Part shown: in pieces, positions 1 to 64,000 of the stretch
How the letters are laid out: each line of letters begins with the position of its first letter
How positions within the stretch are numbered: the first letter of the stretch is position 1
Virus record (IMG/VR): IMGVR_UViG_3300037423_000296
Span: 11,541-75,540 of that record
Length of the DNA: 64,000 nt
Direction: 5' to 3' (one strand)
Origin: a virus
Taxonomy: Duplodnaviria; Heunggongvirae; Uroviricota; Caudoviricetes
The notes under the pieces: model-generated
Database searches by the model: none
Told to the model about the DNA's origin: nothing
What the model saw: the letters and a program-made list of their open reading frames with translations, nothing else
Position numbers and translations under genes: made by a program

Positions 1-145
1 ACAGTCTCCTGATTACCAGGATTGGGATTGATGACGAGCCAATCCTTTGGTGCTACTCAGAGTTGACAATCTTGAGACCCGGCCTTGACTTGATTCAGCG
101 TGTTCGTGCTGTTGTTACTGAGCACTATACGTGATAGACTGAATC

Positions 146-307
146 ATGCGTAATGTTGATGAGGAGAAGGTGAAGAAACTCTTGCGGAGCATTGTTGCAC
201 AGCTTGAGTCTCTTCATGACCCCAACATGTATACCAGAATGACATTCAGTGAAGTTTACCGACTAATCGATAGGACAGATATTACAAGTGAAGAAGAAAG
301 CACTTAA
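146..307 (+). CDS. small hypothetical protein (53 aa)
   Basis: ATG-initiated ORF read manually; overlaps the GTG start of the next ORF. Confidence 0.3.
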   Translation: MRNVDEEKVKKLLRSIVAQLESLHDPNMYTRMTFSEVYRLIDRTDITSEEEST

Positions 308-692
308 GGCGGTCGCTCTAGCAGCCACCGCCTTTCTCATTTTGACAGCCGAGGGATGTCCTCCCGAGGGAAGTCAGGCGAAGCGAGCCACAACGCCGGT
401 TATCACTAGGAGTGGTGACTACAAAATCACCAATAACTTCCATCCCAACATCCAGGCTCCCAAGCCGACAAAGGATTGTGAGTGGTGGATTCTTTATGAT
501 ATTCCAGGCGGAACTGCTGGAGCAGATGCCGTACAATTGAAGCATGTCACGACAACCGTGAAGACATCAGTCAACCTTGGAAGGGAATATACATTCAACT
601 ATCCAAGTCCGAAGAATGGTACCAAGGTTACTGTAATCGGTCGTGGAACTACGTTTGTGACTAAGGGTTGCGGCCCGTGGTATAAGAAGTGA
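288..692 (+). CDS. putative secreted/lipoprotein (GTG start, N-terminal signal peptide, Cys after hydrophobic stretch)
   Basis: ORF track; N-terminus MKKKALKAVALAATAFLILTAEGC. Confidence 0.5.
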   Translation: MKKKALKAVALAATAFLILTAEGCPPEGSQAKRATTPVITRSGDYKITNNFHPNIQAPKPTKDCEWWILYDIPGGTAGADAVQLKHVTTTVKTSVNLGREYTFNYPSPKNGTKVTVIGRGTTFVTKGCGPWYKK

Positions 693-839
693 GTTACAAC
701 GACGACGAGACTTGGACTATCACCGAGGAAGGGCGGGTTCTCACCAAGAAAGCCCACGTTCTCTTGGATGAAGGATGGGAAATGGACGAGGTTGCAAACT
801 TCCTTGGCCTTCCAAGTAAGCTCCATCTAATGATTCTGA

Positions 840-1112
840 TTGCTATGGATGCTGGGTATGAGTTGTGAGCATCGAGAGAGAACTCCAAAAGCCGCCGAAA
901 TGACGCTAGAGGACTCTCTCGACCACTTTCTAACCTGCTTCACACGAGAAGAGCAATTGCATTACTGGCAGTATTTCCGTGAAGACCAGCACACTGCCAG
1001 AAGGTGCCGTCAGAATGAGCATGAATATCTTATTCGTGAGCACCAAAACTACATTACTGTTTTGAGGAACCAACTTGACAAATACAGAGAGCAATCTCTC
1101 ACAGAAGATTGA
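840..1112 (+). CDS. hypothetical protein
   Basis: ORF track; overlaps thyX-like start by 38 nt. Confidence 0.4.
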   Translation: MLWMLGMSCEHRERTPKAAEMTLEDSLDHFLTCFTREEQLHYWQYFREDQHTARRCRQNEHEYLIREHQNYITVLRNQLDKYREQSLTED

Positions 1113-1785
1113 CGTACTTGACCATGGTTATGTGCGTTACATTAAGCATATGGGCGATGACCTTGACCCTGTTAATTCGGCTAAGGTCTCATTTGCGAAA
1201 GAATCCGCCGAATTCGGTGAGCGAGAAGCAAGACTTCTCGCATTCCTAGCCCGCGAAGAGCACACATCGGTATTTCGTCACTCTGCGTTAACATTTGAAG
1301 TCTATGCACCTTTGATGGTTGCCCGACAGTGGTTTAAGTACATTGTCGCTAGCTCTCACACCGAAGACCAGCAGGGGTGGAATGAATCTAGCCGTCGATA
1401 TGTGACCGAAGAGCCTACGTTCTACGTTCCTGAAGCACATCAGTGGCGCTCAGCCCCAGATAACAGGAAGCAAGGCTCCGGGGAACCGCTGGATTATCTT
1501 GAAGGAAGAGAGCAGATGCTTTCGTTGATGGAATACATTGAAGATGGCGAGCGTAGATATGAAAGGGCTTTGGAAGTAGGAGTTTGTGCCGAGCAGGCTC
1601 GACTCTTCTTGCCAGCCTACGGAATGTATGTTCGTTGGCGCTGGACTGCAAGTCTCGGTGCCGTAATGCACTTCTTGCATCAAAGACTTGAGCATGATGC
1701 TCAAAAGGAAATTCAGGATTTCGCTAAGGCAGTTCATGCACTTACAGCGCAACACTTCCCCGTAACGATGGAGACATTGGTATGA
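1075..1785 (+). CDS. thyX: ThyX-like flavin-dependent thymidylate synthase homolog with RHR motif replaced by KYI
   Basis: Recalled alignment to T. maritima ThyX: KIDVLDHGYV.., APLMVARQWF[KYI]VAS.., SSRRY, ARLFLP.., LHQRLEHDAQKEIQ. Confidence 0.85.
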   Translation: MTNTESNLSQKIDVLDHGYVRYIKHMGDDLDPVNSAKVSFAKESAEFGEREARLLAFLAREEHTSVFRHSALTFEVYAPLMVARQWFKYIVASSHTEDQQGWNESSRRYVTEEPTFYVPEAHQWRSAPDNRKQGSGEPLDYLEGREQMLSLMEYIEDGERRYERALEVGVCAEQARLFLPAYGMYVRWRWTASLGAVMHFLHQRLEHDAQKEIQDFAKAVHALTAQHFPVTMETLV

Positions 1786-1937
1786 AAAAGTTGGGAATTC
1801 TACTCTTCCCGTTGGTTTGGCTTATGGCTAGAGCACCAGGAAAGGCCGATAAGTGCCTCATTACCTTGGCTGCAATGGTCGGGTCTATGGCACTATGGGC
1901 GGCATTGGCAACCGGAGTGGTTAAGGTATTGGTATGA
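1782..1937 (+). CDS. small membrane protein (51 aa)
   Basis: manual ORF; hydrophobic; ATGA overlap with next ORF. Confidence 0.35.
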   Translation: MKKLGILLFPLVWLMARAPGKADKCLITLAAMVGSMALWAALATGVVKVLV

Positions 1938-2110
1938 ACAACAAGCACATCTATATCGGTGGACCTGCTGATGGAGTTCGGACGGAAGTCGTAATCGATG
2001 GTCAGCCTAAAGAACTGGACAGTATTAGGCGCGATGGAACCTTGTATAGATTTAATGGAGTAGTCAATCACGACGGGTATCGAGAAATGATGTGTGAGGA
2101 AGTTGGCTAA
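1934..2110 (+). CDS. small hypothetical protein (58 aa)
   Basis: manual ORF, translationally coupled (ATGA). Confidence 0.35.
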   Translation: MNNKHIYIGGPADGVRTEVVIDGQPKELDSIRRDGTLYRFNGVVNHDGYREMMCEEVG

Positions 2111-2280
2111 TGATGAATAACTTGCGGGTATTCAATGGCAACTACAGGTTCCATGTCTACAAGGGTCGCAAGCTCGTGTACAATGGGAACAGTAGGTTCA
2201 TCGCCGGGATTTATCGGCTGATTGAACGATTCGACAAAAATTATTACGTGGGTGATTTGAATGGCACAAAAGGTAGGTAG
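2110..2280 (+). CDS. small hypothetical protein (56 aa)
   Basis: manual ORF. Confidence 0.3.
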   Translation: MMNNLRVFNGNYRFHVYKGRKLVYNGNSRFIAGIYRLIERFDKNYYVGDLNGTKGR

Positions 2281-2566
2281 CCTTCACGTACACGAACTTC
2301 CAGATAACCGCGACATCGAAATTAGGTCCGAAGTTTACCAATGTAACTGTGGTAGGGAGTTCTTCGTGGAGGAGAATAAGGAGTCCGGATGGGCTAAGCA
2401 ACCTAAGAAGTGGGTTGAGGTTGACTCGTCCTCCTTCTTGGTTGAGTATGACAGGACTGTCGAAGGACAGACCTTCATCGGACGGGCCACAGCAGAAACA
2501 GTATTCGATGAGCCTGCCTCAGAGGAGGTAATCGATGGCGGAACAGAACCAGCAACCACCGATTGA
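2261..2566 (+). CDS. hypothetical protein
   Basis: ORF track. Confidence 0.45.
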   Translation: MAQKVGSLHVHELPDNRDIEIRSEVYQCNCGREFFVEENKESGWAKQPKKWVEVDSSSFLVEYDRTVEGQTFIGRATAETVFDEPASEEVIDGGTEPATTD

Positions 2567-2744
2567 TTCGGTCTTTCATCCTGATAACATTGGGCCAGTA
2601 ACAGTCATCCAGCTAACCCGGCTTTATGATGCTGCGATGGCCTTGCTGGCTATTGCTGACCCAGAGAAGGCTCTTAAGATGGCTGAGGCTCACGCCAAGG
2701 GCATCACACTCACACCAGCCCCGGCTTTTACAGAAGAGGATTAA
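2535..2744 (+). CDS. hypothetical protein
   Basis: ORF track. Confidence 0.4.
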   Translation: MAEQNQQPPIDSVFHPDNIGPVTVIQLTRLYDAAMALLAIADPEKALKMAEAHAKGITLTPAPAFTEED

Positions 2745-3185
2745 ATGCTTACGTATTACACAGATGGTTCATGCGCTCCAACCAATCCAGGTCCGGGTGG
2801 TTTCGCCGTTATTCAAGACGGCAAGCCAGTCTATCTAGGCAAGGATGAATGGACAACCAATATCCGGATGGAGGGTGAAGCGATGCTTCACGCCATTGTT
2901 CATTCCAAAGGCAAGACGTGCACCATCTACTCAGACTCCGAATTCTGGATTAACGTCCTCACCAAGTGGGCTCCAGGCTGGAAGGGTAAGGGTTGGAAGA
3001 AGTCGAGTGGCGAAATCAAGAATCTCGACCTTGTGAAGGAGCTATACTCTGCCTACGTAGCATCTGATGCCAGGCTTGTTTGGGTCAAGGGCCACGCCGA
3101 TGATGTCGGAAATATCGCGGCTGATGAGTGGGCCAACAAAGCCAGAGAAGGTGTAACCCTTGATTTTCAAGACAATCACCGTTGA
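2745..3185 (+). CDS. rnhA: ribonuclease H (RNase HI family)
   Basis: YTDGSC N-terminal motif, overall RNase H-like sequence. Confidence 0.9.
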   Translation: MLTYYTDGSCAPTNPGPGGFAVIQDGKPVYLGKDEWTTNIRMEGEAMLHAIVHSKGKTCTIYSDSEFWINVLTKWAPGWKGKGWKKSSGEIKNLDLVKELYSAYVASDARLVWVKGHADDVGNIAADEWANKAREGVTLDFQDNHR

Positions 3186-3357
3186 ATTCTATGAGCCATG
3201 GGGTAAAGGGTTTCGGACATTCAACGGCTGGGTATATTACCTGGCAACAGTAAGTGACTACGTATTTTACGAAATTAGTCCCAGTGAGCACAAGCACAAG
3301 CCTCTTGCTACAATCGATAAGTCAAGGGTAAAGGCTATTACGGAGAAATTTCTATGA
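3160..3357 (+). CDS. hypothetical protein
   Basis: ORF track. Confidence 0.4.
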   Translation: MIFKTITVEFYEPWGKGFRTFNGWVYYLATVSDYVFYEISPSEHKHKPLATIDKSRVKAITEKFL

Positions 3358-3636
3358 ATGGCAAGGTCGCTTCATTCGTCCTAAGCGCTGTAGTCGCAGG
3401 ATTCCTTATGAGCCAATCCGACCACAAAGCATTGGACGACTGTAACCATAAGGACGGGATTTACATAAGTGGAGCCTGCCAAGAAAAGGAGGTAGTGTAA
3501 TGATTAAGGTCTATAAGGCTGGTAAGCTTGTAGCTTCATATGACCCAGCGCTGTATTATGCCGACCCAGCCGGTGGCAAGCTGAACATCCGCTTGCTCAC
3601 CACTCACGCAATTACAACCACCTATCAAATCGGTCA

Positions 3637-3828
3637 ATGGACGGACGTGAAGTGAAGAAAGTATGGATTGATATTAGCGAGGGCCATGTAGTTCTCTTTG
3701 ATAGTCATACCGGCGAGCCAATCGTCGGCTGGGCTGACGATGAGGACTGGGGTCTTAAGGAAGCCTACGCATACGTTGAACGCTACGGATTCCATGTTAC
3801 GCACGAAGTGAGGCCATTAGTTGACTGA
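3637..3828 (+). CDS. hypothetical protein
   Basis: ORF track. Confidence 0.4.
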   Translation: MDGREVKKVWIDISEGHVVLFDSHTGEPIVGWADDEDWGLKEAYAYVERYGFHVTHEVRPLVD

Positions 3829-4171
3829 CAATTGTGTATTTTGTGAAATTGTGAAAACTGGGGATGCTGAAGAGTTCTACCGGCATGACAAATTTGTCGT
3901 TTCGTTCGTCCCTCTTAACCCAGTAACGCCGGGTCACAGATTGTTTGTACCAGCAAGACATGGTGATGACATTGCCGATGACCCCACATGGGGAACTCTT
4001 GCAGTAAGAGCGGCAGCAGATTACGCTAATGCAAATGGACACGACTTCAACCTGATTACTTCTGGTGGCTCATTCGCTACCCAGACAGTGTTCCATACGC
4101 ACATTCACTATGTGCCCCGTCGAGAAAACGACGGGCTCTTCTTGCCATGGACGGAGCACTGGTGTCTATGA
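3821..4171 (+). CDS. HIT-family (histidine triad) nucleotide hydrolase
   Basis: HTHIHYVP histidine-triad motif, CVFC N-terminus. Confidence 0.85.
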   Translation: MTDNCVFCEIVKTGDAEEFYRHDKFVVSFVPLNPVTPGHRLFVPARHGDDIADDPTWGTLAVRAAADYANANGHDFNLITSGGSFATQTVFHTHIHYVPRRENDGLFLPWTEHWCL

Positions 4172-4410
4172 GACTAGTAATCGAATATCTTGATGGTACC
4201 AAGGATATTACTGGTGTTCTCGATAATGTAGAAACCTGGGAAGAATTTAACAAGATGTTCAGCGGTGGACCAGTTCACAGCATGACGGTACCTAAGTCGG
4301 ATGTCGGAATGATGTGGATTCCGGGTTCAGCTATCAAGAAAATTTACGAATACGTTCCCGTGCAAGAACCTATCAAGGTAAAGAAGGTTCCAAAATGGAG
4401 TTCGAAATGA
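4147..4410 (+). CDS. hypothetical protein
   Basis: ORF track. Confidence 0.45.
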   Translation: MDGALVSMRLVIEYLDGTKDITGVLDNVETWEEFNKMFSGGPVHSMTVPKSDVGMMWIPGSAIKKIYEYVPVQEPIKVKKVPKWSSK

Positions 4411-4562
4411 ACGATATCGACAAAAGAATCGAGAGGGCAGGAGAATATCAAGACACTCGCGGCAAATGTGTAATTTGCGGCGGCTGGTTTCAGGTCTGTC
4501 CTCACAGTATGACTCAGTGTAATCTTGCGATAGAGTACTATAGAATGAGGAGGTGTACATGA
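4407..4562 (+). CDS. small zinc-ribbon protein
   Basis: CVICGG...CPHSMTQC; ATGA overlap with upstream gene. Confidence 0.35.
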   Translation: MNDIDKRIERAGEYQDTRGKCVICGGWFQVCPHSMTQCNLAIEYYRMRRCT

Positions 4563-4888
4563 ACATCGTAAAACCAACTTTGCCAGATGGATGGACATTC
4601 TCCGTTTACTTTGACGATACCCTTGGAACTTCAGTAATCCAATGCTCAGGTCCAGGGTATAACTGGTCAGCACAGGTTGTTAAAAGCGCCGACCCAAATG
4701 CTGTCGAGCAGAATGTTAATAGCATTCTCGCGGATTACGCAGATAGAGCGGCGGCTGCCGAAAAGGTTAGAGCAGACTGGTCAAAGAAGCAGCTAGCAGA
4801 AGCACAAGACAGGATTGCTGCAAAGGCTCTGTCCGATGAAATCAAGCGGGCTCTTCCAGGCACTCCACGACAGATTCAGGGAAGATAA
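4553..4888 (+). CDS. hypothetical protein
   Basis: ORF track. Confidence 0.45.
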   Translation: MYMNIVKPTLPDGWTFSVYFDDTLGTSVIQCSGPGYNWSAQVVKSADPNAVEQNVNSILADYADRAAAAEKVRADWSKKQLAEAQDRIAAKALSDEIKRALPGTPRQIQGR

Positions 4889-4890
4889 TC

Positions 4891-5085
4891 ATGATGGAAG
4901 CATACGCAGCAGTTCACGGAGTGGATGAAGATGATAAGTTTGTCATTACAATTCATGAAAGGGATACTGATACTCTACAAGTGAAGTTCCGAATTAACAA
5001 TTGCACTAAGTTCACCGTCAAGATTATGCAGTTCGTTGAAGAGGAAGCTTCAAAAAGGAATTACAACGTAGTGGAGTGGAGATGA
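4891..5085 (+). CDS. hypothetical protein
   Basis: ORF track. Confidence 0.4.
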   Translation: MMEAYAAVHGVDEDDKFVITIHERDTDTLQVKFRINNCTKFTVKIMQFVEEEASKRNYNVVEWR

Positions 5086-5282
5086 CCGTACAAAAGGGAC
5101 CGGCTCTATGCAATGAATACCTCATCCTAGATGAGGGAACAACTCTAGCCGTATGCTACACAGAGCTTCCTTGCTCAAAGGAGCATGCAACGGAGCGAGA
5201 AATCGCGGCTTGGCGTGAGCGTGTAGAATCACGTATTGCAGAACTAGAAGCAGAGTATTGGAGATTGAAGGATTCAGAATGA
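5076..5282 (+). CDS. hypothetical protein
   Basis: ORF track. Confidence 0.4.
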   Translation: MEMTVQKGPALCNEYLILDEGTTLAVCYTELPCSKEHATEREIAAWRERVESRIAELEAEYWRLKDSE

Positions 5283-5476
5283 AAGATTTCGCCGGAAAGG
5301 AATTTGAGGTCGGCCAAACGGTAGCCTTGTGTCTTCCCTACTACAAACATCTCGTAAAAGGCCGGGTTGAGAAGATTGGTAACAAGATGGTCTCCTGTTC
5401 ATACAAAGGCCCATGGGGAGAAGACACCACAGCAAGGTATCCCAATCAGGTGATTATCATGGACGACAATGACTGA
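5258..5476 (+). CDS. hypothetical protein
   Basis: ORF track. Confidence 0.4.
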   Translation: MEIEGFRMKDFAGKEFEVGQTVALCLPYYKHLVKGRVEKIGNKMVSCSYKGPWGEDTTARYPNQVIIMDDND

Positions 5477-5660
5477 CCTAGACAAGCTAAAGAGTCTTCT
5501 CGATGAATGGGAAGTCCCATACGAAGAAGAGGATAACGCCATCACGCTCGAAGCCAATCAGTGGGATGACGATGCAAAGGTAACCGGCTATAGCGGCTTT
5601 GTAACACATGTTACTTTTGATGAAGAAGGCAAATTTCGCCGGATTGGTATTTGGGAATGA
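5469..5660 (+). CDS. hypothetical protein
   Basis: ORF track. Confidence 0.4.
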   Translation: MTDLDKLKSLLDEWEVPYEEEDNAITLEANQWDDDAKVTGYSGFVTHVTFDEEGKFRRIGIWE

Positions 5661-5817
5661 CAGAAACAGAACTAGATGAACTAAAGAACAAATGGTTCCA
5701 TCTCGGATGGGAGGCGGCTCTACGAGAGGTCGTCCTTTGCGAAGAATCTACAGATTACGGCGGTGTAGAATTCGCACGGGATTGGTTGAAGAGTCATGCC
5801 AAGGAGGTAGGTAAGTA

Positions 5818-6045
5818 ATGACAGATATCGGTCCCAAGACATATGTACTCAAGGGAGGGGCTCATGACGGATTAATTCTAAGGTCAATAAGCCCTATTAA
5901 GTCGATTGCTGTCGATGACAACGCATATGCAGATATGGGCGATGTCGATGAGAACGGATTCGTAGTACTAGAGAATGCAGTCGTCCTTGGATTGTCAAAA
6001 CTCGGCAAAGACCCTCTTGGTGGAGATGGCAAGAAGCTCTTCTGA
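5818..6045 (+). CDS. hypothetical protein
   Basis: ORF track. Confidence 0.4.
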   Translation: MTDIGPKTYVLKGGAHDGLILRSISPIKSIAVDDNAYADMGDVDENGFVVLENAVVLGLSKLGKDPLGGDGKKLF

Positions 6046-6126
6046 TGCGGCGCGAATCCTAGTCAACTAGAATTTCTATTCCCCAAATGTCCAAATTTGT
6101 GTTAGATGTATGATATGGGGTTCCTA

Positions 6127-6147
6127 AATCGAAAATGCTTTCGATTA
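6127..6147. terminator. hairpin aatcgaaaATGCtttcgatt (first of two at convergent junction)
   Basis: inverted repeat read in sequence. Confidence 0.45.
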
Positions 6148-6155
6148 GTGCGCAC

Positions 6156-6192
6156 AGAAAGGCATATAGGAATTGACCCTATATGCCTTTCT
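6156..6192. terminator. bidirectional intrinsic terminator, 14-15 bp perfect stem (agaaaggcatatagg / cctatatgcctttct)
   Basis: perfect inverted repeat between convergent gene blocks. Confidence 0.7.
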
Positions 6193-6295
6193 CCGCAATT
6201 CGCCGGATTACCCTATGACCATTCCAATGAGAACAACAATTCCCATTAGAACGAATGCCAACATAACCGCATAAACCAATAGGGTAATCACTACG

Positions 6296-6547
6296 TCACG
6301 CAATTGCCTTAGCCCAATACAGGACACCGTTGCATTCTTGCTCGAATGGCAAGGGTGAATTGCGCAAGGCAGAATAGATAGGCGCGTATATCTCATCCGC
6401 ACCCTCGCCTATCTCGTCATAGGCCTTATCCCAATTGCTTTCTACCTTGAGCAATAGTTCGGCTATGCATTCGTATGGGTTATCCCTTTTGATGATGGTA
6501 AAAGGCTCATTCCCTACAGCCTGCCATCCTGCCGCGTATCCGCTCAT
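6296..6547 (-). CDS. hypothetical protein
   Basis: ORF track. Confidence 0.4.
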   Translation of the reverse strand: MSGYAAGWQAVGNEPFTIIKRDNPYECIAELLLKVESNWDKAYDEIGEGADEIYAPIYSALRNSPLPFEQECNGVLYWAKAIA

Positions 6548-6651
6548 ATCCCTATCCCTACGGTCACAGCCCTACCCATGCGGGTAGGGCTTTAGCTGTG
6601 TGCCTAAGCCTGTCTAGCTAGGCAGTGTGCCTATGCCTAAAGGCACGGGCT

Positions 6652-6924
6652 CTATGCTGGGATAGGCCTGTAGATATCCACCCTCTCACCCTTGCCTACA
6701 GACACAGGGAAAGGCTGATTGAACGAACCGAAATAGGTCTCTACTTTCTCCCCCGACACGCTAGCTACGCGGGTATAGGTGGCAATGTCGATTCCCCGTA
6801 CGGGCACTAGTACACGCAAGTAGTCACCCTCTCGGATGCTACGCACGGTCCTGTCAGTGAGCCTGTCTACCCTGAGAGTCTGCATATTCGGGAGGGTAAT
6901 CGTCGCCTTAATTGCCTTTGCCAT
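6652..6924 (-). CDS. hypothetical protein (start moved to MAKAIKAT)
   Basis: ORF track, internal ATG chosen. Confidence 0.4.
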   Translation of the reverse strand: MAKAIKATITLPNMQTLRVDRLTDRTVRSIREGDYLRVLVPVRGIDIATYTRVASVSGEKVETYFGSFNQPFPVSVGKGERVDIYRPIPA

Positions 6925-7104
6925 AGTGCTAAATGCCTTTCTAGTGGTTTTTGGTGGGTAATTGGCATTAATTGGGCCAATATCCCTTGTTTTTCGCCAA
7001 AATCGGCGCTTTTTGCGGTGAAAACAGGAACTTGTTCCTGTTTTATTACCCATAGTAACAATGGCAGAATATTGACGTTAGTTAACATTCTGCTAGGTAA
7101 AGCA

Positions 7105-7485
7105 TTAGGCAGGCTCGACTACTGCCAAAGCCAACGGTTGCGTGTCGTCGTCGGTAATGTGCAGCTTGATAACCGCATCCGGATAGTGCTCACGCGGATA
7201 CCTGAAAAGCAGTTCCGATTCGTCTGGGCTTTCGATGGGGTCGGAGTACCAAAGCCACATCTCCGAATCCTCGCCCACATTCGGAGTCAACTTCGAATCC
7301 GGCTCACGGTTGACGTAGTCGAAATCTTGCGTCAGCCAATGTCCCGACACGTACCTATCCACCAAAGCATCTTTGGCAGCTTCAAGGGTGGGGAATGTTT
7401 CTAAGTATTCCCATGGGTAGGACATGGCGTAGTTAGTGCCTCCGTACCATTCGACCCAGACCCGCGATTTTTCGTCAGTGCTCAT
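7105..7485 (-). CDS. hypothetical protein
   Basis: ORF track. Confidence 0.5.
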   Translation of the reverse strand: MSTDEKSRVWVEWYGGTNYAMSYPWEYLETFPTLEAAKDALVDRYVSGHWLTQDFDYVNREPDSKLTPNVGEDSEMWLWYSDPIESPDESELLFRYPREHYPDAVIKLHITDDDTQPLALAVVEPA

Positions 7486-7580
7486 CCTGCCTAGACCTTT
7501 CGTGATTGTCCCTAGATTCGATTCTGAGAGACTTTGGCACAGTGAGGGTAGGTCACCCCACCCTCACCCGCCATGATGCC

Positions 7581-7790
7581 TCAGACTCGCTTGTACGCCG
7601 TCCGTGGATTCGGTAGCGGCTGACTGCCTTCCGGCCACGTGTAAATGTGGTACTGGCCTGCCGGATATTTGTCTTTGCGCAGACCAAAGCGAATGACGTT
7701 ATCGACACTCGCGTAATGCTCGAAAGACTGGTCATCCGTCCCGAGCTTTTCTCGTCCGCTCTCAGTGAGTGCGACGACTAGATAGCGCAT
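7581..7790 (-). CDS. hypothetical protein
   Basis: ORF track. Confidence 0.45.
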   Translation of the reverse strand: MRYLVVALTESGREKLGTDDQSFEHYASVDNVIRFGLRKDKYPAGQYHIYTWPEGSQPLPNPRTAYKRV

Positions 7791-7793
7791 GTC

Positions 7794-8126
7794 TCAATCC
7801 CTTTCCGCATGGTCGTATTCGAACGGGCATCGTGCGGACGGGTAAAGGTCTGGGAATGACTTGCCACACTCTCCGCAAGTCACCACATCGGAGCGGGTAG
7901 GGATTCCCTCGCCTTCCCATGTCTCTACCCATTCGCTTTGGTCACCCTCACTGAAAACAAGGGTGACGCTAAAGCGGTCCTCTCCGAAGTAATCCGGATT
8001 CATTCGGGATTTCAACTCATCCCGAATTGCCACGTAGGCCGATTCCCTTCCACCATCACGGGTAACCCCGGTAACCAGCGCGTGCCAGTTACCGAAGTTG
8101 TCAGCCCATGTCTGCACGCTAGCCAT
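7794..8126 (-). CDS. hypothetical protein (Cys-rich C-terminus)
   Basis: ORF track. Confidence 0.5.
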   Translation of the reverse strand: MASVQTWADNFGNWHALVTGVTRDGGRESAYVAIRDELKSRMNPDYFGEDRFSVTLVFSEGDQSEWVETWEGEGIPTRSDVVTCGECGKSFPDLYPSARCPFEYDHAERD

Positions 8127-8373
8127 TGGTCAATTTCTCCAATCGGTATTCGGTGTCAGTGTCAAGGAAGAAATCCTCACCCTTGACGATGATGTAAACG
8201 CTCGCGGAATTGCCGTAGGCCATGGCGTAAACCCGTCGCCAAATACCCGCGTATTTCAGCATGTAGCGGGTAGGAATCTTCCCTCCGTACCCGCTCACTG
8301 TCTGCCCGCTACGCGGAACATCGGTCACCCTCGCGTCAGTCACAAGCTGACTGTCTGTGCGCTGCACTGTCAT
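8119..8373 (-). CDS. hypothetical protein
   Basis: ORF track. Confidence 0.45.
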   Translation of the reverse strand: MTVQRTDSQLVTDARVTDVPRSGQTVSGYGGKIPTRYMLKYAGIWRRVYAMAYGNSASVYIIVKGEDFFLDTDTEYRLEKLTNG

Positions 8374-8428
8374 GTCTCATCCCTTCCAAGCCTGTAAGGC
8401 ATGGGAAAGCGGTTGCTAAGGCTCTAAC

Positions 8429-8462
8429 GGGTCCGACCCTAGGGAAGGCCTAGGGTCGGACC
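8429..8462. repeat. perfect 14-bp inverted repeat ggtccgaccctagg/cctagggtcggacc (hairpin/operator)
   Basis: read in sequence; intergenic. Confidence 0.5.
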
Positions 8463-8539
8463 TTGAAATCGTCTCTGTGAGCCCTACAGGCTCACTGCCG
8501 TAGGCACAGGCTTACAGGCCTGCCTAGCGGACACAGGCT

Positions 8540-8931
8540 CTACGCGCCTGCCGGACCCCATGACGGAGACTGGTCTACGGTGCCTCCGTCGTCACCCTCA
8601 CCCTCCCAATCGGCGTATTGGTCCTCAAGCTGCCGGTAGCGACGGATGAGGTCCGATTCCGCGTGATAGCGGGTGATGTGGATAAACCCTTGCGAGTCAG
8701 TCATCACGAGAAAGTAACCGACTGCCTCACGCAATTGCTCGTCAGTCATGCCGTAAGCGCTGATGACATCAGCGAATGAGTCTTTGATTCCTCCCGGCCA
8801 TCCGAAGACTTCCGACTCACTGTTGCTAATGCGCGCGAAATGACCGGTAGGGCTTTCAACGTCTCCGTCCGATTCGTTCGCCCACCCTCCGGTAATCATG
8901 GCGTCGAATAGGGCTTCAAGCGGAGTACGCA
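8540..8931 (-). CDS. hypothetical protein (start at MRTPLEALF)
   Basis: ORF track trimmed to internal ATG adjacent to upstream stop. Confidence 0.45.
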
Positions 8932-8945
8932 TGATGTGCTGCCTT

Positions 8946-9347
8946 TCAGTCGTCGTAACGTGCCCAGTACGGGTCACTGGTTGGAAGGGATGCCGCGAGA
9001 TTGCACATCCCTTGATAGCGAGAGGTAGTGGGCGAGTAGGACACGTCAGGGATAACCCATCCGTGAGTTTCCTTTGGTCCACCCTCGCTAGTGGGTACCC
9101 ACCATGCAATAGGCGTGTCATAGGACCACACAACGTATTGCGCTCCGGAGTGAATGAAACGGTCCTGCCATTCGGCAGGCAGTTGCGTGTCTGTCGGCAG
9201 GCTGAGGCTCGCACCCTCGCGGATGTTCTCTCCCCTGTGCGAGAGGGTGGCAGTGCGGAAATTCCGCATCATGTTCACCTCTCGTGCTACCTGCCTACGG
9301 GTGACCTTGCGAGTCATGGCAATTTCCTTTCTTGGCTTTGCCTTCAT
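8946..9347 (-). CDS. hypothetical protein
   Basis: ORF track. Confidence 0.4.
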   Translation of the reverse strand: MKAKPRKEIAMTRKVTRRQVAREVNMMRNFRTATLSHRGENIREGASLSLPTDTQLPAEWQDRFIHSGAQYVVWSYDTPIAWWVPTSEGGPKETHGWVIPDVSYSPTTSRYQGMCNLAASLPTSDPYWARYDD

Positions 9348-9416
9348 TGGTCGCTAGTGAGCACTAGCTTTCGCGTCACCCGCGATTTTTCGCACGGGTG
9401 ACACAAGAGTCATTGC

Positions 9417-9758
9417 TCACTCTGGGCTGTAACCGTCCGCATGTTCCTGCTCCGTGATTTCGTACAGCCTGCCGCTCGAATGGCGCTGTCTCGCAGTAGG
9501 TGGCTTAGGCGGGTTAGTGAACAACTCCGATTCACTCGCCCACCATCCGCACCTACGCTGCAAAGCTTCAAGCGCGCTTGCCTTAGATGCGACTCGCACA
9601 TCACTGCCCGTGGAAAACACGTAGAGCGGATTCCGGTCATCGTCAATCAGCCGGATTTCCCATCCGGCATCGATGACTGTCACGTATCGACGGGTGAAGC
9701 CTGCCTGTATCGACACGCGGAATTCAATCCGGTTGTTAATGGGCTCGAATGTCGCCAT
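9417..9758 (-). CDS. hypothetical protein
   Basis: ORF track. Confidence 0.45.
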   Translation of the reverse strand: MATFEPINNRIEFRVSIQAGFTRRYVTVIDAGWEIRLIDDDRNPLYVFSTGSDVRVASKASALEALQRRCGWWASESELFTNPPKPPTARQRHSSGRLYEITEQEHADGYSPE

Positions 9759-10018
9759 TCCTTACCACCTACTCACTCTCACTAGTGATTCCGTGAGCAA
9801 CGCATTTAGCTTGCGTCCGCTCTCCAATAAATCCCGTGCGAATGCTGCCAATCGCTTGGGGTCGGTTGTGTAAATCCCGAATTCGCTACCGATAAAAGTA
9901 GCGACTCTGATTGTGTCTGTGCGTCGATTCATTCCCTCACCCCTTTGTAAGTTCCCAGCATGAGCAACGCCATGGCAGCGCTAGGCCTGCCGTAAGGCCT
10001 AGCGTCACCAAAGGTCTC

Positions 10019-10321
10019 TCAGTCTGCCGCGTACCAACGTTCCGTCATCGGGTCCAAGACAGGCATGAGAGTGACTGTGTAGTCGTTAATGACTTCATCC
10101 GGCTCATTGCCTAGCACGAAGTAAACGAATCCTTCGTGGTCATCCTTACTGACGTAAAGGTGAGCCGAATCAAGCGCCATGATTGCAGCGATTGCCTCAC
10201 CCTCCTTTGTGACTGGGATGGACTCCTCACCATCCCAGACCGAATCAAGTTCCCACCCTGCCGCACGTAGTGCGCGGATGGTTTGGCGAATACCTGCTTT
10301 GTCGCTAGTCGGCGCTGCCAT
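10019..10321 (-). CDS. hypothetical protein (start at MAAPTSDK)
   Basis: ORF track trimmed. Confidence 0.4.
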   Translation of the reverse strand: MAAPTSDKAGIRQTIRALRAAGWELDSVWDGEESIPVTKEGEAIAAIMALDSAHLYVSKDDHEGFVYFVLGNEPDEVINDYTVTLMPVLDPMTERWYAAD

Positions 10322-10335
10322 GTCAGTAGTTCCAA

Positions 10336-10641
10336 TCAGTGAGTGACGATGAATCGGTAACCAGTGTGAATCACGCGGTAAGCCTTGAGCATGCCGAACC
10401 GACGAAATCGGTAGGCGGTTGACCATGAAAGGTGAGGCAGGGTGAATCTCACGCTATGACGTGTCCACCCTGCCGCATTGTCGTAAGGCCTATCCCATGC
10501 GACGAATGCACGCGGGTAGAACGTGCCTGCCTTTGCATTCATATCTAGGCCGAACGTCACCCGTCCGTACCCGCGAACTTTCGTCTCACAATCCACGATT
10601 AGCGCTTGTGAGAGTTTGGTGGGTTTGTTTCGACGTTGCAT
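10336..10641 (-). CDS. hypothetical protein (101 aa, C-terminal part of the longer R-rich ORF)
   Basis: ATG directly after stop of upstream gene. Confidence 0.4.
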   Translation of the reverse strand: MQRRNKPTKLSQALIVDCETKVRGYGRVTFGLDMNAKAGTFYPRAFVAWDRPYDNAAGWTRHSVRFTLPHLSWSTAYRFRRFGMLKAYRVIHTGYRFIVTH

Positions 10642-10642
10642 G

Positions 10643-11155
10643 TCAGTAACCCGCCATTTCCGCGTATTGGTCATAGACCGTGTTTCTCGGAGTCTCGCAT
10701 TCGTCAGTGCACATATAGATTTCTCTGTGCCTGTATCCCTCTTCCGTGGATTCCGACCATTCCGCTTTGTAGTCGAATTGCGAATACGGGTCACTCTGTA
10801 CCCGCATCGTTCCGTCAATCGCACAGGGTGAGGACAACCAATGCACGTGGAATGACCAAAATCCGAATGCGTCGATTTCTCCGGATTCGGCATCGATGAA
10901 ACGCTCATCGTCGCGACCCCAATAAATCCCGTGGTCACCGTGCCCACCATCACAGTCACGGGATGACTCTTCCCAGTGAATGTGAACGTTGGGGAATTGC
11001 TCGCGGTCAATCTGCAAAGCCTCTGCGTGCCGAATGTCCTCCAATGACTCAGGACCAATCGGGTGACGCCATGTCGGAATTTCGCACTCGCCATCCCAGT
11101 AGGCGAGTTCGTTCCCTGTGCTGGTCGGAGTGCAGTTTTCAAGCGTGTAACTCAT
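10643..11155 (-). CDS. hypothetical protein (171 aa, Cys/His-rich)
   Basis: ORF track trimmed to MSYTLENC; preceded by repeated upstream element A. Confidence 0.5.
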   Translation of the reverse strand: MSYTLENCTPTSTGNELAYWDGECEIPTWRHPIGPESLEDIRHAEALQIDREQFPNVHIHWEESSRDCDGGHGDHGIYWGRDDERFIDAESGEIDAFGFWSFHVHWLSSPCAIDGTMRVQSDPYSQFDYKAEWSESTEEGYRHREIYMCTDECETPRNTVYDQYAEMAGY

Positions 11156-11161
11156 GTCGGC

Positions 11162-11258
11162 ACCTTTCCTGTGTTGGCTGTATGCCGTTGTGCGTGTATC
11201 TGACACGCCATGGCTGAGACAGGGATTGCATGGTCCTGTCTCGCCAAAGTCAGTCAGC
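11162..11258 (-). promoter_or_regulatory. repeated upstream element copy A (cctttcctgtgttggctg ... hairpin gagacagg-N11-cctgtctc ... gtcagtcag)
   Basis: three-copy element with covarying stems. Confidence 0.55.
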
Positions 11259-11432
11259 CTGCCTTCACTCCGAGTCCGGGCGTCCACATACCCTCGCCCA
11301 CCTTGAATTTGAAGCCTGACGAATCGACACAGAGTCGAAATCGCCTGTCAAAGTTCCGAGCATTCGTCAGCGCTTCGAGCAATTGCGCTTGCTCGCGTTC
11401 TGACAATTCGATGATGTTCACTGCACAACCTT

Positions 11433-11738
11433 TCAGATTGTCGGAATGTCGTTAGGGTGCTGCCGTACCCATTCGGCGCAATAGGCAGTGTCCTCCATGC
11501 AATCGACCCATACCGCGTATACCGACCATGCGGATACATGCGGGTAGGCAGCCGCGATAGCGGCTAGGAACAAGGCCTGTGAAGCCTTGTATGTGTCTGT
11601 CCAGCATCCCGAAACGTCATTGCTGGGATGAGCCGAAACGATGTGGTGATGCCGCCTAGCCTCCTCCGCAATCTGCCGCGCCAAATCCTGCCGCGTGACT
11701 CCGAATGACTCCTCTGTCACTGTCTCGAAAACTGCCAT
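11433..11738 (-). CDS. hypothetical protein
   Basis: ORF track trimmed to MAVFETV. Confidence 0.5.
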   Translation of the reverse strand: MAVFETVTEESFGVTRQDLARQIAEEARRHHHIVSAHPSNDVSGCWTDTYKASQALFLAAIAAAYPHVSAWSVYAVWVDCMEDTAYCAEWVRQHPNDIPTI

Positions 11739-11745
11739 GGTGGCT

Positions 11746-11824
11746 TTCCCTTTCCTGTGTTGGCTGAGTTGCCATGGTTGCGGCAGGGAATGCATGTTCC
11801 TGCCGCACCAAAGTCAGTCAGTCA
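11746..11824 (-). promoter_or_regulatory. repeated upstream element copy B (hairpin gcggcagg-N11-cctgccgc)
   Basis: see copy A. Confidence 0.55.
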
Positions 11825-12066
11825 AGGACTCCCCTGCTCCGAAGTTCCGCCACTACGTCATCACGCCGTGCGCGTTGACGCGAGGTGTGCGACTCACCGC
11901 GAGCGCATGACATCTTGTATTCGACAAACTCTCGGACTAATTCCGGAGTCGTCATGACTTGGGGGTCCGCTCCAAGAATGTCTCCGAGCAATGTCCGCAT
12001 CATTCGCATGGTCTCAATTCCTAACGAATCGGAGGGATGGGCTTTCAGTGAGTAGAGCAACCGCAT
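11818..12066 (-). CDS. hypothetical protein
   Basis: ORF track. Confidence 0.4.
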   Translation of the reverse strand: MRLLYSLKAHPSDSLGIETMRMMRTLLGDILGADPQVMTTPELVREFVEYKMSCARGESHTSRQRARRDDVVAELRSRGVLD

Positions 12067-12232
12067 TCGAATAGGGAACGTTTATCCCTACCCGTTCCCA
12101 ATGCGTACCGTTCACGCTGTATGCCGAATAGGTCGCATAAGCGTTGAAACGGTCTGTGAGCTTCAAGCCTGACAAGGCGAGTTGAGTGTCAGTCATGACA
12201 ACCGGTCTCCTACGTAATCGCCCTCGCCCCAA
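12014..12232 (-). CDS. hypothetical protein
   Basis: ORF track; overlaps neighbour. Confidence 0.3.
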   Translation of the reverse strand: MGRGRLRRRPVVMTDTQLALSGLKLTDRFNAYATYSAYSVNGTHWERVGINVPYSNAVALLTESPSLRFVRN

Positions 12233-12399
12233 ACGACACTGTTGTAACCGGGGCCGTATTCCACGTTCACCCGAAGCGCATTCACCCGCACTCCGTAACC
12301 CTCCAAAAGCAGGGTTAGCGCGAGGGAAGTAGCCTCCTCAGCATTCGGCGCTGTAATGCCTCCGCTGAAACCGTCAATCGTAATGTGCATTTCCTGCAT
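12193..12399 (-). CDS. hypothetical protein
   Basis: ORF track trimmed to MQEMHITIDG. Confidence 0.45.
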   Translation of the reverse strand: MQEMHITIDGFSGGITAPNAEEATSLALTLLLEGYGVRVNALRVNVEYGPGYNSVVWGEGDYVGDRLS

Positions 12400-12478
12400 T
12401 CCTTTCCTGTGTTGGCTGAAATGCCATTCGGGCTGACAGCGCATGTCTGTCAGCCCTAGATGACGTGTCAGTCAGTGA
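12398..12478 (-). promoter_or_regulatory. repeated upstream element copy C (hairpin ggctgacag-N7-ctgtcagcc)
   Basis: see copy A. Confidence 0.55.
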
Positions 12479-12743
12479 CCCGCTCCGCATAGGCCAAATC
12501 CTCGCGGTACTGCAAAGCCCATTGGTCACCCGCTGCCTTAACGAACGGATGGAAGTAGGTAGACACGTTGTCATCCGCTGCCACACATCCAACGTTCCAA
12601 CCAACCGTGACCCCATCCGCTTTGAAGCTGAAAGGCTCAGCCACTACGCGGAACAACGTTCCACCTTCGTTCACTACGTCACCCGGTTTCAATTCCGAGT
12701 AGTGCACTCTGTGTGTCGTCATTGCATGTCCTCTCACAGGCAA
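12468..12743 (-). CDS. hypothetical protein
   Basis: ORF track. Confidence 0.5.
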   Translation of the reverse strand: MPVRGHAMTTHRVHYSELKPGDVVNEGGTLFRVVAEPFSFKADGVTVGWNVGCVAADDNVSTYFHPFVKAAGDQWALQYREDLAYAERVTD

Positions 12744-13559
12744 GGCCTACAGACTGTCTGTCTGCCTTGTGAGTGCTAGGCATGCGTCGGAGTCCGCTTG
12801 TTTCGAGTGACTGTCTCCGAGTAGTCACTCACCCTTACCTGTGCCCACATCATCGCGTCGGTGTCTTGCATCCGCGCTAGCGCCATGTCCTAAGGGAACC
12901 TGCCGTGAATAGCATTCCGACCTTGCACGTCAGCCGGAGTATTCCAACGGGCCTTGAGATTCAGTTGTCCTGCTTACCCTGTGCGGGTTGTCCTGCTCTC
13001 CGCGCTTCCCTCGCGTGCCCGATGGGCTGACTTGCGAGTGCCTGTGCTCCGAGCGGAGCGGCTGGCGGGGTGTTTCGGTGTTGCAATGAGGACACTACGT
13101 AGGCCGTAGAGACGCACAAAGTCGTCAAGGCCCATATCCCATCATCGTTATCATTCCGTTATCAAAAACTACGCTCTGTGCATGAAATTAGCGCTCGCTA
13201 TCTACGCAGAGTGAGATTGAGCGTAGACAGTGTGTCAGTCTGTGAGACGGATTGTCTCAGCATTCGAGAAATAACCGACAATGATGTTCAATAAGGCCGA
13301 TTCCGAGCCTGTGCCTATGCAGTGTTTATCTATATGCGCTCCGCACAGGCCTGCCGTGAGCCTGTGAGCCTGCCTAGTGACTGTGCGCCTGTCTCAGCCG
13401 CAGACACTGCCGGTAGGCCTGTCGGCATGCGCTCCGAGACTGCCTGTCAGGTGACTTCGGAGGGTGCCTGTCTGTTGCTACAGGCAACATAGTTACTCAG
13501 AGTGAAAATCGCCTGTAATCGACGTTTAGCCTTCGGTAGGTATGTGACCCTAGCTAGGC

Positions 13560-13990
13560 ACTCTCAATCGCTTAGCAAGCGCTTTCCGAGATAACGCTTT
13601 CCGTAAACAACCTTTCCGATTGAAGCGGTTGTTTGAATCTTGAGCGCAGCACATTCGAACAAATGTTCGTTCGAACAGATTTTCGAAAATTCTCAATTAG
13701 TAAAGGTCCGTTCGTTTAGTAAGTCTGAGGTTACTTAGTAAAGGTTCGTTATTAATCCCGGCGGAATTAGTAAAGAAGCCTTCTTATCTATTCGAACAAG
13801 CGTTCGATTTGGTAAGCGCTTTCCCGGTAAACGCTTTCCGACAACGATTTTCATTCCCAACTGTGGGGGCCGGGGGCCATTTACGAATGGGGCTTACGAA
13901 AGCGGGAGTTTTACGACCGGGACTTTTAAAAGCGGGAGTTACGAATTACGAATTGATTTACAAAAGAGGAAAACCCCGGCTCTTTGCCGG
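13560..13990. repeat. repeat-dense non-coding hub: CGCTTTCCG x4, TTAGTAAAGGTyCGTT x2-3, CGAACA-NN-YGTTCG palindromes x2, TTACGAA x4, AGCGGGAGTT x2
   Basis: direct reading; no ORF >=60 aa from 12780 to 13809. Confidence 0.7.
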
Positions 13991-13998
13991 GGTCTCTC

Positions 13999-14190
13999 TT
14001 AGTATCTGGGAGTCACTGATTTGATTGCACCATCTCCAGCGCCGTGATTTCCGTCAGTCAGTTGCTCAAGAGTTTGCAGCAACGTTTCACGAACGTCATC
14101 CTTGACTGCCTGAGCAGTGTTGTCGATGCCGTAACAAGAAGCCCATTCGTCCTTGTCAACCTCTACAGTGACACTGAAGATTACCTTCAT
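13999..14190 (-). CDS. hypothetical protein
   Basis: ORF track. Confidence 0.45.
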   Translation of the reverse strand: MKVIFSVTVEVDKDEWASCYGIDNTAQAVKDDVRETLLQTLEQLTDGNHGAGDGAIKSVTPRY

Positions 14191-14194
14191 TTGT

Positions 14195-14334
14195 CAGTCC
14201 TCCGAGTTACGAGTCTGGACACGAACCTCAAAGCCGCCGACATAAGTGCCAGTGTTCAGGCCTTGAGTCACCTTCCGCGCTCCGAGACGAGTGTACGTCT
14301 TACGAGCCTGCGGACGACGAACGCGCTTACCCAT
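14195..14334 (-). CDS. small basic protein (46 aa)
   Basis: manual ORF MGKRVRRPQARK.. Confidence 0.3.
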
Positions 14335-14399
14335 AGCTTACTCCTTAATACGAACTTCCAGTTGAAAATCCGGGGTTTTCCCGGCTGCTTGTGAGTACT

Positions 14400-14428
14400 A
14401 CTCTAGTGCGTGAGAGTCAGCCTGTCAA
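14400..14428 (-). promoter_or_regulatory. promoter TTGACA-N17-TAGAGT
   Basis: consensus match on minus strand. Confidence 0.55.
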
Positions 14429-14634
14429 GTCCTGATTAGATGACTTCCAGTCTTGTCTAGGTGCTTCTGGTTGATGGTCCATACGAACATGTCATAGTCA
14501 ACGTTGACAGTCACGGGCTCTTGCCTGTCCCTGAGATATACGCGGGTTGTCCCATGAGGGTCTAGCTCGTCTTCCTCAGCAAATACAATGTCGTCTGTCT
14601 CAATGAATTGAGACTTGGTTACTTGTACCTTCAT
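14425..14634 (-). CDS. hypothetical protein
   Basis: ORF track. Confidence 0.45.
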   Translation of the reverse strand: MKVQVTKSQFIETDDIVFAEEDELDPHGTTRVYLRDRQEPVTVNVDYDMFVWTINQKHLDKTGSHLIRT

Positions 14635-14887
14635 CGGCGGTCCTTGTGCTGAGCCGTGCTAATCCAGTTGAGAGAATGACGCCTGATGCTATTACCCAAT
14701 CCCTCTTCTCGGAGGGTACTCATGAGTGGCAAGAGTCCCAAGATTGAGAGTGTGGACGACCCAACGCCTCCACGCAGGAGAACACCTAGGCCTTCAGCCT
14801 CCTCGCGGGAAAGCTCCAGTGTGTAACCGCCCTTTTCGACAACGACTACCTCAGTAACGTCTTCTCGCTTTGTCAGTGTTGCCATAT
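14631..14887 (-). CDS. hypothetical protein (start at MATLTKRE)
   Basis: ORF track; longer ATG at 14909 lies inside iteron array. Confidence 0.45.
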
Positions 14888-14891
14888 TTGT

Positions 14892-14966
14892 GACCGAAAA
14901 TCCTTTCAATTATGAATGCCGACCGAAAATCTGACCGAAAATCGACCGAAATCTTGACCGAAAATC
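14892..14966. repeat. iteron-like array: 5 direct copies of GACCGAAA(A)TC, last four at about 11-12 bp spacing
   Basis: copies at 14892, 14921, 14933, 14944, 14956. Confidence 0.8.
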
Positions 14967-14984
14967 CATTTGAAATCAGATTTC

Positions 14985-15344
14985 TCACTCAATTTCAAAT
15001 TTGAGACGCTTGAGAATTTCTGAATTCCAACCCGCCGTGTATTCGTGCGTGGTGACATCGTGAGTGTTGTTATTGAAAAGGACGTGCCCCCAACCATGAA
15101 TGAATTCATCCCATCGGACCATGTACCCACATTCATCACACCAAGGCTTACGACCGTTATCTAGGTACTTTTGGTATGCCTGGTCAACATAAGGCTTACG
15201 TTCGTCCAGCAAGAGCCGGTGAATCGTCTGCCGAGTCTCCCACACCTTTTCGTCAGCGTAGAGATTGCCAGTGTGTGGACTGGGTAGATTCTCTACCTCG
15301 TTGATGAGCTTGTTTAGCAGGTTGATTGCTTCCCAGTCCTTCAC
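14985..15344 (-). CDS. hypothetical protein
   Basis: ORF track. Confidence 0.5.
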   Translation of the reverse strand: MKDWEAINLLNKLINEVENLPSPHTGNLYADEKVWETRQTIHRLLLDERKPYVDQAYQKYLDNGRKPWCDECGYMVRWDEFIHGWGHVLFNNNTHDVTTHEYTAGWNSEILKRLKFEIE

Positions 15345-15502
15345 TTGGCTTCCACCATCTCAATCTGGAAATTGTCAATGGTGAACAACTGAATAACCGG
15401 GTTGTTTCCGTCGAAGGTAATCTCCACACGCTCACCAGACGGCAAGTCAACAATTACCTTGTCGTCCTCATCGTTGATACAGCGCCGGTCGATGTTCCAC
15501 AT

Positions 15503-15700
15503 TTAGACTCCTACGAGTTGACGAGCTTCACGCTCTAGCTTCTCTACCTTTAGGGACAATGCTAGGTTCTCCTGCCGTAGCCTGTCAAGCTCAGCGAGGA
15601 CGGCAATGTGGTGCGAATCGTGCCGGGTTGTGTTGCGAACATCAACGCCACATTCGGCGCACATCTTTGCCTCTCCTACGCCAATGTAGGTAGGCTTCAT
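15503..15700 (-). CDS. hypothetical protein (CxxC, possible Zn-binding)
   Basis: ORF track. Confidence 0.4.
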   Translation of the reverse strand: MKPTYIGVGEAKMCAECGVDVRNTTRHDSHHIAVLAELDRLRQENLALSLKVEKLEREARQLVGV

Positions 15701-15909
15701 TTATACTTCACCTCTTTGTATGAAAATGGTTCGGGAACCCAGCGGACTCCCTGAATTGCATATCTAGTGTTAGGCTTGCCGTGCTGTCTAATCCAAGCTT
15801 CGGCTTCCCATTCGGTCAGGTGGTCAAGGAATACCTTAGACCAGAATGGAGTGTCAGCATTGGTCACGTATTCCCATACATGCCAGTAGCGATGAGGGTA
15901 ATTCTCCAT
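15697..15909 (-). CDS. hypothetical protein
   Basis: ORF track. Confidence 0.45.
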   Translation of the reverse strand: MENYPHRYWHVWEYVTNADTPFWSKVFLDHLTEWEAEAWIRQHGKPNTRYAIQGVRWVPEPFSYKEVKYK

Positions 15910-15911
15910 CC

Positions 15912-16136
15912 TTACTCCTTGGCCGATGGTTCGGGGTTGAGGAATAGGTCAAGATAGTCAGCAGCTTGTTCGGTGTTGCCGAGAGCCCGAATGACAACCC
16001 CGCGCTCGTGGAGAGCATCAAGCGACGGAGCAATCTCAGCCTTGAGACTGTCATCCACCTCACCAAGAAGCTTGACAGCCTTGTCAAGGGCAGCTTTTGC
16101 TCGCTCAACCTTCTGCCGGTCTGACTTCTTCATCAT
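15912..16136 (-). CDS. hypothetical protein
   Basis: ORF track. Confidence 0.45.
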   Translation of the reverse strand: MMKKSDRQKVERAKAALDKAVKLLGEVDDSLKAEIAPSLDALHERGVVIRALGNTEQAADYLDLFLNPEPSAKE

Positions 16137-16324
16137 TCCTCCGGTGGATTTCTCTCGATGTATGTTTGGATTGTCGTATAGCCACCGAGAGCACTTCTCT
16201 TTGCGAAGAATTCCATCATCCGCATGTATTCTTCGGCACCCTCAATTGGCTCTTCCATGTCCCATTCAAGGAGCATGCGCATTCGCACTCTAGCCATTAC
16301 TCTTCCGGCTTCTCGCCGGTCCAC
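16133..16324 (-). CDS. hypothetical protein
   Basis: ORF track. Confidence 0.4.
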   Translation of the reverse strand: MDRREAGRVMARVRMRMLLEWDMEEPIEGAEEYMRMMEFFAKRSALGGYTTIQTYIERNPPEE

Positions 16325-16593
16325 AATTCGTGGGCCGAAATGGTAGAAGCCTGCGGAGTCTGCCTCTGCATTGCCTCAGCTTCAATTGCCTGAGCCGCCG
16401 ATGCAAGCCCGTTGACGAATACGAATGCCTCACGCAGCGAGCGCAATTCCAAGTCCGCTCCGCTAGCCAGGTGGACAATGTATCGGTCTCCCGGCTTACG
16501 CGGGTCAAGAATCCACGAGCCAATCCGGCGCTTGTCAGCGTGCATCGTGAGAGCCCGCTCGACGGATTCCTTGCTGTAACCCTTGCCTGCCAT
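16297..16593 (-). CDS. hypothetical protein
   Basis: ORF track; RBS and promoter upstream. Confidence 0.5.
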   Translation of the reverse strand: MAGKGYSKESVERALTMHADKRRIGSWILDPRKPGDRYIVHLASGADLELRSLREAFVFVNGLASAAQAIEAEAMQRQTPQASTISAHELWTGEKPEE

Positions 16594-16628
16594 GATGTCT
16601 CCCTACCTAGTGTTCCGTTGATGTATCT

Positions 16629-16657
16629 AGACTAACAGAGTCTAGCTTGAGAGTCAA
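16629..16657 (-). promoter_or_regulatory. promoter TTGACT-N17-TAGTCT
   Basis: consensus match. Confidence 0.55.
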
Positions 16658-16828
16658 TCGTTGTCGTACGGACCAAAAGTGCGGGTGACATCGAAGGTGA
16701 AAATCCGACCTTCCTCATCCTCAACGTGAACAACGGTAGGATGAAAGGCGTCAACCCGGCAGTTGAGATTCGGGTCGTCCTCATTGAGCAGTCGGACAAT
16801 CTTGGTGGCGAGCTTGATTCTGGTCATT
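16655..16828 (-). CDS. small hypothetical protein (57 aa)
   Basis: manual ORF MTRIKLATKIV.., GGGAG RBS. Confidence 0.4.
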
Positions 16829-16839
16829 GTAACTCCCTG

Positions 16840-17130
16840 TTATCGCGGGTCTTTGTGGTATTTGTAATAGAAAGCCAGGTTCGAACGAAACCGCTCTTTG
16901 TACGAGCCGATAGCTCTCTCTAGTTCGTTCTCTGGCCCGTCAGGCAATGCCTCATCCAGCTTATTGACAATGTTTGCCATGATGGCAACTGCTTCGGCTA
17001 GGTCGGAATTCGCAACCTGCCAAGCTTTTCCCTGCTCTATTGCGTAGTCCACCTCCCAGTGAAGTCGGTTCAATGCCGAACGTGCATCGCGTGCACGGAT
17101 ATCAACTCCTACGAATTGCATCTTCGGCAT
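16840..17130 (-). CDS. hypothetical protein
   Basis: ORF track. Confidence 0.5.
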   Translation of the reverse strand: MPKMQFVGVDIRARDARSALNRLHWEVDYAIEQGKAWQVANSDLAEAVAIMANIVNKLDEALPDGPENELERAIGSYKERFRSNLAFYYKYHKDPR

Positions 17131-17143
17131 TGTGACTCCTCAG

Positions 17144-17167
17144 CTAGGGTGTATAGGTACACCCTAG
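17144..17167. repeat. perfect 10-bp hairpin ctagggtgta-tagg-tacaccctag
   Basis: read in sequence, intergenic. Confidence 0.5.
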
Positions 17168-17185
17168 CCAAGAGAGCCGGGATTG

Positions 17186-17629
17186 TCAATAGGCGGCAAC
17201 CCACCGGATTAGAAAGCGAGGGTCGAAAGAGCGAGAGCACTTGCCACAAGCCCTATTGCCACTAGGCTTACGGTGCCGCTTGATGATGTGACCATTCGGA
17301 CAAAGCCCGTGCCACTTGTAAGACACCTCTACCTTGTCAGCGCTGCAACGCTTGCCGTCACAGCCAATTGAGAGAGCCTTTCGACGCCATACCGCATCGT
17401 GGCCGTGGGAAGCTCCTACAAGCGCGTGAGCGATTTCGTGGAGCATGGTGTTTCGTACTGCCTCTTCGGTACGCTGCACCGTGAGAACCCGGCTCAGAGA
17501 GATAAGCCTGTCAGAGTGGCGGCAGCGTCCAAACCGGCTTTTGGCGTTGTCCCACTCGAATCTCCAGCCGGTCAAGCCGTGTGCGGCCATCAGCAGTTTG
17601 GCCTGTCGCTCAGCTTGGAAAAGGTCCAT
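17186..17629 (-). CDS. SprT-like zinc metalloprotease
   Basis: HEIAHAL (HExxH) followed by Cys-rich zinc ribbon (CPNGH..CGKC). Confidence 0.75.
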   Translation of the reverse strand: MDLFQAERQAKLLMAAHGLTGWRFEWDNAKSRFGRCRHSDRLISLSRVLTVQRTEEAVRNTMLHEIAHALVGASHGHDAVWRRKALSIGCDGKRCSADKVEVSYKWHGLCPNGHIIKRHRKPSGNRACGKCSRSFDPRFLIRWVAAY

Positions 17630-17696
17630 CGTCTTGCCCTTTCGGTCGATTTGCTTGGTGTAAGCTTACCAGCCTAGAGAGTGTGGGTCAAGCCCT

Positions 17697-17873
17697 AATT
17701 TGTGCGGGTACTGGGATTCGAACCCAGATATCAGTACGCTCGACATTGCTAGCATTTAGTCGAGACTAGACTGAGACTGTGCACCATCTCTGCCTAGAGA
17801 ACCATACTGCATTCGACGGAATTGCTCCCTTAGCCTTGCTCTTCACAAGCGGCTTTACCATTTGCCTATACCC
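17697..17873 (-). ncRNA. tRNA-like element (7-bp acceptor GCGGGUA/UACCCGC, D-arm, T-arm CUGGG-UUCGAAU-CCCAG) with about 100-nt insertion; identity unresolved
   Basis: manual folding; perfect acceptor pairing 177 nt apart. Confidence 0.35.
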
Positions 17874-19306
17874 GCATGAAGGGCTAGATGACCCCCGTTA
17901 AGAACCCATCTAGCCCTAGTGCTCTTCCGCACGACGGTTTGAGCAGTTAACCAATCAGGCACCTGACAAATGCTATTGGTTCTCTGTGCTTCCGGTTGTC
18001 AGCCTCACAGAGTGGGCTTATGCCTCCGTTATCTCAACCACCATTAGCACGGAAGCTACACTAATGGTGTGTAAAAGTGAAGAGAGCCAGCCGACGCATT
18101 GCATCACAGCAAAGCATTCAGTCTAAATGCCTTTCATCGTTGACTAGACGATTAAGCTCTCCCCAACTTGCGCTCCCAGCGGGAGTTGAACCCGCGCTAA
18201 TACATTGACAATGTATCGTGCTGCCGTAACACTTTGAGAGCAATCGCCGGGTTTTGTTAAGTGGCTCCCTGCTAATACCCGGCTGATTAGCAGAAATCTT
18301 GAGCCGATGAGTGAATGCGCCTACCCATTCCACAGGGCTTTAGTACGCATTCGCTAGTGGAATTCCCTAACTCGCCTTGAGCGTCGGGCTAGCCTCACCA
18401 CGTGTTTTTGTCGTTGCCATGACTAGTATTGGCTTTCCCGTCTCGCCAGACGTTCCACGCAATGAGTAACCTTTGACGTTATCGCCGGTTGCGGTCCTTG
18501 AATGCTACCCGGTAAACCGGACATCTTCACCTAACCTCACTGCCGCTCTATGCCTAAGGATGCTATTTATACTCGCATAGACGAGTGTTGAGGCGCATTA
18601 GCTGTCGTATGCTATGCGAATTGATAGGTCAGTCCGGGGCTCGTTCTACAGGTTCCAGCCTTCGCCACTTCAACCCGCTTCCACCCTAACCATTCCATTC
18701 TGGCTCTCCGCACAAGGGACTAGAACCCAAGCTCTCCTCAACGTGTCACCCCATCCGGTTAATTCCGGTCCTGCCAACCCCAGTTAAAGGCTGACTATGC
18801 TTTCCTGCTTAACGGCAGGCCTATACACTAATGGGAAGCTTATGGGGTGGACGCTAAGACCAGTGTTCTTCATTCCGGGCGTACCGGACTTCCACTTACG
18901 TCTCTTATCTAACACAAGACCCCGCAGAATTTCGAATCGGTGCCAGTTCACCCTGTGATTCTCCATTCTGACCCCGGCTTTTTCTAGCAAGCGTGACCAA
19001 GCCACCGGGGATTTGCTTTTGCTGGTGTGGGTGGCGTTTATACACTCTCCCCTAATCCGGGCGTACCCAGAAGCCACATGCCCATCTTGTCTAGTGTTAG
19101 ACCAGCAATTCGCTATTCAGTTGTCAAGGTGTTGCCTAACTTCCTTGGTTTGTATATCTTAATCTTGCCTTGATTCTCGGAGCTTGTCAAGTAGCTGTGG
19201 GAAGTTTTTCATCATCTCGGCCCACTGCTCAGACTCAGCCTTGAGACACTTGGCACACCGCTCCTCGTGCCAACCAGTAGTCTCACTACCCGGCTTGCAG
19301 TCGCAG

Positions 19307-19540
19307 TCAGTCATCCCTATACCAGTCTTTCAGGAACAGAGTCCCTACCTTGTGATACCGCCTGCCATATCGCCACTGTACTTCGCAACCGGCAGGACAT
19401 TGAAGCTTTGTTCGTGGACCAGCACCCTTGTTGGAAAGGGTTCTATGCCAAGTGGCTACAGCATGGCACTCTGGACACCTGTGAGGCTTGTCCTCGTTGC
19501 GCTTAACCCACCGCATACTGAGCCAGCTTAGCCTCTGCAA
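19307..19540 (-). CDS. hypothetical Cys-rich (zinc-finger-like) protein
   Basis: ORF track; CPEC..CPAGC. Confidence 0.4.
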   Translation of the reverse strand: MQRLSWLSMRWVKRNEDKPHRCPECHAVATWHRTLSNKGAGPRTKLQCPAGCEVQWRYGRRYHKVGTLFLKDWYRDD

Positions 19541-19698
19541 TAGCCCGCAGGCTTTGCATGTGCCAATCCATGAGGTTGTGTACGTCTTGCGGGTGCATGT
19601 TCAGCTTCTTGGCTGTCATGGTCTCAGCTTCGGTTACTTCACAACCCATGTCGTTGTGGTAATCCTCGCAAACTGGAATGTTCATGAATCCTCCATCT

Positions 19699-19935
19699 TC
19701 ATAACCAACCCCGGCTTCTCAGTCGGGCGACAGCCTCTTTCTTCGTGGGGAACTCTTCCAACTCTTCCCATTCGCCATTAGGCGTTACGGGTCGCTGAGT
19801 GATTACCCAAACGGAAGATGTGGTCTCAACATATCGCTGCTCTTTGACCGACCATCCCTCACCAAGGGAGTCAATCCTCTCGACACGGTATTGTCCGTCG
19901 TTTGTCTGATAAACCCCCGATTCAATACGCTTCAT
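19699..19935 (-). CDS. hypothetical protein
   Basis: ORF track; AGGAGGA RBS. Confidence 0.5.
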   Translation of the reverse strand: MKRIESGVYQTNDGQYRVERIDSLGEGWSVKEQRYVETTSSVWVITQRPVTPNGEWEELEEFPTKKEAVARLRSRGWL

Positions 19936-19946
19936 GGATAATCCTC

Positions 19947-20150
19947 CTAAACCTTGAGAGTCTTGTCAAGGCCTTTAGCCTTCTTCAAGGCCAAATCCGC
20001 GACTTCTTCGTAGTCCCAACAGCTAAAACTCTCAGCCTTGACAGTCTCCATGGCTTCATCCCAAAGCTCATTCAGGTGGTCTACCTCGTACTGGTCGTTT
20101 CGCCTGCGAGCCTTCCAAATGAGATTGTTGAATTGCTCAAGCCGGGTCAT
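19947..20150 (-). CDS. hypothetical protein
   Basis: ORF track. Confidence 0.45.
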   Translation of the reverse strand: MTRLEQFNNLIWKARRRNDQYEVDHLNELWDEAMETVKAESFSCWDYEEVADLALKKAKGLDKTLKV

Positions 20151-20338
20151 GTCGTCAACTGCAATTCTGAGCCGTAGGCAACAAAAGTATCTGCGCCACT
20201 CATCCAGGGGTCGGTGTACCTCACGAGAAACAGGCGACCGGTGTACGCATCCTTAACTTCAGAGACGATTTCAACCAAACCCGCTGGAAAAGCCGGGTTG
20301 TTATTTTCATGCTGAAACAACAGCGCTGGCTCAGTCAA
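20147..20338 (-). CDS. hypothetical protein
   Basis: ORF track. Confidence 0.45.
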   Translation of the reverse strand: MTEPALLFQHENNNPAFPAGLVEIVSEVKDAYTGRLFLVRYTDPWMSGADTFVAYGSELQLTT

Positions 20339-20540
20339 TTGGCACCTCTGTGTCCAATTCGAAAACCCGTGCTCCCTGGCCTCCGTCGTAATGCTTCACC
20401 GGAACGAAAACCATCTTCTTTCCGTCCTCAACGCTCCACGCTACGACGGCATCGCCGGTAGCTTTCCAGTCACCGTGAATCCGACCCCTTTCGTCGCGAT
20501 TGGTGTAGGTGTTGCCGGTCTTGATGTCCTGAGCTTTCAT
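20331..20540 (-). CDS. hypothetical protein (start at MKAQDIK)
   Basis: ORF track trimmed. Confidence 0.4.
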   Translation of the reverse strand: MKAQDIKTGNTYTNRDERGRIHGDWKATGDAVVAWSVEDGKKMVFVPVKHYDGGQGARVFELDTEVPID

Positions 20541-20541
20541 G

Positions 20542-20847
20542 TCACTCTCCAAACGTCTTGAAGTGCGATTCAAGGAATGCGATTGATTCCTCAATGGTGC
20601 TACCAATGATACTACCACCACTGTGGGGTTCGCCGGTAGTGTAGTAGTAGGCAATTGCCCAGCTTTGAGACCAAACTGGATATGCCACCAACAATTGCGA
20701 TTTCCCCTCAGGTTGAAGGTTCGCATTGCAATTGACGTAGGCCGGTGCGTATCCAATCGTTGCCCGCGTCTTGCCGCCAGACTTCCGCACTGACGACTCT
20801 TCGAATTGTTGGATAAGCTCTTGAAGTCGGTCGAATTTGGTTGTCAT
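20542..20847 (-). CDS. hypothetical protein
   Basis: ORF track; GGAGGA RBS. Confidence 0.5.
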   Translation of the reverse strand: MTTKFDRLQELIQQFEESSVRKSGGKTRATIGYAPAYVNCNANLQPEGKSQLLVAYPVWSQSWAIAYYYTTGEPHSGGSIIGSTIEESIAFLESHFKTFGE

Positions 20848-20993
20848 TACTCCTCCTCAACTTCCTGAGCCGCGATTTCCTCGTCGGTCGGCGTGCACAG
20901 ATATCCCTTCATGCCATTCGCGTACTCAACCTCTACCCGCACCATTTTTCCTCCAGAGAGTAAGAGACCCTAGCTTGACTAGGTTAGGGGTAC

Positions 20994-21022
20994 AGCTTAG
21001 CGTACCGGGAGGAGCTTGTCAA
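20994..21022 (-). promoter_or_regulatory. promoter TTGACA-N17-TAAGCT
   Basis: consensus match. Confidence 0.5.
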
Positions 21023-21193
21023 CCAGTTGATTCTAAGTACCCACTCATGATAGATATAAACCCGCCACTGAAACGGGGGTTTGAAGTGGGGGCCGGTCAG
21101 CGGGACGGACATGAGGGGTTATGGGGGTCAACGTCCCGCCGACCGGTGATTAATAGTACACCAAGCGTGATTACTGGTCAAATGTGAATTTGG

Positions 21194-21394
21194 TTACAGA
21201 CCGTCACTAAGGTCGGCATGGTCCATCATACCTCGTGCCGTAGAACCCTCGTCCAGAACCCTCAGATAGCCGTCTGCGCCACGTTTGCACATCTCCCACA
21301 GTGGTGCCTCAGGACGGCTTCCCAGAGCCTTACGGACCAGCCAGTCGCCTCGGTGCCAGCCCTCATGGTCACGAGTCCAGGTAGTCTCCATCAA
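21194..21394 (-). CDS. hypothetical protein
   Basis: ORF track. Confidence 0.4.
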   Translation of the reverse strand: MMETTWTRDHEGWHRGDWLVRKALGSRPEAPLWEMCKRGADGYLRVLDEGSTARGMMDHADLSDGL

Positions 21395-21609
21395 TGCCGT
21401 CCTCGCGTAGCCTCGCTGTACGATTCGATGATGGTTTGCGCCTCTTCCAGCCCGCCCAAATGTGCGGACAATCGGGCAATCCTCATTCGGTCAACAAGAG
21501 TGACCTTCTCCTGCGCTTCGAGGGTTCGAACTTTCTTTCGAATTTTCTCGATGCGCGCTTGCAGTGCAGCTTCGGCCACCCCGTCAGGCATGGCGCTCCT
21601 TGTTGGCAC
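21391..21609 (-). CDS. hypothetical protein
   Basis: ORF track. Confidence 0.45.
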   Translation of the reverse strand: MPTRSAMPDGVAEAALQARIEKIRKKVRTLEAQEKVTLVDRMRIARLSAHLGGLEEAQTIIESYSEATRGRH

Positions 21610-21784
21610 GAGCCTCGGCCAGCTTGCCCTTCATGTACTGAAGAGCGGCGGTTCTGTTGGTGATTACCTCATCCTGAAACACGTACTTAGTCGGACCTTT
21701 CGGGTCAGGCTGAGTTGCGTAATGGAAAAGGTCTTGCCCCGTCAGGTTTACGTACTCCTGATTCAGAGCTTGGAATTCGCTCAT
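21584..21784 (-). CDS. hypothetical protein
   Basis: ORF track. Confidence 0.45.
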   Translation of the reverse strand: MSEFQALNQEYVNLTGQDLFHYATQPDPKGPTKYVFQDEVITNRTAALQYMKGKLAEARANKERHA

Positions 21785-21823
21785 GCCACCGGCTCCCTTC
21801 GACTGATTGGTACTTAGGGCTGA

Positions 21824-21853
21824 AGCCTATCAAGCGGGATAAGCCGATGTCAA
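21824..21853 (-). promoter_or_regulatory. promoter TTGACA-N18-TAGGCT
   Basis: consensus match. Confidence 0.5.
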
Positions 21854-21875
21854 GGCCTGTCTCAGCATTCAGTCG

Positions 21876-22094
21876 TCATACAACTTCAATGGGCGGGCAG
21901 TAAATGTGTATGCCACTGCCATTTGGATACGGGGTGTGTACGCAGTGATTCTTGGTCTTGTAAATTACCGCCCGGATTTGGTCATCAATCGGACCATCAA
22001 ACGTCTCAAGGTCAACAACCGATGCAAGCATAATGAGAGCCGTAACCTCTTTTCCGGTGAATACGGTGTCTCGTGAACGATTCCAGAACATCAA
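21876..22094 (-). CDS. hypothetical protein
   Basis: ORF track. Confidence 0.45.
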   Translation of the reverse strand: MMFWNRSRDTVFTGKEVTALIMLASVVDLETFDGPIDDQIRAVIYKTKNHCVHTPYPNGSGIHIYCPPIEVV

Positions 22095-22179
22095 TCCTCC
22101 CCTTTGAATCTAGCTTGAATAAGAAGCCACATGGAAATGACGATGAGGATAATGAGAGCAATAAATCCGAGAATCCTCA

Positions 22180-22398
22180 TCAGTCACCCTTATAAGGTGA
22201 AGTCCAGCCGGGTGGAAAGTCGTATGTCTCCAGTACTACACCATCCCGAATAATCCGGATTGTCGCGTAGTAATCTGCGTCATTGCTCAGGCCGTATTCC
22301 TTGACCCATTTGATTGCCTGTGCATAGGACAGGGTTTCTCCAACCTCTGCCTTAAATCCGTCGTATTCTCGCTGTACCACAAAAGGCTTAATTGCCAT
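22180..22398 (-). CDS. hypothetical protein (start trimmed to MAIKPFVV)
   Basis: ORF track. Confidence 0.4.
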   Translation of the reverse strand: MAIKPFVVQREYDGFKAEVGETLSYAQAIKWVKEYGLSNDADYYATIRIIRDGVVLETYDFPPGWTSPYKGD

Positions 22399-22444
22399 GT
22401 TCGCCACCGCATATACTTGAGCAGTTTGCCCAGGTCCGTACAAG

Positions 22445-22684
22445 TCAACTCCTATGTTCAAACGGCCACGTTGGGTCGTAATCAAATGCCCACAATGTGA
22501 CATCTCCGACATATTCAAATACCGTACCGACTAGCAAGTCGGTTGGGCCGGATGATTGTGCGTAAACAGCATACTCCGTCTTATCGCGCTCCGCAACACC
22601 TTCGGCAGCAGCAATGCAGCCTTTCAAGGTAGGGAACAATCCCGAAGTATCTTCTGTCTTAACGTTCTCGTAGTAATATCCCAC
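22445..22684 (-). CDS. hypothetical protein
   Basis: ORF track. Confidence 0.45.
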   Translation of the reverse strand: MGYYYENVKTEDTSGLFPTLKGCIAAAEGVAERDKTEYAVYAQSSGPTDLLVGTVFEYVGDVTLWAFDYDPTWPFEHRS

Positions 22685-22700
22685 ATTTCCTCCAGGGGAT

Positions 22701-23072
22701 TTATGCAGCCGCGTAACGGCTCCTATCTAGCGTTTTGTGCTGGTCCCACTTAGTGTTTACCCAGACAGTCTTGCACCGCCAAGGCTTATCCCCGTTGGGA
22801 ATCAATACTATGCAAAGGTCACGCTGGTCGTCAAGGCGACCGCGAAAAAGAATCTTGGAAACGGTTTTACCGACCATTCCAACCTCAATTACCCGCATCC
22901 TGTGCAGGCTGAGAGTCTTGGGAAGCCGGATTTCTCCGTAGCGGTCGGCGCGAGCTTCAGCGCGAGCGTGAGAGTCAGGACTGGAACCGTAGTTGATTTC
23001 GATGCGGTGAGTCGGGGCCACAAAGCCCTTGGGGAGTCCGAGTTCAGCGTGGTAAAGCGTCTCAGTCAGCAT
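22701..23072 (-). CDS. hypothetical protein
   Basis: ORF track. Confidence 0.5.
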   Translation of the reverse strand: MLTETLYHAELGLPKGFVAPTHRIEINYGSSPDSHARAEARADRYGEIRLPKTLSLHRMRVIEVGMVGKTVSKILFRGRLDDQRDLCIVLIPNGDKPWRCKTVWVNTKWDQHKTLDRSRYAAA

Positions 23073-23079
23073 GTGTAAG

Positions 23080-23109
23080 AGACTACAGCCTGACTGAGAC
23101 GCTTGTCAA
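23080..23109 (-). promoter_or_regulatory. promoter TTGACA-N18-TAGTCT
   Basis: consensus match. Confidence 0.5.
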
Positions 23110-23372
23110 CCCTTATTCAGAGACTCAAGCCAGTCTCTTACAGCAGACTCCAGCATGTCTTCGGCGTAATCGATTTCGTCGCCTGCATGAGGATTCTCCG
23201 GACGCTCGTCGGCAGACTGCCAGGCATTCTTGAGTCGCGTGGCCCAGATTACCACAATGGACAAATCGCTTGGAGGATTGCCGGTAGAAATTCCGTAATC
23301 CTCTGCCATTCCCCTAATGAATCCCCACTCCTCTTCCTGAGTCGCAAGGCGGGTTTCGTAGAAATCACTCAT
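23106..23372 (-). CDS. hypothetical protein
   Basis: ORF track. Confidence 0.5.
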   Translation of the reverse strand: MSDFYETRLATQEEEWGFIRGMAEDYGISTGNPPSDLSIVVIWATRLKNAWQSADERPENPHAGDEIDYAEDMLESAVRDWLESLNKG

Positions 23373-24007
23373 AGTGTCTTAATCCAATCTCTGATGACCG
23401 AATGGTGAACCGGCGTGTAATCGTTCACATCCACACCGACATTGAACATATTTCCTTCAATCCGGCGCTTCTCGTGAATGTGTCCGTGAATGAGAGGCAA
23501 GTTAGAGTCAGTCGGCCTCTTGTCAACGTGCCGGTCATTCTCCTGAGAATCCCCCGAGTAAGGGAAGTGACTCAGGGTAATGTAGGACTCCAGATGCGGA
23601 ATCCACGTCTGAACAATCTCAGGCCAAATGACATTGAAGACCTTACGGTATTCAGGGTCGAAGCGATTTCGAGACTTCTCCTTTTCACCAGAGAAAACCC
23701 TATCATGGTTACCCGGCACCAATACCTTGCAGCCATTCAGCAGGCCGACCAAAGGTAGACTATCAGCAATCTTGCCCAGTGCAACATCCCCCAAGTGAAT
23801 AGCCAAATCCTCCGAACGTACAACGGTATTCCAGTTGTCAATGAGAGTTTGGTCGTGAAGGTCGATGTCCGGCTCATTGTGAGTTAAGAAAGGCCGGTTA
23901 CTCAGATTGATGATATTCCGGTGACTGAAGTGGGTATCACTGGTGAACCACACATTGTCGAATTTCATGAAAAATGCGGCAATTGCGCCAGTGTTGAAAG
24001 TAAGCAT
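23369..24007 (-). CDS. calcineurin-like metallophosphoesterase
   Basis: SDTHF.., LGDV, GNHD motifs. Confidence 0.8.
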   Translation of the reverse strand: MLTFNTGAIAAFFMKFDNVWFTSDTHFSHRNIINLSNRPFLTHNEPDIDLHDQTLIDNWNTVVRSEDLAIHLGDVALGKIADSLPLVGLLNGCKVLVPGNHDRVFSGEKEKSRNRFDPEYRKVFNVIWPEIVQTWIPHLESYITLSHFPYSGDSQENDRHVDKRPTDSNLPLIHGHIHEKRRIEGNMFNVGVDVNDYTPVHHSVIRDWIKTL

Positions 24008-24013
24008 GTGAAG

Positions 24014-24042
24014 AGCCTATCTGACTAGCTAGAGTTTGTCAA
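24014..24042 (-). promoter_or_regulatory. promoter TTGACA-N17-TAGGCT
   Basis: consensus match. Confidence 0.55.
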
Positions 24043-24050
24043 TGGAGGGG

Positions 24051-24248
24051 TCACCGGTCTTGTGCATTCTTCTTCTCCATATCAATGATGAATTGGGCAG
24101 CCTCGTCTTTGACGGACTGCGGTGATTGAAGCAATAGCTCAGCAAGCCGGTTCTTTCCCGTGCCATCCGGCAGGAAATCTAGCTGCTGAAACAGAAAGGC
24201 GAATGTCCGAGCCGCCCACTCGTTGGTCTCCATAGGAAAGTCTCCCAA
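24051..24248 (-). CDS. hypothetical protein
   Basis: ORF track. Confidence 0.45.
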   Translation of the reverse strand: MGDFPMETNEWAARTFAFLFQQLDFLPDGTGKNRLAELLLQSPQSVKDEAAQFIIDMEKKNAQDR

Positions 24249-24322
24249 AATAGTAGTGATTGTGTAACGCCATTCACAGTCTATCGTAGGAGACTTGCCA
24301 TGTCAACGAAGGAAAACCTTCT

Positions 24323-24565
24323 TCACCAGAACTTTGCAATGAAGTGGATTGCCACGTAGATAATCCCGGCTGTCAGAGCAAGGCTAAGCAGTGCCCCGAT
24401 AAGCCAGACAATCACAAAGCCAATGCCAACCTTGCGTTCAATGTCACGCAATGTAACTCCTCCCTTAATCCTCGTCATCTGGAGTGCCGAATTCAAACAC
24501 AATGAAATCCGGCAGAAATATTGAGAGTACAACCACTGCAATTCCGACCATGACCAAAGCTGCAC
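24323..24565 (-). CDS. small membrane protein
   Basis: ORF track; hydrophobic. Confidence 0.4.
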   Translation of the reverse strand: MQLWSWSELQWLYSQYFCRISLCLNSALQMTRIKGGVTLRDIERKVGIGFVIVWLIGALLSLALTAGIIYVAIHFIAKFW

Positions 24566-24656
24566 CGACGAAAAGCCCGAGCACCATCAGAGCCATTCCA
24601 ACAGAGTACCCGATTTCATCCAGCGAAATGAAGTGATGCCCAATGTTGATTTTCAT
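24465..24656 (-). CDS. small membrane protein
   Basis: ORF track; overlaps neighbour. Confidence 0.3.
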   Translation of the reverse strand: MKINIGHHFISLDEIGYSVGMALMVLGLFVGAALVMVGIAVVVLSIFLPDFIVFEFGTPDDED

Positions 24657-25400
24657 TTACCGGCCCTTCTGCTTGAGCGTACTATCCAAGGAAACCTTAC
24701 CGGAGAATGCAGCCCTCATCAAGCCGGGGAACTGATTCAAGGTAATGATTGACGCAACGGTGTTGTGTCGGAACATCTTGGAAAGCTCGTCGGCAACCCG
24801 CTCATCTGCGACAGACTCAACCCCGACATGGACAGCAGGCTCACGGAGAGCGTCAGCCAAATTTATGTCCAGAGCGAATCCCTTGGTGACCGTGAATCGA
24901 ATTGCCCTGAGAGCCCTCAGCGGGTCTTCTGACAGCCTTTCTAGTGGGTCACCTACAGCCCTAACAATCCGGCGCTTGATGTCCCTAAAGCCGTCGTGAG
25001 GGTCAATGAAGTTACCAGTGCTATCCTTGGCAATGGCATTCATGGTGAAATCCCGCCGCTTTAGGTCGTCGCCAAGCTTACCCGGCTCAACCTTGTCAGG
25101 CCTGCGTCCGTCCGTGTAATCCGACTCCTTGCGAGCCAGCACAAAGTCGGCAGCCATGCCAGGGTAAGTCGGGTGATTCTTCGGGAATTGTCCACGAGCC
25201 GTCAAGAATTCGGGGGTCGTCACGAAAATGGTGAATCCCTGCTTCTTCAGCATGTCCACCATCGTTTGAAACGGATTGAATTCCAGCCCGCCAATTGGGT
25301 TCCAATCGTACTGAGCGAGAACGCAAGTGAAATCAATGTCCTTCGATGGAATACCCAGGATTTCATCCCGAACACAACCGCCTACTTCAAAGAGTTGCAT
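24657..25400 (-). CDS. cca: tRNA nucleotidyltransferase (CCA-adding enzyme / polyA polymerase head domain)
   Basis: GGCVRDEILG..DIDF and RRDFTMNAIA motifs. Confidence 0.85.
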   Translation of the reverse strand: MQLFEVGGCVRDEILGIPSKDIDFTCVLAQYDWNPIGGLEFNPFQTMVDMLKKQGFTIFVTTPEFLTARGQFPKNHPTYPGMAADFVLARKESDYTDGRRPDKVEPGKLGDDLKRRDFTMNAIAKDSTGNFIDPHDGFRDIKRRIVRAVGDPLERLSEDPLRALRAIRFTVTKGFALDINLADALREPAVHVGVESVADERVADELSKMFRHNTVASIITLNQFPGLMRAAFSGKVSLDSTLKQKGR

Positions 25401-25403
25401 AAT

Positions 25404-25589
25404 TCAGTCCAATCCCCTAGGGTCAAACTTGGTGTAATTCAGACCGTTAGCCTCAACGAAATCAACAAGTGTATCCCAGCACTCTTGCTCAGCCCGGATA
25501 TTAGCTTCAGAGTCATCATCAATCAGACGATTACTCGCCTTGACCCACAAATCTCGTAGCCTCAAAGCTTCCTTCTCAATCTCGGTCAT
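25404..25589 (-). CDS. hypothetical protein
   Basis: ORF track. Confidence 0.45.
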   Translation of the reverse strand: MTEIEKEALRLRDLWVKASNRLIDDDSEANIRAEQECWDTLVDFVEANGLNYTKFDPRGLD

Positions 25590-25596
25590 GAGACCT

Positions 25597-25626
25597 ACTC
25601 TACCTTGAGAGTCTTGAGGTTGTCAA
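25597..25626 (-). promoter_or_regulatory. promoter TTGACA-N18-TAGAGT
   Basis: consensus match. Confidence 0.5.
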
Positions 25627-25886
25627 GAGCCTTCATCGGGCCGCGTCTCCTCGCGGTTGAAACGGCGGGCTGCCCGCTCAGCGCATTTCCGGGCGGTGCC
25701 GGGGCTGTTGTGAGCATGCGGGCAACGCTCGAATTCCAAACCTTTCTCGCCCCTTCGGACGACGACCCCTCGCCAGACATTCACACGCTGATGGACAAGG
25801 CCGCCGCTGTCCCGCCGCAACATGGTGCGTTTGTCAACGAACTGGATTGGGTCTGACGCATACCAATCGCTAGGCATCGCTCTCAC
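25623..25886 (-). CDS. hypothetical protein
   Basis: ORF track. Confidence 0.45.
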   Translation of the reverse strand: MRAMPSDWYASDPIQFVDKRTMLRRDSGGLVHQRVNVWRGVVVRRGEKGLEFERCPHAHNSPGTARKCAERAARRFNREETRPDEGS

Positions 25887-26073
25887 ATTCCTGACAGCCG
25901 TACTTAGGTTGTTCCTCGTGGTCTGGGCAGATTTCTACGACGGACAAATCGTCGGCATTCGCCGGGTCTTCCGAGATGTATTCACCAAGACGTTCCTGTG
26001 CAGAAAAGTCACTGTAGAAACCTGTCTCTACAAACCCGCCGTCGCTCGCAGTCCAAATGCCGTATTCCTGCAT
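25870..26073 (-). CDS. hypothetical protein
   Basis: ORF track. Confidence 0.45.
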   Translation of the reverse strand: MQEYGIWTASDGGFVETGFYSDFSAQERLGEYISEDPANADDLSVVEICPDHEEQPKYGCQECESDA

Positions 26074-26237
26074 TATTCGCCGTCCTCACCATCAACGTGA
26101 CCTACGACTCGCCAACCCTCGGTCAGCAATTCCTTAACCTCGTCGGTGTCAGGGTCTTCGAACAATGGGCAATGCGACACGTAGGCATAGCGGGTAGGCT
26201 CGTTCTTCTCTCGCCGTAGCATCAATCTGGTTGCCAT
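26073..26237 (-). CDS. small hypothetical protein (54 aa)
   Basis: manual ORF MATRLMLRRE..; AGGAGA RBS. Confidence 0.4.
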   Translation of the reverse strand: MATRLMLRREKNEPTRYAYVSHCPLFEDPDTDEVKELLTEGWRVVGHVDGEDGE

Positions 26238-26268
26238 TGGTATCTCCTTAGCTTGAGTTGATACTCAG

Positions 26269-26297
26269 AGTCTAGTCTGAGAATGTCGGCCTGTCAA
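26269..26297 (-). promoter_or_regulatory. promoter TTGACA-N17-TAGACT
   Basis: consensus match. Confidence 0.55.
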
Positions 26298-26587
26298 GCA
26301 TCGCCGTCCATCAGCTTCCGGAAGAAACGCTTGATACCCTCGCGTCGAGCAATCCGGCGAGAATGCCTGAGTTCCTGTTCGGTCAATGGGTAATCGGCAT
26401 GCCGACTCCGGTAATTCCGGTCGTCTTGGCAGAATTGGCATGGACAAATACTCTGAAAATGCTTCATTAGATTGACCCCGGCTTTCTGCGGGAGGTACTT
26501 AGCGACTTGGCGAGAGGAAACCTGATAGCCGTACCGGGGTCTTCCGATGTTTACTGTTACCAGCTTACCAGAAAACCCCGATTTCCG

Positions 26588-26779
26588 CTACTCCATTTCG
26601 TCGTCTCGGTTGTCCTTACCCAGAAGTTCTCGGAGGACGGCATTACGTCCTCGTTCCCACGCCAGAGCTTCACGATTCGACGGAGTGAACACATCGTCAG
26701 GCTGTGCCTCAAGCTCATCCAGCCGCGCCTCAGATGCTTCGAACAATTCCAATGCTCTGAGCTTGAATTCGTCAGCCAT
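26588..26779 (-). CDS. hypothetical protein (start at MADEFKL)
   Basis: ORF track trimmed; ATGA-type overlap with upstream small ORF. Confidence 0.4.
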   Translation of the reverse strand: MADEFKLRALELFEASEARLDELEAQPDDVFTPSNREALAWERGRNAVLRELLGKDNRDDEME

Positions 26780-27035
26780 TAGCGTCCTCCTGCTCATTCA
26801 TCATTTTGGCAGTCTTCTCAGCCTCTTGCTTGGTCATCAAATCAGTGGCGTATCCGAGATGAGTGTCTTGTACGTAGAAGCGTACGGGCGTGTCATTCTC
26901 CCACGGACCAAGCTCCTTCACCACGTATCTCATCCCTCGTGCTCCTCGTCCTTGACCATGGTAATCATGTAGACGATGTGGTCATCCACTTCCTCTTCGG
27001 TGCCTTCGAATTCACAGTATGGACATTTAGGCATT

Positions 27036-27383
27036 TTACCGACCTTCCTCGCAGAGGTACTGGGTCGCTCCGTCGTAAATCCGGCGACCGGCTCCAGGGT
27101 ACTGAAGCTCAGCCATGTTTGTCAACGTAGTCTCGGAGAAGCTGTGTAGCTCCCCGCAAATCTTGTAGCCGACAAACAGCAGGTTGCCGTTCGGCTCACT
27201 GTTTAGCTCAGGATTGTTCATCCTGACATAGTTGAGGTAGGCGTCGTTGAGCTTGGCGGATTCATCCGATGTGCGACCGTGAGCGGTCATCTCAGGCTCG
27301 CTCGCCTCGTGGATGGCCAGCCCTAGGCCGACGCCTGCAAGAGCCAGCACAACGGCTCCTACGGCCAGCCACCAGCGCTTCAT
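27036..27383 (-). CDS. secreted/membrane-anchored protein (signal peptide)
   Basis: MKRWWLAVGAVVLALAGVGLGLA. Confidence 0.5.
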   Translation of the reverse strand: MKRWWLAVGAVVLALAGVGLGLAIHEASEPEMTAHGRTSDESAKLNDAYLNYVRMNNPELNSEPNGNLLFVGYKICGELHSFSETTLTNMAELQYPGAGRRIYDGATQYLCEEGR

Positions 27384-27694
27384 GACGCGCTCAACTCCCA
27401 GCCAGGGAAGTAAGCAATCAGACCGTCGCCCAGCGGGTCAATCTGAAGGTGAGCGCCGAGCAGACCAGCGTCGTCAGGATTGACGTAATCGGAGCGAGTG
27501 TGGTTCCAGTCCATCTCCCGATACATGGAATCACCGCCCAGCTTCACAAGAAAGCTACCGAGTTCTCCGAAGGTGTCGAATTGAATTCCGAAACCCGGCT
27601 CCAAGTGGGGCTTGATGTGGCTTTTGTAGGACAGGTAGAAATCTCCCGCGTGAACCGCAGCGTTCCGAATGTCCTTGCCAGTGATGGTCAGCAT
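27380..27694 (-). CDS. paralog family A member 1 (C-terminal YFPGWEL)
   Basis: shared FGI(Q/E)FD and (V/A)YFPGW(T/E)L motifs with two neighbours. Confidence 0.5.
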   Translation of the reverse strand: MLTITGKDIRNAAVHAGDFYLSYKSHIKPHLEPGFGIQFDTFGELGSFLVKLGGDSMYREMDWNHTRSDYVNPDDAGLLGAHLQIDPLGDGLIAYFPGWELSAS

Positions 27695-27739
27695 GTTATC
27701 TCCTTCTACTAATTGTTACGGTGTGTTACTGCTACTGAA

Positions 27740-27768
27740 AGTCTAACCTAGGGTCAGACTAATGTCCA
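27740..27768 (-). promoter_or_regulatory. promoter TGGACA-N17-TAGACT
   Basis: consensus match. Confidence 0.5.
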
Positions 27769-28080
27769 GCCAGGGAAGTATACAACCGTGTGAGAAGTAA
27801 GGGCACTCATCCTTCCGGCACGGGCAAGCTCAAAAGCCCTCTCGCTGGTCAGAGACTCGTCGTCATTGTCATCAGCGTATTGGTCCATAACCCCGCCCTC
27901 AATGCCAAGAGACGTGAAGAATGCAAATACGTGCGACATGGCGTCGAACTCGATTCCGAAGCCCTCTGGCAAATCCCACCCGCCACGGTAAGCCGGGACA
28001 ATTGCGTCCTCGCCTTCGAATACATTCGCGGCTTCCAGCGCGGCCAGAACTTCCTTGCGACTGATGACCTTCTCCATCAT
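27754..28080 (-). CDS. paralog family A member 2 (C-terminal VYFPGWTLV)
   Basis: see member 1. Confidence 0.5.
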   Translation of the reverse strand: MMEKVISRKEVLAALEAANVFEGEDAIVPAYRGGWDLPEGFGIEFDAMSHVFAFFTSLGIEGGVMDQYADDNDDESLTSERAFELARAGRMSALTSHTVVYFPGWTLV

Positions 28081-28109
28081 GACTCCTTAGCTTGAGATTG
28101 TGGCTTCAC

Positions 28110-28361
28110 CTACACCATAATCAGGACAACTGTCCAGTACTTCTCCGTGCCACCCCATGCACCTCTCGGCACTGATTCGGCAATTGCGTTCATGCCCTGT
28201 TTCTGCAAACGTCGAGCTTCCCGGCGAGCTTCAATTTGTGACATCGGTCGGCCCAATGGACACTCTGGCAAATGAGCCTGCGTAACCCTCGCAAAACAAA
28301 CCGGGCATTCTGGGAAATAAACATTTGCCTCATCGTTCGGAATCATCGTCGCTCTCCGCAT
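28110..28361 (-). CDS. hypothetical Cys-rich protein
   Basis: ORF track; CPVC..CPLG. Confidence 0.4.
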   Translation of the reverse strand: MRRATMIPNDEANVYFPECPVCFARVTQAHLPECPLGRPMSQIEARREARRLQKQGMNAIAESVPRGAWGGTEKYWTVVLIMV

Positions 28362-28683
28362 CCAATAGCCTGATGTAAGCGCATCCGACAGAATGAGTCA
28401 TCGTCTTGGCACCCTTACCCACCTTCGGAGTGAGTTTGAATTTCGCGCCACAGGCTGGACAATCCTCGCCTCGTGCAATTGCTTCAAACCACTCGTCCAA
28501 TGGATTGGAGACATTGCCAGTAATGTCCAGCGGGTCACCATCGGCCTTGAGAGCCCAGCGGCGAAGCTGATGGGGAATGCCGGTCATCCCTTCGACAACC
28601 GGCTTTCCAGCCTCATCGTAGCCCAGCAATTTGACTCTCGGCGTATCGAGCACTTGTCGCTGTTGCTTAGTGAGCTTGTTCAT
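28330..28683 (-). CDS. hypothetical protein with CPACG / C..C motifs
   Basis: ORF track. Confidence 0.5.
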   Translation of the reverse strand: MNKLTKQQRQVLDTPRVKLLGYDEAGKPVVEGMTGIPHQLRRWALKADGDPLDITGNVSNPLDEWFEAIARGEDCPACGAKFKLTPKVGKGAKTMTHSVGCAYIRLLDAESDDDSER

Positions 28684-28994
28684 CAGTAGAGAGTCCAGCC
28701 CTTGAAGTACACCGTCAACTTTTCGGGGGTGTATTCCAGAGAAGCATCGTCAGCGAGCCCCTGAGCCTTCTCATCCTCGTAGTTGTACGTCTCACCGGTA
28801 CCGAGAACATATCCAGCCTCTCGACCCATCTGAGTAAAGAACCGAGCCACCTGAGCGAAGTTCTCAAAGTCAATGCAGAGGCAATCTCTCACGCCATCCT
28901 TGTTGACAATCTCGTAGGGGTTCAGGTTCGAAGAGCCCCCGGCCTTGTTCAAAGCGTAAACCACGCTGTCTCGGTCAATCTTGTTCAACGGCAT
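28683..28994 (-). CDS. paralog family A member 3 (C-terminal VYFKGWTLY)
   Basis: trimmed from ORF 28683..29111 to MPLNKIDRD; GGGAGG RBS. Confidence 0.5.
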   Translation of the reverse strand: MPLNKIDRDSVVYALNKAGGSSNLNPYEIVNKDGVRDCLCIDFENFAQVARFFTQMGREAGYVLGTGETYNYEDEKAQGLADDASLEYTPEKLTVYFKGWTLY

Positions 28995-29029
28995 GATGTC
29001 CTCCCCTAGCTCGTGATTGTTACAGGTAA

Positions 29030-29070
29030 AGCCTAACAAGAAAAGAGCCGGGGCACAATGGCCCCGGCTC
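29030..29070 (-). terminator. intrinsic terminator (gagccggggc/gccccggctc stem followed by U-run on minus strand)
   Basis: read in sequence downstream of 29077..30075. Confidence 0.65.
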
Positions 29071-29076
29071 AATTTC

Positions 29077-30075
29077 TTAGACAGCCGCCAGGAAGCGCTG
29101 CCAGACTGCATTCCGGCTGTCGTTGGTCACGTTGTCGAAACCAGCGCCAGCGGCAAACAGGTTCTCGTCCTTACCGGCGCGAACCTCACGGAACCACTGC
29201 TGGTGCTCAGTGACAGCGTTGAGACCCTTCCAGACCGTGTTGTCAAGGTTGCCCATGGACTCCGTACCGTTGCTCCAAATGGTCTCCAGAGCGTCAACCT
29301 TGAATTCCCACTTGCTCATCCGGCCACGGGTGTTGTCCTCAGGCTTCGGGTAAATGTCCTCAACAATCTTGAGGAAAGCGTCCTTGGTCATCTCGGCCTC
29401 AATCATGGCCTTGGCCTCAGCCTCAAAGGCGTCGTCGTAAGCCTGAGCGAATCCAAGGGCGGCCTGAGCGTCGGCCAGCTTGGTCTCCATACCCTGAGTG
29501 TGACGAATGCGGAATTCGTCTCCACGCTCGCCCAGAGCCACGTTGAGGGTGTTCTGACAAACAACCCTCACGTTCGTCTTCTTGGCAATCAGGGTGCCGG
29601 AACCATCGTGCGAGGAGGTCAGCATCAGATAGCGCTTGATGACATCCTTGGAACCCTTCGGGTCCAGCACGATATCGTTGGTCTCAACCAGCGTGGCAAA
29701 TACCTGAGCACCACCCTTGATAGAACCGGCAGTCTCCCAGCGGCGACGGCCATTCGTGAGCTTGTCTCCGAAGTCGAAAATCGACTCGTTGGAGAAGATG
29801 TTGTAACGCTTGCCAACCGTGCCCAGAACATCCTTCTGGCCCTTCTTGAAGGGGTTGTCACGGATGACGAGCTTGGCTTCCTTGGCAAAGTTGTAGTGCG
29901 GAAGCTCTTCCTTCAGGTCAAGGAAGCGAATGTTCCAACCGTGAAGGTGAGCGAGCTTGAGCATTTCCTCAGTGGAAACCGGCTTGTCGAAGACGGTACC
30001 GAGTCGGTGCCAGGCGGGCTCACGCAGGGAAGCGAAAGCAGCCAGGTCGCCGTAGGTCTCGATTCCTGCGGGCAT
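29077..30075 (-). CDS. hypothetical protein, 332 aa, likely highly expressed (own promoter, AGGAGGA RBS, terminator); function unknown
   Basis: ORF track; regulatory context. Confidence 0.65.
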   Translation of the reverse strand: MPAGIETYGDLAAFASLREPAWHRLGTVFDKPVSTEEMLKLAHLHGWNIRFLDLKEELPHYNFAKEAKLVIRDNPFKKGQKDVLGTVGKRYNIFSNESIFDFGDKLTNGRRRWETAGSIKGGAQVFATLVETNDIVLDPKGSKDVIKRYLMLTSSHDGSGTLIAKKTNVRVVCQNTLNVALGERGDEFRIRHTQGMETKLADAQAALGFAQAYDDAFEAEAKAMIEAEMTKDAFLKIVEDIYPKPEDNTRGRMSKWEFKVDALETIWSNGTESMGNLDNTVWKGLNAVTEHQQWFREVRAGKDENLFAAGAGFDNVTNDSRNAVWQRFLAAV

Positions 30076-30112
30076 TATGTCCTCCTAGTGTCTGTTTGAC
30101 TTGGTACCTAGT

Positions 30113-30141
30113 ACTCTACCGGAGTCTACCTAGACTGTCAA
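30113..30141 (-). promoter_or_regulatory. promoter TTGACA-N17-TAGAGT
   Basis: perfect -35, consensus -10. Confidence 0.6.
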
Positions 30142-30169
30142 GCACCCAGCCTAGGTAGACTTTGTGGCC

Positions 30170-30409
30170 TCAGTCACTCAGGGTGAGCCGACGATACTCC
30201 ACCTCTGCCTCGCGGACAGCCTGAAAGAATGCCTCAATTTCGCGGGGTTCATCCGTGAATGCGTCCACGAAATCATCAGCAGTCTGGACTTTTGTCAAGA
30301 TGACAGAGACGTAGGGCTTCCGAATTCCACCACTGATATTGTGCTCCTTTACGGTGACATCAATATCAATATTTTCGTGCCCGTAGGCATCCTCGAATTC
30401 AGCAGCCAT
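30170..30409 (-). CDS. paralog pair B member 1
   Basis: shares C-terminal (E/A)FF(Q/R)xV(R/E)EA..Y(R/Y)RL motif with neighbour. Confidence 0.5.
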   Translation of the reverse strand: MAAEFEDAYGHENIDIDVTVKEHNISGGIRKPYVSVILTKVQTADDFVDAFTDEPREIEAFFQAVREAEVEYRRLTLSD

Positions 30410-30627
30410 TACTTGTCAGCCTTGAGACGGTAGTAATCCTTCTTGGCCTCTTCGACTTGCCGGAAGAACTCTTCGATGTCCTCGTGACTGTCCGTCTGAA
30501 ACTCGATGGTCTTCCCGTCGTCACTCTCGAAAATCACCGCCATGAACAGGGTCTCATCTACCTCGCAGGTAATGTCGAATCGAACCTGTTCGCTGCCGTA
30601 ATTGACATTCTCCAGAAATGCGGTCAT
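30409..30627 (-). CDS. paralog pair B member 2
   Basis: see member 1. Confidence 0.5.
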   Translation of the reverse strand: MTAFLENVNYGSEQVRFDITCEVDETLFMAVIFESDDGKTIEFQTDSHEDIEEFFRQVEEAKKDYYRLKADK

Positions 30628-30636
30628 CGCTACCTC

Positions 30637-30984
30637 CTACATCTTGAACTGGTCGAGCGTATCCTTCAGGCGCATTGCATCTCTGGCAACATCGTCTTGA
30701 TAAACCCCGTGCTCCCACTGAGACGCATAGTGCTTGATGATGCCAATAGCAATACCAAGAATCCGCCGACGCATTTCATTGCCGCCTTCTACGGCAAGCA
30801 GGTAGGCAAATGACGAAGTATCGAATGACATCTTATCCAGAAGTCCTACAAGGGTGCGTGCAGCCTTGCCTTCTGGAGTCCTGTAGTTGGTTGTACCTCT
30901 GTCGTAATGTGCGGAGCTTGGGATGTCTGGCTGGTTAATACCTCCACCACCATAGCCACCGAATTGAAAAGACCTTCCACTCAT
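30637..30984 (-). CDS. hypothetical protein (Gly-rich N-terminus)
   Basis: ORF track. Confidence 0.5.
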   Translation of the reverse strand: MSGRSFQFGGYGGGGINQPDIPSSAHYDRGTTNYRTPEGKAARTLVGLLDKMSFDTSSFAYLLAVEGGNEMRRRILGIAIGIIKHYASQWEHGVYQDDVARDAMRLKDTLDQFKM

Positions 30985-30997
30985 TCAGTACCCCGAT

Positions 30998-31579
30998 TCA
31001 GTTGTCGTCGCTGACGGAAACTCCACCCTCAGGCCATCCCTTTCGGACTCCCCAAGAGCCGTTCACCTTAGCGTGCCACTTCTTCCCAGTCTTGTCAATG
31101 AAGTGCGTGAAACCCTCGCTGTCAGGAAACTCGCTCACAACCCTGAGAGTCATGCCCTGCGGGTTGCAGACGAAGTTACCGAAGGCGAACACCTTCTCGT
31201 ACCACGAAAGCGGCGGGTGAGTCGGCTTACCATCCTCGCCAAGCTTGACAGCGTTGGACGGCTTACCCTCAACGATGACAGCCTCACGACTATTGTTCGG
31301 GGTTGAAGCCTTGCGAATCCGCTTCGGGCCACTTTCAGCCCGCTCCTGCGCCGCAAGAACGTGCGCCGGAAGCTTAAAGACGACACCCTCAGACTCAGCC
31401 TTGGCAATAGCCTCCTTGGCAGCAGGACTCATTCGGCCCCGGCCCATCTTGGCAAGTCCGAGACTCGCGGCATACTCACGCGCAGTCATCTCCGAACGCT
31501 TGTCCATAGTTGCAGTAAGCACTTTCTCTCCTTCAGTAGGTTGTGTCTCAACCCTAACAGACTCAAGTTTGGGAGTCAA
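30998..31579 (-). CDS. protein with Lsr2-type C-terminal-domain-like DNA-binding motif (REYAASLGLAKMGRGRMSPAAKEAIAKA) near N-terminus
   Basis: spacing-identical match to REWARKNGYDINARGRIPFSVMDAFTKA of the Lsr2 at 62317. Confidence 0.55.
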   Translation of the reverse strand: MTPKLESVRVETQPTEGEKVLTATMDKRSEMTAREYAASLGLAKMGRGRMSPAAKEAIAKAESEGVVFKLPAHVLAAQERAESGPKRIRKASTPNNSREAVIVEGKPSNAVKLGEDGKPTHPPLSWYEKVFAFGNFVCNPQGMTLRVVSEFPDSEGFTHFIDKTGKKWHAKVNGSWGVRKGWPEGGVSVSDDN

Positions 31580-31732
31580 GAGCTAGCTCAAAAGAATCCC
31601 GGCGATTATCGCGAGTGCAACAATCGTAAGGATACCTAAACAGCTACCACATCCGCCAGTGTTAAGAGGCAGGGTATCTCTGATTTCCCCCGCCTCTATC
31701 CGGTCGTCTCTTGTCAGAGACCGGTAAAGCAG

Positions 31733-31978
31733 TCACCGAATGGCGACGGCAAGCTCCCGAGCGGTAGCCTTCGGCAGGCGACCCTTCGACGGAACCTCCA
31801 GACCCAGGAAGTCGCCCAGTTCGCGAGCGGTCTTCGGCTGAGTCACAAGGTAGTCAGCGATGACATCTACGGAAACCCGCCCAATGCTGCCGACAGCCTT
31901 TCCAGCCTCACGAGCGTGCTCACGAGCCGCGTTCGCGATGTTGGAGGTGTCCAGTACGAGAGTAGTGTACTTAGCCAT
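31733..31978 (-). CDS. hypothetical protein
   Basis: ORF track. Confidence 0.5.
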   Translation of the reverse strand: MAKYTTLVLDTSNIANAAREHAREAGKAVGSIGRVSVDVIADYLVTQPKTARELGDFLGLEVPSKGRLPKATARELAVAIR

Positions 31979-32030
31979 TTCAGTTTCTCCTTCTTGTTCC
32001 GGTTGTGGGCTTGTTGCCCCGTTGAGTAAG

Positions 32031-32060
32031 ACTCTAGGGCCAGACTGTCTAGCTTGTCAA
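32031..32060 (-). promoter_or_regulatory. promoter TTGACA-N18-TAGAGT
   Basis: consensus match. Confidence 0.5.
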
Positions 32061-32074
32061 CCCTACTTCCCGAA

Positions 32075-32380
32075 TTAGTTTTGGGCAGTTGCCGGAAGGT
32101 AGTAGATGTCGTTGCCTACAAGGTAGGCAGCCTGAGCCTCAGTCACAGGCTGACGAGTCTGGACATCCACATACTTACCGATAGAGCAGACGTAACGAAG
32201 CCGGTTCCACCGTGACACCTCCGCGTGAGGACGGATAACCTTCTCCGTCGCCTCTGTCACGACTCCCCGCAACTTCCCATTGATTGCTACGTCCTGTAGA
32301 ACCACAGTCTTTACCTTGACAACCTTACCCTTGATGTTGAGAGCAAGTCCATCACTGGTTTGATTCACTGCACCACGCAT
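32075..32380 (-). CDS. hypothetical protein
   Basis: ORF track; AGGAGGA RBS. Confidence 0.5.
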   Translation of the reverse strand: MRGAVNQTSDGLALNIKGKVVKVKTVVLQDVAINGKLRGVVTEATEKVIRPHAEVSRWNRLRYVCSIGKYVDVQTRQPVTEAQAAYLVGNDIYYLPATAQN

Positions 32381-32424
32381 TTACGTATCCTCCTGGGGGT
32401 TGGAGCTAATTAACTTGTAGCCAG

Positions 32425-32453
32425 ACACTATCGGTAACTCTCGTGCCTGTCAA
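32425..32453 (-). promoter_or_regulatory. promoter TTGACA-N17-TAGTGT
   Basis: consensus match. Confidence 0.55.
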
Positions 32454-32510
32454 CTCTGTGTGTCTGATTAGTCGCTACTTATCTCGGTGTAATTTCGTAC
32501 TGAGTCTACT

Positions 32511-32684
32511 CGAAAGTGCGTTCGAGTGCAATCTTTCAAACGATTGATTCAATCGAACGTTTGTTCGAATACCTCGCGGGGCTGTCGAACAGGTGTTCGG
32601 TTGCTCGCGGGCACCCGAAACCAATTTTTGCCCTTTACGAAAGGGTCCAAAAGTGTACGGGACTTTTTCGCCCTTTACGAAAGG
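32511..32684. promoter_or_regulatory. regulatory region with CGAAMR-NN-YGTTCG palindromes (32511, 32554, 32586) and two CCCTTTACGAAAGG hairpin motifs 40 bp apart (32631, 32671)
   Basis: direct reading. Confidence 0.6.
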
Positions 32685-32869
32685 TCACCGATTTCGACGG
32701 GACTTAAAATCCGAGATTCGGATTGCTCGTGTGTACGTCGTCGGAATTCCGGCTCCTCGTACTCAATCTCTTCTTCCGGCCAATCAAATTCCACAAGACC
32801 ATACCAGACTTCTGTGCTGGGGTCTACAATTAACTCGACATACATGATGCCTCCCGAGTTAATTATACC

Positions 32870-33283
32870 TCAAAGACCCTCATTATCATATCTGGCATGG
32901 GCACAACGAATCTCTTCGTTCAAGTCCTTGATTTCGTTCTCAGCGTAGGCAAGGTCTTCTTCAAGAGCCCTGATTTTCTCGTATTGAGCGTAGTTGTCAT
33001 CCATGAGAACCCCGCAGTTTTTGCACAAGGTGTCCCAGTTCAGCGCGTCCTCGTTGAGAATTAGAATGCGCGTAGCCATCTCTTCCTGAGAGAACCAACC
33101 AGCCTCATCGTACTGCTGGACAAGCCTCAGTGCCTCCTTAAATGCCGGAAGCTCACGATATCTCTCTTTGAATAGCTCTGCCATATCAGCCCCAGATGAC
33201 GACTTTGGTTTCGACCTGTGGGTCGTCGCCGTACTCGCCGTTCTCGATGTCTTCCCAGGAAGCCGGGTATTCGTCTCCGTCAA
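32870..33283 (-). CDS. hypothetical protein
   Basis: ORF track. Confidence 0.45.
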   Translation of the reverse strand: MTETNTRLPGKTSRTASTATTHRSKPKSSSGADMAELFKERYRELPAFKEALRLVQQYDEAGWFSQEEMATRILILNEDALNWDTLCKNCGVLMDDNYAQYEKIRALEEDLAYAENEIKDLNEEIRCAHARYDNEGL

Positions 33284-33410
33284 CGAACTTCTCCTCCTGA
33301 ATACACCAGATGGTGTCGAAGCCGTTACCCTCTTCGTCCTTCGATTTAATGATGGGCAAGTCCTGGTTGAACTTCAGTAGTTCCTTTACCACATCTCCTA
33401 CGGTGTTCAC
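33186..33410 (-). CDS. hypothetical protein
   Basis: ORF track. Confidence 0.4.
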   Translation of the reverse strand: MNTVGDVVKELLKFNQDLPIIKSKDEEGNGFDTIWCIQEEKFVDGDEYPASWEDIENGEYGDDPQVETKVVIWG

Positions 33411-33592
33411 TCAACACTCCTTAGCTTGTCAGCGTGCTTGATAATCCATCTGGCAAGAGAACTTTCGGCATCTACCAATGCGGCGTATTCAACGTCCTGC
33501 AATTGCCACGCCTCAAACTTCTTCCTCGCCTTGTCATAGGCCTTGCGTGCCTCGGTTGCTCGTGTTATAAGCAGAGCCAGCTTCTCGTTCAT
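33407..33592 (-). CDS. hypothetical protein
   Basis: ORF track; CCTTTCGTAAAGGG motif immediately upstream of ATG. Confidence 0.45.
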   Translation of the reverse strand: MNEKLALLITRATEARKAYDKARKKFEAWQLQDVEYAALVDAESSLARWIIKHADKLRSVE

Positions 33593-33628
33593 TTTACCCC
33601 TTTACGAAAGGTCTCCAGAAGTCATGGA

Positions 33629-33656
33629 GAAACCCGGCCTTTTTCGACCGGGTTTC
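33629..33656. repeat. hairpin gaaacccgg-N10-ccgggtttc (possible terminator)
   Basis: read in sequence. Confidence 0.45.
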
Positions 33657-33727
33657 AACCAGAATACAACCAGATGACCAGAAATGCGACCGAAAATCCA
33701 GCCAAAAGCCCCAGTGTGACTAGAATT

Positions 33728-33943
33728 CTACCCAATAACTAGCAAATCCCTCGGTGCAAACCAGAGAGTGGAAATGCTACGACCAATCTCGTCTCTCGAC
33801 TCTTCAGAGAGGACTACCTTGACGGTTCGCTCGGGGTTGATTGGCCCTCTGTCACGCATCTCGCGGACGTGGCCGAAAAGTGTCTTGGTACCCCACTGAG
33901 ATGTCCATTCTGGTGTGGTTCTGACTCTATCTCCGATGTTCAT
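33728..33943 (-). CDS. hypothetical protein
   Basis: ORF track. Confidence 0.45.
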   Translation of the reverse strand: MNIGDRVRTTPEWTSQWGTKTLFGHVREMRDRGPINPERTVKVVLSEESRDEIGRSISTLWFAPRDLLVIG

Positions 33944-34176
33944 TCTACCTCCACCCGAGTGATTGCTCCACCGTCGTCAATGTAGAAGAAGCCCCCTTCC
34001 TTAGACCCGCCGACTGCCCGGTTACCATGCAAGTCGGGGTAGGCAAGGATGTCTTGAACAGTACAGCCGTTCTCTTTGTCCTGCTCTCGACGGGCATCCT
34101 CGAAGTTCCAAAAGGCTCGTGGTCCTGAGTTCCGACCTTCATAAATCCAAACTATAGCCAAATTGTTATGCCTCAA
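33940..34176 (-). CDS. hypothetical protein
   Basis: ORF track. Confidence 0.45.
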   Translation of the reverse strand: MRHNNLAIVWIYEGRNSGPRAFWNFEDARREQDKENGCTVQDILAYPDLHGNRAVGGSKEGGFFYIDDGGAITRVEVE

Positions 34177-34571
34177 ATCTTGTCGTTATAGAAATCATCA
34201 AGTAGTGAGTCAATGTCCATTACCTCTTCGCCCTCAGGCACCAGAACGCGGGTCTGGTCAAGGAAGAGGCTCACCTCATTGAGCGGGTACAGAACGTTCT
34301 GGTAGCCGCCGTCGAATCGTAGGTGCATGCCTACCATTAGCTGTGTGACCGAAAAACTGATTGAACCTTCACCGGCATATCCCATTGCTCGTTCACGGTT
34401 CACTACCGGCTGTACAGCTTCGCTCAGTAGCTCCCGGCCAAAGATAATGTCCGCGCCGGTCACGTTCTGTAGCCTAATCTCGAATGGTCGAGTCTCGTCG
34501 TAAATGAAATTGGTAACCATTTTCTGGTCACCGCCGACGCCTACATGACCTGTAATTGGGCGTGCAAACAT
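34173..34571 (-). CDS. SsgB/SsgA-like protein (SALP family) homolog
   Basis: recalled alignment to S. coelicolor SsgB: YDETRPFEI.. vs YDTADPYAV.., IIFGRELLSEAV vs WVFARDLLAEGL, SLFLDQTRVLVPEGEE vs SFLKRTDAAVPPGTE; ATG start chosen (track used GTG upstream). Confidence 0.6.
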   Translation of the reverse strand: MFARPITGHVGVGGDQKMVTNFIYDETRPFEIRLQNVTGADIIFGRELLSEAVQPVVNRERAMGYAGEGSISFSVTQLMVGMHLRFDGGYQNVLYPLNEVSLFLDQTRVLVPEGEEVMDIDSLLDDFYNDKI

Positions 34572-34798
34572 GCCCCAGTTCCCCACCTCTCGTGTCCCCT
34601 GCTCCCCCACCTTGCCCTCTGCTGGACACGATGCTGGGAGGAATCCTACCTGTTAAACGGTTTGAGCCGCAAAGCGTTACGTAACGCTTAGGTCTCGGCC
34701 TGTCCACAGCCTGTGGACATCCTATGTCACCTGTAGTGACACTACAAGTCCACGGAGTGACAAGACCGGGTTCCTTTACGAAACCCGGTCTACGACAA

Positions 34799-35686
34799 TT
34801 ACTTACTTGGTGCTACGATGCCAACACCCGAAGAGCCAGAGCAATTCCAGCCAGCGGGAAGAGGACCATTCTTGTTCTGGTCCCAGTTATTCGTGACATC
34901 AAGGCAAAAGCGCTGGTTAGCCTGAGGAGTCAGAATGCCAGACTTCTCACGAATCTCAGCAGTCTTGGCCTCAGTCAAAGCCTTTTGACGCTCAAGCTCA
35001 GCACGAGCCAAATCCTGTTGAGCAATGACAACCTTCTCAATGCTGGCCTGCGTCTTCTCGTCCAAGCCTACATTGGTAACCCGGACATTATCAACTTCAA
35101 GACCATACTTCGCAAAGTCCAAAGAAAGCTGAGTCTTGACGGCTTCAGAAATCTCATTTCCCTTTGCCTGAGCATCAGTCGGAATGTACTTGCCAGCAGC
35201 ATCACGAACTGCTGCCTCGGCACTGTTCTGCACAAGTTCCTTCTGAACCCGCTTAAAGGACTTGTAACGCTCCCACAGAGCCTTGGCTTCCTTGTCAGAA
35301 ATCTTCCAAGAGACGGTAGCAGCAATCGAACCCTGACCGCCGCCCTTGTAAGTGACATTGACGCGGTTCACGTGCACAACGTTGTCATCATTGTCGTCAC
35401 CACCATCAAGGTAGAGAGTCTGAATCTGAGTGCTGAACTCTTCGACCGAAGAAGTCGGGTTGGTCCAGTGGAATCCGTTGTCCAGCGTCTTCTGGTACTT
35501 CCCGAAGCCGGTCTGAATTCCGACAGACCGGGCTGAAACAGTGGTAGCCGAACAGATACCAAAGACCAGCAACCAGAGCATAATAACCGCTCCAGCCGCA
35601 ATCTTACCACCGGTCGTGACGAACGCAAAGCCAATTGATACGACAAATGCAATCGCCAGGATGATGGTCAGAATGATGAACAGCAA
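34799..35686 (-). CDS. SPFH/band-7 (stomatin/prohibitin/HflK-like) membrane protein
   Basis: N-terminal TM segments then band-7 core and coiled-coil (AQQDLARAELERQKALTEAK). Confidence 0.8.
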   Translation of the reverse strand: MLFIILTIILAIAFVVSIGFAFVTTGGKIAAGAVIMLWLLVFGICSATTVSARSVGIQTGFGKYQKTLDNGFHWTNPTSSVEEFSTQIQTLYLDGGDDNDDNVVHVNRVNVTYKGGGQGSIAATVSWKISDKEAKALWERYKSFKRVQKELVQNSAEAAVRDAAGKYIPTDAQAKGNEISEAVKTQLSLDFAKYGLEVDNVRVTNVGLDEKTQASIEKVVIAQQDLARAELERQKALTEAKTAEIREKSGILTPQANQRFCLDVTNNWDQNKNGPLPAGWNCSGSSGVGIVAPSK

Positions 35687-35965
35687 TTAAAACTCCTTAC
35701 ATTTTGGGCAGGCCACTGTATAGCCGCCGATTGTTTGGGGGTCATGCTTATAACCTACGAAGGCATTCTCAGACAATAGTTCATGCTCATTGTCCCAATC
35801 TCTTCGTAGCAAATCCCGCGCCATCTTGTCGGCACGCTCCTGCTTGAGCTTCCGAGACATCTCTTTAGCTTTATCTTTGGTCTTCTTCATTTGAAGACCC
35901 CAGTATACTGCAAATCCGGTCCCGCCTGTGAGGACGACACCGAGACTCACTAGTCCTTGTCGCAT
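35687..35965 (-). CDS. membrane protein
   Basis: ORF track; N-terminal TM. Confidence 0.45.
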   Translation of the reverse strand: MRQGLVSLGVVLTGGTGFAVYWGLQMKKTKDKAKEMSRKLKQERADKMARDLLRRDWDNEHELLSENAFVGYKHDPQTIGGYTVACPKCKEF

Positions 35966-36159
35966 TATTCCTCACAGTAGTCGGGGTTATCGAGCGGCGT
36001 AGGCGTTCTCGCTTTATTGCCGCATGACACACAATACATATCTAGGGAGTACGATGCAATCTCATACTCATCAAATGTTGCCAGAATCTTCCAAGTGTCA
36101 CATCCACAGATACAAATGTGGGTAACCACGCCAAGGTCAAGAGGTCTTTCGTTGGACAC
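35965..36159 (-). CDS. small zinc-ribbon protein
   Basis: CICGCD..CVSCGN. Confidence 0.4.
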   Translation of the reverse strand: MSNERPLDLGVVTHICICGCDTWKILATFDEYEIASYSLDMYCVSCGNKARTPTPLDNPDYCEE

Positions 36160-36308
36160 TTTTCTTCTTCTGGCCTTCCTTCTTATTGTGACACTTACAG
36201 TGACACTTCAAATCCCCGTTTTGTTTGGTGCACACTTCGTGCTGATTTGTCAAGCACCAGCCGAACTTGGATTTCCCCTCAGTTACAGCAGAAACGGGCA
36301 TGATTCTC

Positions 36309-36632
36309 CTATCGGCGGATTTCGGAAGCTAGCTGAAGTGCTGTACGAGCCTTAATTTCTCGACCCTCAACACCATTACGGGCGTCCTCATAGAACCAAA
36401 CCTGTGGCACTGACATGATGCCAAATTGCTCCTTGACACCTTCAACGTGGTCAACATCAGCGTCAAGGAAAGTGTAATCAGGCATGGTCTGAGCCGCTGC
36501 CTTTACGTGTGGCGCAAGTCTCTGACAAGGGACGCACCAATCAACTGCTGAGAAGGTTACCACAACATTCGGTGTAGTATCAAGTACATCCAGCAATTCG
36601 TCTAGACTCTCTACCTTGATAACCTCACTCAA
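36309..36632 (-). CDS. trx: thioredoxin
   Basis: WCVPC active-site motif in thioredoxin-length protein. Confidence 0.85.
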   Translation of the reverse strand: MSEVIKVESLDELLDVLDTTPNVVVTFSAVDWCVPCQRLAPHVKAAAQTMPDYTFLDADVDHVEGVKEQFGIMSVPQVWFYEDARNGVEGREIKARTALQLASEIRR

Positions 36633-37035
36633 AGTGAACCCGCACCTCCTTCAGCACACCGTTCGGGAATAGCCGCTCGAAATCAGCCTTGGCGTCTTCC
36701 AACGAAGTTCCCTCGAAGGTGTACTCTACTGGAGAGTGGCCCACAAGCACAAACTTGTGAGTGTTGCTCTCGGCAGCCTTACCGGCTCCGATGAAGGTCA
36801 AGCTACTGACATTCATGAACGTGTTGAACTTTCCCTTGATATTCGTGTTGTAATAGTTACCGGCAGACCCAGCCTTGATGAATGCGTCCCAAGTCCACGA
36901 AGGAACCTTGGAATATCCATAAAGACCGTTGCCAGAGAACTTCACGAATAGATTCTGCTCGCCTCGGTGATAGTAAGCCACGCTGACAAGCGTGCTGTCC
37001 GGACTGAAGCTATCCGTGTATTTGTAATCTGTCAC
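36625..37035 (-). CDS. KTSC-domain-like protein
   Basis: VKFSGNGLYGYSKVP..AGSAGNYYNTNIKGKF resembles KTSC domain (recalled). Confidence 0.45.
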   Translation of the reverse strand: MTDYKYTDSFSPDSTLVSVAYYHRGEQNLFVKFSGNGLYGYSKVPSWTWDAFIKAGSAGNYYNTNIKGKFNTFMNVSSLTFIGAGKAAESNTHKFVLVGHSPVEYTFEGTSLEDAKADFERLFPNGVLKEVRVHFE

Positions 37036-37325
37036 TCAATTTCTCCCATTCTCAAGAATACCTCTACTTTACCAGATTCAGACTGCTTAAACAAGAGGTG
37101 TCGCATGATTACCTGCGCACTTGTGTTCTTCACATGAGAATTCACGGCTTGGTATTCTACTTCAAACTTTGCCCTGTCTAGTACTGCTTGGATGTCTTCG
37201 GCAGTAGGAACTCTTTGAGACCCGCCGATTTTCCAGGTGAGATTGTGCTTTACGAAAAGCTCCGCAATCTCACCAGCTAGAGCGGTGATGGGTTCGCTTG
37301 ACGGCATCAGATACTCCCTGTGCAA
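37032..37325 (-). CDS. hypothetical protein
   Basis: ORF track. Confidence 0.45.
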   Translation of the reverse strand: MHREYLMPSSEPITALAGEIAELFVKHNLTWKIGGSQRVPTAEDIQAVLDRAKFEVEYQAVNSHVKNTSAQVIMRHLLFKQSESGKVEVFLRMGEIE

Positions 37326-37500
37326 TGTCAGTGCTTCGTAGATTTGGAATGTTGATGACTGGCTTGGAGTCGTCTAGCTTGACACTCTTCACTCCAAAGT
37401 CAGAATCCTCAATGTTGGCAAGCAAATCTCCGAGACGAGAATATACTTCACTCTCGAATTCCGTCTCAATCTCTAGCTCAAGCGTTACTTTCTTACGCAT
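37270..37500 (-). CDS. hypothetical protein
   Basis: ORF track. Confidence 0.4.
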   Translation of the reverse strand: MRKKVTLELEIETEFESEVYSRLGDLLANIEDSDFGVKSVKLDDSKPVINIPNLRSTDIAQGVSDAVKRTHHRSSW

Positions 37501-38122
37501 TTGCGTAAATCTCCTTTAGTGGTGTTGGGCTTCCGTGGACGTTAATCAAGTGGTCGAGACCCATGCGGCCTCTGCGCTGTACCGCCTTGCAATCTTGTGC
37601 TGTCCACAAGCCTTGAACAATACCCCCGGCGAATCGAGCAGGCAGGAATCTTCCGCCCCCCTTTGCCTCGTGCTGGTGATACCTTCTGTGCTCAGCAATA
37701 GCCAAGCATTGTACGGCATACAAGAATGTCTGTGGATGAAGGCTGTCTGTCCATAGCTCACCTTCATCGCCGGGGTTTTCCGGTAGAAGGTGATATGTTG
37801 GCCTATGCCAATCAAGCTTGGCAGGGTCTTCACCAAAGACTACCTTAACGTAATCCACGAAGAATTGCTCTGTGGTGTAAAGGTCGTCGCCGCATTTCTT
37901 TTCAATGTCGTGAAAGAGGTCGTCATGAGTGAACTGGTGATTTACCCAGCCTAGTCTTTCATCACTTACCATTACGACAAAATCCCCGCCTTCCGGGGTT
38001 GTGTCTTTCTGATGTCTTCCCGGCATTGCAAGAACCACGCCATTATATGGAGTCATAGTCATGACGTGGTTCTTACCACCAGTTGCGTAGGGAATCATCT
38101 TATGCAGTGTGTCGAATTTCAA
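37493..38122 (-). CDS. hypothetical protein (209 aa)
   Basis: ORF track. Confidence 0.5.
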   Translation of the reverse strand: MKFDTLHKMIPYATGGKNHVMTMTPYNGVVLAMPGRHQKDTTPEGGDFVVMVSDERLGWVNHQFTHDDLFHDIEKKCGDDLYTTEQFFVDYVKVVFGEDPAKLDWHRPTYHLLPENPGDEGELWTDSLHPQTFLYAVQCLAIAEHRRYHQHEAKGGGRFLPARFAGGIVQGLWTAQDCKAVQRRGRMGLDHLINVHGSPTPLKEIYANA

Positions 38123-38202
38123 AATTGCCTTTTAGGTCACACGGTCGATGACTGCCCAAGCCATTTCTTGACCGAATTCAAGTACCGAACGCCAGTAGAG
38201 TT

Positions 38203-38436
38203 TCAACGGGATAACCTCAATTGAGTCTTTCTATCCATGTAGATATACTCTACCTGCTTTTTTGGTACCAACTCGTGAGCCATTCGCATGGCTCCACGGA
38301 TATTCCTATGAATCCCAGAAAATTCTGCCCTATCAGGGTCAAACGGCCAGTCGTGCGGTTCGATTGGTTGCAAATGCCAACCCCAGTACTTTGATGCCGT
38401 GTTCTGAATCAAACACAGCTTGTACACAATAGCCAT
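38203..38436 (-). CDS. hypothetical protein
   Basis: ORF track. Confidence 0.45.
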   Translation of the reverse strand: MAIVYKLCLIQNTASKYWGWHLQPIEPHDWPFDPDRAEFSGIHRNIRGAMRMAHELVPKKQVEYIYMDRKTQLRLSR

Positions 38437-38448
38437 CAGTCCTCCTTA

Positions 38449-38622
38449 GAAGAGAGCCTTAATTTCCTCTGAAATGCGGTGAGAAGCTTCTTCAATACTT
38501 TCTTCTTCACCACCGGCCAAAAACTCAAACTCTTCATCATTGAGTTCCTGACCAATTCCCCAAGTGTAGACGTTATCCGTCTCCTTGGTGATGTATACAT
38601 ATAGTTCGTAAGTATCCATTAA
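38449..38622 (-). CDS. small acidic protein (57 aa)
   Basis: manual ORF MDTYELYVYITKE.. Confidence 0.35.
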
Positions 38623-38909
38623 TTCCTCTCAACAATACGACATCCGCCGTCACACGATGACCAAAACACCTTGAACAATGAATCGGGGTAACCCAGAGTC
38701 ACTGATGCAGTTTCAGGAGCGTAAGCAATGTCCATCAACTCTAGCCTGTAAGTCTCTGGGATTTGCCCGAGTTGGTACATGTATACGTTGCCAATTAGCT
38801 CAACAAAATCATCGATGCTACGTTCAGCGGATTCATATTCACTCTCATAGAGTACCACACCTTGAGGTGTAATACTAACGATATGAAAGTGTCTATCGGA
38901 GATATCCAA
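38619..38909 (-). CDS. hypothetical protein
   Basis: ORF track. Confidence 0.45.
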   Translation of the reverse strand: MDISDRHFHIVSITPQGVVLYESEYESAERSIDDFVELIGNVYMYQLGQIPETYRLELMDIAYAPETASVTLGYPDSLFKVFWSSCDGGCRIVERN

Positions 38910-39231
38910 GTGCTCGTAGCTTCCTATTCATTTCTTCCGAACTTCTAGCTTCATAGTCTACGTAGGTAGCGTAATCTCCATCGGCAGGCATTAGCTTGCC
39001 TTCGAATACTGCCACAATCGCCAGATGAAGCCCGCGCTCTTTCGCTTCCATTTGTGCAAGGTCTTCGGCCATTTGCGGGGTCAGGCAGTCATAGTGACCG
39101 GCCCAACGCTCCCACGATTCATGCCAAAACCCTACCACAGTCCACCAGTCATGGCGGATGTCATCCTGAAGTTCATTCTCAACATAGTCACTCACCCGAA
39201 CCATCTCCAAACTTTGCATACAGGATTCCAA
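38893..39231 (-). CDS. hypothetical protein
   Basis: ORF track. Confidence 0.45.
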   Translation of the reverse strand: MESCMQSLEMVRVSDYVENELQDDIRHDWWTVVGFWHESWERWAGHYDCLTPQMAEDLAQMEAKERGLHLAIVAVFEGKLMPADGDYATYVDYEARSSEEMNRKLRALGYLR

Positions 39232-39370
39232 TGGTGACCCATGGAATCATTGCTGCTGCCCAGAGAATCGGACTGTCCATAGCTAGTGCATAAATCGACT
39301 CTACCAATGAAGTAAACGAGCCGACAATAATTGAATTACGAGCTTCCGGTGTCACAAGCCCTCCTTGTAG
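39232..39370 (-). CDS. small membrane protein (46 aa)
   Basis: manual ORF, hydrophobic. Confidence 0.3.
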
Positions 39371-39442
39371 AAGTACCAGATAGTGAAAATACCCCCGCCA
39401 ACAACAAGGCCGATAGCAAGGCCAATAATTAGTTCCTTCATT
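39353..39442 (-). CDS. tiny single-TM protein (29 aa, MKELIIGLAIGLVVGGGIFTIWYFYKEGL)
   Basis: manual ORF. Confidence 0.3.
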
Positions 39443-39498
39443 TCCCCTCCTATAAAGAAAAGAGTACCACCCTTACGAGTGGTACTCCAAATCCATAG

Positions 39499-40191
39499 TC
39501 AGCGTCGGCTGGTACGAATTCCACCGGAAGAGGAAGACTTGCTACTCCAACCGGAGCTATTCCTGCTGCTACTTCCAGTCCTGTAACCGCCGCCACTTGA
39601 GGAAGGCTTCCAACTACTAGACTTTTCCTGCTTCTTGTACCACTTGTCTGCATTATTCTTCACAGACTTGCCATTGTCACCCCGAATTCCAGAGCCGCCC
39701 TTGGAGCGAACACCGCCTCCGAATTGCGAAGTCTGAACACGGTCACCATCAACCTTGTTACCCTTGTTGTCAACGTAGACAGCCTTCTTCTGAGCAACCT
39801 TAATATCCTTTGCCCAAGTGGTCTCAAAGTCACGAACATAGACCGCATAAATCTTGCGGTTCGAAGCCGGAACGTAGTAGTCGCGGTATTCAGGGGATTC
39901 GTAATACTTTACGTAACGAACCTGCCAAGACCAAGGAGCCTGAGCCGGTCGCCAGGTGGGCTGGCAAAGACCCTCTCGAATGAGCATATCTGCTTCGGCC
40001 TGAGTCTGCATGTAGTAACACATGCCATTCTCACCGAATGATGCAGGCCGATAATAATTGGTCTTGTTCCAGTTCGGACCACAGGCCGATGCACCAACGA
40101 GAACCGCCAGAACACCGAACAATCCGAGCAACTTCTTGAGCAATTTATCCTCCTCTTTGGGGGTTATACATAGCAATAACCCCGGCTTCAT
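39499..40191 (-). CDS. secreted/lipoprotein candidate with Ser/Gly-rich C-terminal tail
   Basis: signal peptide ..LVGASAC, long S/G-rich tail. Confidence 0.55.
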   Translation of the reverse strand: MKPGLLLCITPKEEDKLLKKLLGLFGVLAVLVGASACGPNWNKTNYYRPASFGENGMCYYMQTQAEADMLIREGLCQPTWRPAQAPWSWQVRYVKYYESPEYRDYYVPASNRKIYAVYVRDFETTWAKDIKVAQKKAVYVDNKGNKVDGDRVQTSQFGGGVRSKGGSGIRGDNGKSVKNNADKWYKKQEKSSSWKPSSSGGGYRTGSSSRNSSGWSSKSSSSGGIRTSRR

Positions 40192-40217
40192 CGTTGAGAG
40201 GAAATCCGGGGTTTACG

Positions 40218-40290
40218 AGCGTATGGCCGGGTTCGAACCGGCGACATCAACGTTGGCAACGTTGCACTCTACCTACTGAGTTACATACGC
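40218..40290 (-). tRNA. tRNA-Gly (GCC)
   Basis: manual cloverleaf; loop UUGCCAA. Confidence 0.8.
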
Positions 40291-40364
40291 AAAGGCAGGA
40301 TATGTAGGCGTCATCGGTATTTAGCAATGTGAGTGATAGGTAACCGATTAACTTCGACCCTGCG

Positions 40365-40441
40365 TGGGGTGACTGACGGGGTTCGAACCCGCGTACTCTG
40401 CTTCACAGGCAGATATCTGAGACCGCTCGATTACAGCCACC
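40365..40441 (-). tRNA. tRNA-His (GUG) with G-1 and encoded CCA
   Basis: manual cloverleaf; loop CUGUGAA; 8-bp acceptor incl G-1:C73. Confidence 0.8.
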
Positions 40442-40457
40442 ATAGCGCTTACGCGCA

Positions 40458-40652
40458 TTAATCCAATGGGATTATTGTTACTTCGAATCCCTGAGCATTC
40501 AGCTTCTTCCAAGCTTCCTGTCCATGGTGATTGCAAAATACTAGCATCAATGTGCCCTTTTCTGCAACCATATACCCTCGTGCGCCGCACTTGTCACATC
40601 GTTGTGACACAGGATTGTGTTCCTGCAACTTCTCTACAACATTCATTGACAT
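40458..40652 (-). CDS. small zinc-ribbon protein
   Basis: CDKCGARG..CNHHG. Confidence 0.4.
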   Translation of the reverse strand: MSMNVVEKLQEHNPVSQRCDKCGARGYMVAEKGTLMLVFCNHHGQEAWKKLNAQGFEVTIIPLD

Positions 40653-40682
40653 AGCGCCTCCTATAGAATCGGGGGTACCGAG

Positions 40683-40753
40683 AGCGGATGACCAGAATCG
40701 AACTGGCTTCTCTAGCTTGGAAGGCTAGGGCACAACCAATATACCACATCCGC
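40683..40753 (-). tRNA. tRNA-Gly (UCC)
   Basis: manual cloverleaf; loop CUUCCAA. Confidence 0.75.
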
Positions 40754-40777
40754 AATGACATTCTTTCGAATGTCTCG

Positions 40778-40848
40778 CACTCCTACGGAGAATTGAACTC
40801 CGACTAACAACTTGAGAGGCTGTCGTACTACCCTTATACGATAGGAGC
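40778..40848 (-). tRNA. tRNA-Glu (CUC)
   Basis: manual cloverleaf; loop CUCUCAA. Confidence 0.65.
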
Positions 40849-40936
40849 AAAATCGGGTTTTTAGGAGCCCGTCTCCTGCCAGGTGTTTCACTGGCTGCCC
40901 TGATGTTTCTATTCTATCAGAGCGTTTGCACCACTG

Positions 40937-41239
40937 TCAAGCCGATGTCTCAGGGGTTGTTTGTGTTGGGGCTTTTGAGGTATCTCCCTGACCCATCTTA
41001 TACTTGATGAACTCGTCCATTAGAGCGTAGTACTTCACACGCCACTTGTCAAGCTCTTCTTCTGTCTTGGCAAGCTCTAGACGAAGTTCTTTAATGTCTG
41101 ACCGCAACTCGTTACGAAAGTCTGTTGCAGTGTCATCTTTAGATTTAGACCTGTTTAGCCAGTGCTCGATGACCTTCAGTCCGGAACCCCCGAGAAGAGC
41201 ACCAATGAGTGCTAGCCAAGCCTGATTAATTTCCGGCAT
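40937..41239 (-). CDS. membrane/coiled-coil protein
   Basis: ORF track. Confidence 0.45.
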   Translation of the reverse strand: MPEINQAWLALIGALLGGSGLKVIEHWLNRSKSKDDTATDFRNELRSDIKELRLELAKTEEELDKWRVKYYALMDEFIKYKMGQGDTSKAPTQTTPETSA

Positions 41240-41663
41240 CTTGTGTATCCATCTCCCACTTTAGTCTCAAGTGGCAAACAGCCGAGATGAGTGCCAGACC
41301 AAATGTCTGCAACCAGGATAGTCTCTGGGTTCCAAAGAGAATAACCCCGGAAAAACCATAAAAGGTCAGCAACAGAAAGGACGTGAACGTTACAATTCTG
41401 CGAACCTGCTGCCTCCTAGGCCACTTCTTACGGAGCAGAGCATACAGCATCGGTCCAGCCATCAAGATTTGCACAGTACCAAACAATATTGACAGAGTAA
41501 TTCCATCAATAATTTTCAGCTGTGAAGCCGCCCCAGGATTCGGTGTGTACCACGGTGTCATAAACCAAATCCCCGTCAAGAACAGAATGAAGGCGATGAT
41601 AGACTCGATTGCTTCCATCGGTCGCTTCGCAATGGACTTGAAAAAGGTAATTGGCTCAATCAT
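41226..41663 (-). CDS. integral membrane protein (about 4 TM)
   Basis: ORF track; hydrophobic segments. Confidence 0.5.
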   Translation of the reverse strand: MIEPITFFKSIAKRPMEAIESIIAFILFLTGIWFMTPWYTPNPGAASQLKIIDGITLSILFGTVQILMAGPMLYALLRKKWPRRQQVRRIVTFTSFLLLTFYGFSGVILFGTQRLSWLQTFGLALISAVCHLRLKWEMDTQDAGN

Positions 41664-41716
41664 GGTCTAATTATAGCCCGGAACGGATTAGGTGCCAAAA
41701 AGGTAACTCTCAGTAA

Positions 41717-41962
41717 CTAGCCCAGCAATTCTTTTGCAGTGATTTCTGGACCACAATACCGGCGATGCTTGATGTATTCACGAAAAGTCTCATCGCCGCC
41801 AATACGACCGGCCAAGATGATAAAGCTTCGTGGTTCCATCTTACTGTTAATGCAGGTCTGACACAGAAGAATCTTAGTCTTCTTCCAAAGCTTTGATTCC
41901 TTGGCATGAAGCTCAGCCTTCTGCTTGCCACAACTCTGGCACTCCATTAATTCCCCTCCCAT
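41717..41962 (-). CDS. zinc-ribbon protein
   Basis: CQSCGK..CQTC. Confidence 0.45.
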   Translation of the reverse strand: MGGELMECQSCGKQKAELHAKESKLWKKTKILLCQTCINSKMEPRSFIILAGRIGGDETFREYIKHRRYCGPEITAKELLG

Positions 41963-42213
41963 TTACGGTACGGCACCGGGTTTGTAGAGCCCTGAATGTG
42001 ACACTTGGTACCGGTCAGTCTAATTGCATCTCGCAGCTTGTATAGGTAATCAGCTAGGCCTAGTTTCTGTGGTTCGCTGAATGATTCAATATTGTCTTTG
42101 TAAACCCGCAACTCAAGGTAATCTTGGTGCTCAACCATATCAACAAAGAACCCCCGATATGGACACTTTGTTGTCTTGAAGATACGCTGAACCTCAGATG
42201 TGTAAAGGCTCAT
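41947..42213 (-). CDS. hypothetical protein
   Basis: ORF track. Confidence 0.45.
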   Translation of the reverse strand: MSLYTSEVQRIFKTTKCPYRGFFVDMVEHQDYLELRVYKDNIESFSEPQKLGLADYLYKLRDAIRLTGTKCHIQGSTNPVPYRKWEGN

Positions 42214-42548
42214 GATACCTTCCTCTCAATTGCATCCCAAATTTCTTGAGTTTTGTGTGAATTCTTGTTCTTGTCTGGCTTACCGGAGCCATTCCAGTAA
42301 ACGCCACCCCAAACGCCAAACTCGCCATTCTGGAGTCCAGCAAAAAAGCAGTCTTTAATGACTGGGCATCCGAGACACACCGCGTCGGCTGCCTTAGCAA
42401 TCTCGGTGTCAGATTCGTATTTGTCGCAGAAAATTTCCGGCTCAAGATGTTGGCAGGCAGCCAAGTGATGCCATTCGAATTCTTCCGGGTCAACTCCGAG
42501 ACTTTCTAGCAGTGAAGACATCCTTCTTGCTAACCTCCCAATTGCCAT
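42210..42548 (-). CDS. whiB: WhiB-like (Wbl) Fe-S transcription factor
   Basis: four Cys (C..C..CLGCP..C) plus GVWGG motif. Confidence 0.8.
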   Translation of the reverse strand: MAIGRLARRMSSLLESLGVDPEEFEWHHLAACQHLEPEIFCDKYESDTEIAKAADAVCLGCPVIKDCFFAGLQNGEFGVWGGVYWNGSGKPDKNKNSHKTQEIWDAIERKVS

Positions 42549-42735
42549 CCGCGTTTACCGAGACGCGCTTTTCCACGCCCCAACGTCCATCACGGAAGGC
42601 CCCGTTTACATCCTTGTAACCATAGTGGGTTGGCTTGAAGAAAACCATGTCCCATCCTTCCCAGCGAACCTTATTGCCGAGGTGACGCTGCTCCCGCATA
42701 AACTTGTGGGCAGCGGAGTAATCGAGAATCAACAT
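42490..42735 (-). CDS. hypothetical protein
   Basis: ORF track. Confidence 0.45.
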   Translation of the reverse strand: MLILDYSAAHKFMREQRHLGNKVRWEGWDMVFFKPTHYGYKDVNGAFRDGRWGVEKRVSVNADGNWEVSKKDVFTARKSRS

Positions 42736-42870
42736 TGTTAGTTAATCCTTTCATTTGTAGGAAACATCATGGTTTAATATTAACATGTGCTTAACATGAG
42801 AGTCAAGCGTTTGTTTGACGCTTTTGCCAAACAAAACCCGGCAATGTCATTTTGGTGACCATTGCCGGGG

Positions 42871-42944
42871 TGGAGCCCAATACCTGAGTCGAACAGGCAC
42901 ATCCTCATTACGAAAGAGGCGCACTGCCATTATGCTAATCGGGC
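42871..42944 (-). tRNA. tRNA-Thr (CGU), CCA encoded
   Basis: manual cloverleaf; loop UUCGUAA. Confidence 0.7.
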
Positions 42945-43056
42945 AAATTCAGCTTGACGAACTGATTACGAGATGAAGGGCCTAGAAACCTTCATCACCG
43001 GGGGTTATATGGAATACCCCTCACCAGTGTGCCGTTAGGCTTTACCTTAACACACT

Positions 43057-43131
43057 TGGAGCCCACTGTGGGAATTGAACCCACGACCTTCTCCTTACCA
43101 AGGAGACATTCTACCACTGAACCAAGCGGGC
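43057..43131 (-). tRNA. tRNA-Thr (GGU), CCA encoded
   Basis: manual cloverleaf; loop UUGGUAA. Confidence 0.8.
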
Positions 43132-43399
43132 AAATTACATAACAAAGCAATAATAGCCGGGGTTCTGTTATTTCATGCAAGCATCTGTCTCGGGTTCTTT
43201 TACGAACCCGGCGATTTCGTTGCCTCCATCGCTGCCCTCTACCCGACATCCTATGGGAATGAAACCGGATGTCTGCTTGAGGTTGCTCCCATCCTACACC
43301 CTGCTTTTTCGGTTGGGCTTAGTGGACGCACCACACGGCTTTCATTCTGGGAGCCCCGAACTTGTCCTCTGCGTTAACCGCAGCGCTCGCATCATGCTT

Positions 43400-43450
43400 T
43401 GTTAAAACTATTTTAGCAAAAGAGAGGGGACTTTGGCAAGTCCCCTCTCT
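43400..43450 (-). terminator. intrinsic terminator (agagaggggac/gtcccctctct stem, U-run)
   Basis: read in sequence downstream of 43456..43758. Confidence 0.65.
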
Positions 43451-43455
43451 TAGAC

Positions 43456-43758
43456 TCACTTCTCGTTCTTCTTGGTTGCCTCGTCTGAAGTTACAACTCC
43501 AGCGTCAGAAGCACCAACCTCACGACGGAAAGCTGCATCTGCGAAAGAGGTTCCGTTTTCACGGGCACGACGCTGCTCCAATGTCTCAACGTCTGGACGG
43601 CTCTCGTAGTTCTCAAGAGCGGCCTCGTAGTCAACGTACTCCGGGGCGACCTTACCAGCCTCAGCGGCTCGTGCAGCGGCCTCCTCGTCAACCTTGTTTC
43701 CGCGCTCCTCTGGAGCTAGAAGACCTGAGTAATCGTAGTCCTTCTTGTCATCTGCCAT
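43456..43758 (-). CDS. hypothetical acidic protein
   Basis: ORF track. Confidence 0.5.
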   Translation of the reverse strand: MADDKKDYDYSGLLAPEERGNKVDEEAAARAAEAGKVAPEYVDYEAALENYESRPDVETLEQRRARENGTSFADAAFRREVGASDAGVVTSDEATKKNEK

Positions 43759-43795
43759 ATGTGTTACACCTCCTTAAGAATAGATTGCACCCTAG

Positions 43796-44566
43796 CTAGG
43801 TACCCAATCCATTCCATTCTACCTTGAATTCGTTCCTAAAGAGAAATTCTTGTGTTTCAAGGTCAAGAATTCCCCAACTATCCCATGTTCCATCCATATC
43901 TAGACCAATTGTTTTGGTGTAATGATTGTCTGCAACAAGGTTCTCCCAGACATAGCGGGTGTGCATATGTCCGTGAAAATGCATCTCTGGCCTAACCCGG
44001 CTCAAAATCGCATCGATACGCTGCCGGTTAGCCAGACTGTCCATGTCAGGCTTGAGTCGGCCCTTCCATGGAGTCCTGTTAGAACAGTCGTGAGTGACTA
44101 AGTAGTCAATCTTACCGGTCTTGATGGAGTCAACCATCTCGTCGGTGACTTCCTCATTCCGCCACCAAGTCTGGCCCTCAACTCTCCACTGCTTATCGAC
44201 CGAGACAGCCCCAGCAACCATGAGAAACTTCTTGCCTTCCCACCCCCAATAATGGACACGTGGAGCTAGCAAGATGTGAGACCGCAGATATGCAAAGCCA
44301 TGGTAGGACTTCGGCATATTCTTTACGAACCAATCCCAGTGGTCCCAATTCTCATGGTTACCGCCGACAGCGTAAATCTTTACGCCCTCTCTTCGGGCAA
44401 CCTCGTTCAATTGGTCTAGAAAACGAATGCCATCCTCGTAGTGACTCCAGAGTCCGAAATCGCCTGTCTGGATAATCTTCTTGACCCCGGCTTTTGACGC
44501 CTCCTTCACCATGTTAATGGCGTGCTTGGTGTTGCCGTGCCAGTCGCCTGCTACGAGTACCTTCAT
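43796..44566 (-). CDS. calcineurin-like metallophosphoesterase (Ser/Thr phosphatase-like)
   Basis: GDWHG, GDFG, GNHE motifs. Confidence 0.8.
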   Translation of the reverse strand: MKVLVAGDWHGNTKHAINMVKEASKAGVKKIIQTGDFGLWSHYEDGIRFLDQLNEVARREGVKIYAVGGNHENWDHWDWFVKNMPKSYHGFAYLRSHILLAPRVHYWGWEGKKFLMVAGAVSVDKQWRVEGQTWWRNEEVTDEMVDSIKTGKIDYLVTHDCSNRTPWKGRLKPDMDSLANRQRIDAILSRVRPEMHFHGHMHTRYVWENLVADNHYTKTIGLDMDGTWDSWGILDLETQEFLFRNEFKVEWNGLGT

Positions 44567-44575
44567 TTCGCCTCC

Positions 44576-44851
44576 TTAAACCCAGTCGTTTTCGTTGATG
44601 CCTTCCTTGCCATGTTTGCACAAGTCTACATGACGACCACACCTTGAGCAAATGGCTTCCTGAGATGCGTAGTAGTGCTTAGGGGGAGCGCTAGGCGACT
44701 CCCCCATTACACTCTCAGCCTTATCAGGCTCAGTAGTCGTCATCTTCGTCGTCGTCTTCATCGTACTCTGGACACTCGTAGTACTCGTGGTCATCGTCAC
44801 CGCAATTCTCACAGTACAAAGTGTCGAAGTCGTTCTCGTCCAACTCGCCAA
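44576..44851 (-). CDS. hypothetical Cys-containing protein (true start probably internal)
   Basis: ORF track. Confidence 0.35.
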   Translation of the reverse strand: MASWTRTTSTLCTVRIAVTMTTSTTSVQSTMKTTTKMTTTEPDKAESVMGESPSAPPKHYYASQEAICSRCGRHVDLCKHGKEGINENDWV

Positions 44852-45680
44852 CTACATTGGCATAATCGGACTTGAGCAGAGGAGCGCTGACCTCTTCATC
44901 GGCAACGTCAATTACGACGTAGCGACAAACGCGAATCTTCGCCTCGTTGTGCTCAGTCGGCACAGAGACAACATCGCGAGGGTTGATAGCAACCTTCACA
45001 CGACCATTTCCGTAACCACGGGCATAGTCGAACGTTCCGGCATGCAGACCAGTCGAGCATCCCTCGGCAGGGTTGAATTCAACCTCGCTACGCGGCATCT
45101 CAACCGTGTCACCAATGCGCTGGGGAATCTGCTGGTTCTCGAACAACTCGCCATTGACGATTGCCGTACCAGAGTGCCACGACTTGTAGACCTTGCCGTT
45201 CTCATCCTCCTCAACGTAGAGACCCTTGTAGGCAACAAGGTCACCGTCAGAGGTAATCGTGATTGACGGACGAGCCTTGACCCAGCCGTAAAGCTGCTCA
45301 CGGCTGTGAGGCTCAGGGTTGAGAGACACCTTGTCTAGGAAGTTGACCAAAGGCATGAAGTCTTCGTCAGCCTCAAGCATTCGCAGAATGTGGTCAGTGA
45401 TGGCGTTGTCAACGTGGTCACCGTCGAAGTATACCTTGCCATTGGCAACGGAGATTCGGTCGGTCAGACGCTCAAAACGCTTTGCCACCTCTTCAGCCGG
45501 GTCAAAGAGTCGGACGACAGACTCATCACCGGAAGTAATCCCGGCAACAATCTGGTCCCAATTCTTGTGGTCCTGGTTTGCAACGTACATCTCACCGTCA
45601 ATAAAAGCGGTGACGCTGGACTCATTTCCAACGCTTACGAGATTATACTTGATTGTTCTTCTCCTTCTGGTAAATTGCAT
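44730..45680 (-). CDS. rIIB: rIIB-like protein (by size and position immediately downstream of rIIA-like)
   Basis: 316 aa, overlaps rIIA-like end; acidic C-terminus; no motif-level confirmation. Confidence 0.5.
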   Translation of the reverse strand: MQFTRRRRTIKYNLVSVGNESSVTAFIDGEMYVANQDHKNWDQIVAGITSGDESVVRLFDPAEEVAKRFERLTDRISVANGKVYFDGDHVDNAITDHILRMLEADEDFMPLVNFLDKVSLNPEPHSREQLYGWVKARPSITITSDGDLVAYKGLYVEEDENGKVYKSWHSGTAIVNGELFENQQIPQRIGDTVEMPRSEVEFNPAEGCSTGLHAGTFDYARGYGNGRVKVAINPRDVVSVPTEHNEAKIRVCRYVVIDVADEEVSAPLLKSDYANVVGELDENDFDTLYCENCGDDDHEYYECPEYDEDDDEDDDY

Positions 45681-47559
45681 TCATGTATAGGTAGACATGC
45701 TCTTTATTGCTACCACAGTTACCCCTGGCAAGCGGGTACTTATTGAATGGGTCGGTAATATCTTCCGACTTAATCTCTCCGTGAGCGTACTCGATTGCCC
45801 TGGCAAATTCACACGCCGCGTACCAATCCTTCATGGTGTCGGTGAGCGGTTCCTGCTTCGCATTGCATGCATTGATGAATGCGACCATCTCAGGGTCGTC
45901 AATGCGAGTGGGGTCAAGCTTCTGAGCGTTGACTCTGGAGTAGTAATCTACGTCAGTCATTCTACGCCTATCGGTCTTGGTAAGTCCAGCCTTCGCGAAC
46001 ATTACCTTGTCCTTAATCCACTGCTCCAAATCCTCAGAGTCAGGGTTGGCTTTCTTGAACCTATCAAGCTCATTCTTGTACAGAATGACGATTTCGTAAT
46101 CCTTGAGAATAGTGGTGAGGTTCTTCCACTTAATCTTCCGGCGACCCGGCACAATGTACATGACATTCTTGGTGTCATCCAAATCAGCCTTGGTTGTCGT
46201 GTATCCGTGCGCAGTCAGGGTGTTGTACTCAACAACCTTCTTGTCAGACTTGGCACGAACTAGCTTGATAGCCTTGATAGTCTCAAAGGGCACCGTCCGA
46301 ATTTCGGCCAGACGCTTCGTGTCAGGGTGCTTCTCCATCAAGAATACCTTGTACGGACGCTCGCCTGCCGGAAGATTCTCAATGTAGTGACGAATCTTCT
46401 GTCGGTAGTTCGTAGGAAGCTTCTCACCAGTAAACCCAGTGATGGTCAGATATTGAGAGAAATTCTTCCAGTCGATGTGCCTCGGGAAGGTTACTGCATG
46501 ACGCTCATGGCTGTGAGCGAAAGACATCGCTTCCGGCGCTTCACCGTAATTGAATTCCCACGTCTGCTTCAGTTCCTCACCCTTGTAGGTGTAATTGTGA
46601 GAAATCATGAATGAACGCTTGTCATGAGTCTTGAGAGCTTCAAGGTAGGTGGGCTGGGCATCAATCTCGGCCTGGATTTGGTTGGCAATTCCTGCCTTAG
46701 CCTCTGCCGACAGCTTGGAGATTGTCTCCTTGGTCTTGTCGGTGTACATCAATTCCTCGCGGTTCGGAGGAAATGCCACATCACCAATCTCGACAAAGGC
46801 TACCAAGTGATAATCGCCGTAGTGTTCGGCAAGACCGTCAGCCTTGTAGGGAACATTTCCCATAACTACGTACGATGTACCCTGACCGGGAAGAGCGACA
46901 ATGTTGTCAGTGACCCACAAAGCATCCTTGTGGTCTCCGATGAATTCCGGCTGCTTGTCGTCAACAAGAACAGTACCCGGAGTCCAGTACTTGAAGAAAT
47001 GCTCCACCCTTGCAGTGAAGTCACTAGTGTACTTGACGGGAATGATGATTTCCACACCAGACGGCTCATCGGTAATCGACGTGTCAACAATCTCCATTAC
47101 GCCAGAGCCGTACTCATCCTTGCTCACCATTACAAGAATCTTCACACCTTGGTGAATGGATACAATCTGGAATTGAGCCGTGTAAGTCAAGCCAGACTTA
47201 CTTCCAAGACCCAGCATTCCAACCTGAGAATCAGTATCTCTCTTGGTTGAATTCCAGTATTGAGAGTAGACGTTCTCAATGAAATCTACAGACATTCCAT
47301 TGCCAAAATCCCGAATTTTGAAGAACGGGCTAAGCGCGCTGGGACTGTGAATCTCGATTGGAACATTTGCCTTGCCAGCGTCAATATGAGCATCACGAGC
47401 ATTCGTGCTGTATTCTCGAATGATTGCCTTGATTGGGTCTGCGTACATATCTGTCAAGGTGCTCATGGCGAATTGTAGACTGTGCATATCCATCGTCATC
47501 TCAATACGCTTACCGCCGAGATTGCCGCTGGTTTGAATGTCTAGTGGTGCTGGACGCAT
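45643..47559 (-). CDS. rIIA: rIIA-like protein with N-terminal GHKL (HATPase_c) ATPase domain
   Basis: N box REYSTNARDA, G1 box IRDFGNGMS, G2 box GMLGLGSKSG. Confidence 0.75.
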   Translation of the reverse strand: MRPAPLDIQTSGNLGGKRIEMTMDMHSLQFAMSTLTDMYADPIKAIIREYSTNARDAHIDAGKANVPIEIHSPSALSPFFKIRDFGNGMSVDFIENVYSQYWNSTKRDTDSQVGMLGLGSKSGLTYTAQFQIVSIHQGVKILVMVSKDEYGSGVMEIVDTSITDEPSGVEIIIPVKYTSDFTARVEHFFKYWTPGTVLVDDKQPEFIGDHKDALWVTDNIVALPGQGTSYVVMGNVPYKADGLAEHYGDYHLVAFVEIGDVAFPPNREELMYTDKTKETISKLSAEAKAGIANQIQAEIDAQPTYLEALKTHDKRSFMISHNYTYKGEELKQTWEFNYGEAPEAMSFAHSHERHAVTFPRHIDWKNFSQYLTITGFTGEKLPTNYRQKIRHYIENLPAGERPYKVFLMEKHPDTKRLAEIRTVPFETIKAIKLVRAKSDKKVVEYNTLTAHGYTTTKADLDDTKNVMYIVPGRRKIKWKNLTTILKDYEIVILYKNELDRFKKANPDSEDLEQWIKDKVMFAKAGLTKTDRRRMTDVDYYSRVNAQKLDPTRIDDPEMVAFINACNAKQEPLTDTMKDWYAACEFARAIEYAHGEIKSEDITDPFNKYPLARGNCGSNKEHVYLYMNAIYQKEKNNQV

Positions 47560-47568
47560 TATGCTCCT

Positions 47569-47916
47569 TTACGCTGGTGTTTGAACTGTTGGCGGGTATG
47601 TTGTACCCAATTCAATGAGAAAGCCTTCCAATGGAAGTCCTCGCAAATTCTCGAAGACAAACCCACCAATGAAAGGCAAGTAGTTGATTCTAACAGCAGT
47701 CCATGGCTCTCCGCAACCCGGCTCACCGGAGCGCTCAGAGTATTCTGCAATCGTGATATGACCGTCTTCGCTTGGTCTGGCTCCTCTGTTACAGGCTAGA
47801 CACAGTGAGCTACTTCTGTCAATCTGAATCGTTGCCATAGTACTTTCCTTCATTCTTCTTAGCCTCAACCCAGGCTTGGTGCCGGTTCCATAGCTTCCTG
47901 GCCTCCGCAAGAACAC
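47569..47916 (-). CDS. hypothetical protein
   Basis: ORF track. Confidence 0.4.
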   Translation of the reverse strand: MFLRRPGSYGTGTKPGLRLRRMKESTMATIQIDRSSSLCLACNRGARPSEDGHITIAEYSERSGEPGCGEPWTAVRINYLPFIGGFVFENLRGLPLEGFLIELGTTYPPTVQTPA

Positions 47917-48097
47917 TGTTGTTGGTCAAGTCGTTGGAGACACCGGCCTCTTGAGGTTCCCACCAAAACCAATTCTTTTTCTCAAGAATGATGTAGTAGC
48001 AAAGAACTCCTGAGAGCTTTTCAGTAACCTCAACCTTCCAGCGGAAGTTCTTCGGCAATTCGGGGAGATTCAAGTTAGTCATTATCCTCCAATGCAA
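47819..48097 (-). CDS. hypothetical protein
   Basis: ORF track. Confidence 0.45.
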   Translation of the reverse strand: MHWRIMTNLNLPELPKNFRWKVEVTEKLSGVLCYYIILEKKNWFWWEPQEAGVSNDLTNNSVLAEARKLWNRHQAWVEAKKNEGKYYGNDSD

Positions 48098-48106
48098 AAA
48101 CCGCCA

Positions 48107-48307
48107 CTACTTAGAGTGACGGTTCTTTCGGTTCGGGTCTTTCATTAGTCTGGCAACGTGGTCAATCTCTTCCTGACCTCGCTTTGTCTTGCCCTTTGCA
48201 TGCAATAGTAGCGCAATGAGCAACGGTTCGCCAGTATGAACTAGGTCACCATCTCGAAGATAAGCTCTGTCCATCAATCGATAGCCAGGCTTGATATAAG
48301 TACTCAT
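48107..48307 (-). CDS. hypothetical protein
   Basis: ORF track. Confidence 0.45.
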   Translation of the reverse strand: MSTYIKPGYRLMDRAYLRDGDLVHTGEPLLIALLLHAKGKTKRGQEEIDHVARLMKDPNRKNRHSK

Positions 48308-48312
48308 TCTTA

Positions 48313-48342
48313 TATCATATCCTATAAGACTCTAGCCTGTCA
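48313..48342 (-). promoter_or_regulatory. promoter TTGACA-N18-TATGAT
   Basis: consensus match. Confidence 0.5.
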
Positions 48343-48423
48343 ACGTGGACGCGGCGGTGGAGGAGGTGGTGGTGCAGGTAGTTGTGACGGGTCATCATGT
48401 GGTTCCCATGGATTTCTCATAAG

Positions 48424-48506
48424 TAGCGACTGTGGGAGTCGAACCCACACCCCATTTCTGAGACTGCATTTTGAGTGCAGCGCGGCTGCCGTTACGCCAA
48501 GTCGCC
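48424..48506 (-). tRNA. tRNA-Leu (CAA), long variable arm
   Basis: manual cloverleaf; loop CUCAAAA. Confidence 0.75.
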
Positions 48507-48588
48507 AAATTCCTAGAAATCGGTCCCATTACTATTCTAGGCGGATTTCGGTTGCCACTAATGGGTTGAGCGAACCTACTTTCGTCTG

Positions 48589-48660
48589 TGGATGGTGAGG
48601 GAATCGAACCCCCGACGACTTGCGTGTCGAGCAAGCATTCTACCGCTGAATTAACCATCC
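48589..48660 (-). tRNA. tRNA with anticodon GAC (Val?) and non-canonical C33
   Basis: manual cloverleaf; loop UCGACAC; acceptor and T-arm perfect. Confidence 0.5.
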
Positions 48661-48661
48661 A

Positions 48662-48814
48662 TGGCCCCTCGTCTGGACTCGATACCAGAACCCCCGGTTT
48701 ATGAGACCGGAATGCTAACCGTGCGGGAACACGGGTTATGCCATTCGTTCAACCAGGGACTTGTACAGGTTCCCGCCCGTACAGAGGCTTAATTGAATAG
48801 AGGCATACTTACAC
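48662..48814 (-). ncRNA. unresolved tRNA-like segment (anticodon-arm-like hairpin CCGGU-CUCAUAA-ACCGG with CAU; T-like arm with 8-nt loop; no canonical acceptor)
   Basis: manual folding failed to give a canonical cloverleaf. Confidence 0.25.
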
Positions 48815-48886
48815 CATCTCGGGGTGCTCCCAGGGAATTTCGAAATCCCGGCCTTCTGTGTGTAAGACAGACGCTCTTCCTCTGAG
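48815..48886 (-). tRNA. tRNA-Val (UAC)
   Basis: manual cloverleaf; loop CUUACAC. Confidence 0.7.
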
Positions 48887-48972
48887 CTACAGGAGCTTGG
48901 AAGCGCGGTTTTAGAGCCCGCGCTACTTATCTCGTTACACTGTGTCACATTCTAGACTGCTCAACAATGCCT

Positions 48973-49046
48973 TGGCTGGGGAAGTAGGATTCGAACCCAC
49001 ACAGCAGGAACCAAAATCCTGCGTCCTGCCATTAGACGATTCCCCA
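48973..49046 (-). tRNA. tRNA-Gln (UUG), U1-A72, CCA encoded
   Basis: manual cloverleaf; loop UUUUGGU. Confidence 0.75.
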
Positions 49047-49115
49047 ATAAATGCAGAGGCTCTATTTGAGCTACACCCAACGGGGATGGGATTACACCCA
49101 CATCTCTCTGCACAG
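49047..49115 (-). pseudogene. possible tRNA remnant (acceptor/D-arm-like GGGUGUAGCUCAAAUAGAGC, no 3' half)
   Basis: manual reading. Confidence 0.25.
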
Positions 49116-49198
49116 TACGGATAACAGGAGTCGAACCTGCACGCCCTCTCGGGCACTGCGTTCTAAGCGCAGCGTGTCTGCCATTTCACCATATCCGC
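49116..49198 (-). tRNA. tRNA-Leu (UAG), long variable arm
   Basis: manual cloverleaf; loop CUUAGAA. Confidence 0.8.
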
Positions 49199-49286
49199 AT
49201 GTTCGGAGGGATGCTCAACCCTGAAGGTCTCTTGCCATTCCCTCCGAAGTACTTCTATTCTAGCACAGTCTCTCTGACTAGTGCAA

Positions 49287-49790
49287 CTACGGAAGAGCAA
49301 TCCACTTGGTGACAGTTACTTCCTTGCCGACAACCGGGAAAATCGTGCAGTTGCCGTGCCAGGGCTCAGTGCCATCGTAGGAAGAGTAGAAGTGGTCGAA
49401 CTTATAGTGCTGGTCGCCAATCTTGACGATAATCCACAACTCCTCGCCCATTCCCTCCCCACCGTAAGAATCTACCAAAGTAGCAATCCCAAGGCCGGGA
49501 AGCTCAACACCTTCCTTCGGGAAATCGTACGCCTCGTAGAAGCCTTCCGCAAGCTGGGTTGCAACATCTTCACGGTTGAACTCTTCGGGAGTCGTTGGGT
49601 AAGGAACCTTCTTAGGTTCACCCCTATAACCGCCGTAGCTGTACACCGTACGACCGCCGTACTTCTCGTTGTATTCCTTGTTATTCTTGATTGACTCGGC
49701 AATGCTAGCATCCACCTGAGACTCAGCCCAGGCATTGATGGCATTGTGAATCTGAGTGCCGGTGAAATAATTCACTTCTTGACCTTCCAA
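49287..49790 (-). CDS. paralog family C member 4 (C-terminal HYKFDHFYSSYDGTEPWHG)
   Basis: shared FFKK(T/E)G.Y.SY(D/E)G..WDG motif across four tandem ORFs. Confidence 0.5.
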   Translation of the reverse strand: MEGQEVNYFTGTQIHNAINAWAESQVDASIAESIKNNKEYNEKYGGRTVYSYGGYRGEPKKVPYPTTPEEFNREDVATQLAEGFYEAYDFPKEGVELPGLGIATLVDSYGGEGMGEELWIIVKIGDQHYKFDHFYSSYDGTEPWHGNCTIFPVVGKEVTVTKWIALP

Positions 49791-50128
49791 TCCGTAACAG
49801 TCTTCTCGAAAGGCTCGACCTCGAAAAGCTCGCCATCCCAGTTACTACCGTCATAAGACATGTAGTAACCCTCCTTCTTGAAGAACTGAGTGTTGCCTTC
49901 GCCATCCGTGACAGACCAAACCTGCCAGATGTACTCGGCAGAGCCCTCTCCACCAGTCTCACCGTCGATGTACTTGGCAAATCCGAATTCACCAAGATTC
50001 AGGTCTTCCTTGCCATAGTGAGCCTCGTGCCAGAATTCAGAGCCCTCTAGCTCGTAGTCGTCACCATCGTCAATACCCTCATCAATGAGGTTTTCGAACT
50101 GCTTTGCGGTAATCAAATCTCTACCCAT
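49772..50128 (-). CDS. paralog family C member 3
   Basis: FFKKEGYYMSYDGSNWDGE. Confidence 0.5.
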   Translation of the reverse strand: MGRDLITAKQFENLIDEGIDDGDDYELEGSEFWHEAHYGKEDLNLGEFGFAKYIDGETGGEGSAEYIWQVWSVTDGEGNTQFFKKEGYYMSYDGSNWDGELFEVEPFEKTVTDWKVKK

Positions 50129-50394
50129 TCCTCTCGTAGAACCTCGCGCTTTTCAACCTGCACGAGTGGACCGTCCCAGACAGCCCCTTCGTATGACTGG
50201 TAATAGCCGGTCTTCTTGAATGTCTGACCGTTCAAGCGGACGACCTTGTAAAGCTCGCCTTCATTGTTCTCGCCACGCTGGTTCTCTTCGACAATCTCCA
50301 CCAAGCCGTACGGAGTCGAAACTTCGTCTTCTTCGTAGTGGAGAAAGTACCAGTTAATGGCGCAATCTAGGTCTGTCAGCGTAAAGCTCATCAA
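50113..50394 (-). CDS. paralog family C member 2
   Basis: FKKTGYYQSYEGAVWDGP. Confidence 0.5.
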   Translation of the reverse strand: MMSFTLTDLDCAINWYFLHYEEDEVSTPYGLVEIVEENQRGENNEGELYKVVRLNGQTFKKTGYYQSYEGAVWDGPLVQVEKREVLREEWVEI

Positions 50395-50696
50395 TTACCC
50401 TTCGGGACAAAGACTATTACAGTCTTGGTGGTTCCGAATACCTCGGTGACTGGGCCGTCCCAACTACGGATTTCATCGTAGGAATCCATTCGACCAGTCT
50501 TCTTGAAGAACCGGTTGCCAACCTGGAAGATGACGTAAATCTCATCCTCACTCTGGAGGTAATCTCCATAGCCATCAGTTGGCCGGTTGTGAACTTCCAC
50601 AACGGTAGCCTCGGTTCCCTGAGCCAGCGGGACTACATTGTGCTTAGAGCCCAGGCCACTTCTGAACATGGCGTCCCAATTGTCTGTCGTGTACAT
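50391..50696 (-). CDS. paralog family C member 1
   Basis: FFKKTGRMDSYDEIRSWDGP. Confidence 0.5.
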   Translation of the reverse strand: MYTTDNWDAMFRSGLGSKHNVVPLAQGTEATVVEVHNRPTDGYGDYLQSEDEIYVIFQVGNRFFKKTGRMDSYDEIRSWDGPVTEVFGTTKTVIVFVPKGN

Positions 50697-50704
50697 TTTC
50701 TCCC

Positions 50705-51451
50705 TTAGAGTAGAATCAGTTTGTGTGACTTCGCCTTGTGTTGCGCTACGTAGTCAAAGTCAGGCTTGTAAAGGTCTTTGTAGTTCAAAATAATGAACAA
50801 AGCCCATTCATTCTTGAACAGCGACGTAATGGATTTCTTCATGGCCTTAGCATATGCCATGCGCGGGCTAACCCGGTAATCTGCTGGGATTACCCAGCGC
50901 TCAAGTGCTGTCGCATAGACTTCCTCGCGGATAGTCTTGAGCTTGTCCTCGTGGCTCATTGCCCAGAACTTATCGTTATCGACAAGGACATCTGAGCCCT
51001 CTTTCAGAATCCTAATATACATGGCTTCGTCGCCGTATGCAACACTGTCATGCAGAGAATCGTGGTCATACTTTCGGATAACCGCGTCTCCGAAGAAGTC
51101 TTTCTTGGTCTTGTTAAGGTTGACTCTCTTCTGGCCGTGAACTTCCATCCACACGGGATGGAGAATTTCCCACATAGCCCGGTCGAATTGTACGCCGTTA
51201 TGCTGGAAGAAGAGGATGTCATTCATGTGCTTCTCCCACGAGCCATTCTGCAATGCCCACGGAGAGTGACTGACCTTGATGGTGTAAAGCTCTCGCGGCC
51301 AGGCTACTCGATTGGTGCCCCACTCTTCCGGAAAAGACTCATGCCAGAAGTTGTCACCTGGCAAATCCGGGTCAGGAGAGAAATGGTCCTCATCCTTTGG
51401 CTCACGAAAGTCTGGATACCAACCCTTCATTGCTTTAGAACCGATTAGCAT
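50705..51451 (-). CDS. hypothetical protein (248 aa); weak nucleotidyltransferase-like GS...DED signature at N-terminus
   Basis: ORF track; IGSKAMKGWYPDFREPKDEDHF. Confidence 0.5.
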   Translation of the reverse strand: MLIGSKAMKGWYPDFREPKDEDHFSPDPDLPGDNFWHESFPEEWGTNRVAWPRELYTIKVSHSPWALQNGSWEKHMNDILFFQHNGVQFDRAMWEILHPVWMEVHGQKRVNLNKTKKDFFGDAVIRKYDHDSLHDSVAYGDEAMYIRILKEGSDVLVDNDKFWAMSHEDKLKTIREEVYATALERWVIPADYRVSPRMAYAKAMKKSITSLFKNEWALFIILNYKDLYKPDFDYVAQHKAKSHKLILL

Positions 51452-51465
51452 TTCTCTCCTAACTC

Positions 51466-51684
51466 TTAGATAAGACCCTTGGACTTTGCTGCAATTGCGG
51501 CGGCACTAAGAGCGCAAGCGCTATTCTCAGAACCCCAGCAACGAGCCTTCTTCGTAACCTTAATGCCATCACGAATTGCATCTGCAAGACTGTAGGGCTT
51601 GGTAAGAAGGTCAAGCTCGATGTTTGCCAGGTCGGCCTTCATAAGCTCAGAAAGCTCATCAGCCTTTGTCTCTCTAGTAATCAA
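51466..51684 (-). CDS. hypothetical protein
   Basis: ORF track. Confidence 0.45.
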   Translation of the reverse strand: MITRETKADELSELMKADLANIELDLLTKPYSLADAIRDGIKVTKKARCWGSENSACALSAAAIAAKSKGLI

Positions 51685-51685
51685 T

Positions 51686-52681
51686 TTAGTTCTCCTTTTC
51701 AGTGGTAGTACTATTGTCTCTCAAGGAGAGGTCTACGTCAAGACTCTCAAGCCAATCCGCGATTTCTTCTCGTGACCATTCTCCACTGCCATTCTCATGG
51801 TAACCCTTGTCATTAAGATGAATGATGATTGCCTGAATGGTATTAGATGTGCTCAGGCCCATCTTGCATCCACAGGGATACTTTACCTTCTCGTTGAGGC
51901 CGGGGCAAATCTCTCTCAGAAGGACGGCAGAGTCACCGTAGTCATCTCCTCCCATGTGCCCGCCAGTCGCCAAGTCCTTGTCAAACTTGGGAACAATGTC
52001 ACCCTTCTTCACTCCGTGATGCCACCAGTCCTTATTGACATCATTCATAATACCAAATTGGCGAGCCCGTTTATACGGATAGTAACCATTCGGGTTGTCC
52101 CAAAAGAAGTCTAGCTGGTCAAGGTAGCCCTTGGATTTTAGATATTCATAGGACTGCATGGTATGTGGGAATGTAGATGCAACCTGGTCAATGTCACCGA
52201 CATCCTTGGCAAAAATCGAATGCGCATTGTGAAGTGCATACATTATATGAAGTTTATCGTCACACGTCATGCACATCTTGCGCAGGGTGTCAAAGAAAGC
52301 ATCCTTGGTATTATTTCCAATAAAGTACTCAGAGGTAAACTTCATTGCAAAGATGGAAGTTTTTTGCATTGCCATAACACTGATAGCGAGTGAGAACATA
52401 TCAGTCTTCGGATGGTAATGCCATTCTTTGGTGACATTATCCACACCCCATAGATGAGCGGCGGCTTGTCCAAGGTAATCCGCCATTTTCTTAATGGCGT
52501 CATGTGGCAACAGCCACTCGGGCTCCGTGTATTGAAATGCAGAGATAATAGCCTCCCCGGACTCTTGTGCAGTTTTCTTCATGGCAAGCATACCGGCAGT
52601 CATACCGCCAAAATCAAAAGACACACTATCAATATCGATTTTCGAAATGATGTGTGTCTTCTTTGGAAATTCTTTTGTCAT
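51686..52681 (-). CDS. hypothetical protein (331 aa; start at MTKEFPKK because longer ORF overlaps tRNA-Ser)
   Basis: ORF track trimmed. Confidence 0.55.
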   Translation of the reverse strand: MTKEFPKKTHIISKIDIDSVSFDFGGMTAGMLAMKKTAQESGEAIISAFQYTEPEWLLPHDAIKKMADYLGQAAAHLWGVDNVTKEWHYHPKTDMFSLAISVMAMQKTSIFAMKFTSEYFIGNNTKDAFFDTLRKMCMTCDDKLHIMYALHNAHSIFAKDVGDIDQVASTFPHTMQSYEYLKSKGYLDQLDFFWDNPNGYYPYKRARQFGIMNDVNKDWWHHGVKKGDIVPKFDKDLATGGHMGGDDYGDSAVLLREICPGLNEKVKYPCGCKMGLSTSNTIQAIIIHLNDKGYHENGSGEWSREEIADWLESLDVDLSLRDNSTTTEKEN

Positions 52682-52704
52682 TACTAATCTTTCGGTCAAT
52701 GAAG

Positions 52705-52789
52705 CGGCGAGTGTGGGATTCGAACCCACGGTGGTTTTACCCACACAGACTTAGCAGGTCTGCCTAATCAGCCTCTCTAGCAACTCACC
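52705..52789 (-). tRNA. tRNA-Ser (GCU), long variable arm
   Basis: manual cloverleaf; loop CUGCUAA. Confidence 0.8.
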
Positions 52790-52912
52790 AAGTGGAAGTG
52801 GGCACATGACCGTTTGTCGTTTAAGTCAACGTGATTCCCGAATCCGGCCTTACCCGAGAGCCACCTTATCCTAGGTTGGTGGTCGGTGACACGTTAAACC
52901 CCTACTCCCAAG

Positions 52913-52995
52913 CGGTGGGTAAGGGATTCGAACCCTTGGGAGTTTCCTCCGCTGCCTTTCCAAGACAGTGCACTAGACCTCTATGCGAACCCACC
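52913..52995 (-). tRNA. tRNA-Ser (GGA), long variable arm
   Basis: manual cloverleaf; loop UUGGAAA. Confidence 0.8.
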
Positions 52996-53147
52996 AATAA
53001 GCAGCGCTCTTCCGCTGAGCTACCCGAACTTTTACATAAGGGGCTGGATTCGAACCAGCGACCTCTGCTGTCGGTAGCGCTCTGCCATTGAGCTACAACC
53101 CCGGTTGCCCGAAGCTGGCGGGACTCGAACCCGCAACCTCTACCACG
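52996..53147 (-). pseudogene. cluster of degenerate tRNA-like pieces (5' half GUUCGGG-UAGCUCAGCGGAAGAGC; near-complete tRNA-like with T-arm GCUGG-UUCGAAU-CCAGC but acceptor missing about 4 nt; T-arm GCGGG-UUCGAGU-CCCGC)
   Basis: manual folding; no canonical cloverleaf recoverable. Confidence 0.35.
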
Positions 53148-53229
53148 TGCACACAGAGAGATTCGAACTCTCACGCCACTAGGACACAGCGCCCTCAACA
53201 CTGCGCGTCTACCGTTCCGCCATGCGTGC
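53148..53229 (-). tRNA. tRNA-Leu (GAG), long variable arm
   Basis: manual cloverleaf; loop UUGAGGG. Confidence 0.75.
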
Positions 53230-53310
53230 AAATGCTACCATTCTGAGTTTCACAGTGTTTGGTAGCAGGAGTAAACTGAGCTTGATATTATCTCCTCAGC
53301 AATTACCCCT

Positions 53311-53388
53311 TGGAGCCCAGTGTCGGTTTCGAACCGACCGCCTCGAATTTACAAGATTCGCGCTCTACACCAAATGAGCTAACCGGGC
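53311..53388 (-). tRNA. tRNA-Thr (UGU), CCA encoded
   Basis: manual cloverleaf; loop CUUGUAA. Confidence 0.8.
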
Positions 53389-53481
53389 AGGACCGTACGT
53401 GCTATCTACACTACTTAGAGTCTCAGAGTTTGCAACCTCAATCAACCCTTACAGGGATTCTCACCACTGCTCTTTACGGAT

Positions 53482-53557
53482 GGCTGGCCTAATAGGACTC
53501 GAACCTATAACCGGTCGGTTAACAGCCGACTGCTCTGCCAATTGAGCTACAGACCAA
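53482..53557 (-). tRNA. tRNA-Asn (GUU), CCA encoded
   Basis: manual cloverleaf; loop CUGUUAA. Confidence 0.85.
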
Positions 53558-53936
53558 TATGTGCACCCCTCCACCAACTTAGGATGATGCACTGCTAAGT
53601 TTCCACCCGCCGTGGTAACGAATCTCAACCTAGCTTATTTATTGTATCACTCTTCTGATGTCCGCGTCAACTCTGCATTACAAGCCAGAACCATGATAAT
53701 CGCACCGAACATCAACAGGATTTCTGCCTGACACAAGAGAATAAAGCTTGAGACTGACATGCTCCAGAAGCCAAACCAGAGAGTTTTCCTATACACGATT
53801 TGCTTCTACTTCCTGCCGTAGTTGTGCAAGTCGCTCACTAAGCCGGTCGGCCTGCGACGTTTCGGCTTTTAGCACCTGCGCCTTCGGGTCTTTCAGAGAA
53901 TCGCGGTTCTTGTAACGTCTCGGGTAATACTCCACG

Positions 53937-54437
53937 TCACTCCTTAGCTAGTACCTGAAGAAGATGGTCTCCGTAACGTTCACTATCTAGACTCAGTTTA
54001 GTCTTTCTACCTAGTGTCTTTAGTTCGATAGAGACATCCTCTAGAAAGTCTTGCTTGTAGTCTACCAGAGCTACCTCTGTCGGTACAATTCTGGCGGCTT
54101 TCCGAAAGAGAGCCCGCGATGGTTCGTCATGCGGATGAGTGATGATGTTTCCCAGCTTAGCCGCTCTTTTGACCATAGCCATACCAATGCCCTTACCTCG
54201 GGCTTCCCGGCGAGTCCAGAAGCCAACTTCTCCGTCACTTCTCCTTAGACCCCAGCCAAGAAAAATGCCATCCTCTTCAACGAGAATGGCCTTAGTGTCT
54301 GCCCAATCGTCCCAGTGTCTAGCTTGATAGAGCCATTCACTGAGGTCTCCATATGACCGAAAACTGCTATTGTAGCAGTATCTTAGCTCCTGAGTGTCAA
54401 GTGACCTTGCAAGCTTAGTCAGAATCTTACGCGCCAA
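53937..54437 (-). CDS. GNAT-family N-acetyltransferase
   Basis: ARGKGIGMAMV acetyl-CoA binding motif. Confidence 0.7.
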   Translation of the reverse strand: MARKILTKLARSLDTQELRYCYNSSFRSYGDLSEWLYQARHWDDWADTKAILVEEDGIFLGWGLRRSDGEVGFWTRREARGKGIGMAMVKRAAKLGNIITHPHDEPSRALFRKAARIVPTEVALVDYKQDFLEDVSIELKTLGRKTKLSLDSERYGDHLLQVLAKE

Positions 54438-54697
54438 CTACCTCTCCTATAAGGAACTGTGTATCGGCCAAGAGTTGCCTCACGACCTGTAGGGCTGAGT
54501 CACAGTTGCGGATTACATCCTCTGTGGACCCGCCGTAAAAGAGCGGCGAAGTGTACTCAATGTTACCGTTCTTCGAAATTGCGAAGTATCGAGCATATCC
54601 CACATTCATTTCAAATGGGTTTGCTTCAACGGTGATTAATCGCACCTTCGTGTCGAGAGAGAAGAAGTCTTCCTTCTTGACAATCGTATCTGACATG
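54427..54697 (-). CDS. hypothetical protein (start at MSDTIVKK)
   Basis: ORF track trimmed to avoid tRNA-like element. Confidence 0.45.
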
Positions 54698-54712
54698 CTC
54701 TTCCTCTCTAAT

Positions 54713-54790
54713 TGTGGAGTCGCGGGGAATTGAACCCCGGTCCTTTGCATTCAATCGTACATCCGAATTACAGCCATCCCTATTCTTTAG
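54713..54790 (-). ncRNA. tRNA-like fragment (perfect T-arm CGGGG-UUCAAUU-CCCCG; no acceptor partner found)
   Basis: manual reading. Confidence 0.3.
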
Positions 54791-55108
54791 ACCTTTACGA
54801 TTGAAGGTGGTCCCAGGATAAGTCCGTCTACCTCTGGCCTTTTAAACTGATGCCGAGCAGTAGGGGGGGTGAACAGTTTGTAGGCGAAGCCACTGTTCGA
54901 TTTCCACCACTGACCTTTCTGTTCCTAGGCAGTCAGCGCCCGATGCTCAATCCTCAGACTGAAGCAAGGTCGTACTCAGCGCAAAGCGCCTCGTACTCTG
55001 CATCAATGTTGTCAGTTGCAGTTATTGTTTGTCAAGTGTTTAACGACTCTCTCAACGAAGTCGGGCTGCGTTCATACTCTCTAGTTCAAAGTCGATACCT
55101 TTCGACCC

Positions 55109-55423
55109 CTAAGGCAAATATACTTTTGCCAAGTTATTGTCTACAAGTAGTTTATTGAGACTTTCAGTACCGGCGAAAACCTCTGCCAGCCAGCGACCGT
55201 ACTTCTCTTTCTTGTAGGTATTGATTGTAACTGTTGGATTCTTTGCAAAGAAGGACTTTACGAAGGCTGTTGCCTCTGCCCATCCTACCTGACCACGCTC
55301 TGGCGTGTCAATTCCATACAATCTGAAAACCGTATCAACTCTAATATCAAATCCCAGGTCTACTGTTAGTTCTACAGTATCACCATCTACCGCTCTAACA
55401 AAGTCTGCCTTGTATTGGTACAT
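55109..55423 (-). CDS. thermonuclease (staphylococcal nuclease-like, SNase domain)
   Basis: VRAVDGDTVEL..RLYGIDTPE..KYGRWLA motifs. Confidence 0.8.
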   Translation of the reverse strand: MYQYKADFVRAVDGDTVELTVDLGFDIRVDTVFRLYGIDTPERGQVGWAEATAFVKSFFAKNPTVTINTYKKEKYGRWLAEVFAGTESLNKLLVDNNLAKVYLP

Positions 55424-55445
55424 GTTTCAATTATATCAGATTGCG

Positions 55446-55517
55446 TGTCCCTGCCCGGACTCGAACCGGGAATAGCTCCTTAGGAGGGAGCGGGTTTATC
55501 CATTAGCCTACAGAGAC
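55446..55517 (-). tRNA. tRNA-Arg (CCU)
   Basis: manual cloverleaf; loop CUCCUAA. Confidence 0.75.
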
Positions 55518-55588
55518 ATTCGCCAAGCCGTTGCAACCAGCAGGAATCGAACCCCGACTTGACTGAGCGTATTTCGAACTACGCTTTG
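55518..55588 (-). pseudogene. degenerate tRNA-like spacer with two T-arm-like hairpins (GCGUA-GUUCGAAA-UACGC; GGGGUUCGAUUCC)
   Basis: manual reading. Confidence 0.25.
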
Positions 55589-55659
55589 CTCTCCCACCTG
55601 GACTCGAACCAAGAAGACTTCGTTAACAGCGAAGCATGTTGCCATTACATCATAGGAGA
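55589..55659 (-). tRNA. tRNA-Asn (GUU), second copy with different backbone
   Basis: manual cloverleaf; loop CUGUUAA. Confidence 0.7.
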
Positions 55660-55698
55660 AAGAAAGGATTCTCATGAAAGGGGTAACTGAGAATCCTA

Positions 55699-55771
55699 GA
55701 GGTGCGTACCGGATTCGAACCGGTGTTTACAGCTTTGCAGGCTGCCGCCTAACCAGACTCGGCCAACACAC
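55699..55771 (-). tRNA. tRNA-Cys (GCA)
   Basis: manual cloverleaf; loop CUGCAAA. Confidence 0.8.
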
Positions 55772-55849
55772 CATAATGCAATCTTCTACTTTACCCATTA
55801 AGGGAGGCACTGCGCACCATTTGCTAAAGTAAAGTGACTGCAACTTGCG

Positions 55850-55921
55850 TGCCCCCAGAGAGATTCGAACTCCCGACTTACTGGTTCGAAGCCAGTTACT
55901 CTTCCGCTGAGTTATGAAGGC
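55850..55921 (-). tRNA. tRNA-Arg (UCG)
   Basis: manual cloverleaf; loop CUUCGAA. Confidence 0.75.
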
Positions 55922-56035
55922 ATTGGTGGGCGCGTGCTCAAGAAATCATCCTCAGCATCTTCCGTATAGCCGTTTCTCGGGATATTGTACAATTACCTCC
56001 GACGTACTACACGACATGTCTTTCGACGCGCCCAG

Positions 56036-56107
56036 TGGACCATACAGGATTTGAACCTGCGACTTCTTCCATGCCATGGAAGCACTCTACCGCTGAGTTA
56101 ATGGCCC
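56036..56107 (-). tRNA. tRNA-Ala (GGC) with G3-U70
   Basis: manual cloverleaf; loop AUGGCAU; G3:U70 identity pair. Confidence 0.8.
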
Positions 56108-56137
56108 ATTGCCATTTGAGGCATGGCTGCCGCGTTA

Positions 56138-56407
56138 CTATGCTTGAGTTGGAGTGAATGTTCCGAACTGTGGACCTGATACGCTTGCATATGCATATTG
56201 GAATTGCCAGCCATCGGCACCCAATAGTTCTGTCAGAGAATCAATGATTGCCTGATAACCCTCTTCCTGAGTTCCTGGCAACGTTCCAAAGCTAGGCTTA
56301 ATTTCAAGCCAATCCGCTGCCCATTCTTGAGGGTCTTGTGGGTCGTAATACCTAACAAATCTAACTGTAAGTTCCTGACCCATTGTGACAGTCTCAGTAA
56401 ATGGCAC
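56138..56407 (-). CDS. hypothetical protein
   Basis: ORF track. Confidence 0.45.
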   Translation of the reverse strand: MPFTETVTMGQELTVRFVRYYDPQDPQEWAADWLEIKPSFGTLPGTQEEGYQAIIDSLTELLGADGWQFQYAYASVSGPQFGTFTPTQA

Positions 56408-56424
56408 TTTTTCACCTCCCCTTA

Positions 56425-56805
56425 CTACGTGCGCGCTGATGGAGTCGAACCACCCGAGCCCGAAGACAACTGTTTTACAGACAGTCCCGCTACCTCTACG
56501 GAATAAGCACGCATTGCAAGTTGGTTTCTAATCAACTTGCTCTTGTAGTAGCTTACTCGACGCCTTCTCAGTCTGTCAAGCTTATCCGGCAGAGTTTCTG
56601 TAGTTTCATCTTGAACTACTTCTGTTCTTGCCGCTTGCCAGCTTGAGAATGACCCCAAGAACAAGGCTACCATGGATACTACACTTACGAAAACCACACT
56701 CTCAAGCCAGCCAATGTAGTAACTCAAGATAGTGAATGGCAACCAGAATAGTGTACACCATCCGTGGAATGCTCTCAAAACCCGTGGATTTTCGTAAAAT
56801 TTCAT
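56425..56805 (-). CDS. membrane protein (2 TM); 3' part of ORF overlaps tRNA-Tyr so true end uncertain
   Basis: ORF track; overlap with 56430..56512 tRNA. Confidence 0.35.
   Translation of the reverse strand: MKFYENPRVLRAFHGWCTLFWLPFTILSYYIGWLESVVFVSVVSMVALFLGSFSSWQAARTEVVQDETTETLPDKLDRLRRRRVSYYKSKLIRNQLAMRAYSVEVAGLSVKQLSSGSGGSTPSART
56430..56512 (-). tRNA. tRNA-Tyr (GUA), long variable arm
   Basis: manual cloverleaf; loop CUGUAAA. Confidence 0.8.
56560..56590 (-). promoter_or_regulatory. promoter TTGACA-N18-TAAGCT upstream of tRNA-Tyr
   Basis: consensus match. Confidence 0.45.
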
Positions 56806-56838
56806 GATACATCTAGCTTACCATAGTAAGCACGTGGG

Positions 56839-56906
56839 GGCAGGGCCGGATTCGAACCGGAATACGAGATTATGAGCCTCGTGTGATGCCGTTTCACTAC
56901 CCTGCA
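56839..56906 (-). tRNA. tRNA with anticodon CAU (Met or Ile2), short/non-canonical T-stem
   Basis: manual cloverleaf; loop CUCAUAA; acceptor GCAGGGU/GCCCUGC. Confidence 0.55.
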
Positions 56907-56908
56907 AG

Positions 56909-56981
56909 TAGCTGAGGTCAGAATCGAACTGACTATATAGTTCCTTATGAGAGAACTCGGATACCTTATCTCGTCCCAGCC
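56909..56981 (-). tRNA. second tRNA with anticodon CAU (Met or Ile2), atypical D-arm
   Basis: manual cloverleaf; loop CUCAUAA; acceptor GGCUGGG/CUCAGCU. Confidence 0.5.
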
Positions 56982-57056
56982 ATACTTCATTTATTCTATC
57001 ATACTTTCTTGATGCGAGTCAAGAAGGGCGGGCTTCCCCAGATAGCCCGCGCCATC

Positions 57057-58277
57057 TCACTTGTCTAGAACATTGAACTTCGTGAAGTCCCAGCGCTTGA
57101 ATACTCCCTTGGTATCAACAGGCTCAACACCATAAGAAATCTGACCAACGTGAGGGTCTGATGCGGCAGTGCGCATAATACCTCTGTTTGCCATATCCTT
57201 GGCGAATGCCTTGACATCAATTGTGCCACTGGTAATTGCTTGTGGAGCACCATCTGCCGGTACGTATGCAACGTAGTCAGGAGCACCATAATATACATCC
57301 CACTGGCGTCCATCAACTGTCACATTCTTGGCCTTGAGGTCACCATATGGTGACTGCCCCTGATTGTGAGTCCAAATCATCAACTCGGTCTGGTAATTTC
57401 CATCACCAATACCATTGAGCCAAATGTCGAATGCCTCTTCGTAAACACATCCGGCGCAATCAGTTGGGCTTTGGTGAGCAAACTCTACCTTTAGCTGTGG
57501 GAATGAGGATAGCTTAGGGTCAAGCGTGTAATCCTCTGGACCTCCCCAGTCGTGGTAAATCTTCCTAATGGAAGGGTAAGCCTGAACTGCTCCATCGCCA
57601 TGGTCGGTAGCCTTGATTTCGACGTACCAATCGTCCTTGGAGTAGGCACAGAGATTGGAGCTATAGTCATTCTTTACTGCCCACTGTTCGGCAGAAATGT
57701 CATACCCGTCTCCAATTGCGTCTGAGCCTTCTCCAGTGAAGTGGGCAATTGTGTTTGTTGGGCTGCATGACTTGTCAGCAGGAATCGTTGGACTTGCGGT
57801 TGGTGTTACCGTTGTCGTAGGAGTTGGCGTATTTGTCTCCGTTGGTGACGGAGTTGAGCTAGTCACTGTCGGTGACGGACTTGGCTCGATTGGCGCTCCC
57901 ACATAAGTGTAAACAACGTAATACTTGATGACAATTCCAGACTTGAACTTGGTGCCATCATGCCACAAGAACTTCACTGTATAGCTTGTGTCTGTGGTCT
58001 TGGATGGGTCAACCGTTGCATTCTGCCCCGGTCCTCCAGGGGTTACAACGATTGATGTTGGCTTGACTCCCAAGCCATGATTCACCGTACATGCGCTAGA
58101 AACATTGACTGTACACTGTTCGCTACGGCCAAGTGTCTGCTGAGTCGGTGGTGTTGTTGAATCATTAGCCTTTGCATTGAATGCGCTCATTAGCGCAATA
58201 ATGAAAGCTAGAGCCAGGGCGGCTACGAAAACTACTCGTACATTTGGCTTGCTAATGGCGGGCTTAGCGTGCTTCAT
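57057..58277 (-). CDS. secreted glycoside hydrolase, GH12-like catalytic domain, with N-terminal domain and Pro/Thr-rich linker
   Basis: signal peptide; PT linker; ELMIWTHNQG motif characteristic of GH12; AAGGAGA RBS before MKHAKP. Confidence 0.65.
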   Translation of the reverse strand: MKHAKPAISKPNVRVVFVAALALAFIIALMSAFNAKANDSTTPPTQQTLGRSEQCTVNVSSACTVNHGLGVKPTSIVVTPGGPGQNATVDPSKTTDTSYTVKFLWHDGTKFKSGIVIKYYVVYTYVGAPIEPSPSPTVTSSTPSPTETNTPTPTTTVTPTASPTIPADKSCSPTNTIAHFTGEGSDAIGDGYDISAEQWAVKNDYSSNLCAYSKDDWYVEIKATDHGDGAVQAYPSIRKIYHDWGGPEDYTLDPKLSSFPQLKVEFAHQSPTDCAGCVYEEAFDIWLNGIGDGNYQTELMIWTHNQGQSPYGDLKAKNVTVDGRQWDVYYGAPDYVAYVPADGAPQAITSGTIDVKAFAKDMANRGIMRTAASDPHVGQISYGVEPVDTKGVFKRWDFTKFNVLDK

Positions 58278-58352
58278 GTATTTCTCCTTATTTGTGATTG
58301 ACCTCACGGGTCTCTCACAAGCATAACATTAAGGTTACGATGAAGCAAGATG

Positions 58353-58425
58353 TACCCCTGACAGGATTCGAACCTGCATACGCGCTGGGTAGAAACCAGC
58401 CGTTCATCCTTTGAACTACAGAGGC
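58353..58425 (-). tRNA. tRNA-Arg (UCU)
   Basis: manual cloverleaf; loop UUUCUAC. Confidence 0.7.
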
Positions 58426-58678
58426 AAGACTGCCGGGTATTGTATCCCCATTTTCCCGGCAGCTTTCTATCGGGCAATTTTCCGGGTTCCCGATGGTTGT
58501 TACTGCTTCAGAGCTTTGTACAACTTTTCGAACATCGATTTAGCTCCCCGCTCACACGATGGTGAGCAGTAAACCAGCCCTCTCATGACCCACCGATGGG
58601 TGGTAATCTTTGTTCTGCACTTGCTACAATTCACATTATTGATTTATACCGTCTCTCGACGTGTGAGGTGTTACGGTA

Positions 58679-59113
58679 TCAGTAGTGATACCACCAAGAG
58701 GTGTCATTGCTGTGGTCAGCCTTCATCCTCTTCTTACCGGACTTTTTCAAGCATCCGGCGCAAATCTGAATTTCACGAGCCTCAAGCCAAGCTGCGTGCT
58801 CTTCTTGAGAATCGAACGGCATGTATCCGTGGAACATGCCGTCGTAGTTGGGGTTGTTGCGGTAGCACCACTTGTCTCGTACCTGGTCAAGGTAGATTCC
58901 GTTGTGAGTCGGCATGTAACGTGCGCCAATCCAGACGTAAACGTGGTTCTTACCGTCGTTTCCAGGGCAACCCGGCTTTTTCTTGGGTGCCTTCTTGGAC
59001 TTGTTCTTCTTGTGAGGTGTTTCCTCGTAACCGGCGCTCTTGTCGTGCCGGTTGTCTCGGGTGATGAGACTTGTTGCGTTCCAGTTGTCAGAACGTTCTT
59101 TCAATGTTGCCAT
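58679..59113 (-). CDS. hypothetical basic protein with Cys/His and aromatic-rich C-terminus
   Basis: ORF track. Confidence 0.5.
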   Translation of the reverse strand: MATLKERSDNWNATSLITRDNRHDKSAGYEETPHKKNKSKKAPKKKPGCPGNDGKNHVYVWIGARYMPTHNGIYLDQVRDKWCYRNNPNYDGMFHGYMPFDSQEEHAAWLEAREIQICAGCLKKSGKKRMKADHSNDTSWWYHY

Positions 59114-59192
59114 GTTAAGTATCCCTCCTTAGGTTACCTATACATGGCCGTCAACCTTTCGCATTACAAACCTCCTTTGAATAGAAGTTACG

Positions 59193-59266
59193 TAGGCCCC
59201 GTGGGATTCGAACCCACACTCTGACAGGGTAAAAGCCTGCGGTTTTGCCAATTAAACTAGAGACCC
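59193..59266 (-). tRNA. tRNA-Lys (UUU)
   Basis: manual cloverleaf; loop CUUUUAC. Confidence 0.8.
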
Positions 59267-59450
59267 AAAAACCTCAAGACCGCTAATCTTGAGGCTGTAA
59301 GCAATCACAGTACCTAGGATTGATTGCCCTTTGTGAGTTTTGGCTTCTCACTGCGCCACGGTTTTCTCTAACATTCAGAACCGCTCTGAACGGCTGCGCT
59401 CTGGTGTACAGCCACCATCTGTATTTTGCATCGCGTAATGCTCAACATTG

Positions 59451-59526
59451 TACTCCGGACGGGAATCGAACCCGCACCCTCTGGGGTGAAAACCCAGCGA
59501 ACCTGACCAATAGATTCTACCGGAGC
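59451..59526 (-). tRNA. tRNA-Glu (UUC)
   Basis: manual cloverleaf; loop UUUUCAC. Confidence 0.75.
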
Positions 59527-59636
59527 ATAAGCGGTAGTCCGCTAGCCAGTCGGTCTTTATACACAATAGCCCTATCCGACGACCTTGCTATTGCGTGGCC
59601 CGTTTATCTCGTGCCAAAACGGTTTCCATAAAAGCG

Positions 59637-59709
59637 TACCCCCAGACGGACTCGAACCGCCGACCCGATGATTAAGAGTCATCTGCTCTACCAACTGAGC
59701 TATAGAGGC
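59637..59709 (-). tRNA. tRNA-Lys (CUU)
   Basis: manual cloverleaf; loop CUCUUAA. Confidence 0.8.
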
Positions 59710-59725
59710 ATATTCAATTATTGCG

Positions 59726-59798
59726 TGGGTCGCCGGGGAATTGAACCCCGTCCCGAAGGGTAAGAGCCTTCTGTTGCTAACCGTTACACCCGCGACCC
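59726..59798 (-). tRNA. tRNA-Lys (CUU), second copy, different backbone
   Basis: manual cloverleaf; loop CUCUUAC. Confidence 0.65.
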
Positions 59799-60047
59799 AG
59801 AACCGGGCTGACTTCTTAACCCGGCCATCTTACTTTACAACTGTGGAAGAAGCAATAGGCAAAATACCAGACCCAATGCGAATCCAATTACTACTGCTAG
59901 CCAAAGGGGCATCATTTACCCCCTCACAGGATTAGTGATAGTAGCCATACGATTAGCAATACTACCACAACCACCATAAGAATGTAACCAATACTCATAT
60001 TACACACCTCCACTATCATGTTACCCAAGTTAGTGGAGGTTGAAACG

Positions 60048-60118
60048 TGGACCGTGTGGGAATCGAACCCCTCTTCTTCCTTGCAAGGGAAGTTTGCAAC
60101 CATTACAACTCACAGCCC
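60048..60118 (-). tRNA. tRNA-Ala (UGC) with G3-U70, imperfect T-stem
   Basis: manual cloverleaf; loop CUUGCAA. Confidence 0.55.
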
Positions 60119-60183
60119 AAAACCCGAACCACGAGGGAGCGGGTGGTTAATAACTCAAGTTTACCAGAACCCGCGCATTCTTG

Positions 60184-60390
60184 TCAACTAACAATGTGGA
60201 CGACGAACCATGCGAAGAAGATTCCAGATACAACCAACCATACCGTGCGTCCAAGGTGAGTGTCAACCCTGAACCACTTACGAAGATGCTCTGAGAGCGT
60301 GTCTTCGTCTACGTCATTGGAGATTGCTACAGCCTCAATAATAGCGAAGCTGACAATCCATAATACCCACAAGACATTCCAGATGTTCAT
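60184..60390 (-). CDS. small membrane protein
   Basis: ORF track; two hydrophobic segments. Confidence 0.45.
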   Translation of the reverse strand: MNIWNVLWVLWIVSFAIIEAVAISNDVDEDTLSEHLRKWFRVDTHLGRTVWLVVSGIFFAWFVVHIVS

Positions 60391-60629
60391 TCTTCTCCCA
60401 GGGATAGCTTATGTTCTACACTGATTAGGTCTAGACACTTCTGGCATACTGGGATAACGATTGGACCAAATTCTGTTGATGCAGTAATTTCACCAACCGC
60501 TGGATTTCCGTCAGTGAACAGTACCTCTGGGTTTTCAGAGTCAGTCCAAGTAATCCCGCACATCTGCTGAATCTGGATGTTATTACCCATTGCTTCGATG
60601 CTACTTTTGATTTGGCTTAGGTCGTTCAC
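60387..60629 (-). CDS. hypothetical protein
   Basis: ORF track. Confidence 0.45.
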   Translation of the reverse strand: MNDLSQIKSSIEAMGNNIQIQQMCGITWTDSENPEVLFTDGNPAVGEITASTEFGPIVIPVCQKCLDLISVEHKLSLGEE

Positions 60630-60780
60630 TGTCTACCTTGAAACTGTTGATGTCTACTCCGCACGTAGAGCCCTCGCCAAATGCGTCATGGACAGCATCA
60701 ATGGCATCGGCAAGGTCGAATGCTTCGACCTCAACCTCTAGGCTTACGTGCAACACATATCTTTCCATGCCTCTATTGTA

Positions 60781-60975
60781 CTACGAATTCTTTCCTCGTA
60801 GCCACCAGTCGGCCAAATCTACAGAGCAGTTTCCGCAGATTTCTCCTCTATCATCCACTGCCAGAACCGGCCCATTCTCATTGAACTGAGACTCAAGCCT
60901 TAGACTGACAATGCCAAGCGCCTTAAACTGAGAGACTACCTTGTTACAGTTCGGCCTTGCGCAAATTGTTGCCAT
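60781..60975 (-). CDS. zinc-ribbon protein (start at MATICARPNC)
   Basis: CARPNC..CGNC. Confidence 0.4.
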   Translation of the reverse strand: MATICARPNCNKVVSQFKALGIVSLRLESQFNENGPVLAVDDRGEICGNCSVDLADWWLRGKNS

Positions 60976-61516
60976 CAAGCACCTCCTTAAGATAGTTGTA
61001 TCTAACAATGTTAAACTTAGCATCTTCAAGAGCGTTGTGCAAGCCTTCCGGCTGCTTAGGCATGTCACAGTACTTAGCTAGTTTGTGTAGCTGCTTGATA
61101 TCGTAGGTCACCATCGGTACCTCGGGTGGAAGGTCAACCATCTTGCCAAAGAGTTGGGCTAGGCATACATGGTCATAGGCACTGTACCATGCCCATAGTT
61201 CTGCTGGCTGTCCTTGGCCGACAAATTCCAAGACCCCGCGCTTAATCTCCTCGCGGCTCATGGCTGCCGGGTCTGTGATGTCGAAGTCTCGATAGACAGG
61301 AAATCCTTCGGCATCGACAACAGCGTACGACTCATGGTCAATAGAAGACATAACATTCTCCATGAGCCACCAATGAGTTGCTACCCTGGAAGTGTCGAAT
61401 TCATTAGACACAGCGTAGAAAGTCTCATCTGTCTCGTAGTTCACGATTCCGATACTGATAAGGTCGATAATCTTTCCATCTTCATGGAATTCACAGTCAT
61501 AGAAAAACTTACTCAT
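60944..61516 (-). CDS. DEDDh-family 3'-5' exonuclease (DnaQ/RNase T-like)
   Basis: Exo I YDCEFHEDG, Exo II AWYSAYD, Exo III HNALEDAKFN motifs. Confidence 0.8.
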   Translation of the reverse strand: MSKFFYDCEFHEDGKIIDLISIGIVNYETDETFYAVSNEFDTSRVATHWWLMENVMSSIDHESYAVVDAEGFPVYRDFDITDPAAMSREEIKRGVLEFVGQGQPAELWAWYSAYDHVCLAQLFGKMVDLPPEVPMVTYDIKQLHKLAKYCDMPKQPEGLHNALEDAKFNIVRYNYLKEVLDGNNLRKAEL

Positions 61517-61691
61517 TACTCACAATCCAAAATAGTATTCAATTCGATGCCCTCCAGAACAAAAGTATAGCGTCTCCTGAGGAACTTCACCGGCTGCCGC
61601 GACGACTCCATTTGTAATGAATGCCAGCTTGAAAGTCCTGATACCAACCAGTCTGTCATCACAAGTAGCTCCGCACCACGCACACTCTTTC

Positions 61692-61958
61692 TCAGACATT
61701 GAAAGTCAGTGTTTCCTTTAGTGTAGTTGTGTCGATATCCCAATCAACAACCCCGGCTGTCACTGCGTTGAGAATCGCTAGGTCAGCTTGGTTGCGATGA
61801 GCCCAGTAGATTTCTGGGCAAAGTTCTAGTGCCTGCTTGATATTCAGCACGTACAGTGGCTCTCCGTTATCATCTGGTCCCACATAGTCATACACACCCA
61901 TAGTAACCAGTGCATCGAAATCTGTAACTGCGTCCATATTGTGAGACCTCCATATCAT
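61692..61958 (-). CDS. hypothetical protein
   Basis: ORF track. Confidence 0.5.
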   Translation of the reverse strand: MIWRSHNMDAVTDFDALVTMGVYDYVGPDDNGEPLYVLNIKQALELCPEIYWAHRNQADLAILNAVTAGVVDWDIDTTTLKETLTFNV

Positions 61959-61992
61959 AGAGAAAGGCCACTACCGAAGTAGTGGCCTCTTG

Positions 61993-62065
61993 CGCGCTAG
62001 AGAGGATTCGAACCTCCGACCGCTTGATTCGTAGTCAAGTACTCTATCCGCTGAGCTACTAGCGC
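61993..62065 (-). tRNA. tRNA-Arg (ACG)
   Basis: manual cloverleaf; loop CUACGAA. Confidence 0.85.
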
Positions 62066-62093
62066 ATGCTTTATACTAGCCCTTATGGGGCAG

Positions 62094-62166
62094 TGGGAAC
62101 TTAGGGAATCGAACCCTACTCTCTCGGGCTTCAACCGAGCGCATCTACCACTTCTACTTAGTCCCC
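62094..62166 (-). tRNA. tRNA-Phe (GAA)
   Basis: manual cloverleaf; loop UUGAAGC; D-arm imperfect. Confidence 0.7.
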
Positions 62167-62206
62167 TTGTAACAAGTAGTACCAGTGTAGCATCTGATTC
62201 AAACGC

Positions 62207-62235
62207 TTGTCAAGTAACGACTTCAGAACTAGTGC
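62207..62235 (+). promoter_or_regulatory. promoter TTGTCA-N17-TAGTGC upstream of lsr2
   Basis: same consensus as minus-strand promoters. Confidence 0.5.
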
Positions 62236-62316
62236 TTGACTTGCTGCGTGTTGCCCTGTACAACTGGTTGTGTACCAAGTAGTGCAACACCAACCGCAAC
62301 AGTTAGGAGAAACATC

Positions 62317-62673
62317 ATGAGCAAGCGGCAGATGGAAGTTCTCGTTGATGACATCGACGGAACCCCAATCATGGACGAGAGCCAGGGCCGGTCCATCCCG
62401 GTCAAAATCGGAGACGTGGAGACCACGCTCGACCTCACCAACGAGAACATCGCACGACTGGAGCAAACGTTCCGCGAATTCATCTCGGCAGGAGAGGGCA
62501 ATGTCGCCACTCGAAACACCGCCGCACCTCGTCGCACCGCACAGTCCACGGAAGACCTCTCAGTCATCCGCGAGTGGGCACGGAAGAATGGGTACGACAT
62601 CAACGCCAGAGGGCGTATCCCATTCTCTGTCATGGATGCCTTCACCAAGGCTCACATGGGCAAGCTCCGCTGA
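62317..62673 (+). CDS. lsr2: Lsr2 nucleoid-associated protein
   Basis: N-terminal VLVDDIDG dimerisation-domain pattern, C-terminal REWARKNGYDINARGRIP motif; AGGAGA RBS; track ORF had upstream extension. Confidence 0.85.
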   Translation: MSKRQMEVLVDDIDGTPIMDESQGRSIPVKIGDVETTLDLTNENIARLEQTFREFISAGEGNVATRNTAAPRRTAQSTEDLSVIREWARKNGYDINARGRIPFSVMDAFTKAHMGKLR

Positions 62674-62684
62674 ATTCCCAGAGT

Positions 62685-62716
62685 AAACCCCCGACCGTTT
62701 GGTCGGGGGTTTCTCG
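62685..62716 (+). terminator. intrinsic terminator aaacccccgacc-gttt-ggtcgggggttt followed by T-rich tract
   Basis: perfect 12-bp stem immediately after lsr2 stop. Confidence 0.8.
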
Positions 62717-62767
62717 TTGCCCTACCCGGCGTGTGCGACCCACCGCAAGTGCAACGGCGTAATCGTA

Positions 62768-62950
62768 TCATTCCAAAATGTTACTGTCAAGCTCTGAATC
62801 AGACTGTAGCATGTCACGTTTATGGTTGTCAAGGTCACGCAGAGCTATTGGTACGTTCTCAAAGCTGAGAGATACAACTCCATGGTCGAAGCAGTACCAG
62901 TACCAATTGTACATATCGTCATGAAACAATCGCGCCCTGCAAGTAAGCAT
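62768..62950 (-). CDS. hypothetical protein
   Basis: ORF track. Confidence 0.4.
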   Translation of the reverse strand: MLTCRARLFHDDMYNWYWYCFDHGVVSLSFENVPIALRDLDNHKRDMLQSDSELDSNILE

Positions 62951-62979
62951 ACACTTATTATTCCCAAGAATTACAAGGG

Positions 62980-63255
62980 TTAAACTAGAGCAATTCCGTA
63001 CTCGTGTTCGATGACTCCAGTATAGTTCCTGCGTTCTTCATGCCAGAAGTCGATATTGTATTCTCCAGCGGGAAGCACTGTCAACTCATCCGGCAACCCG
63101 GCTTCATCGATAAACCAGCCGACTGGACAAATCCACTCCAGATAACCCCGGCTAGCTTGAGTAGGGCATTCGGTAAGATGCTCAATTTCACACTCCCGAC
63201 CATGTTCGTCATCAACGATTGTCAGAATGTGGTGCATCATGATACCACCGGGCAT
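62980..63255 (-). CDS. hypothetical protein
   Basis: ORF track. Confidence 0.45.
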   Translation of the reverse strand: MPGGIMMHHILTIVDDEHGRECEIEHLTECPTQASRGYLEWICPVGWFIDEAGLPDELTVLPAGEYNIDFWHEERRNYTGVIEHEYGIALV

Positions 63256-63438
63256 TGTCCGGTATGGCCTCCGACCTCTCCGCAGTATTTGCAGCGTTCC
63301 GGTGTACCCTTGCCCCCAGCAAGGGTCTTATCCGTCACCAATCCCAGTACTTGCGCATCGCGGCCACCAGCTTTCATCTTCATTATATTCCCCATCCTTT
63401 CGTTAAAAAGGCGGGGTGACCAAAGCCACCCCGCTCAA

Positions 63439-64000
63439 TTACAGACGACCGGCTGAGAAGTCTGCGAAAACCTTTGGCGCGTTGCTGTCAAAGCCAACGA
63501 AATCCATCTGGTTCGCGTCCTTAGGGTCGGCCACAGTGTACTCGGTAGCAGCTACACCGAAGCTTGCCAGCTTCGCATTAATTCCCATCTTCTGGCGGTA
63601 GTCGGCCAAGGCCTGGGTAGGCTTACGACCGGTGTTAGCCTCGTTGTCGGTAATCATTGCGAACGTGTCAACCTCAATACGGTTCTTGATAGCGTAGTCG
63701 ATTGCAGCGGAAATGTTCGTTGCTCCGAAGGAACGCTGAACCCTTTGCATTGCACCTTCCAAGTTAGTCTTGGCCGTAATTCCAAGGTCAACGATGCTGG
63801 TTCCGAACCCTACAATCTCGCTGTACTTTTCAGTACGAGCAAGGTTCATTCCCATAGCCGCTGCAACCTGCGCGGCAGAAAGGTCTAGACCGTTAGCAGC
63901 GAATCCGGCCATGGAGCCAGAAACGTCAACTGCGAGCATAGTCCTCTTGCCGGAAGGCTCGACGTGCTTGAAAGCCTCGTAGAAGCCCTCGTTGAGAGCG
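63439..64000 (-). CDS. von Willebrand factor A (VWA) domain protein, 5' end beyond window
   Basis: MIDAS motif DVSGSM; reading frame stays open to the window edge. Confidence 0.7.
   Translation of the reverse strand, partial: ALNEGFYEAFKHVEPSGKRTMLAVDVSGSMAGFAANGLDLSAAQVAAAMGMNLARTEKYSEIVGFGTSIVDLGITAKTNLEGAMQRVQRSFGATNISAAIDYAIKNRIEVDTFAMITDNEANTGRKPTQALADYRQKMGINAKLASFGVAATEYTVADPKDANQMDFVGFDSNAPKVFADFSAGRL

What the first reader, a model, noticed from the sequence alone, without database searches (positions are those of the whole stretch)
6200..12780. GC-rich gene block (about 57-63% in spot samples vs about 40-50% elsewhere) bounded by a bidirectional terminator and a repeat hub
I counted 60-nt samples by hand: 63% at about 8581, 57% at about 10801, versus 48% at the window start and 40% at about 38221. 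The block holds about 20 hypothetical minus-strand genes. It carries its own intergenic repeat vocabulary (ggcctgt / acaggc words and a three-copy upstream element). That pattern suggests a horizontally acquired or differently evolving module.
Basis: seen in the sequence. Interest (0 to 1): 0.6.

Follow-up and report, generated by a model that had tools for sequence, protein, structure and literature searches.

The report
GC-richer gene block beside phage genome end
The flagged block is the last stretch of small unknown-function genes before the predicted physical end of a new Streptomyces-phage-like genome; it really is somewhat GC-richer and uses its own regulatory words, but this is a family trait of such phages rather than foreign DNA.

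Summary
The GC rise is real but modest. The block is 54.3% GC, against 47.4% to its left and 50.5% for the rest. Best change points are ~7100 and ~13080, and 25-32 kb is equally GC-rich. The 18 small minus-strand ORFans, the perfect 15-bp hairpin (6156-6192), the exact three-copy upstream 18-mer and the GCCTGT/ACAGGC arrays are all confirmed.

The window is an uncultivated relative of the tRNA-rich Streptomyces phages (Stanwilliamsviridae, BK-like layout). The hairpin sits beside a ~49-nt site that marks the physical right genome end in all six isolates checked. It predicts a cut at window 6113|6112. The repeat-start signature of those isolates (GGGTAATA plus an immediate hairpin) occurs once in the window, at 7051-7022. 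That predicts a ~0.93-kb direct terminal repeat (7043-6113).

The GC-rich block proper (~7.1-13.1 kb) is the end-proximal accessory-gene module between a 1.28-kb repeat-laden regulatory gap and that repeat. Its proteins are Lys-poor and Arg-rich (GC2 0.456 vs 0.389). Its homologues are ordinary actinophage genes, as are those of control genes. Relatives also show higher GC next to the genome end.

Verdict: a differently evolving module of a known kind, not a foreign island.

The parts
7105..12722 (-). GC-rich block proper. It holds 16 small ORFan genes: 7105-7485, 7581-7790, 7794-8126, 8119-8373, 8540-8977 (more likely starting at 8932), 8946-9347, 9417-9758, 9762-9932, 10019-10321, 10336-10596, 10643-11155, 11254-11421, 11433-11738, 11818-12066, 12193-12399 and 12468-12722.
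   Evidence: Self-trained codon-model gene call and translations. JGI gene calls on strain contigs largely agree. GC is 0.55 for 7046-12832. GC2 and amino-acid shift. No Pfam or PADLOC hit; PHROGs hits are to unknown-function families only.
8119..9347 (-). Three genes (8946-9347, 8540-8977, 8119-8373) homologous to BillNye gp3, gp5 and gp4 and to the Muntaha equivalents. In those phages the genes lie inside the terminal repeat.
   Evidence: tblastn gives 48%, 42% and 61% identity, with two places per record. This trio is the most divergent part between strains: 82.8% in L008, where 8119-8373 is replaced.
6113..7043 (-). Predicted direct terminal repeat, ~931 bp (~905 bp if the start is after the hairpin). 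GC is 0.492. It carries genes 6652-6924 and 6296-6547, plus a 31-aa ORF at 6208-6303.
   Evidence: It is bounded by the start signature and the end site conserved in six isolates. It behaves as a separate mosaic unit in strain L003: 3 differences in 7600-6887, then 93 in 6886-6040. The GC change point is at ~7100. It was not seen in two copies, so this is inferred.
7022..7051 (-). Repeat-start signature: GGGTAATA (7051-7044) followed at once by a perfect 10-bp hairpin, AAACAGGAAC-aa-GTTCCTGTTT (7043-7022), then TTTC.
   Evidence: It is the only one of the 11 G[GT]GTAAT[AG] words on both strands of the window that has an immediate strong hairpin. The same word plus hairpin sits at the repeat start of all six isolates. 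The local alignment to the BillNye junction ties for top among 1374 windows.
6104..6155 (-). Conserved genome-terminus (repeat-end) site: GTGCGCACTAAT, the palindrome AATCGAAAGCATTTTCGATT, then CCCATAT|CATACATCT. The predicted cut is between 6113 and 6112.
   Evidence: The region aligns with the repeat ends of BillNye and Muntaha (E = 3e-4 and 6e-7; alignment). All six isolate genomes end at ...TAT|CATACATC within this site. The site occurs in 72 IMG/VR contigs, 71 of them spanning 48-50 nt. It is perfectly conserved between strains over 6106-6192.
6156..6192 (.).
   Evidence: A hairpin of different sequence holds the same position in BillNye and Muntaha.
12723..13998 (-). 1276-nt non-coding regulatory gap (the 'repeat hub'). 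In the direction of transcription it contains: a terminator (13996-13970); TTCGTAA words; an AT-rich stretch (~13960-13540) with CGCTTTCCG, TTAGTAAAG and TTCGAACA repeats; a GCCTGT/ACAGGC array (13307-13485); an AT-ish part (13290-13141); and a variable GC-rich part (13140-12780).
   Evidence: The design matches the second gene-poor gap of Muntaha and BillNye, 4-5 kb upstream of their repeat starts. Strain L010 diverges after 13147. The GC-rich part is not significantly structured as RNA (z = -1.5). There is no Rfam hit.
11163..11257 (-). Cassette copy 1, upstream of gene 10643-11155: hairpin with a CATGC loop, then ATGGC, then the 18-mer CAGCCAACACAGGAAAGG (11180-11163, which includes the GAAAGG Shine-Dalgarno), then ATG.
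11749..11821 (-). Cassette copy 2, upstream of gene 11433-11738.
12401..12456 (-). Cassette copy 3, upstream of gene 12193-12399 (hairpin 12430-12456).
8486..8538 (-). Array of four GCCTGT words (coding-strand sense) in the spacer upstream of gene 8119-8373, followed by a perfect 14-bp hairpin at 8430-8462.

Best explanation
What the window is. It comes from an uncultivated, tRNA-rich actinophage related to the Streptomyces phages of the family Stanwilliamsviridae, with a BK-cluster-like layout.

What the block is. The flagged block is the genome-end-proximal part of the long arm of small genes that runs on the window's minus strand. It has three pieces, in the direction of transcription:
1. 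A 1.28-kb non-coding hub (13998-12723) with arrays of short repeats. I infer that these are binding sites for phage-specific regulators and hold the promoter(s) of the module.
2. Sixteen small ORFan genes (12722-7105). They are moderately GC-rich and use their own regulatory grammar: GCCTGT/ACAGGC words, and three hairpin-plus-conserved-ribosome-binding-site cassettes.
3. A short direct terminal repeat of about 0.93 kb (7043-6113) carrying two more small genes. It opens with GGGTAATA plus a hairpin and closes at a strongly conserved terminus site (cut 6113|6112) just after the 15-bp hairpin.

How it likely works. Shown by comparison: the repeat-end site is where related genomes physically end. 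Inferred: during packaging, concatemers are cut at the start and end sites and the repeat is duplicated. Inferred: the hairpin stops transcription coming from both convergent arms. Inferred: the 16-18 genes are fast-evolving accessory genes (host takeover or anti-defence type) that are exchanged between strains in mosaic fashion.

Why it is GC-richer. The shift is partly at third codon positions and unusually strongly at second positions (Lys-poor, Arg-rich proteins). Higher GC next to the genome end recurs across the family. The cause is not settled. Candidates are a gene pool shared with higher-GC actinophages, expression-linked selection, and recombination-linked GC bias.
For: Identity of the genome.
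- 32 tRNAs and a tmRNA.
- rIIA is ~36% identical to Stanwilliamsviridae phages.
- ThyX is 73% identical to BillNye. The window is collinear with BillNye's right arm, and the trio maps into the BillNye and Muntaha terminal repeats.
- SprT-like protease is 58-68% identical, at a matching distance from the genome end.

Terminus.
- The only significant non-coding similarity to BillNye and Muntaha is at their repeat ends.
- The invariant CCATATCATACATCT is shared.
- Six isolate genomes (BillNye, Muntaha, Mildred21, Gilson, Comrade, Blueeyedbeauty) end exactly at TAT|CATACATC.
- 72 viral contigs carry the site with fixed spacing.

Repeat start.
- The word plus hairpin is found in 6 of 6 isolates.
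- It is unique in the window at 7051-7022.
- The predicted 931 bp compares with 734-788 bp (Gilson, Comrade, Blueeyedbeauty), 1874 bp (Muntaha) and 2262 bp (BillNye).
- The GC change point is at ~7100 and the strain mosaic break is at 6886.

Composition.
-.
- Family trait: Mildred21's repeat is 0.552 against 0.483 for its unique DNA, the top window of that genome.
- The repeat side is GC-richer than the unique side in 37 of 43 loci, by +3.2 points on average, p = 6.5e-7.
- Homologues of Mildred21's repeat genes lie in the window's other GC-rich stretch, 29-31.5 kb.

Own vocabulary. Gap design shared with BK phages.
Against: - The repeat was never seen in two copies. The window holds one copy and no reads are available, so both repeat boundaries are predictions.
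- The start word is short. It is not enriched upstream of the end site across the 72 mostly distant loci.
- In BillNye and Muntaha the trio genes are inside the repeat, whereas here they would lie 1-2 kb outside it.
- Mildred21 shows that a 10.8-kb GC-rich repeat with its own vocabulary exists in this family. A weak start-like site (GTAAGG|GTGAG plus hairpin) exists at 12833|12832.
- No promoter could be identified in the block or the gap.
- No function could be assigned to any gene.
- Codon data give no specific support for early-gene adaptation to host tRNAs.
Confidence: 0.62

Rival explanations
1. The whole block is a long direct terminal repeat (~6.7-7.8 kb, from the long gap down to 6113). 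This would resemble the ~11-kb repeats of cluster BE1 phages, and the GC island would equal the repeat.
For: - Mildred21's 10,818-bp repeat is the single GC island of its genome. It holds ~21 small one-strand genes with long spacers and a private promoter/box vocabulary.
- The block's trio genes are inside the repeat in BillNye and Muntaha.
- A GTAAGG|GTGAG word followed by an 8-bp hairpin lies at 12838-12790 in the long gap.
- BE1 repeats of ~11 kb are documented (PMC5764925).
Against: - The exact start signature (GGGTAATA plus a perfect 10-bp hairpin) is at 7051-7022, not in the gap. The site at 12838 has a mismatch in the GTAAT core and a weak fold (z = -0.8).
- The window's layout and homologies are BK-like, and BK repeats are 0.7-2.3 kb.
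- Homologues of Mildred21's repeat genes lie at 29-31.5 kb in the window, not in the block.
- The GC change point at ~7100 and the mosaic break at 6886 single out the last ~0.9 kb as a separate unit.
Confidence: 0.2
2. The block is a foreign island recently acquired by horizontal transfer from a different, higher-GC lineage.
For: - The block has atypical composition, especially GC2 and the Lys/Arg ratio. Such a pattern would be expected from a partly ameliorated import from a higher-GC gene pool.
- It has its own intergenic vocabulary.
- Some genes have homologues in phages of Mycobacterium, Microbacterium and Rhodococcus, which are high-GC hosts.
- Strain-level segment replacement occurs inside the block.
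Against: - Control genes outside the block hit the same actinophage pool.
- The block is in conserved synteny with relatives, and the trio is shared with BillNye and Muntaha at the equivalent place.
- There are no mobility genes and no flanking direct repeats or tRNA target.
- Raised GC next to the terminus recurs across the family.
- 25-32 kb has the same GC.
Confidence: 0.1
3. The block is an early (host-takeover) gene set whose higher GC reflects selection for host-like codons, because it is translated before the phage's own ~32 tRNAs accumulate. This concerns the cause of the GC shift and is compatible with the anatomy given above.
For: - The phage is ~20 GC points below typical actinobacterial hosts and carries many tRNAs.
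- Third-position GC is raised (0.62, against 0.56 in the right arm and 0.49 in the left arm).
- In Mildred21 the shift is almost purely at third positions (0.72 vs 0.50).
- In Mildred21 each repeat gene has a host-type TTG-N17-TAGACT promoter.
Against: - In the window, A-ending codons read by the phage's U34 tRNAs are not avoided in the block (0.187, vs 0.171 in the right arm).
- The most distinctive shift is at second codon positions, which codon selection does not explain.
- The block lacks the host-type promoter words found elsewhere on the same strand.
- The timing of expression is unknown.
Confidence: 0.25
4. There is nothing specific here. The GC rise is ordinary regional fluctuation in a mosaic phage genome, and the repeats are chance.
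For: - The step is only 4-7 points.
- Another region (25-32 kb) reaches the same GC.
- Hand-sampled 60-mers exaggerate the contrast.
Against: - The change-point gain is 37.7, against at most 16.6 in shuffles.
- GC2 differs with p = 1e-5 and is the extreme run in the window.
- The exact 18-mer occurs three times against 0.06 expected.
- The motif ACAGGCNCACAG occurs 7 times against 1.1 expected, all within the block.
- The k-mer vocabularies are disjoint.
- Conserved terminus sites lie at its edge.
Confidence: 0.03

Closest known systems
Short direct terminal repeats and end-proximal small-gene region of BK-cluster Streptomyces phages (Loccivirinae: BillNye, Muntaha, Gilson, Comrade, Blueeyedbeauty)
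   Same: - The gene-arm orientation is the same: small hypothetical genes run into the repeat and converge on a ThyX-containing unit (methylase and tRNA-Thr as well in the BK phages).
- The repeat-end site is the same (…GCGCACTA…TAT|CATACATC), with a hairpin just before it.
- The repeat-start signature is the same (G[GT]GTAAT[AG] plus a hairpin).
- A ~1.3-kb gene-poor repeat-rich gap lies 4-6 kb upstream of the repeat.
- The trio of genes is shared with BillNye and Muntaha.
   Different: - Protein identities are only 36-73%, and megablast finds no DNA similarity.
- The trio lies outside the predicted repeat here but inside it in BillNye and Muntaha.
- The block's other 13-15 genes have no homologues there.
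- BillNye's own repeat is not GC-rich (0.494).
- The repeated words in the gaps differ: CGGACAT in Muntaha, CGGAAAGCG/TTACTAA/ACAGGC here.
~11-kb direct terminal repeats of cluster BE1 Streptomyces phages (for example Mildred21; PMC5764925)
   Same: - A block of ~20 small one-strand genes of unknown function next to the genome end.
- About +6-7 GC points over the flanking DNA.
- A private intergenic regulatory vocabulary.
- The same conserved end site.
   Different: - There the whole block is demonstrably the repeat, with opposite gene orientation. Nearly every gene has a terminator, a CCGGACA box and a TTG-N17-TAGACT promoter cassette.
- Here no such promoters occur in the block, and the repeat is predicted to be only ~0.9 kb.
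- The GC shift there is almost purely at third codon positions (0.72 vs 0.50), while here second positions shift as much.
- Homologues of its genes lie elsewhere in the window, at 29-31.5 kb.
Terminal-repeat-encoded early modules of T5 (pre-early genes, first-step-transfer DNA) and SPO1 (host-takeover module)
   Same: The general idea is the same: many small genes of unknown function clustered at the redundant genome ends, next to a long non-coding repeat-rich region. The comparison was made by the BE1 authors and draws on my own knowledge of T5 and SPO1.
   Different: There is no sequence or structural homology, and the phage lineage and host are different. No array of strong host-type promoters was found. 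Early timing and host shut-off are untested. Most of the block is predicted to lie outside the repeat.

Membership tests
Direct terminal repeat of a Stanwilliamsviridae-type genome (applied to 6113-7043) | The same sequence is present at both physical ends of the linear genome. | not testable with these tools
   The window (and the collapsed metagenome assembly) holds one copy. No reads or virion DNA are available.
Direct terminal repeat of a Stanwilliamsviridae-type genome (applied to 6113-7043) | The repeat ends at the conserved site …GCGCACTA-N~30-TAT|CATACATC, where isolate genomes physically end. | tested here: met
   The site is at 6155-6104 and the cut is at 6113|6112. Six isolates end there. 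72 viral contigs carry the site.
Direct terminal repeat of a Stanwilliamsviridae-type genome (applied to 6113-7043) | The repeat starts at or just after G[GT]GTAAT[AG] followed by a hairpin. | tested here: met
   GGGTAATA plus a perfect 10-bp hairpin lies at 7051-7022 and is unique in the window. The signature is present in 6 of 6 isolates. The word alone is not enriched in 72 distant loci, so specificity is moderate.
Direct terminal repeat of a Stanwilliamsviridae-type genome (applied to 6113-7043) | About 2-fold read coverage, and read-start and read-end pile-ups at the boundaries. | not testable with these tools
   This is the criterion used for the isolates (PMC5764925). No reads are available here.
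Stanwilliamsviridae-like tRNA-rich actinophage (the genome the window comes from) | Dozens of tRNAs plus one tmRNA. rIIA/rIIB, Lsr2-like, SprT-like and ThyX genes in conserved order. | tested here: met
   32 tRNAs and a tmRNA. Synteny with BillNye and Mildred21.
Stanwilliamsviridae-like tRNA-rich actinophage (the genome the window comes from) | Formal family membership by shared gene content or genome-wide similarity. | tested here: inconclusive
   Only 64 kb was seen. About 20 of ~155 window proteins hit Mildred21 at E<1e-4. rIIA is 36% identical. No formal clustering was done.
Horizontally acquired genomic island | The genes have a taxonomic affinity distinct from the rest of the genome. | tested here: not met
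   The block and the control gene sets both hit actinophages.
Horizontally acquired genomic island | Mobility genes, or flanking direct repeats or a tRNA target. | tested here: not met
   No Pfam family in any of the 18 proteins. No flanking direct repeats. The nearest tRNA is at 18170.
Horizontally acquired genomic island | Atypical base composition. | tested here: met
   But 25-32 kb has equal GC, and the trait recurs in relatives.
T5 / SPO1-type terminal early (host-takeover) module | An array of strong host-RNA-polymerase promoters ahead of the small genes. | tested here: not met
   One sigma-70-like site in 5000-15000, outside the block, against 7.8 expected. No TTG[AT]C-N16-19-TANNNT on the coding strand of 6000-14100, and no TAGACT in 2833-15504.
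T5 / SPO1-type terminal early (host-takeover) module | Early expression and host shut-off functions. | not testable with these tools
   No expression data. No function could be inferred for any protein.

The most novel reading that the evidence does not exclude
A two-part cut-site signature marks the packaging ends of a very large and mostly uncultivated phage clade, which includes low-GC (~37-40%) environmental relatives. The start is G[GT]GTAAT[AG] plus a hairpin. The end is TATGGGCGCACTAT-N~28-GTAT|CATACATC. In this clade the DNA next to the redundant ends is systematically GC-enriched. One possible cause is GC-biased repair or gene conversion linked to the recombination that terminal repeats undergo every replication cycle, rather than gene origin or codon selection. 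If so, the flagged block would be one visible instance of a general, recombination-driven compositional gradient toward phage genome ends.
Probability: 0.2. Interest if true: 0.6.

Novelty: new member of a known kind. Interest (0 to 1): 0.33.

Why it matters
For this window, the result turns an unexplained 'GC island' into a concrete genome map. It gives the predicted physical end of the phage DNA, a short terminal repeat, an accessory-gene module and its regulatory hub.

More generally, the conserved end site is present in 72 public viral contigs. It could let physical genome ends and terminal repeats be predicted directly from metagenome-assembled contigs of this phage group, where they are normally invisible.

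The recurring GC rise next to the ends is a small observation that can be tested against hypotheses about how phage genome composition evolves.

The 16-18 ORFans are candidates for host-takeover or anti-defence functions, but nothing here shows that.

Tried and rejected
- Near and distant DNA searches of the block against GenBank phages. Megablast found nothing. The distant search found only one ~180-nt gene fragment.
- IMG/VR scans with two block proteins found no relatives.
- Exact-protein look-ups gave only short strain contigs and no long contig of the same strain, so assembly ends say nothing about the physical ends.
- Pfam, PHROGs, PADLOC and PDB sequence searches assigned no function.
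- My first working model was that the whole block is the terminal repeat. It rested on the striking Mildred21 parallel. I downgraded it after finding the start signature at 7051 and the location of the Mildred21 homologues.
- The idea that the block avoids A-ending codons served by phage tRNAs was not supported.
- An origin of replication in the long gap: Muntaha's equivalent gap has DnaA-box-like words, but the window shows no enrichment. I do not claim an origin.
- A structured RNA in 12723-13140: z = -1.5 and no Rfam hit.
- The Mildred21-type cassette (CCGGACA box plus TAGACT promoter) is absent from the block.
- A general family-wide repeat-start word was not enriched in the 72 loci.
- In the first BLAST of the repeat junctions I split the queries at the junction, so it could not detect the start-site similarity. 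I redid it with junction-spanning queries.

Full report
1. CHECK OF THE OBSERVATION

A computed profile shows a GC rise after ~6.2 kb and a fall after ~13.4 kb. GC is 0.543 for 6200-12780, 0.474 for 1-6200 and 0.505 for the rest of the window. The hand-sampled 60-mers are nearly right (63.3% at 8581, 55% at 10801, 48.3% at 1, 40% at 38221). But 60-nt samples have an sd of 6.5 points and overstate the contrast.

A two-change-point likelihood fit places the steps at ~7100 (support interval 6500-7560) and ~13080 (13020-13660). The gain is 37.7 log-likelihood units, against at most 16.6 in 100 block shuffles. The block contains the most GC-rich 6.6-kb window of the 64 kb (0.550). However, 25-32 kb reaches 0.542, so the block is not unique.

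A self-trained codon model minus-strand genes of at least 40 aa in the interval. Gene calls on metagenome contigs of the same phage largely agree.

The other details also hold:
- The hairpin at 6156-6192 is a perfect 15-bp stem, z = -7.2.
- The three-copy element is an exact 18-mer, CAGCCAACACAGGAAAGG. It sits 2-9 nt before three start codons and occurs nowhere else in the window.
- About half of all GCCTGT/ACAGGC words in the window lie in 6.2-13.5 kb.
- All seven matches to ACAGGCNCACAG lie in 6855-13392.
- 12723-13998 is the longest non-coding gap of the window.

2. WHAT GENOME THIS IS

The window has 32 tRNA genes and a tmRNA, all on the minus strand. Its rIIA-like protein is ~36% identical to those of the 125-135-kb tRNA-rich Streptomyces phages of the family Stanwilliamsviridae.

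Megablast finds nothing. Exact copies of block proteins occur only on short contigs from one series of JGI metagenomes. So this is an uncultivated, distant relative.

Local tblastn shows that the window's minus strand is collinear with BillNye's right arm:
- Window 39.5, 32.1, 31.7, 31.0, 30.6 and 24.1 kb map to increasing BillNye coordinates from 111.5 to 116.6 kb.
- ThyX (1075-1785, plus strand) is 73% identical to BillNye's ThyX. In both genomes it lies beyond a convergence point.
- Three consecutive block genes (8946-9347, 8540-8977, 8119-8373) match BillNye gp3, gp5 and gp4. Those genes are inside BillNye's and Muntaha's direct terminal repeats.

3. THE LOWER BOUNDARY IS THE CONSERVED GENOME END

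The only significant non-coding similarity between the window and BillNye or Muntaha is between window 6082-6173 and the distal ends of their terminal repeats. The alignment shows a GCGCACTA box, a small palindrome and an invariant CCATATCATACATCT.

The last bases of six isolate genomes fall at exactly the same place, …TAT|CATACATC…. The isolates are BillNye, Muntaha, Mildred21, Gilson, Comrade and Blueeyedbeauty, from five genera and two subfamilies. Their ends were defined experimentally from read pile-ups, as described for the BE1 phages in PMC5764925.

A pattern scan finds this site in 72 IMG/VR contigs. In 71 of them the site spans 48-50 nt, which excludes chance matches. Many are low-GC environmental contigs.

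In the window the homologous cut lies between 6113 and 6112, 43 nt after the hairpin. A hairpin of unrelated sequence occupies the same position in BillNye and Muntaha. Because the window reads straight through this point into the ThyX arm, the source assembly must have collapsed the repeat into one copy.

4. WHERE THE REPEAT STARTS

I first thought the whole block was the repeat, because Mildred21 offers a striking parallel:
- Its 10,818-bp repeat (verified identical at both ends) is the single GC island of that genome. GC is 0.552 against 0.483 for unique DNA, and the best other window is 0.507.
- It holds ~21 small one-strand genes.
- It has a private vocabulary of terminator, CCGGACA box and TTG-N17-TAGACT promoter cassettes.

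Three later results changed this view.
- Repeat length varies from 734 bp to 11.5 kb in the family, and the BK-like phages that the window resembles have 0.7-2.3 kb.
- Homologues of Mildred21's repeat genes (its gp3 and the Lsr2-like gene) lie at 29-31.5 kb in the window, inside the other GC-rich stretch, not in the block.
- All six isolates have G[GT]GTAAT[AG] followed directly by a hairpin at the repeat start. The genome begins right after the word in four of them and right after the hairpin in two.

The window has GGGTAATA at 7051-7044, followed at once by a perfect 10-bp hairpin at 7043-7022. Of the 11 such words on both strands of the window, it is the only one with a strong immediate hairpin. 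Further support:
- It lies in a spacer, on the correct strand, 931 nt before the end site.
- Its local alignment to BillNye's junction ties for top among 1374 windows.
- The GC change point falls at ~7100.
- Strain contig L003 has only 3 differences from the window between 7600 and 6887, then 93 between 6886 and 6040, while 6106-6192 is invariant.

I therefore predict a ~0.93-kb repeat, 7043-6113, with GC 0.492.

The caveats are real. The start word is short and is not enriched upstream of the end site in the 72 mostly distant loci. A weaker start-like site exists at 12833|12832 in the long gap. The trio genes would lie outside the repeat, unlike in BillNye and Muntaha. And no second copy or read data can be examined.

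5. THE BLOCK PROPER AND ITS UPSTREAM HUB

The GC-rich block (~7.1-13.1 kb) consists of 16 small genes between the repeat and the 1276-nt gap.

Five match PHROGs of unknown function. PDB sequence searches are empty. A confident model of the most conserved protein (pLDDT 88) gives only generic fold matches.

Composition:
- GC1 is unchanged (0.575 vs 0.564).
- GC3 is raised (0.619 vs 0.558), but no more than at 25-32 kb (0.641).
- GC2 is the extreme of the window (0.456 vs 0.389; Mann-Whitney p = 1e-5).
- Lysine is 2.8 vs 6.2%, asparagine 2.8 vs 4.2% and arginine 7.6 vs 5.4%.
- BillNye's five repeat genes show the same Lys-poor, Arg-rich pattern.

Regulation:
- The rest of the minus-strand arm is enriched in TANNNT-type words (TAGACT, TAGAAT, CTAGTCA). 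It has TTG-N17-TAGACT sites at 24306, 26297, 32531, 44651 and 54088.
- The block's intergenic DNA has none of these words, and there is no TAGACT between 2833 and 15504. Instead it has ACAGGC/GCCTGT, CACAGG, TAGGCA and CATGCA.
- Three genes are preceded by a cassette of hairpin (CATGC loop), ATGGC, and the 18-mer that ends in the GAAAGG Shine-Dalgarno. The space is too short for a promoter, so I read these as RNA hairpins (termination, processing or stability) plus a conserved translation-initiation region.

The long gap has a terminator, TTCGTAA words, nested arrays of CGCTTTCCG, TTCGAACA and TTAGTAAAG, six to eight GCCTGT/ACAGGC words at 24-53-nt spacing, and a strain-variable GC-rich part. 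Muntaha and BillNye have a gap of the same design 4-5 kb upstream of their repeats, with different repeated words. I infer a regulatory hub bound by phage-specific proteins.

An origin of replication is not supported, since DnaA-box-like words are not enriched. A structured RNA is not supported either.

6. WHY THE BLOCK IS GC-RICHER

The block's homologues are in phages of Streptomyces, Mycobacterium, Microbacterium, Rhodococcus and Arthrobacter. Those of 26 control genes from 14-22 kb are in the same kind of actinophage pool.

The trait recurs in the family. It is seen in Mildred21's repeat. Across the loci that carry the end site, the 3 kb on the repeat side are GC-richer than the 3 kb on the unique side in 37 of 43 cases. 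The mean difference is +3.2 points (Wilcoxon p = 6.5e-7), and the window shows +6.9.

Selection for host-like codons in early genes is plausible for Mildred21. It gets no specific support here. A-ending codons read by the phage's own tRNAs are not avoided, and the second-position shift is unexplained by codon selection.

The second-position excess fits a gene set drawn from, or exchanged with, a higher-GC actinophage gene pool and then partly ameliorated. A recombination-linked GC bias near the redundant ends is also possible. I could not discriminate between these.

7. COMPARISON, NOVELTY AND VERDICT

The closest known things are these:
- The end-proximal small-gene region plus short terminal repeat of BK-cluster Streptomyces phages. 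Architecture and cut-site signatures are the same.
- The GC-rich 11-kb repeats of BE1 phages. The kind of gene block is the same, but the boundaries and promoter grammar differ.
- By analogy only, the T5 and SPO1 terminal early modules.

The feature is a new member of a known kind, in a novel phage lineage.

The more interesting by-products are the conserved terminus signatures and the family-wide GC rise toward the genome end. I did not find either described in the papers I searched. That search covered only open-access literature.

Noticed in passing
window 18533-18586 (-): Rfam Pistol ribozyme match: 37.9 bits against a gathering score of 34.5. The conserved core (ACUCGUCU…GCGAGUAUAAAUA…UUAGGC…AGAGCG) is well matched. 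It lies in a 1.5-kb gene-poor stretch (17630-19158), next to an isolated tRNA-Asp (18170-18241).
   Followed up: partly
window 6104-6155 (-); loci L021-L092: The ~49-nt genome-end site (TATGGGCGCACTAT-N~28-GTAT|CATACATC) occurs in 72 IMG/VR contigs, 71 with a 48-50-nt span. Many are low-GC (~37-40%) environmental contigs up to 130 kb. It could serve to predict physical ends in metagenome-assembled phage genomes.
   Followed up: partly
window 25000-32000: A second stretch is as GC-rich as the block (0.542; GC3 0.64). It contains homologues of genes that lie inside Mildred21's terminal repeat: 29077-30075 (46% identical to Mildred21 gp3) and the Lsr2-like 30998-31522. Another Lsr2-like gene lies at 31733-31978.
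   Followed up: partly
window minus strand 24306, 26297, 32531, 44651, 54088: Promoter-like TTG-N17-TAGACT sites occur on the coding strand, for example TTGACAGGCCGACATTCTCAGACTAGACT. They match the promoter type that precedes nearly every gene of Mildred21's terminal repeat. The hexamer TAGACT is absent from 2833-15504.
   Followed up: partly
window 18170-62166 (-); tmRNA 54712-55109: 32 tRNA genes and a tmRNA, all on the minus strand and interspersed with small genes. ARAGORN predicts the tmRNA tag peptide as ATDNIDAEYEALCAEYDLASV, which looks unusual to me (judged from memory; I did not compare it with other tmRNA tags).
   Followed up: no
L014 (Mildred21) 900-10000: The spacers of Mildred21's terminal repeat are stereotyped cassettes: a GC-rich terminator hairpin, a GTCCGGGCCGGACA box, a TTG-N17-TAGACT promoter and a GAAAGG-type ribosome-binding site. 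The repeat holds 10 of the promoter-type matches per copy, against 13 in the 110 kb of unique DNA (on both strands). CCGGACA is likewise concentrated there (~15 per copy vs 4). The BE1 genome announcement I read does not mention this.
   Followed up: partly
window 8119-9420 vs L008 and L016; window 13147 vs L010; window 5657-6045 vs L003: Strain-level mosaicism in the metagenome. The trio region is only 82.8% identical in L008, and gene 8119-8373 is replaced by a 95-aa gene there. L010 diverges completely after 13147 in the long gap. L003 replaces the two plus-strand genes just beyond the terminus.
   Followed up: partly
window, whole; cluster at 13881-13952 (-): TTCGTAA is over-represented genome-wide (24 found against 5.9 expected), mostly on the coding strand. 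Four copies cluster right after the terminator at the top of the long gap. The same word opens Muntaha's equivalent gap.
   Followed up: no
window 11240-11252 and 11808-11821 (-): The stop codons of the ORFs called just upstream of cassette copies 1 and 2 (11254-11421 and 11818-12066) lie in CTGACTGAC(TGA) strings, which put TGA in two or three reading frames just before the hairpin.
   Followed up: no
window 17186-17629 (-); 44730-47559 (-); 1075-1785 (+): Recognisable genes outside the block: a SprT-like protease (58-68% identical to BK phages), rIIB- and rIIA-like proteins, and ThyX. They are useful anchors for synteny.
   Followed up: partly

What the first reader, a model, noticed from the sequence alone, without database searches (positions are those of the whole stretch)
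11162..12478. Three copies of an ~85-bp upstream element with a covarying hairpin
Copies lie at 11162-11258, 11746-11824 and 12398-12478. Each sits immediately upstream of a start codon (11155, 11738, 12399) of three unrelated genes. All share cctttcctgtgttggctg and gtcagtcag. Each contains a hairpin whose stem sequence differs but stays perfectly complementary (gagacagg/cctgtctc, gcggcagg/cctgccgc, ggctgacag/ctgtcagcc) around a loop containing GCATG. Compensatory change indicates a selected RNA or DNA structure, such as a 5' UTR regulatory hairpin, an RNA-processing site, or a recombination or cassette boundary.
Basis: seen in the sequence. Interest (0 to 1): 0.75.

Follow-up and report, generated by a model that had tools for sequence, protein, structure and literature searches.

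The report
Conserved hairpin-plus-ribosome-site module between phage genes
Three gene junctions in this uncultured actinomycete-type phage carry the same module: clustered stop codons, a hairpin conserved in shape but not in sequence, and an invariant 18-base ribosome-binding leader; it is a real, selected RNA signal of a broadly known kind whose exact job is still unproven.

Summary
The exact 18-mer occurs three times, against 0.08 expected. Each copy has an 8-10 bp hairpin and sits in front of an unrelated gene. The genes lie on the minus strand, where the element reads: stop codons (CTGACTGAC), hairpin, TGGCA, CAGCCAACACAGGAAAGG, 6-10 nt, ATG.

I recovered 23 distinct copies from nine lineages of the same uncultured phage clade, whose neighbouring protein is only 38-57% identical.
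- The 18-mer is almost invariant.
- The stem sequence is unrelated between lineages yet pairs. On seven copies, 99% of cells pair and 11 of 16 pairs show compensatory change.
- The mRNA strand folds better than its complement in 17 of 20 copies, so the structure acts in RNA.
- The GCATG loop is not conserved.
- There is no sigma-70 promoter, U-tract, integrase or Rfam match.

Most likely reading: an intercistronic expression module of a promoter-poor operon. The hairpin would insulate or stabilise the mRNA, and the leader supplies an unusual GGAAAGG Shine-Dalgarno site that characterises this operon.

The closest analogues are Cluster K mycobacteriophage SAS/ESAS and T4-type PeSLs. It fails the defining tests of both, so I call it a new variant of a known kind.

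The operon also begins with an atypical promoter-like motif and a ~370-nt covarying leader RNA with no Rfam match.

The parts
11156..11258 (-). Copy 1, whole element, in front of gA (10643-11155, 170 aa). It carries an extra 23 nt with a small hairpin between the main hairpin and the leader.
   Evidence: CM hits 11200-11252 at 39.3 bits and 11151-11193 at 21 bits
11206..11252 (-). Copy 1 extended stem-loop. The core stem GAGACAGG/CCTGTCTC is at 11216-11242. The lower stem is built from the conserved flanks UGACUUUGGC / GCCAUGGC. The stop codon of the upstream 55-aa gene (11254-11256) lies just 5' of it.
11163..11180 (-). Copy 1 invariant 18-mer leader CAGCCAACACAGGAAAGG. The Shine-Dalgarno GGAAAGG lies 7 nt before the ATG at 11155.
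11739..11824 (-). Copy 2, whole element, in front of gB (11433-11738, 101 aa; an ORFan of this phage). It is the orthologue of the element that precedes gA in the relatives.
   Evidence: 92 bits, E 1.5e-23
11770..11816 (-). Copy 2 extended stem-loop of 16 bp. The core is GCGGCAGG/CCTGCCGC (perfect 9-bp stem hairpin 11779-11807). TGACTGACTGA at 11813-11823 closes all three reading frames.
11749..11766 (-). Copy 2 18-mer leader, 10 nt before the ATG at 11738.
12391..12478 (-). Copy 3, whole element (the 'type 3' leader TGGCATTT..GGAATGCA), in front of gC (12193-12390/12399).
   Evidence: 30.9 bits, E 1.3e-6
12423..12464 (-). Copy 3 stem-loop. The core is GGGCTGACAG/CTGTCAGCCC at 12430-12456, plus the outer pairs GUCAU/AUGGC. 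The stop of the upstream 84-aa gene is at 12468-12470.
12401..12418 (-). Copy 3 18-mer leader. The likely start codon is at 12390 (10 nt spacer). The ATG at 12399 lies inside the conserved AATGCA and is not in a consistent frame in relatives.
9969..10012 (-). Fourth hairpin module with the same flanks (TTTGG..CCATGGC) after the stop of the 100-aa gene. It lacks the 18-mer.
   Evidence: not recovered by the CM at E<=1
7525..7572 (+). Hairpin module with left flank TGAGAGACTTTGG in the opposite orientation to the genes. Its meaning is unclear.
13092..13128 (-). Context: promoter-like motif TTGACG-N21-TACGTAGTGT, found once in each of the seven lineages that carry it. It is the only candidate promoter upstream of the element-bearing operon.
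12723..13095 (-). Context: conserved structured leader between that motif and the first gene of the operon. RNAalifold was run on its first ~316 nt (12780-13095).
   Evidence: 59 pairs, 23 with compensatory change in 5 lineages; no Rfam hit

Best explanation
The element is an intercistronic expression module that acts in the mRNA of one long phage operon (window about 13.1 to 6.2 kb, minus strand). It has three parts.

1. A cluster of stop codons (usually TGAnTGA) ends the upstream cistron in two or three frames. The stop itself forms part of the lower stem.
2. A stem-loop follows. Its lower stem is made by the conserved flanks (UGACUUUGGN / N'CCAUGGCA). Its upper stem is free to change as long as it pairs. 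I infer that it insulates the junction and protects RNA ends, acting as a 3' cap for the upstream cistron and a 5' hairpin for the downstream one. It may also be a processing site.
3. An unpaired, nearly invariant leader, CAGCCAACA(Y)AGGAAAGG, places an atypical Shine-Dalgarno sequence 6-10 nt before the AUG. GGAAAGG is complementary to the extreme 3' end (CCUUUCU) of Gram-positive/actinobacterial 16S rRNA. The invariant CAGCCAACA half cannot be explained by rRNA pairing, so it probably binds a further factor (a protein, a nuclease or the ribosome itself).

Shown: the anatomy, the conservation, the covariation, the strand, and the position relative to stops and starts.
Inferred: stabilisation/insulation, the rRNA pairing, and the extra factor.
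For: - Abundance: three exact 18-mers against 0.08 expected.
- Distribution: 23 distinct copies in nine lineages. A stop-to-hairpin-to-leader-to-ATG order is visible in 21 of the 23; the two type-3 copies in L037 and L040 follow the operon leader with no called upstream ORF.
- Conservation: the element is 96-97% identical to L040/L037, while the adjacent gA coding DNA is 66-68% identical.
- A hairpin in every copy: mean best stem 8.2 bp and mean z -3.7. The 3' end of the stem lies 11-15 nt before the 18-mer in most copies. Only 2.3% of background windows have a stem of 8 bp or more.
- Covariation: 16 pairs, 99.1% of cells paired, 11 pairs with changes on both sides, 0 of 500 shuffles as good, and slid controls 38-50% paired. 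On 31 distinct covariance-model hits: 94.9% paired and 16 of 16 pairs compensatory.
- Strand: the coding strand is more stable in 17 of 20 copies (Wilcoxon p = 0.0017). It has 36 G-U pairs against 20 on the complement, including a conserved U-G pair.
- The leader is unpaired in the MFE folds, and an ATG follows 6-10 nt after GGAAAGG in every copy.
- Operon-wide RBS class: GAAAGG-N4-11-ATG occurs 8 times in 6.5 kb here against 3 times in the other 49.6 kb. GGAGG-N-ATG occurs 0 against 27 times. Relatives show the same split.
- Promoters: 27 TTGACA-N17/18-TANNNT promoters lie elsewhere on this strand and none lies inside the operon.
- Stops: at least two frames are closed in 21 of 23 copies against 24% of background windows.
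- Host and RNA metabolism: the window encodes WhiB and SsgA, pointing to an actinomycete host, and a 3'-5' exoribonuclease, which would make 3' hairpins useful.
Against: - There are no expression data, so no RNA ends are mapped.
- The host, and therefore its 16S 3' end, is inferred rather than known.
- A plain strong RBS would not need the invariant CAGCCAACA.
- The copies are not phylogenetically independent, so the p-values overstate the evidence.
- One hairpin module lies in the opposite orientation. That fits a structure-only role, but it also hints at DNA-level behaviour.
- In L037 and L040 one copy keeps GACTGAC with no called ORF upstream.
- Stems of 12-20 bp without a U-tract are not diagnostic of any one nuclease or of termination.
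Confidence: 0.5

Rival explanations
1. Recombination linker or cassette boundary, PeSL-like. On this reading the conserved flanks and leader are kept mainly because they serve as short homology patches. Gene cassettes and hairpin alleles would be swapped through them between co-infecting relatives.
For: - In the window the ORFan gB plus a 55-aa gene are bracketed by copies 2 and 1. In all relatives the copy-2-type element directly precedes gA.
- Genes between the 'type 3' and 'type 2' elements are non-homologous between the window phage and the relatives compared, L037/L038 and L040.
- Between strains with 100% identical flanks, only the ~24-nt hairpin core is replaced. The replacement allele matches the hairpin of the most distant relative, L049.
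- Two metagenome contigs (L003, L006) begin 77 nt upstream of gA, inside copy 1.
- T4-type PeSLs show that such linkers exist (PMC2839356).
Against: - Element positions are syntenic across all lineages, so they look orthologous rather than mobile.
- Gene indels occur in the same region without any element, for example the 193-nt insertion in L005.
- The gene after gA differs in each lineage although no element is present there.
- Homology patches would not require covariation, a fixed distance to the ATG or multi-frame stops.
- Recombination is more likely a by-product of conservation than its cause.
Confidence: 0.2
2. Terminator plus phage-specific promoter. On this reading the hairpin stops upstream transcription. 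The contiguous conserved block TGGCAWYTCAGCCAACAYAGGAAAGG would be a promoter for a phage-modified or phage-encoded RNA polymerase that starts just before the Shine-Dalgarno sequence.
For: - The operon has no sigma-70-type promoter, although 27 lie elsewhere on this strand.
- The conserved block is contiguous and about 26 nt long, the size of single-subunit RNA polymerase promoters (own knowledge).
- It is far better conserved than the coding DNA.
Against: - Every copy sits 6-10 nt before an ATG and contains the ribosome-binding site.
- The hairpins lack the U-tract that this phage's clear terminators have, for example 13996-13970.
- A promoter-like motif found once per genome, plus a leader, lies upstream of the whole operon.
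- No RNA polymerase or sigma factor was found among the 62 ORFs of at least 90 aa scanned outside the 6.2-12.8 kb operon. The rest of the genome was not seen.
Confidence: 0.12
3. DNA-level site. On this reading a protein binds the TGGC-N6-GCCA palindrome or a DNA hairpin/cruciform, acting as an operator, an attC-like recombination site or a replication signal.
For: - TGGCAACTCAGCCA is an inverted repeat.
- The module has imperfectly complementary conserved outer arms and a variable centre at the 3' ends of promoter-less cassettes behind one promoter, a layout that recalls integron attC sites (own knowledge).
- One module is inverted.
- An iteron-rich, ori-like stretch lies about 1 kb upstream.
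Against: - G-U pairs and folding energy favour the sense RNA. On the complementary strand these pairs are C-A mismatches.
- The stem sequence is not conserved, so no sequence-specific duplex site exists there.
- No integrase or other recombinase domain was found in the window.
- No GTTRRRY/RYYYAAC boxes are present.
Confidence: 0.08
4. Leftover of local duplication or chance, with no function of its own.
For: The three copies lie within 1.3 kb of each other.
Against: - The element is conserved at 96-97% across lineages whose coding DNA is 66-68% identical.
- Compensatory changes are seen in all 16 pairs.
- Its position relative to stops and starts is fixed.
Confidence: 0.02

Closest known systems
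[quoted passage not shown] 2011, PMC3203893; function still unverified in 2025, PMC12699233)
   Same: - An asymmetric, very well conserved motif sits a few bases upstream of the start codons of a subset of non-structural genes in an actinobacteriophage.
- The motif contains a Shine-Dalgarno core, but its conservation extends to bases that cannot pair with 16S rRNA.
- The stop codon of the upstream gene can lie inside the repeat.
- About half of the SAS have an inverted repeat just upstream.
   Different: - The motif sequence is different. GGGATAGGAGCCC is absent from the window.
- The motif here is 18 nt long rather than 13.
- The ESAS arms are conserved in sequence and their departures do not support RNA pairing, so a DNA-binding site was proposed. 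Here the arms are not conserved in sequence and do covary, on the mRNA strand.
- This phage clade is unrelated to Cluster K.
PeSL (promoter-early stem-loop) cassettes of T4-type phages (Arbiol et al. 2010, PMC2839356; Comeau et al. 2014, PMC4122927)
   Same: [quoted passage not shown]
- They occur in gene-dense, hyperplastic regions rich in ORFans.
- Each contains a stem-loop and a Shine-Dalgarno sequence.
- They are associated with cassette differences between close relatives.
   Different: - A PeSL contains a sigma-70-like promoter between the stem-loop and the Shine-Dalgarno sequence. Here there is no room for one and no match to one.
- PeSL stem-loops have a family consensus (for example GGGG..CCCC) and terminate transcription. 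Here the stems are variable and lack a U-tract.
- Mini-circle formation was not testable here.
Intercistronic RNase III processing hairpins of phage early operons (T7 R0.3-R1.3; SP82/SPO1) and 5'/3' stabiliser hairpins. These are recalled from established literature and were not re-read here.
   Same: - Hairpins sit between cistrons of a long phage transcript.
- A purine-rich ribosome-binding sequence follows.
- The helices are 12-20 bp long with bulges.
   Different: No cleavage data exist. The helix length is shorter than a canonical RNase III substrate in several copies. The T7 sites are conserved in sequence.
Integron attC sites
   Same: - The outer arms are conserved and imperfectly complementary, around a variable centre.
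- The sites lie at the 3' ends of promoter-less cassettes downstream of a single promoter.
   Different: No integrase was found in the window, there are no R boxes, and the signal favours RNA on the sense strand.

Membership tests
Cluster K SAS | 13-bp consensus GGGATAGGAGCCC (up to 2 mismatches) upstream of starts | tested here: not met
   0 matches in the window at up to 2 mismatches
Cluster K SAS | Conserved asymmetric motif with a Shine-Dalgarno core a few bp before start codons, conserved beyond what rRNA pairing explains | tested here: met
   The 18-mer lies 6-10 nt before the ATG in 23 of 23 copies. CAGCCAACA is near-invariant (A/C variation at one position).
Cluster K ESAS | Pair of 17-bp inverted repeats with a conserved consensus sequence whose departures do not support RNA pairing | tested here: not met
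   The stems are unrelated in sequence between lineages, and 11-16 of 16 pairs change compensatorily. Definition taken from PMC3203893.
T4-type PeSL | Sigma-70-like promoter (-35/-10) between the stem-loop and the Shine-Dalgarno sequence | tested here: not met
   No promoter-like site appears in 6.2-14.4 kb other than at 14428. Only about 26 nt separate the hairpin from the Shine-Dalgarno sequence.
T4-type PeSL | Stem-loop that terminates transcription | not testable with these tools
   There is no U-tract after the stem. Function needs a reporter assay.
T4-type PeSL | Flanks ORFans that differ between close relatives; recombination between copies | tested here: inconclusive
   The gB cassette is bracketed by copies, and a hairpin allele is swapped. 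However, the positions are syntenic and indels also occur without elements.
Intrinsic (Rho-independent) terminator | G+C-rich hairpin followed by a U-tract | tested here: not met
   The scan lists none at the three sites. The sequence after the stems is (A)ACCATGGCA / GAATGGCA.
Integron attC | R''/R' boxes (RYYYAAC / GTTRRRY) and a nearby IntI tyrosine recombinase | tested here: not met
   The flanks are GACTTTGG / CCATGGC. No integrase domain appears among 62 window ORFs. The rest of the genome was not seen.
Any Rfam family | Match to a curated covariance model | tested here: not met
   No hit at the elements with the gathering or E<=10 thresholds
RNase III intercistronic processing site | About two helical turns of dsRNA between cistrons, cleaved in vivo | tested here: inconclusive
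   The helices are 12-20 bp with bulges. Cleavage cannot be tested.
REP/BIME-type repetitive extragenic palindromes | Palindrome of conserved sequence repeated many times in both orientations | tested here: not met
   The palindromic core is not conserved and the window holds only 3-5 copies. One copy is inverted.

The most novel reading that the evidence does not exclude
The elements may be the cis targets of a dedicated expression regime for this operon. The operon starts at an atypical promoter (TTGACR-N21-TACRTAGTGT) and a ~370-nt covarying leader RNA with no Rfam family. It has no internal promoters, has hairpins at nearly every junction, and uses a private ribosome-binding class (GAAAGG instead of GGAGG). 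The most novel reading that the evidence does not exclude has two alternative forms. In one, the leader RNA makes RNA polymerase read through the junction hairpins (processive antitermination). In the other, a phage factor recognises CAGCCAACA to switch translation or processing of these cistrons as a temporal class. Either would be a new phage regulatory RNA system in actinomycete phages.
Probability: 0.12. Interest if true: 0.8.

Novelty: new variant of a known kind. Interest (0 to 1): 0.5.

Why it matters
Conserved start-associated motifs in actinobacteriophages (SAS/ESAS) have been known since 2011 but still lack a verified function. This family offers a cleaner case.
- The linear leader is almost invariant.
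- The adjacent hairpin is constrained only in shape, with the signal on the mRNA strand.
- The whole operon uses a separate ribosome-binding class.

That separates an RNA-structure role from a sequence-recognition role and makes both directly testable with reporter fusions.

The module (multi-frame stops, insulating hairpin, fixed leader) is also a natural version of the insulated junctions that synthetic biologists design, and it might be portable to Streptomyces-type hosts.

The neighbouring ~370-nt structured leader RNA is a candidate new RNA family.

Tried and rejected
**Searches for the element elsewhere**
- Megablast, blastn and a 91-nt element query against INPHARED phages found nothing relevant.
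- Exact 18-mer scans of IMG/VR and of metagenome contigs returned only chance hits. These share no similarity beyond the motif with the window and have no hairpin.
- A degenerate 25-mer scan of GTDB genomes and of IMG/VR returned 0 hits.
- gA-profile searches of IMG/VR and GTDB genomes found no relatives.
- Attempts to recover the rest of the source genome returned only short contigs.

**Readings tested and rejected**
- Rfam: no family.
- Sigma-70 promoter inside the element: none.
- Leader peptide starting at the conserved CCATGG: rejected. The 23-nt insertion in copy 1 changes the frame, and no Shine-Dalgarno sequence precedes that ATG (read).
- Antisense or trans partner for the leader within the window: only trivial self-complement hits.
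- Translational bypass of the T4 gene 60 type: rejected. The downstream ORFs are independent, unrelated proteins with their own Shine-Dalgarno sequence and ATG.
- Functions of the operon proteins: Pfam and PHROGs give only families of unknown function.

**Technical notes**
- MAFFT plus RNAalifold on all copies misaligned the unrelated stems. I therefore used a geometry-matched subset and a covariance model.
- gB has no homologues outside this phage, so its origin could not be traced.
Full report
**1. What the window is**

The 64-kb window comes from a large, uncultured phage.
- It carries 32 tRNA genes and a tmRNA at 40-63 kb.
- It has rIIA/rIIB-like genes. Their nearest cultured relatives are Streptomyces phages of about 130 kb, at about 36% amino-acid identity.
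- It encodes WhiB and SsgA domains, which point to a sporulating actinomycete host.
- Other homologues of operon proteins occur only in actinobacteriophages.
- There is no DNA match in INPHARED.
- Around the finding all genes are on the minus strand.

**2. Check of the observation**

- The 18-mer CCTTTCCTGTGTTGGCTG occurs exactly three times, at 11163, 11749 and 12401. No further site appears at up to 3 mismatches, and 0.08 are expected.
- GTCAGTCAG accompanies each copy.
- Perfect stems of 8, 9 and 10 bp lie at 11216-11242, 11779-11807 and 12430-12456. They fold in context with z about -3.1 to -3.5.
- The three downstream proteins are gA (170 aa), gB (101 aa) and gC (about 68 aa). They are unrelated to each other.

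Read on the coding strand, the element has this order:
- the stop codon of the upstream gene, inside (C)TGACTGA(C);
- the hairpin;
- (CC)ATGGCA;
- CAGCCAACACAGGAAAGG;
- 6-10 nt;
- ATG.

**3. Relatives**

The source phage is not in IMG/VR, in the metagenome-contig collection or in GTDB genomes. I reached relatives another way.
- Exact-protein look-ups of gA found strain variants in JGI samples (L002-L006, L035, L036; 97-100% DNA identity).
- Look-ups of gA homologues (38-57% identity) gave eight more lineages (L037-L045, L049, L050).
- Every lineage carries the element. In total there are 23 distinct copies.

The conservation pattern is as follows.
- The 18-mer is almost invariant: CAGCCA(A/C)CA(N)AGGAAAGG.
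- The element is 96-97% identical to L040 and L037, whereas the neighbouring gA coding DNA is 66-68% identical.
- Two positions are orthologous in most lineages with enough sequence. A 'type 3' copy (TGGCATTT..GGAATGCA) opens the first cassette of the operon. A 'type 2' copy (TGGCAACT..GGGAAAGCCA) precedes gA.

**4. The hairpin is selected for shape, in RNA**

- Stem sequences are unrelated between lineages. Examples are GCGGCAGG, GGAATTGGT, GGGCTGAGA, GAGGCAGGT, GCACCCGC and ACCGATTGAGCAGAGA.
- Every copy nevertheless has a hairpin. The mean best Watson-Crick stem is 8.2 bp and the mean z is -3.7.
- In most copies the stem ends 11-15 nt before the 18-mer. Only 2.3% of background 62-nt windows have a stem of 8 bp or more.
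- On a geometry-matched alignment of seven copies, a 16-pair helix is 99.1% paired. Eleven pairs change on both sides, 0 of 500 shuffles do as well, and slid controls are 38-50% paired.
- The lower stem is built by the conserved flanks (UGACUUUGGN with N'CCAUGGCA) and includes the stop codon. That explains why the flanks are conserved.
- A covariance model built from six copies finds 27 hits with E<0.02 in 178 kb, all on the gene strand. In the window it finds only the three copies.
- On 31 distinct hits, 94.9% of cells pair and all 16 pairs show compensatory change. That alignment was fitted to the model, so it leans towards the structure.
- The coding strand folds better than its complement in 17 of 20 copies (Wilcoxon p = 0.0017). 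It has 36 G-U pairs against 20, including a conserved U-G pair that would be a C-A mismatch on the other strand.
- I therefore read the structure as RNA on the mRNA strand.
- The GCATG loop of the three window copies is not conserved elsewhere.

**5. The leader**

- In the MFE folds the 18-mer is unpaired. An ATG follows GGAAAGG after 6-10 nt in every copy.
- GGAAAGG(A) is complementary to the 3' terminal CCUUUCU of actinobacterial and Gram-positive 16S rRNA. This rests on my own knowledge; the host rRNA was not available.
- This ribosome-binding class marks the whole operon. GAAAGG-N4-11-ATG occurs 8 times in 6.2-12.76 kb and 3 times in the other 49.6 kb. GGAGG-N-ATG occurs 0 and 27 times. 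The same split is seen in the relatives.
- The 5' half, CAGCCAACA, cannot be explained by rRNA pairing, and no antisense partner exists in the window. This is the main unexplained feature. It parallels what was noted for Cluster K SAS.

**6. Stops**

- A stop-N-stop motif occurs in 17 of 23 copies, against 4% of random 32-nt windows. It is TGAnTGA in most copies, and TAGCTGA or TGAGTAG in L045.
- At least two frames are closed in 21 of 23 copies, against 24% of background windows. All three frames are closed in 5 copies.
- The copies are related to one another, so these numbers are descriptive rather than probabilities.

**7. Context**

- The minus strand has 27 promoters of the form TTGACA-N17/18-TANNNT, mostly TAGNNT, between 14.4 and 63 kb. 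It has none in 6.2-14.4 kb apart from one at 14428.
- A canonical terminator with a U-tract lies at 13996-13970.
- A gene-free stretch of about 1.2 kb follows. Its upstream part is full of short direct repeats and looks like an origin.
- Its downstream part starts with a motif found once in each of the seven lineages that carry it, TTGAC(G/A)-N21-TAC(G/A)TAGTGT (13128-13092).
- A conserved leader follows. RNAalifold on five lineages gives 59 pairs, 23 of them with compensatory changes. There is no Rfam match.
- Nearly every intergenic gap of the operon that follows (12.7 to 6.2 kb) contains a strong hairpin.
- These include a fourth module with the same flanks but no 18-mer (9969-10012) and one in the opposite orientation (about 7525-7572, plus strand).
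- The elements of the finding are therefore the best-conserved junctions of a promoter-poor, hairpin-punctuated operon.

**8. Mechanism**

- I commit to an RNA-level intercistronic expression module, with confidence 0.5.
- The stops end upstream translation in more than one frame.
- The structure-only hairpin insulates the junction and protects RNA ends. The phage encodes an Rv2179c-like 3'-5' exoribonuclease.
- The single-stranded leader provides a special ribosome-binding site plus a recognition sequence for an unknown factor.
- The anatomy, conservation, covariation and strand are shown. Stabilisation or processing, and the extra factor, are inferred.

**9. Rivals**

(a) PeSL-like recombination linker, confidence 0.2.
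- For: gB, an ORFan, and a 55-aa gene are bracketed by copies 2 and 1, whereas relatives have the copy-2-type element directly before gA.
- For: between strains with identical flanks only the hairpin core is replaced, and the new allele matches that of the most distant relative.
- Against: the positions are syntenic, and indels also occur without elements.
- Recombination therefore looks like a consequence of conservation rather than its purpose.

(b) Terminator plus phage-specific promoter, confidence 0.12.
- It is not excluded, because the operon lacks sigma-70 promoters.
- Against: the fixed distance to the ATG, the missing U-tracts, the single upstream promoter-like motif, and no polymerase or sigma gene in the window.

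(c) DNA-level site, confidence 0.08.
- The G-U asymmetry, the variable stems and the absence of a recombinase argue against it.

(d) Chance or a duplication relic.
- This is refuted.

**10. Comparison with known systems**

- The element works most like Cluster K SAS/ESAS and T4-type PeSLs, but it is a member of neither.
- The SAS consensus is absent.
- ESAS arms are sequence-conserved and do not covary (PMC3203893), which is the opposite of the pattern here.
- PeSLs contain a sigma-70 promoter and terminating stem-loops (PMC2839356, PMC4122927). Here no promoter is present.
- The attC, intrinsic-terminator, REP and Rfam tests were all negative.
- I rate it a new variant of a known kind: start-associated or intercistronic regulatory cassettes of phages.

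**11. Verdict**

- The finding is real and strongly selected, and the element family is new at the sequence level.
- The kind of element is not unprecedented, and its function is unproven.
- Interest is 0.5.
- The most novel reading left open is that the elements and the upstream structured leader form one dedicated antitermination or translation-class system. I put its probability at about 0.12.

Noticed in passing
window 12723-13128 (minus strand); also L035 8025, L037 8836, L040 9118, L041 6887, L044 3361, L045 3197: A promoter-like motif, TTGAC(G/A)-N21-TAC(G/A)TAGTGT, is found once in each of seven lineages. A conserved leader of about 370 nt follows it. RNAalifold on five lineages gives 59 pairs, 23 with compensatory changes. 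There is no Rfam match. This is a candidate new structured RNA at the head of the operon.
   Followed up: partly
window 13150-13970: This gene-free stretch is packed with short direct repeats: CTTTACTAA x4, GGAAAGCG(C)TT x4, TGTTCGAA x3 and TCGTAA. It looks like an origin of replication or another protein-binding array. Conserved islands are shared with L037, L038 and L040 (13565-13676).
   Followed up: no
window 18533-18586 (minus strand): A Pistol ribozyme match at 37.9 bits, above the gathering score of 34.5, lies next to tRNA-Asp (18170-18241).
   Followed up: no
window 6200-12760 versus 14400-64000 (minus strand): There are two classes of ribosome-binding site. GAAAGG-N4-11-ATG occurs 8 times against 3, and GGAGG-N-ATG occurs 0 times against 27. 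This coincides with the absence or presence of TTGACA-N17/18-TANNNT (mostly TAGNNT) promoters. The same split is seen in seven related contigs.
   Followed up: partly
window 11216-11242 versus L035 9915-9940, L036, and L049 about 160-185: Strains with 100% identical flanks (90 nt and 110 nt) differ only by complete replacement of the ~24-nt hairpin core. The replacement allele (loop AGTGTGA) matches the hairpin of the most distant relative. This indicates short-patch exchange of hairpin alleles between lineages.
   Followed up: yes
window 7525-7572 (plus strand): A hairpin module with the same left flank as the copy at 10021 (TGAGAGAC(C)TTTGG) lies in inverted orientation relative to the genes.
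   Followed up: partly
window, 62 ORFs of at least 90 aa outside the 6.2-12.8 kb operon: The Pfam survey finds WhiB, SsgA, a Ro60 vWA domain, a CCA-adding/poly(A) polymerase head domain, an Rv2179c-like 3'-5' exoribonuclease, SNase, ThyX, RNase H, HIT, SprT-like, DUF932 and an SPFH domain. This is a rich set of RNA-metabolism genes next to 32 tRNAs and a tmRNA. A Ro60 homologue suggests that a Y-RNA-like partner might also be encoded. I did not map these domains to individual ORFs.
   Followed up: no
L005 92-284 versus window 12199-12204: A strain variant carries an extra 64-aa gene inserted between gC and the next gene, with no repeat element at the junction.
   Followed up: no
window 54712-55109 (minus strand): The phage tmRNA has an unusual predicted tag peptide, ATDNIDAEYEALCAEYDLASV. 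A relative (L037 18953-19315) encodes an RF-1 domain protein.
   Followed up: no
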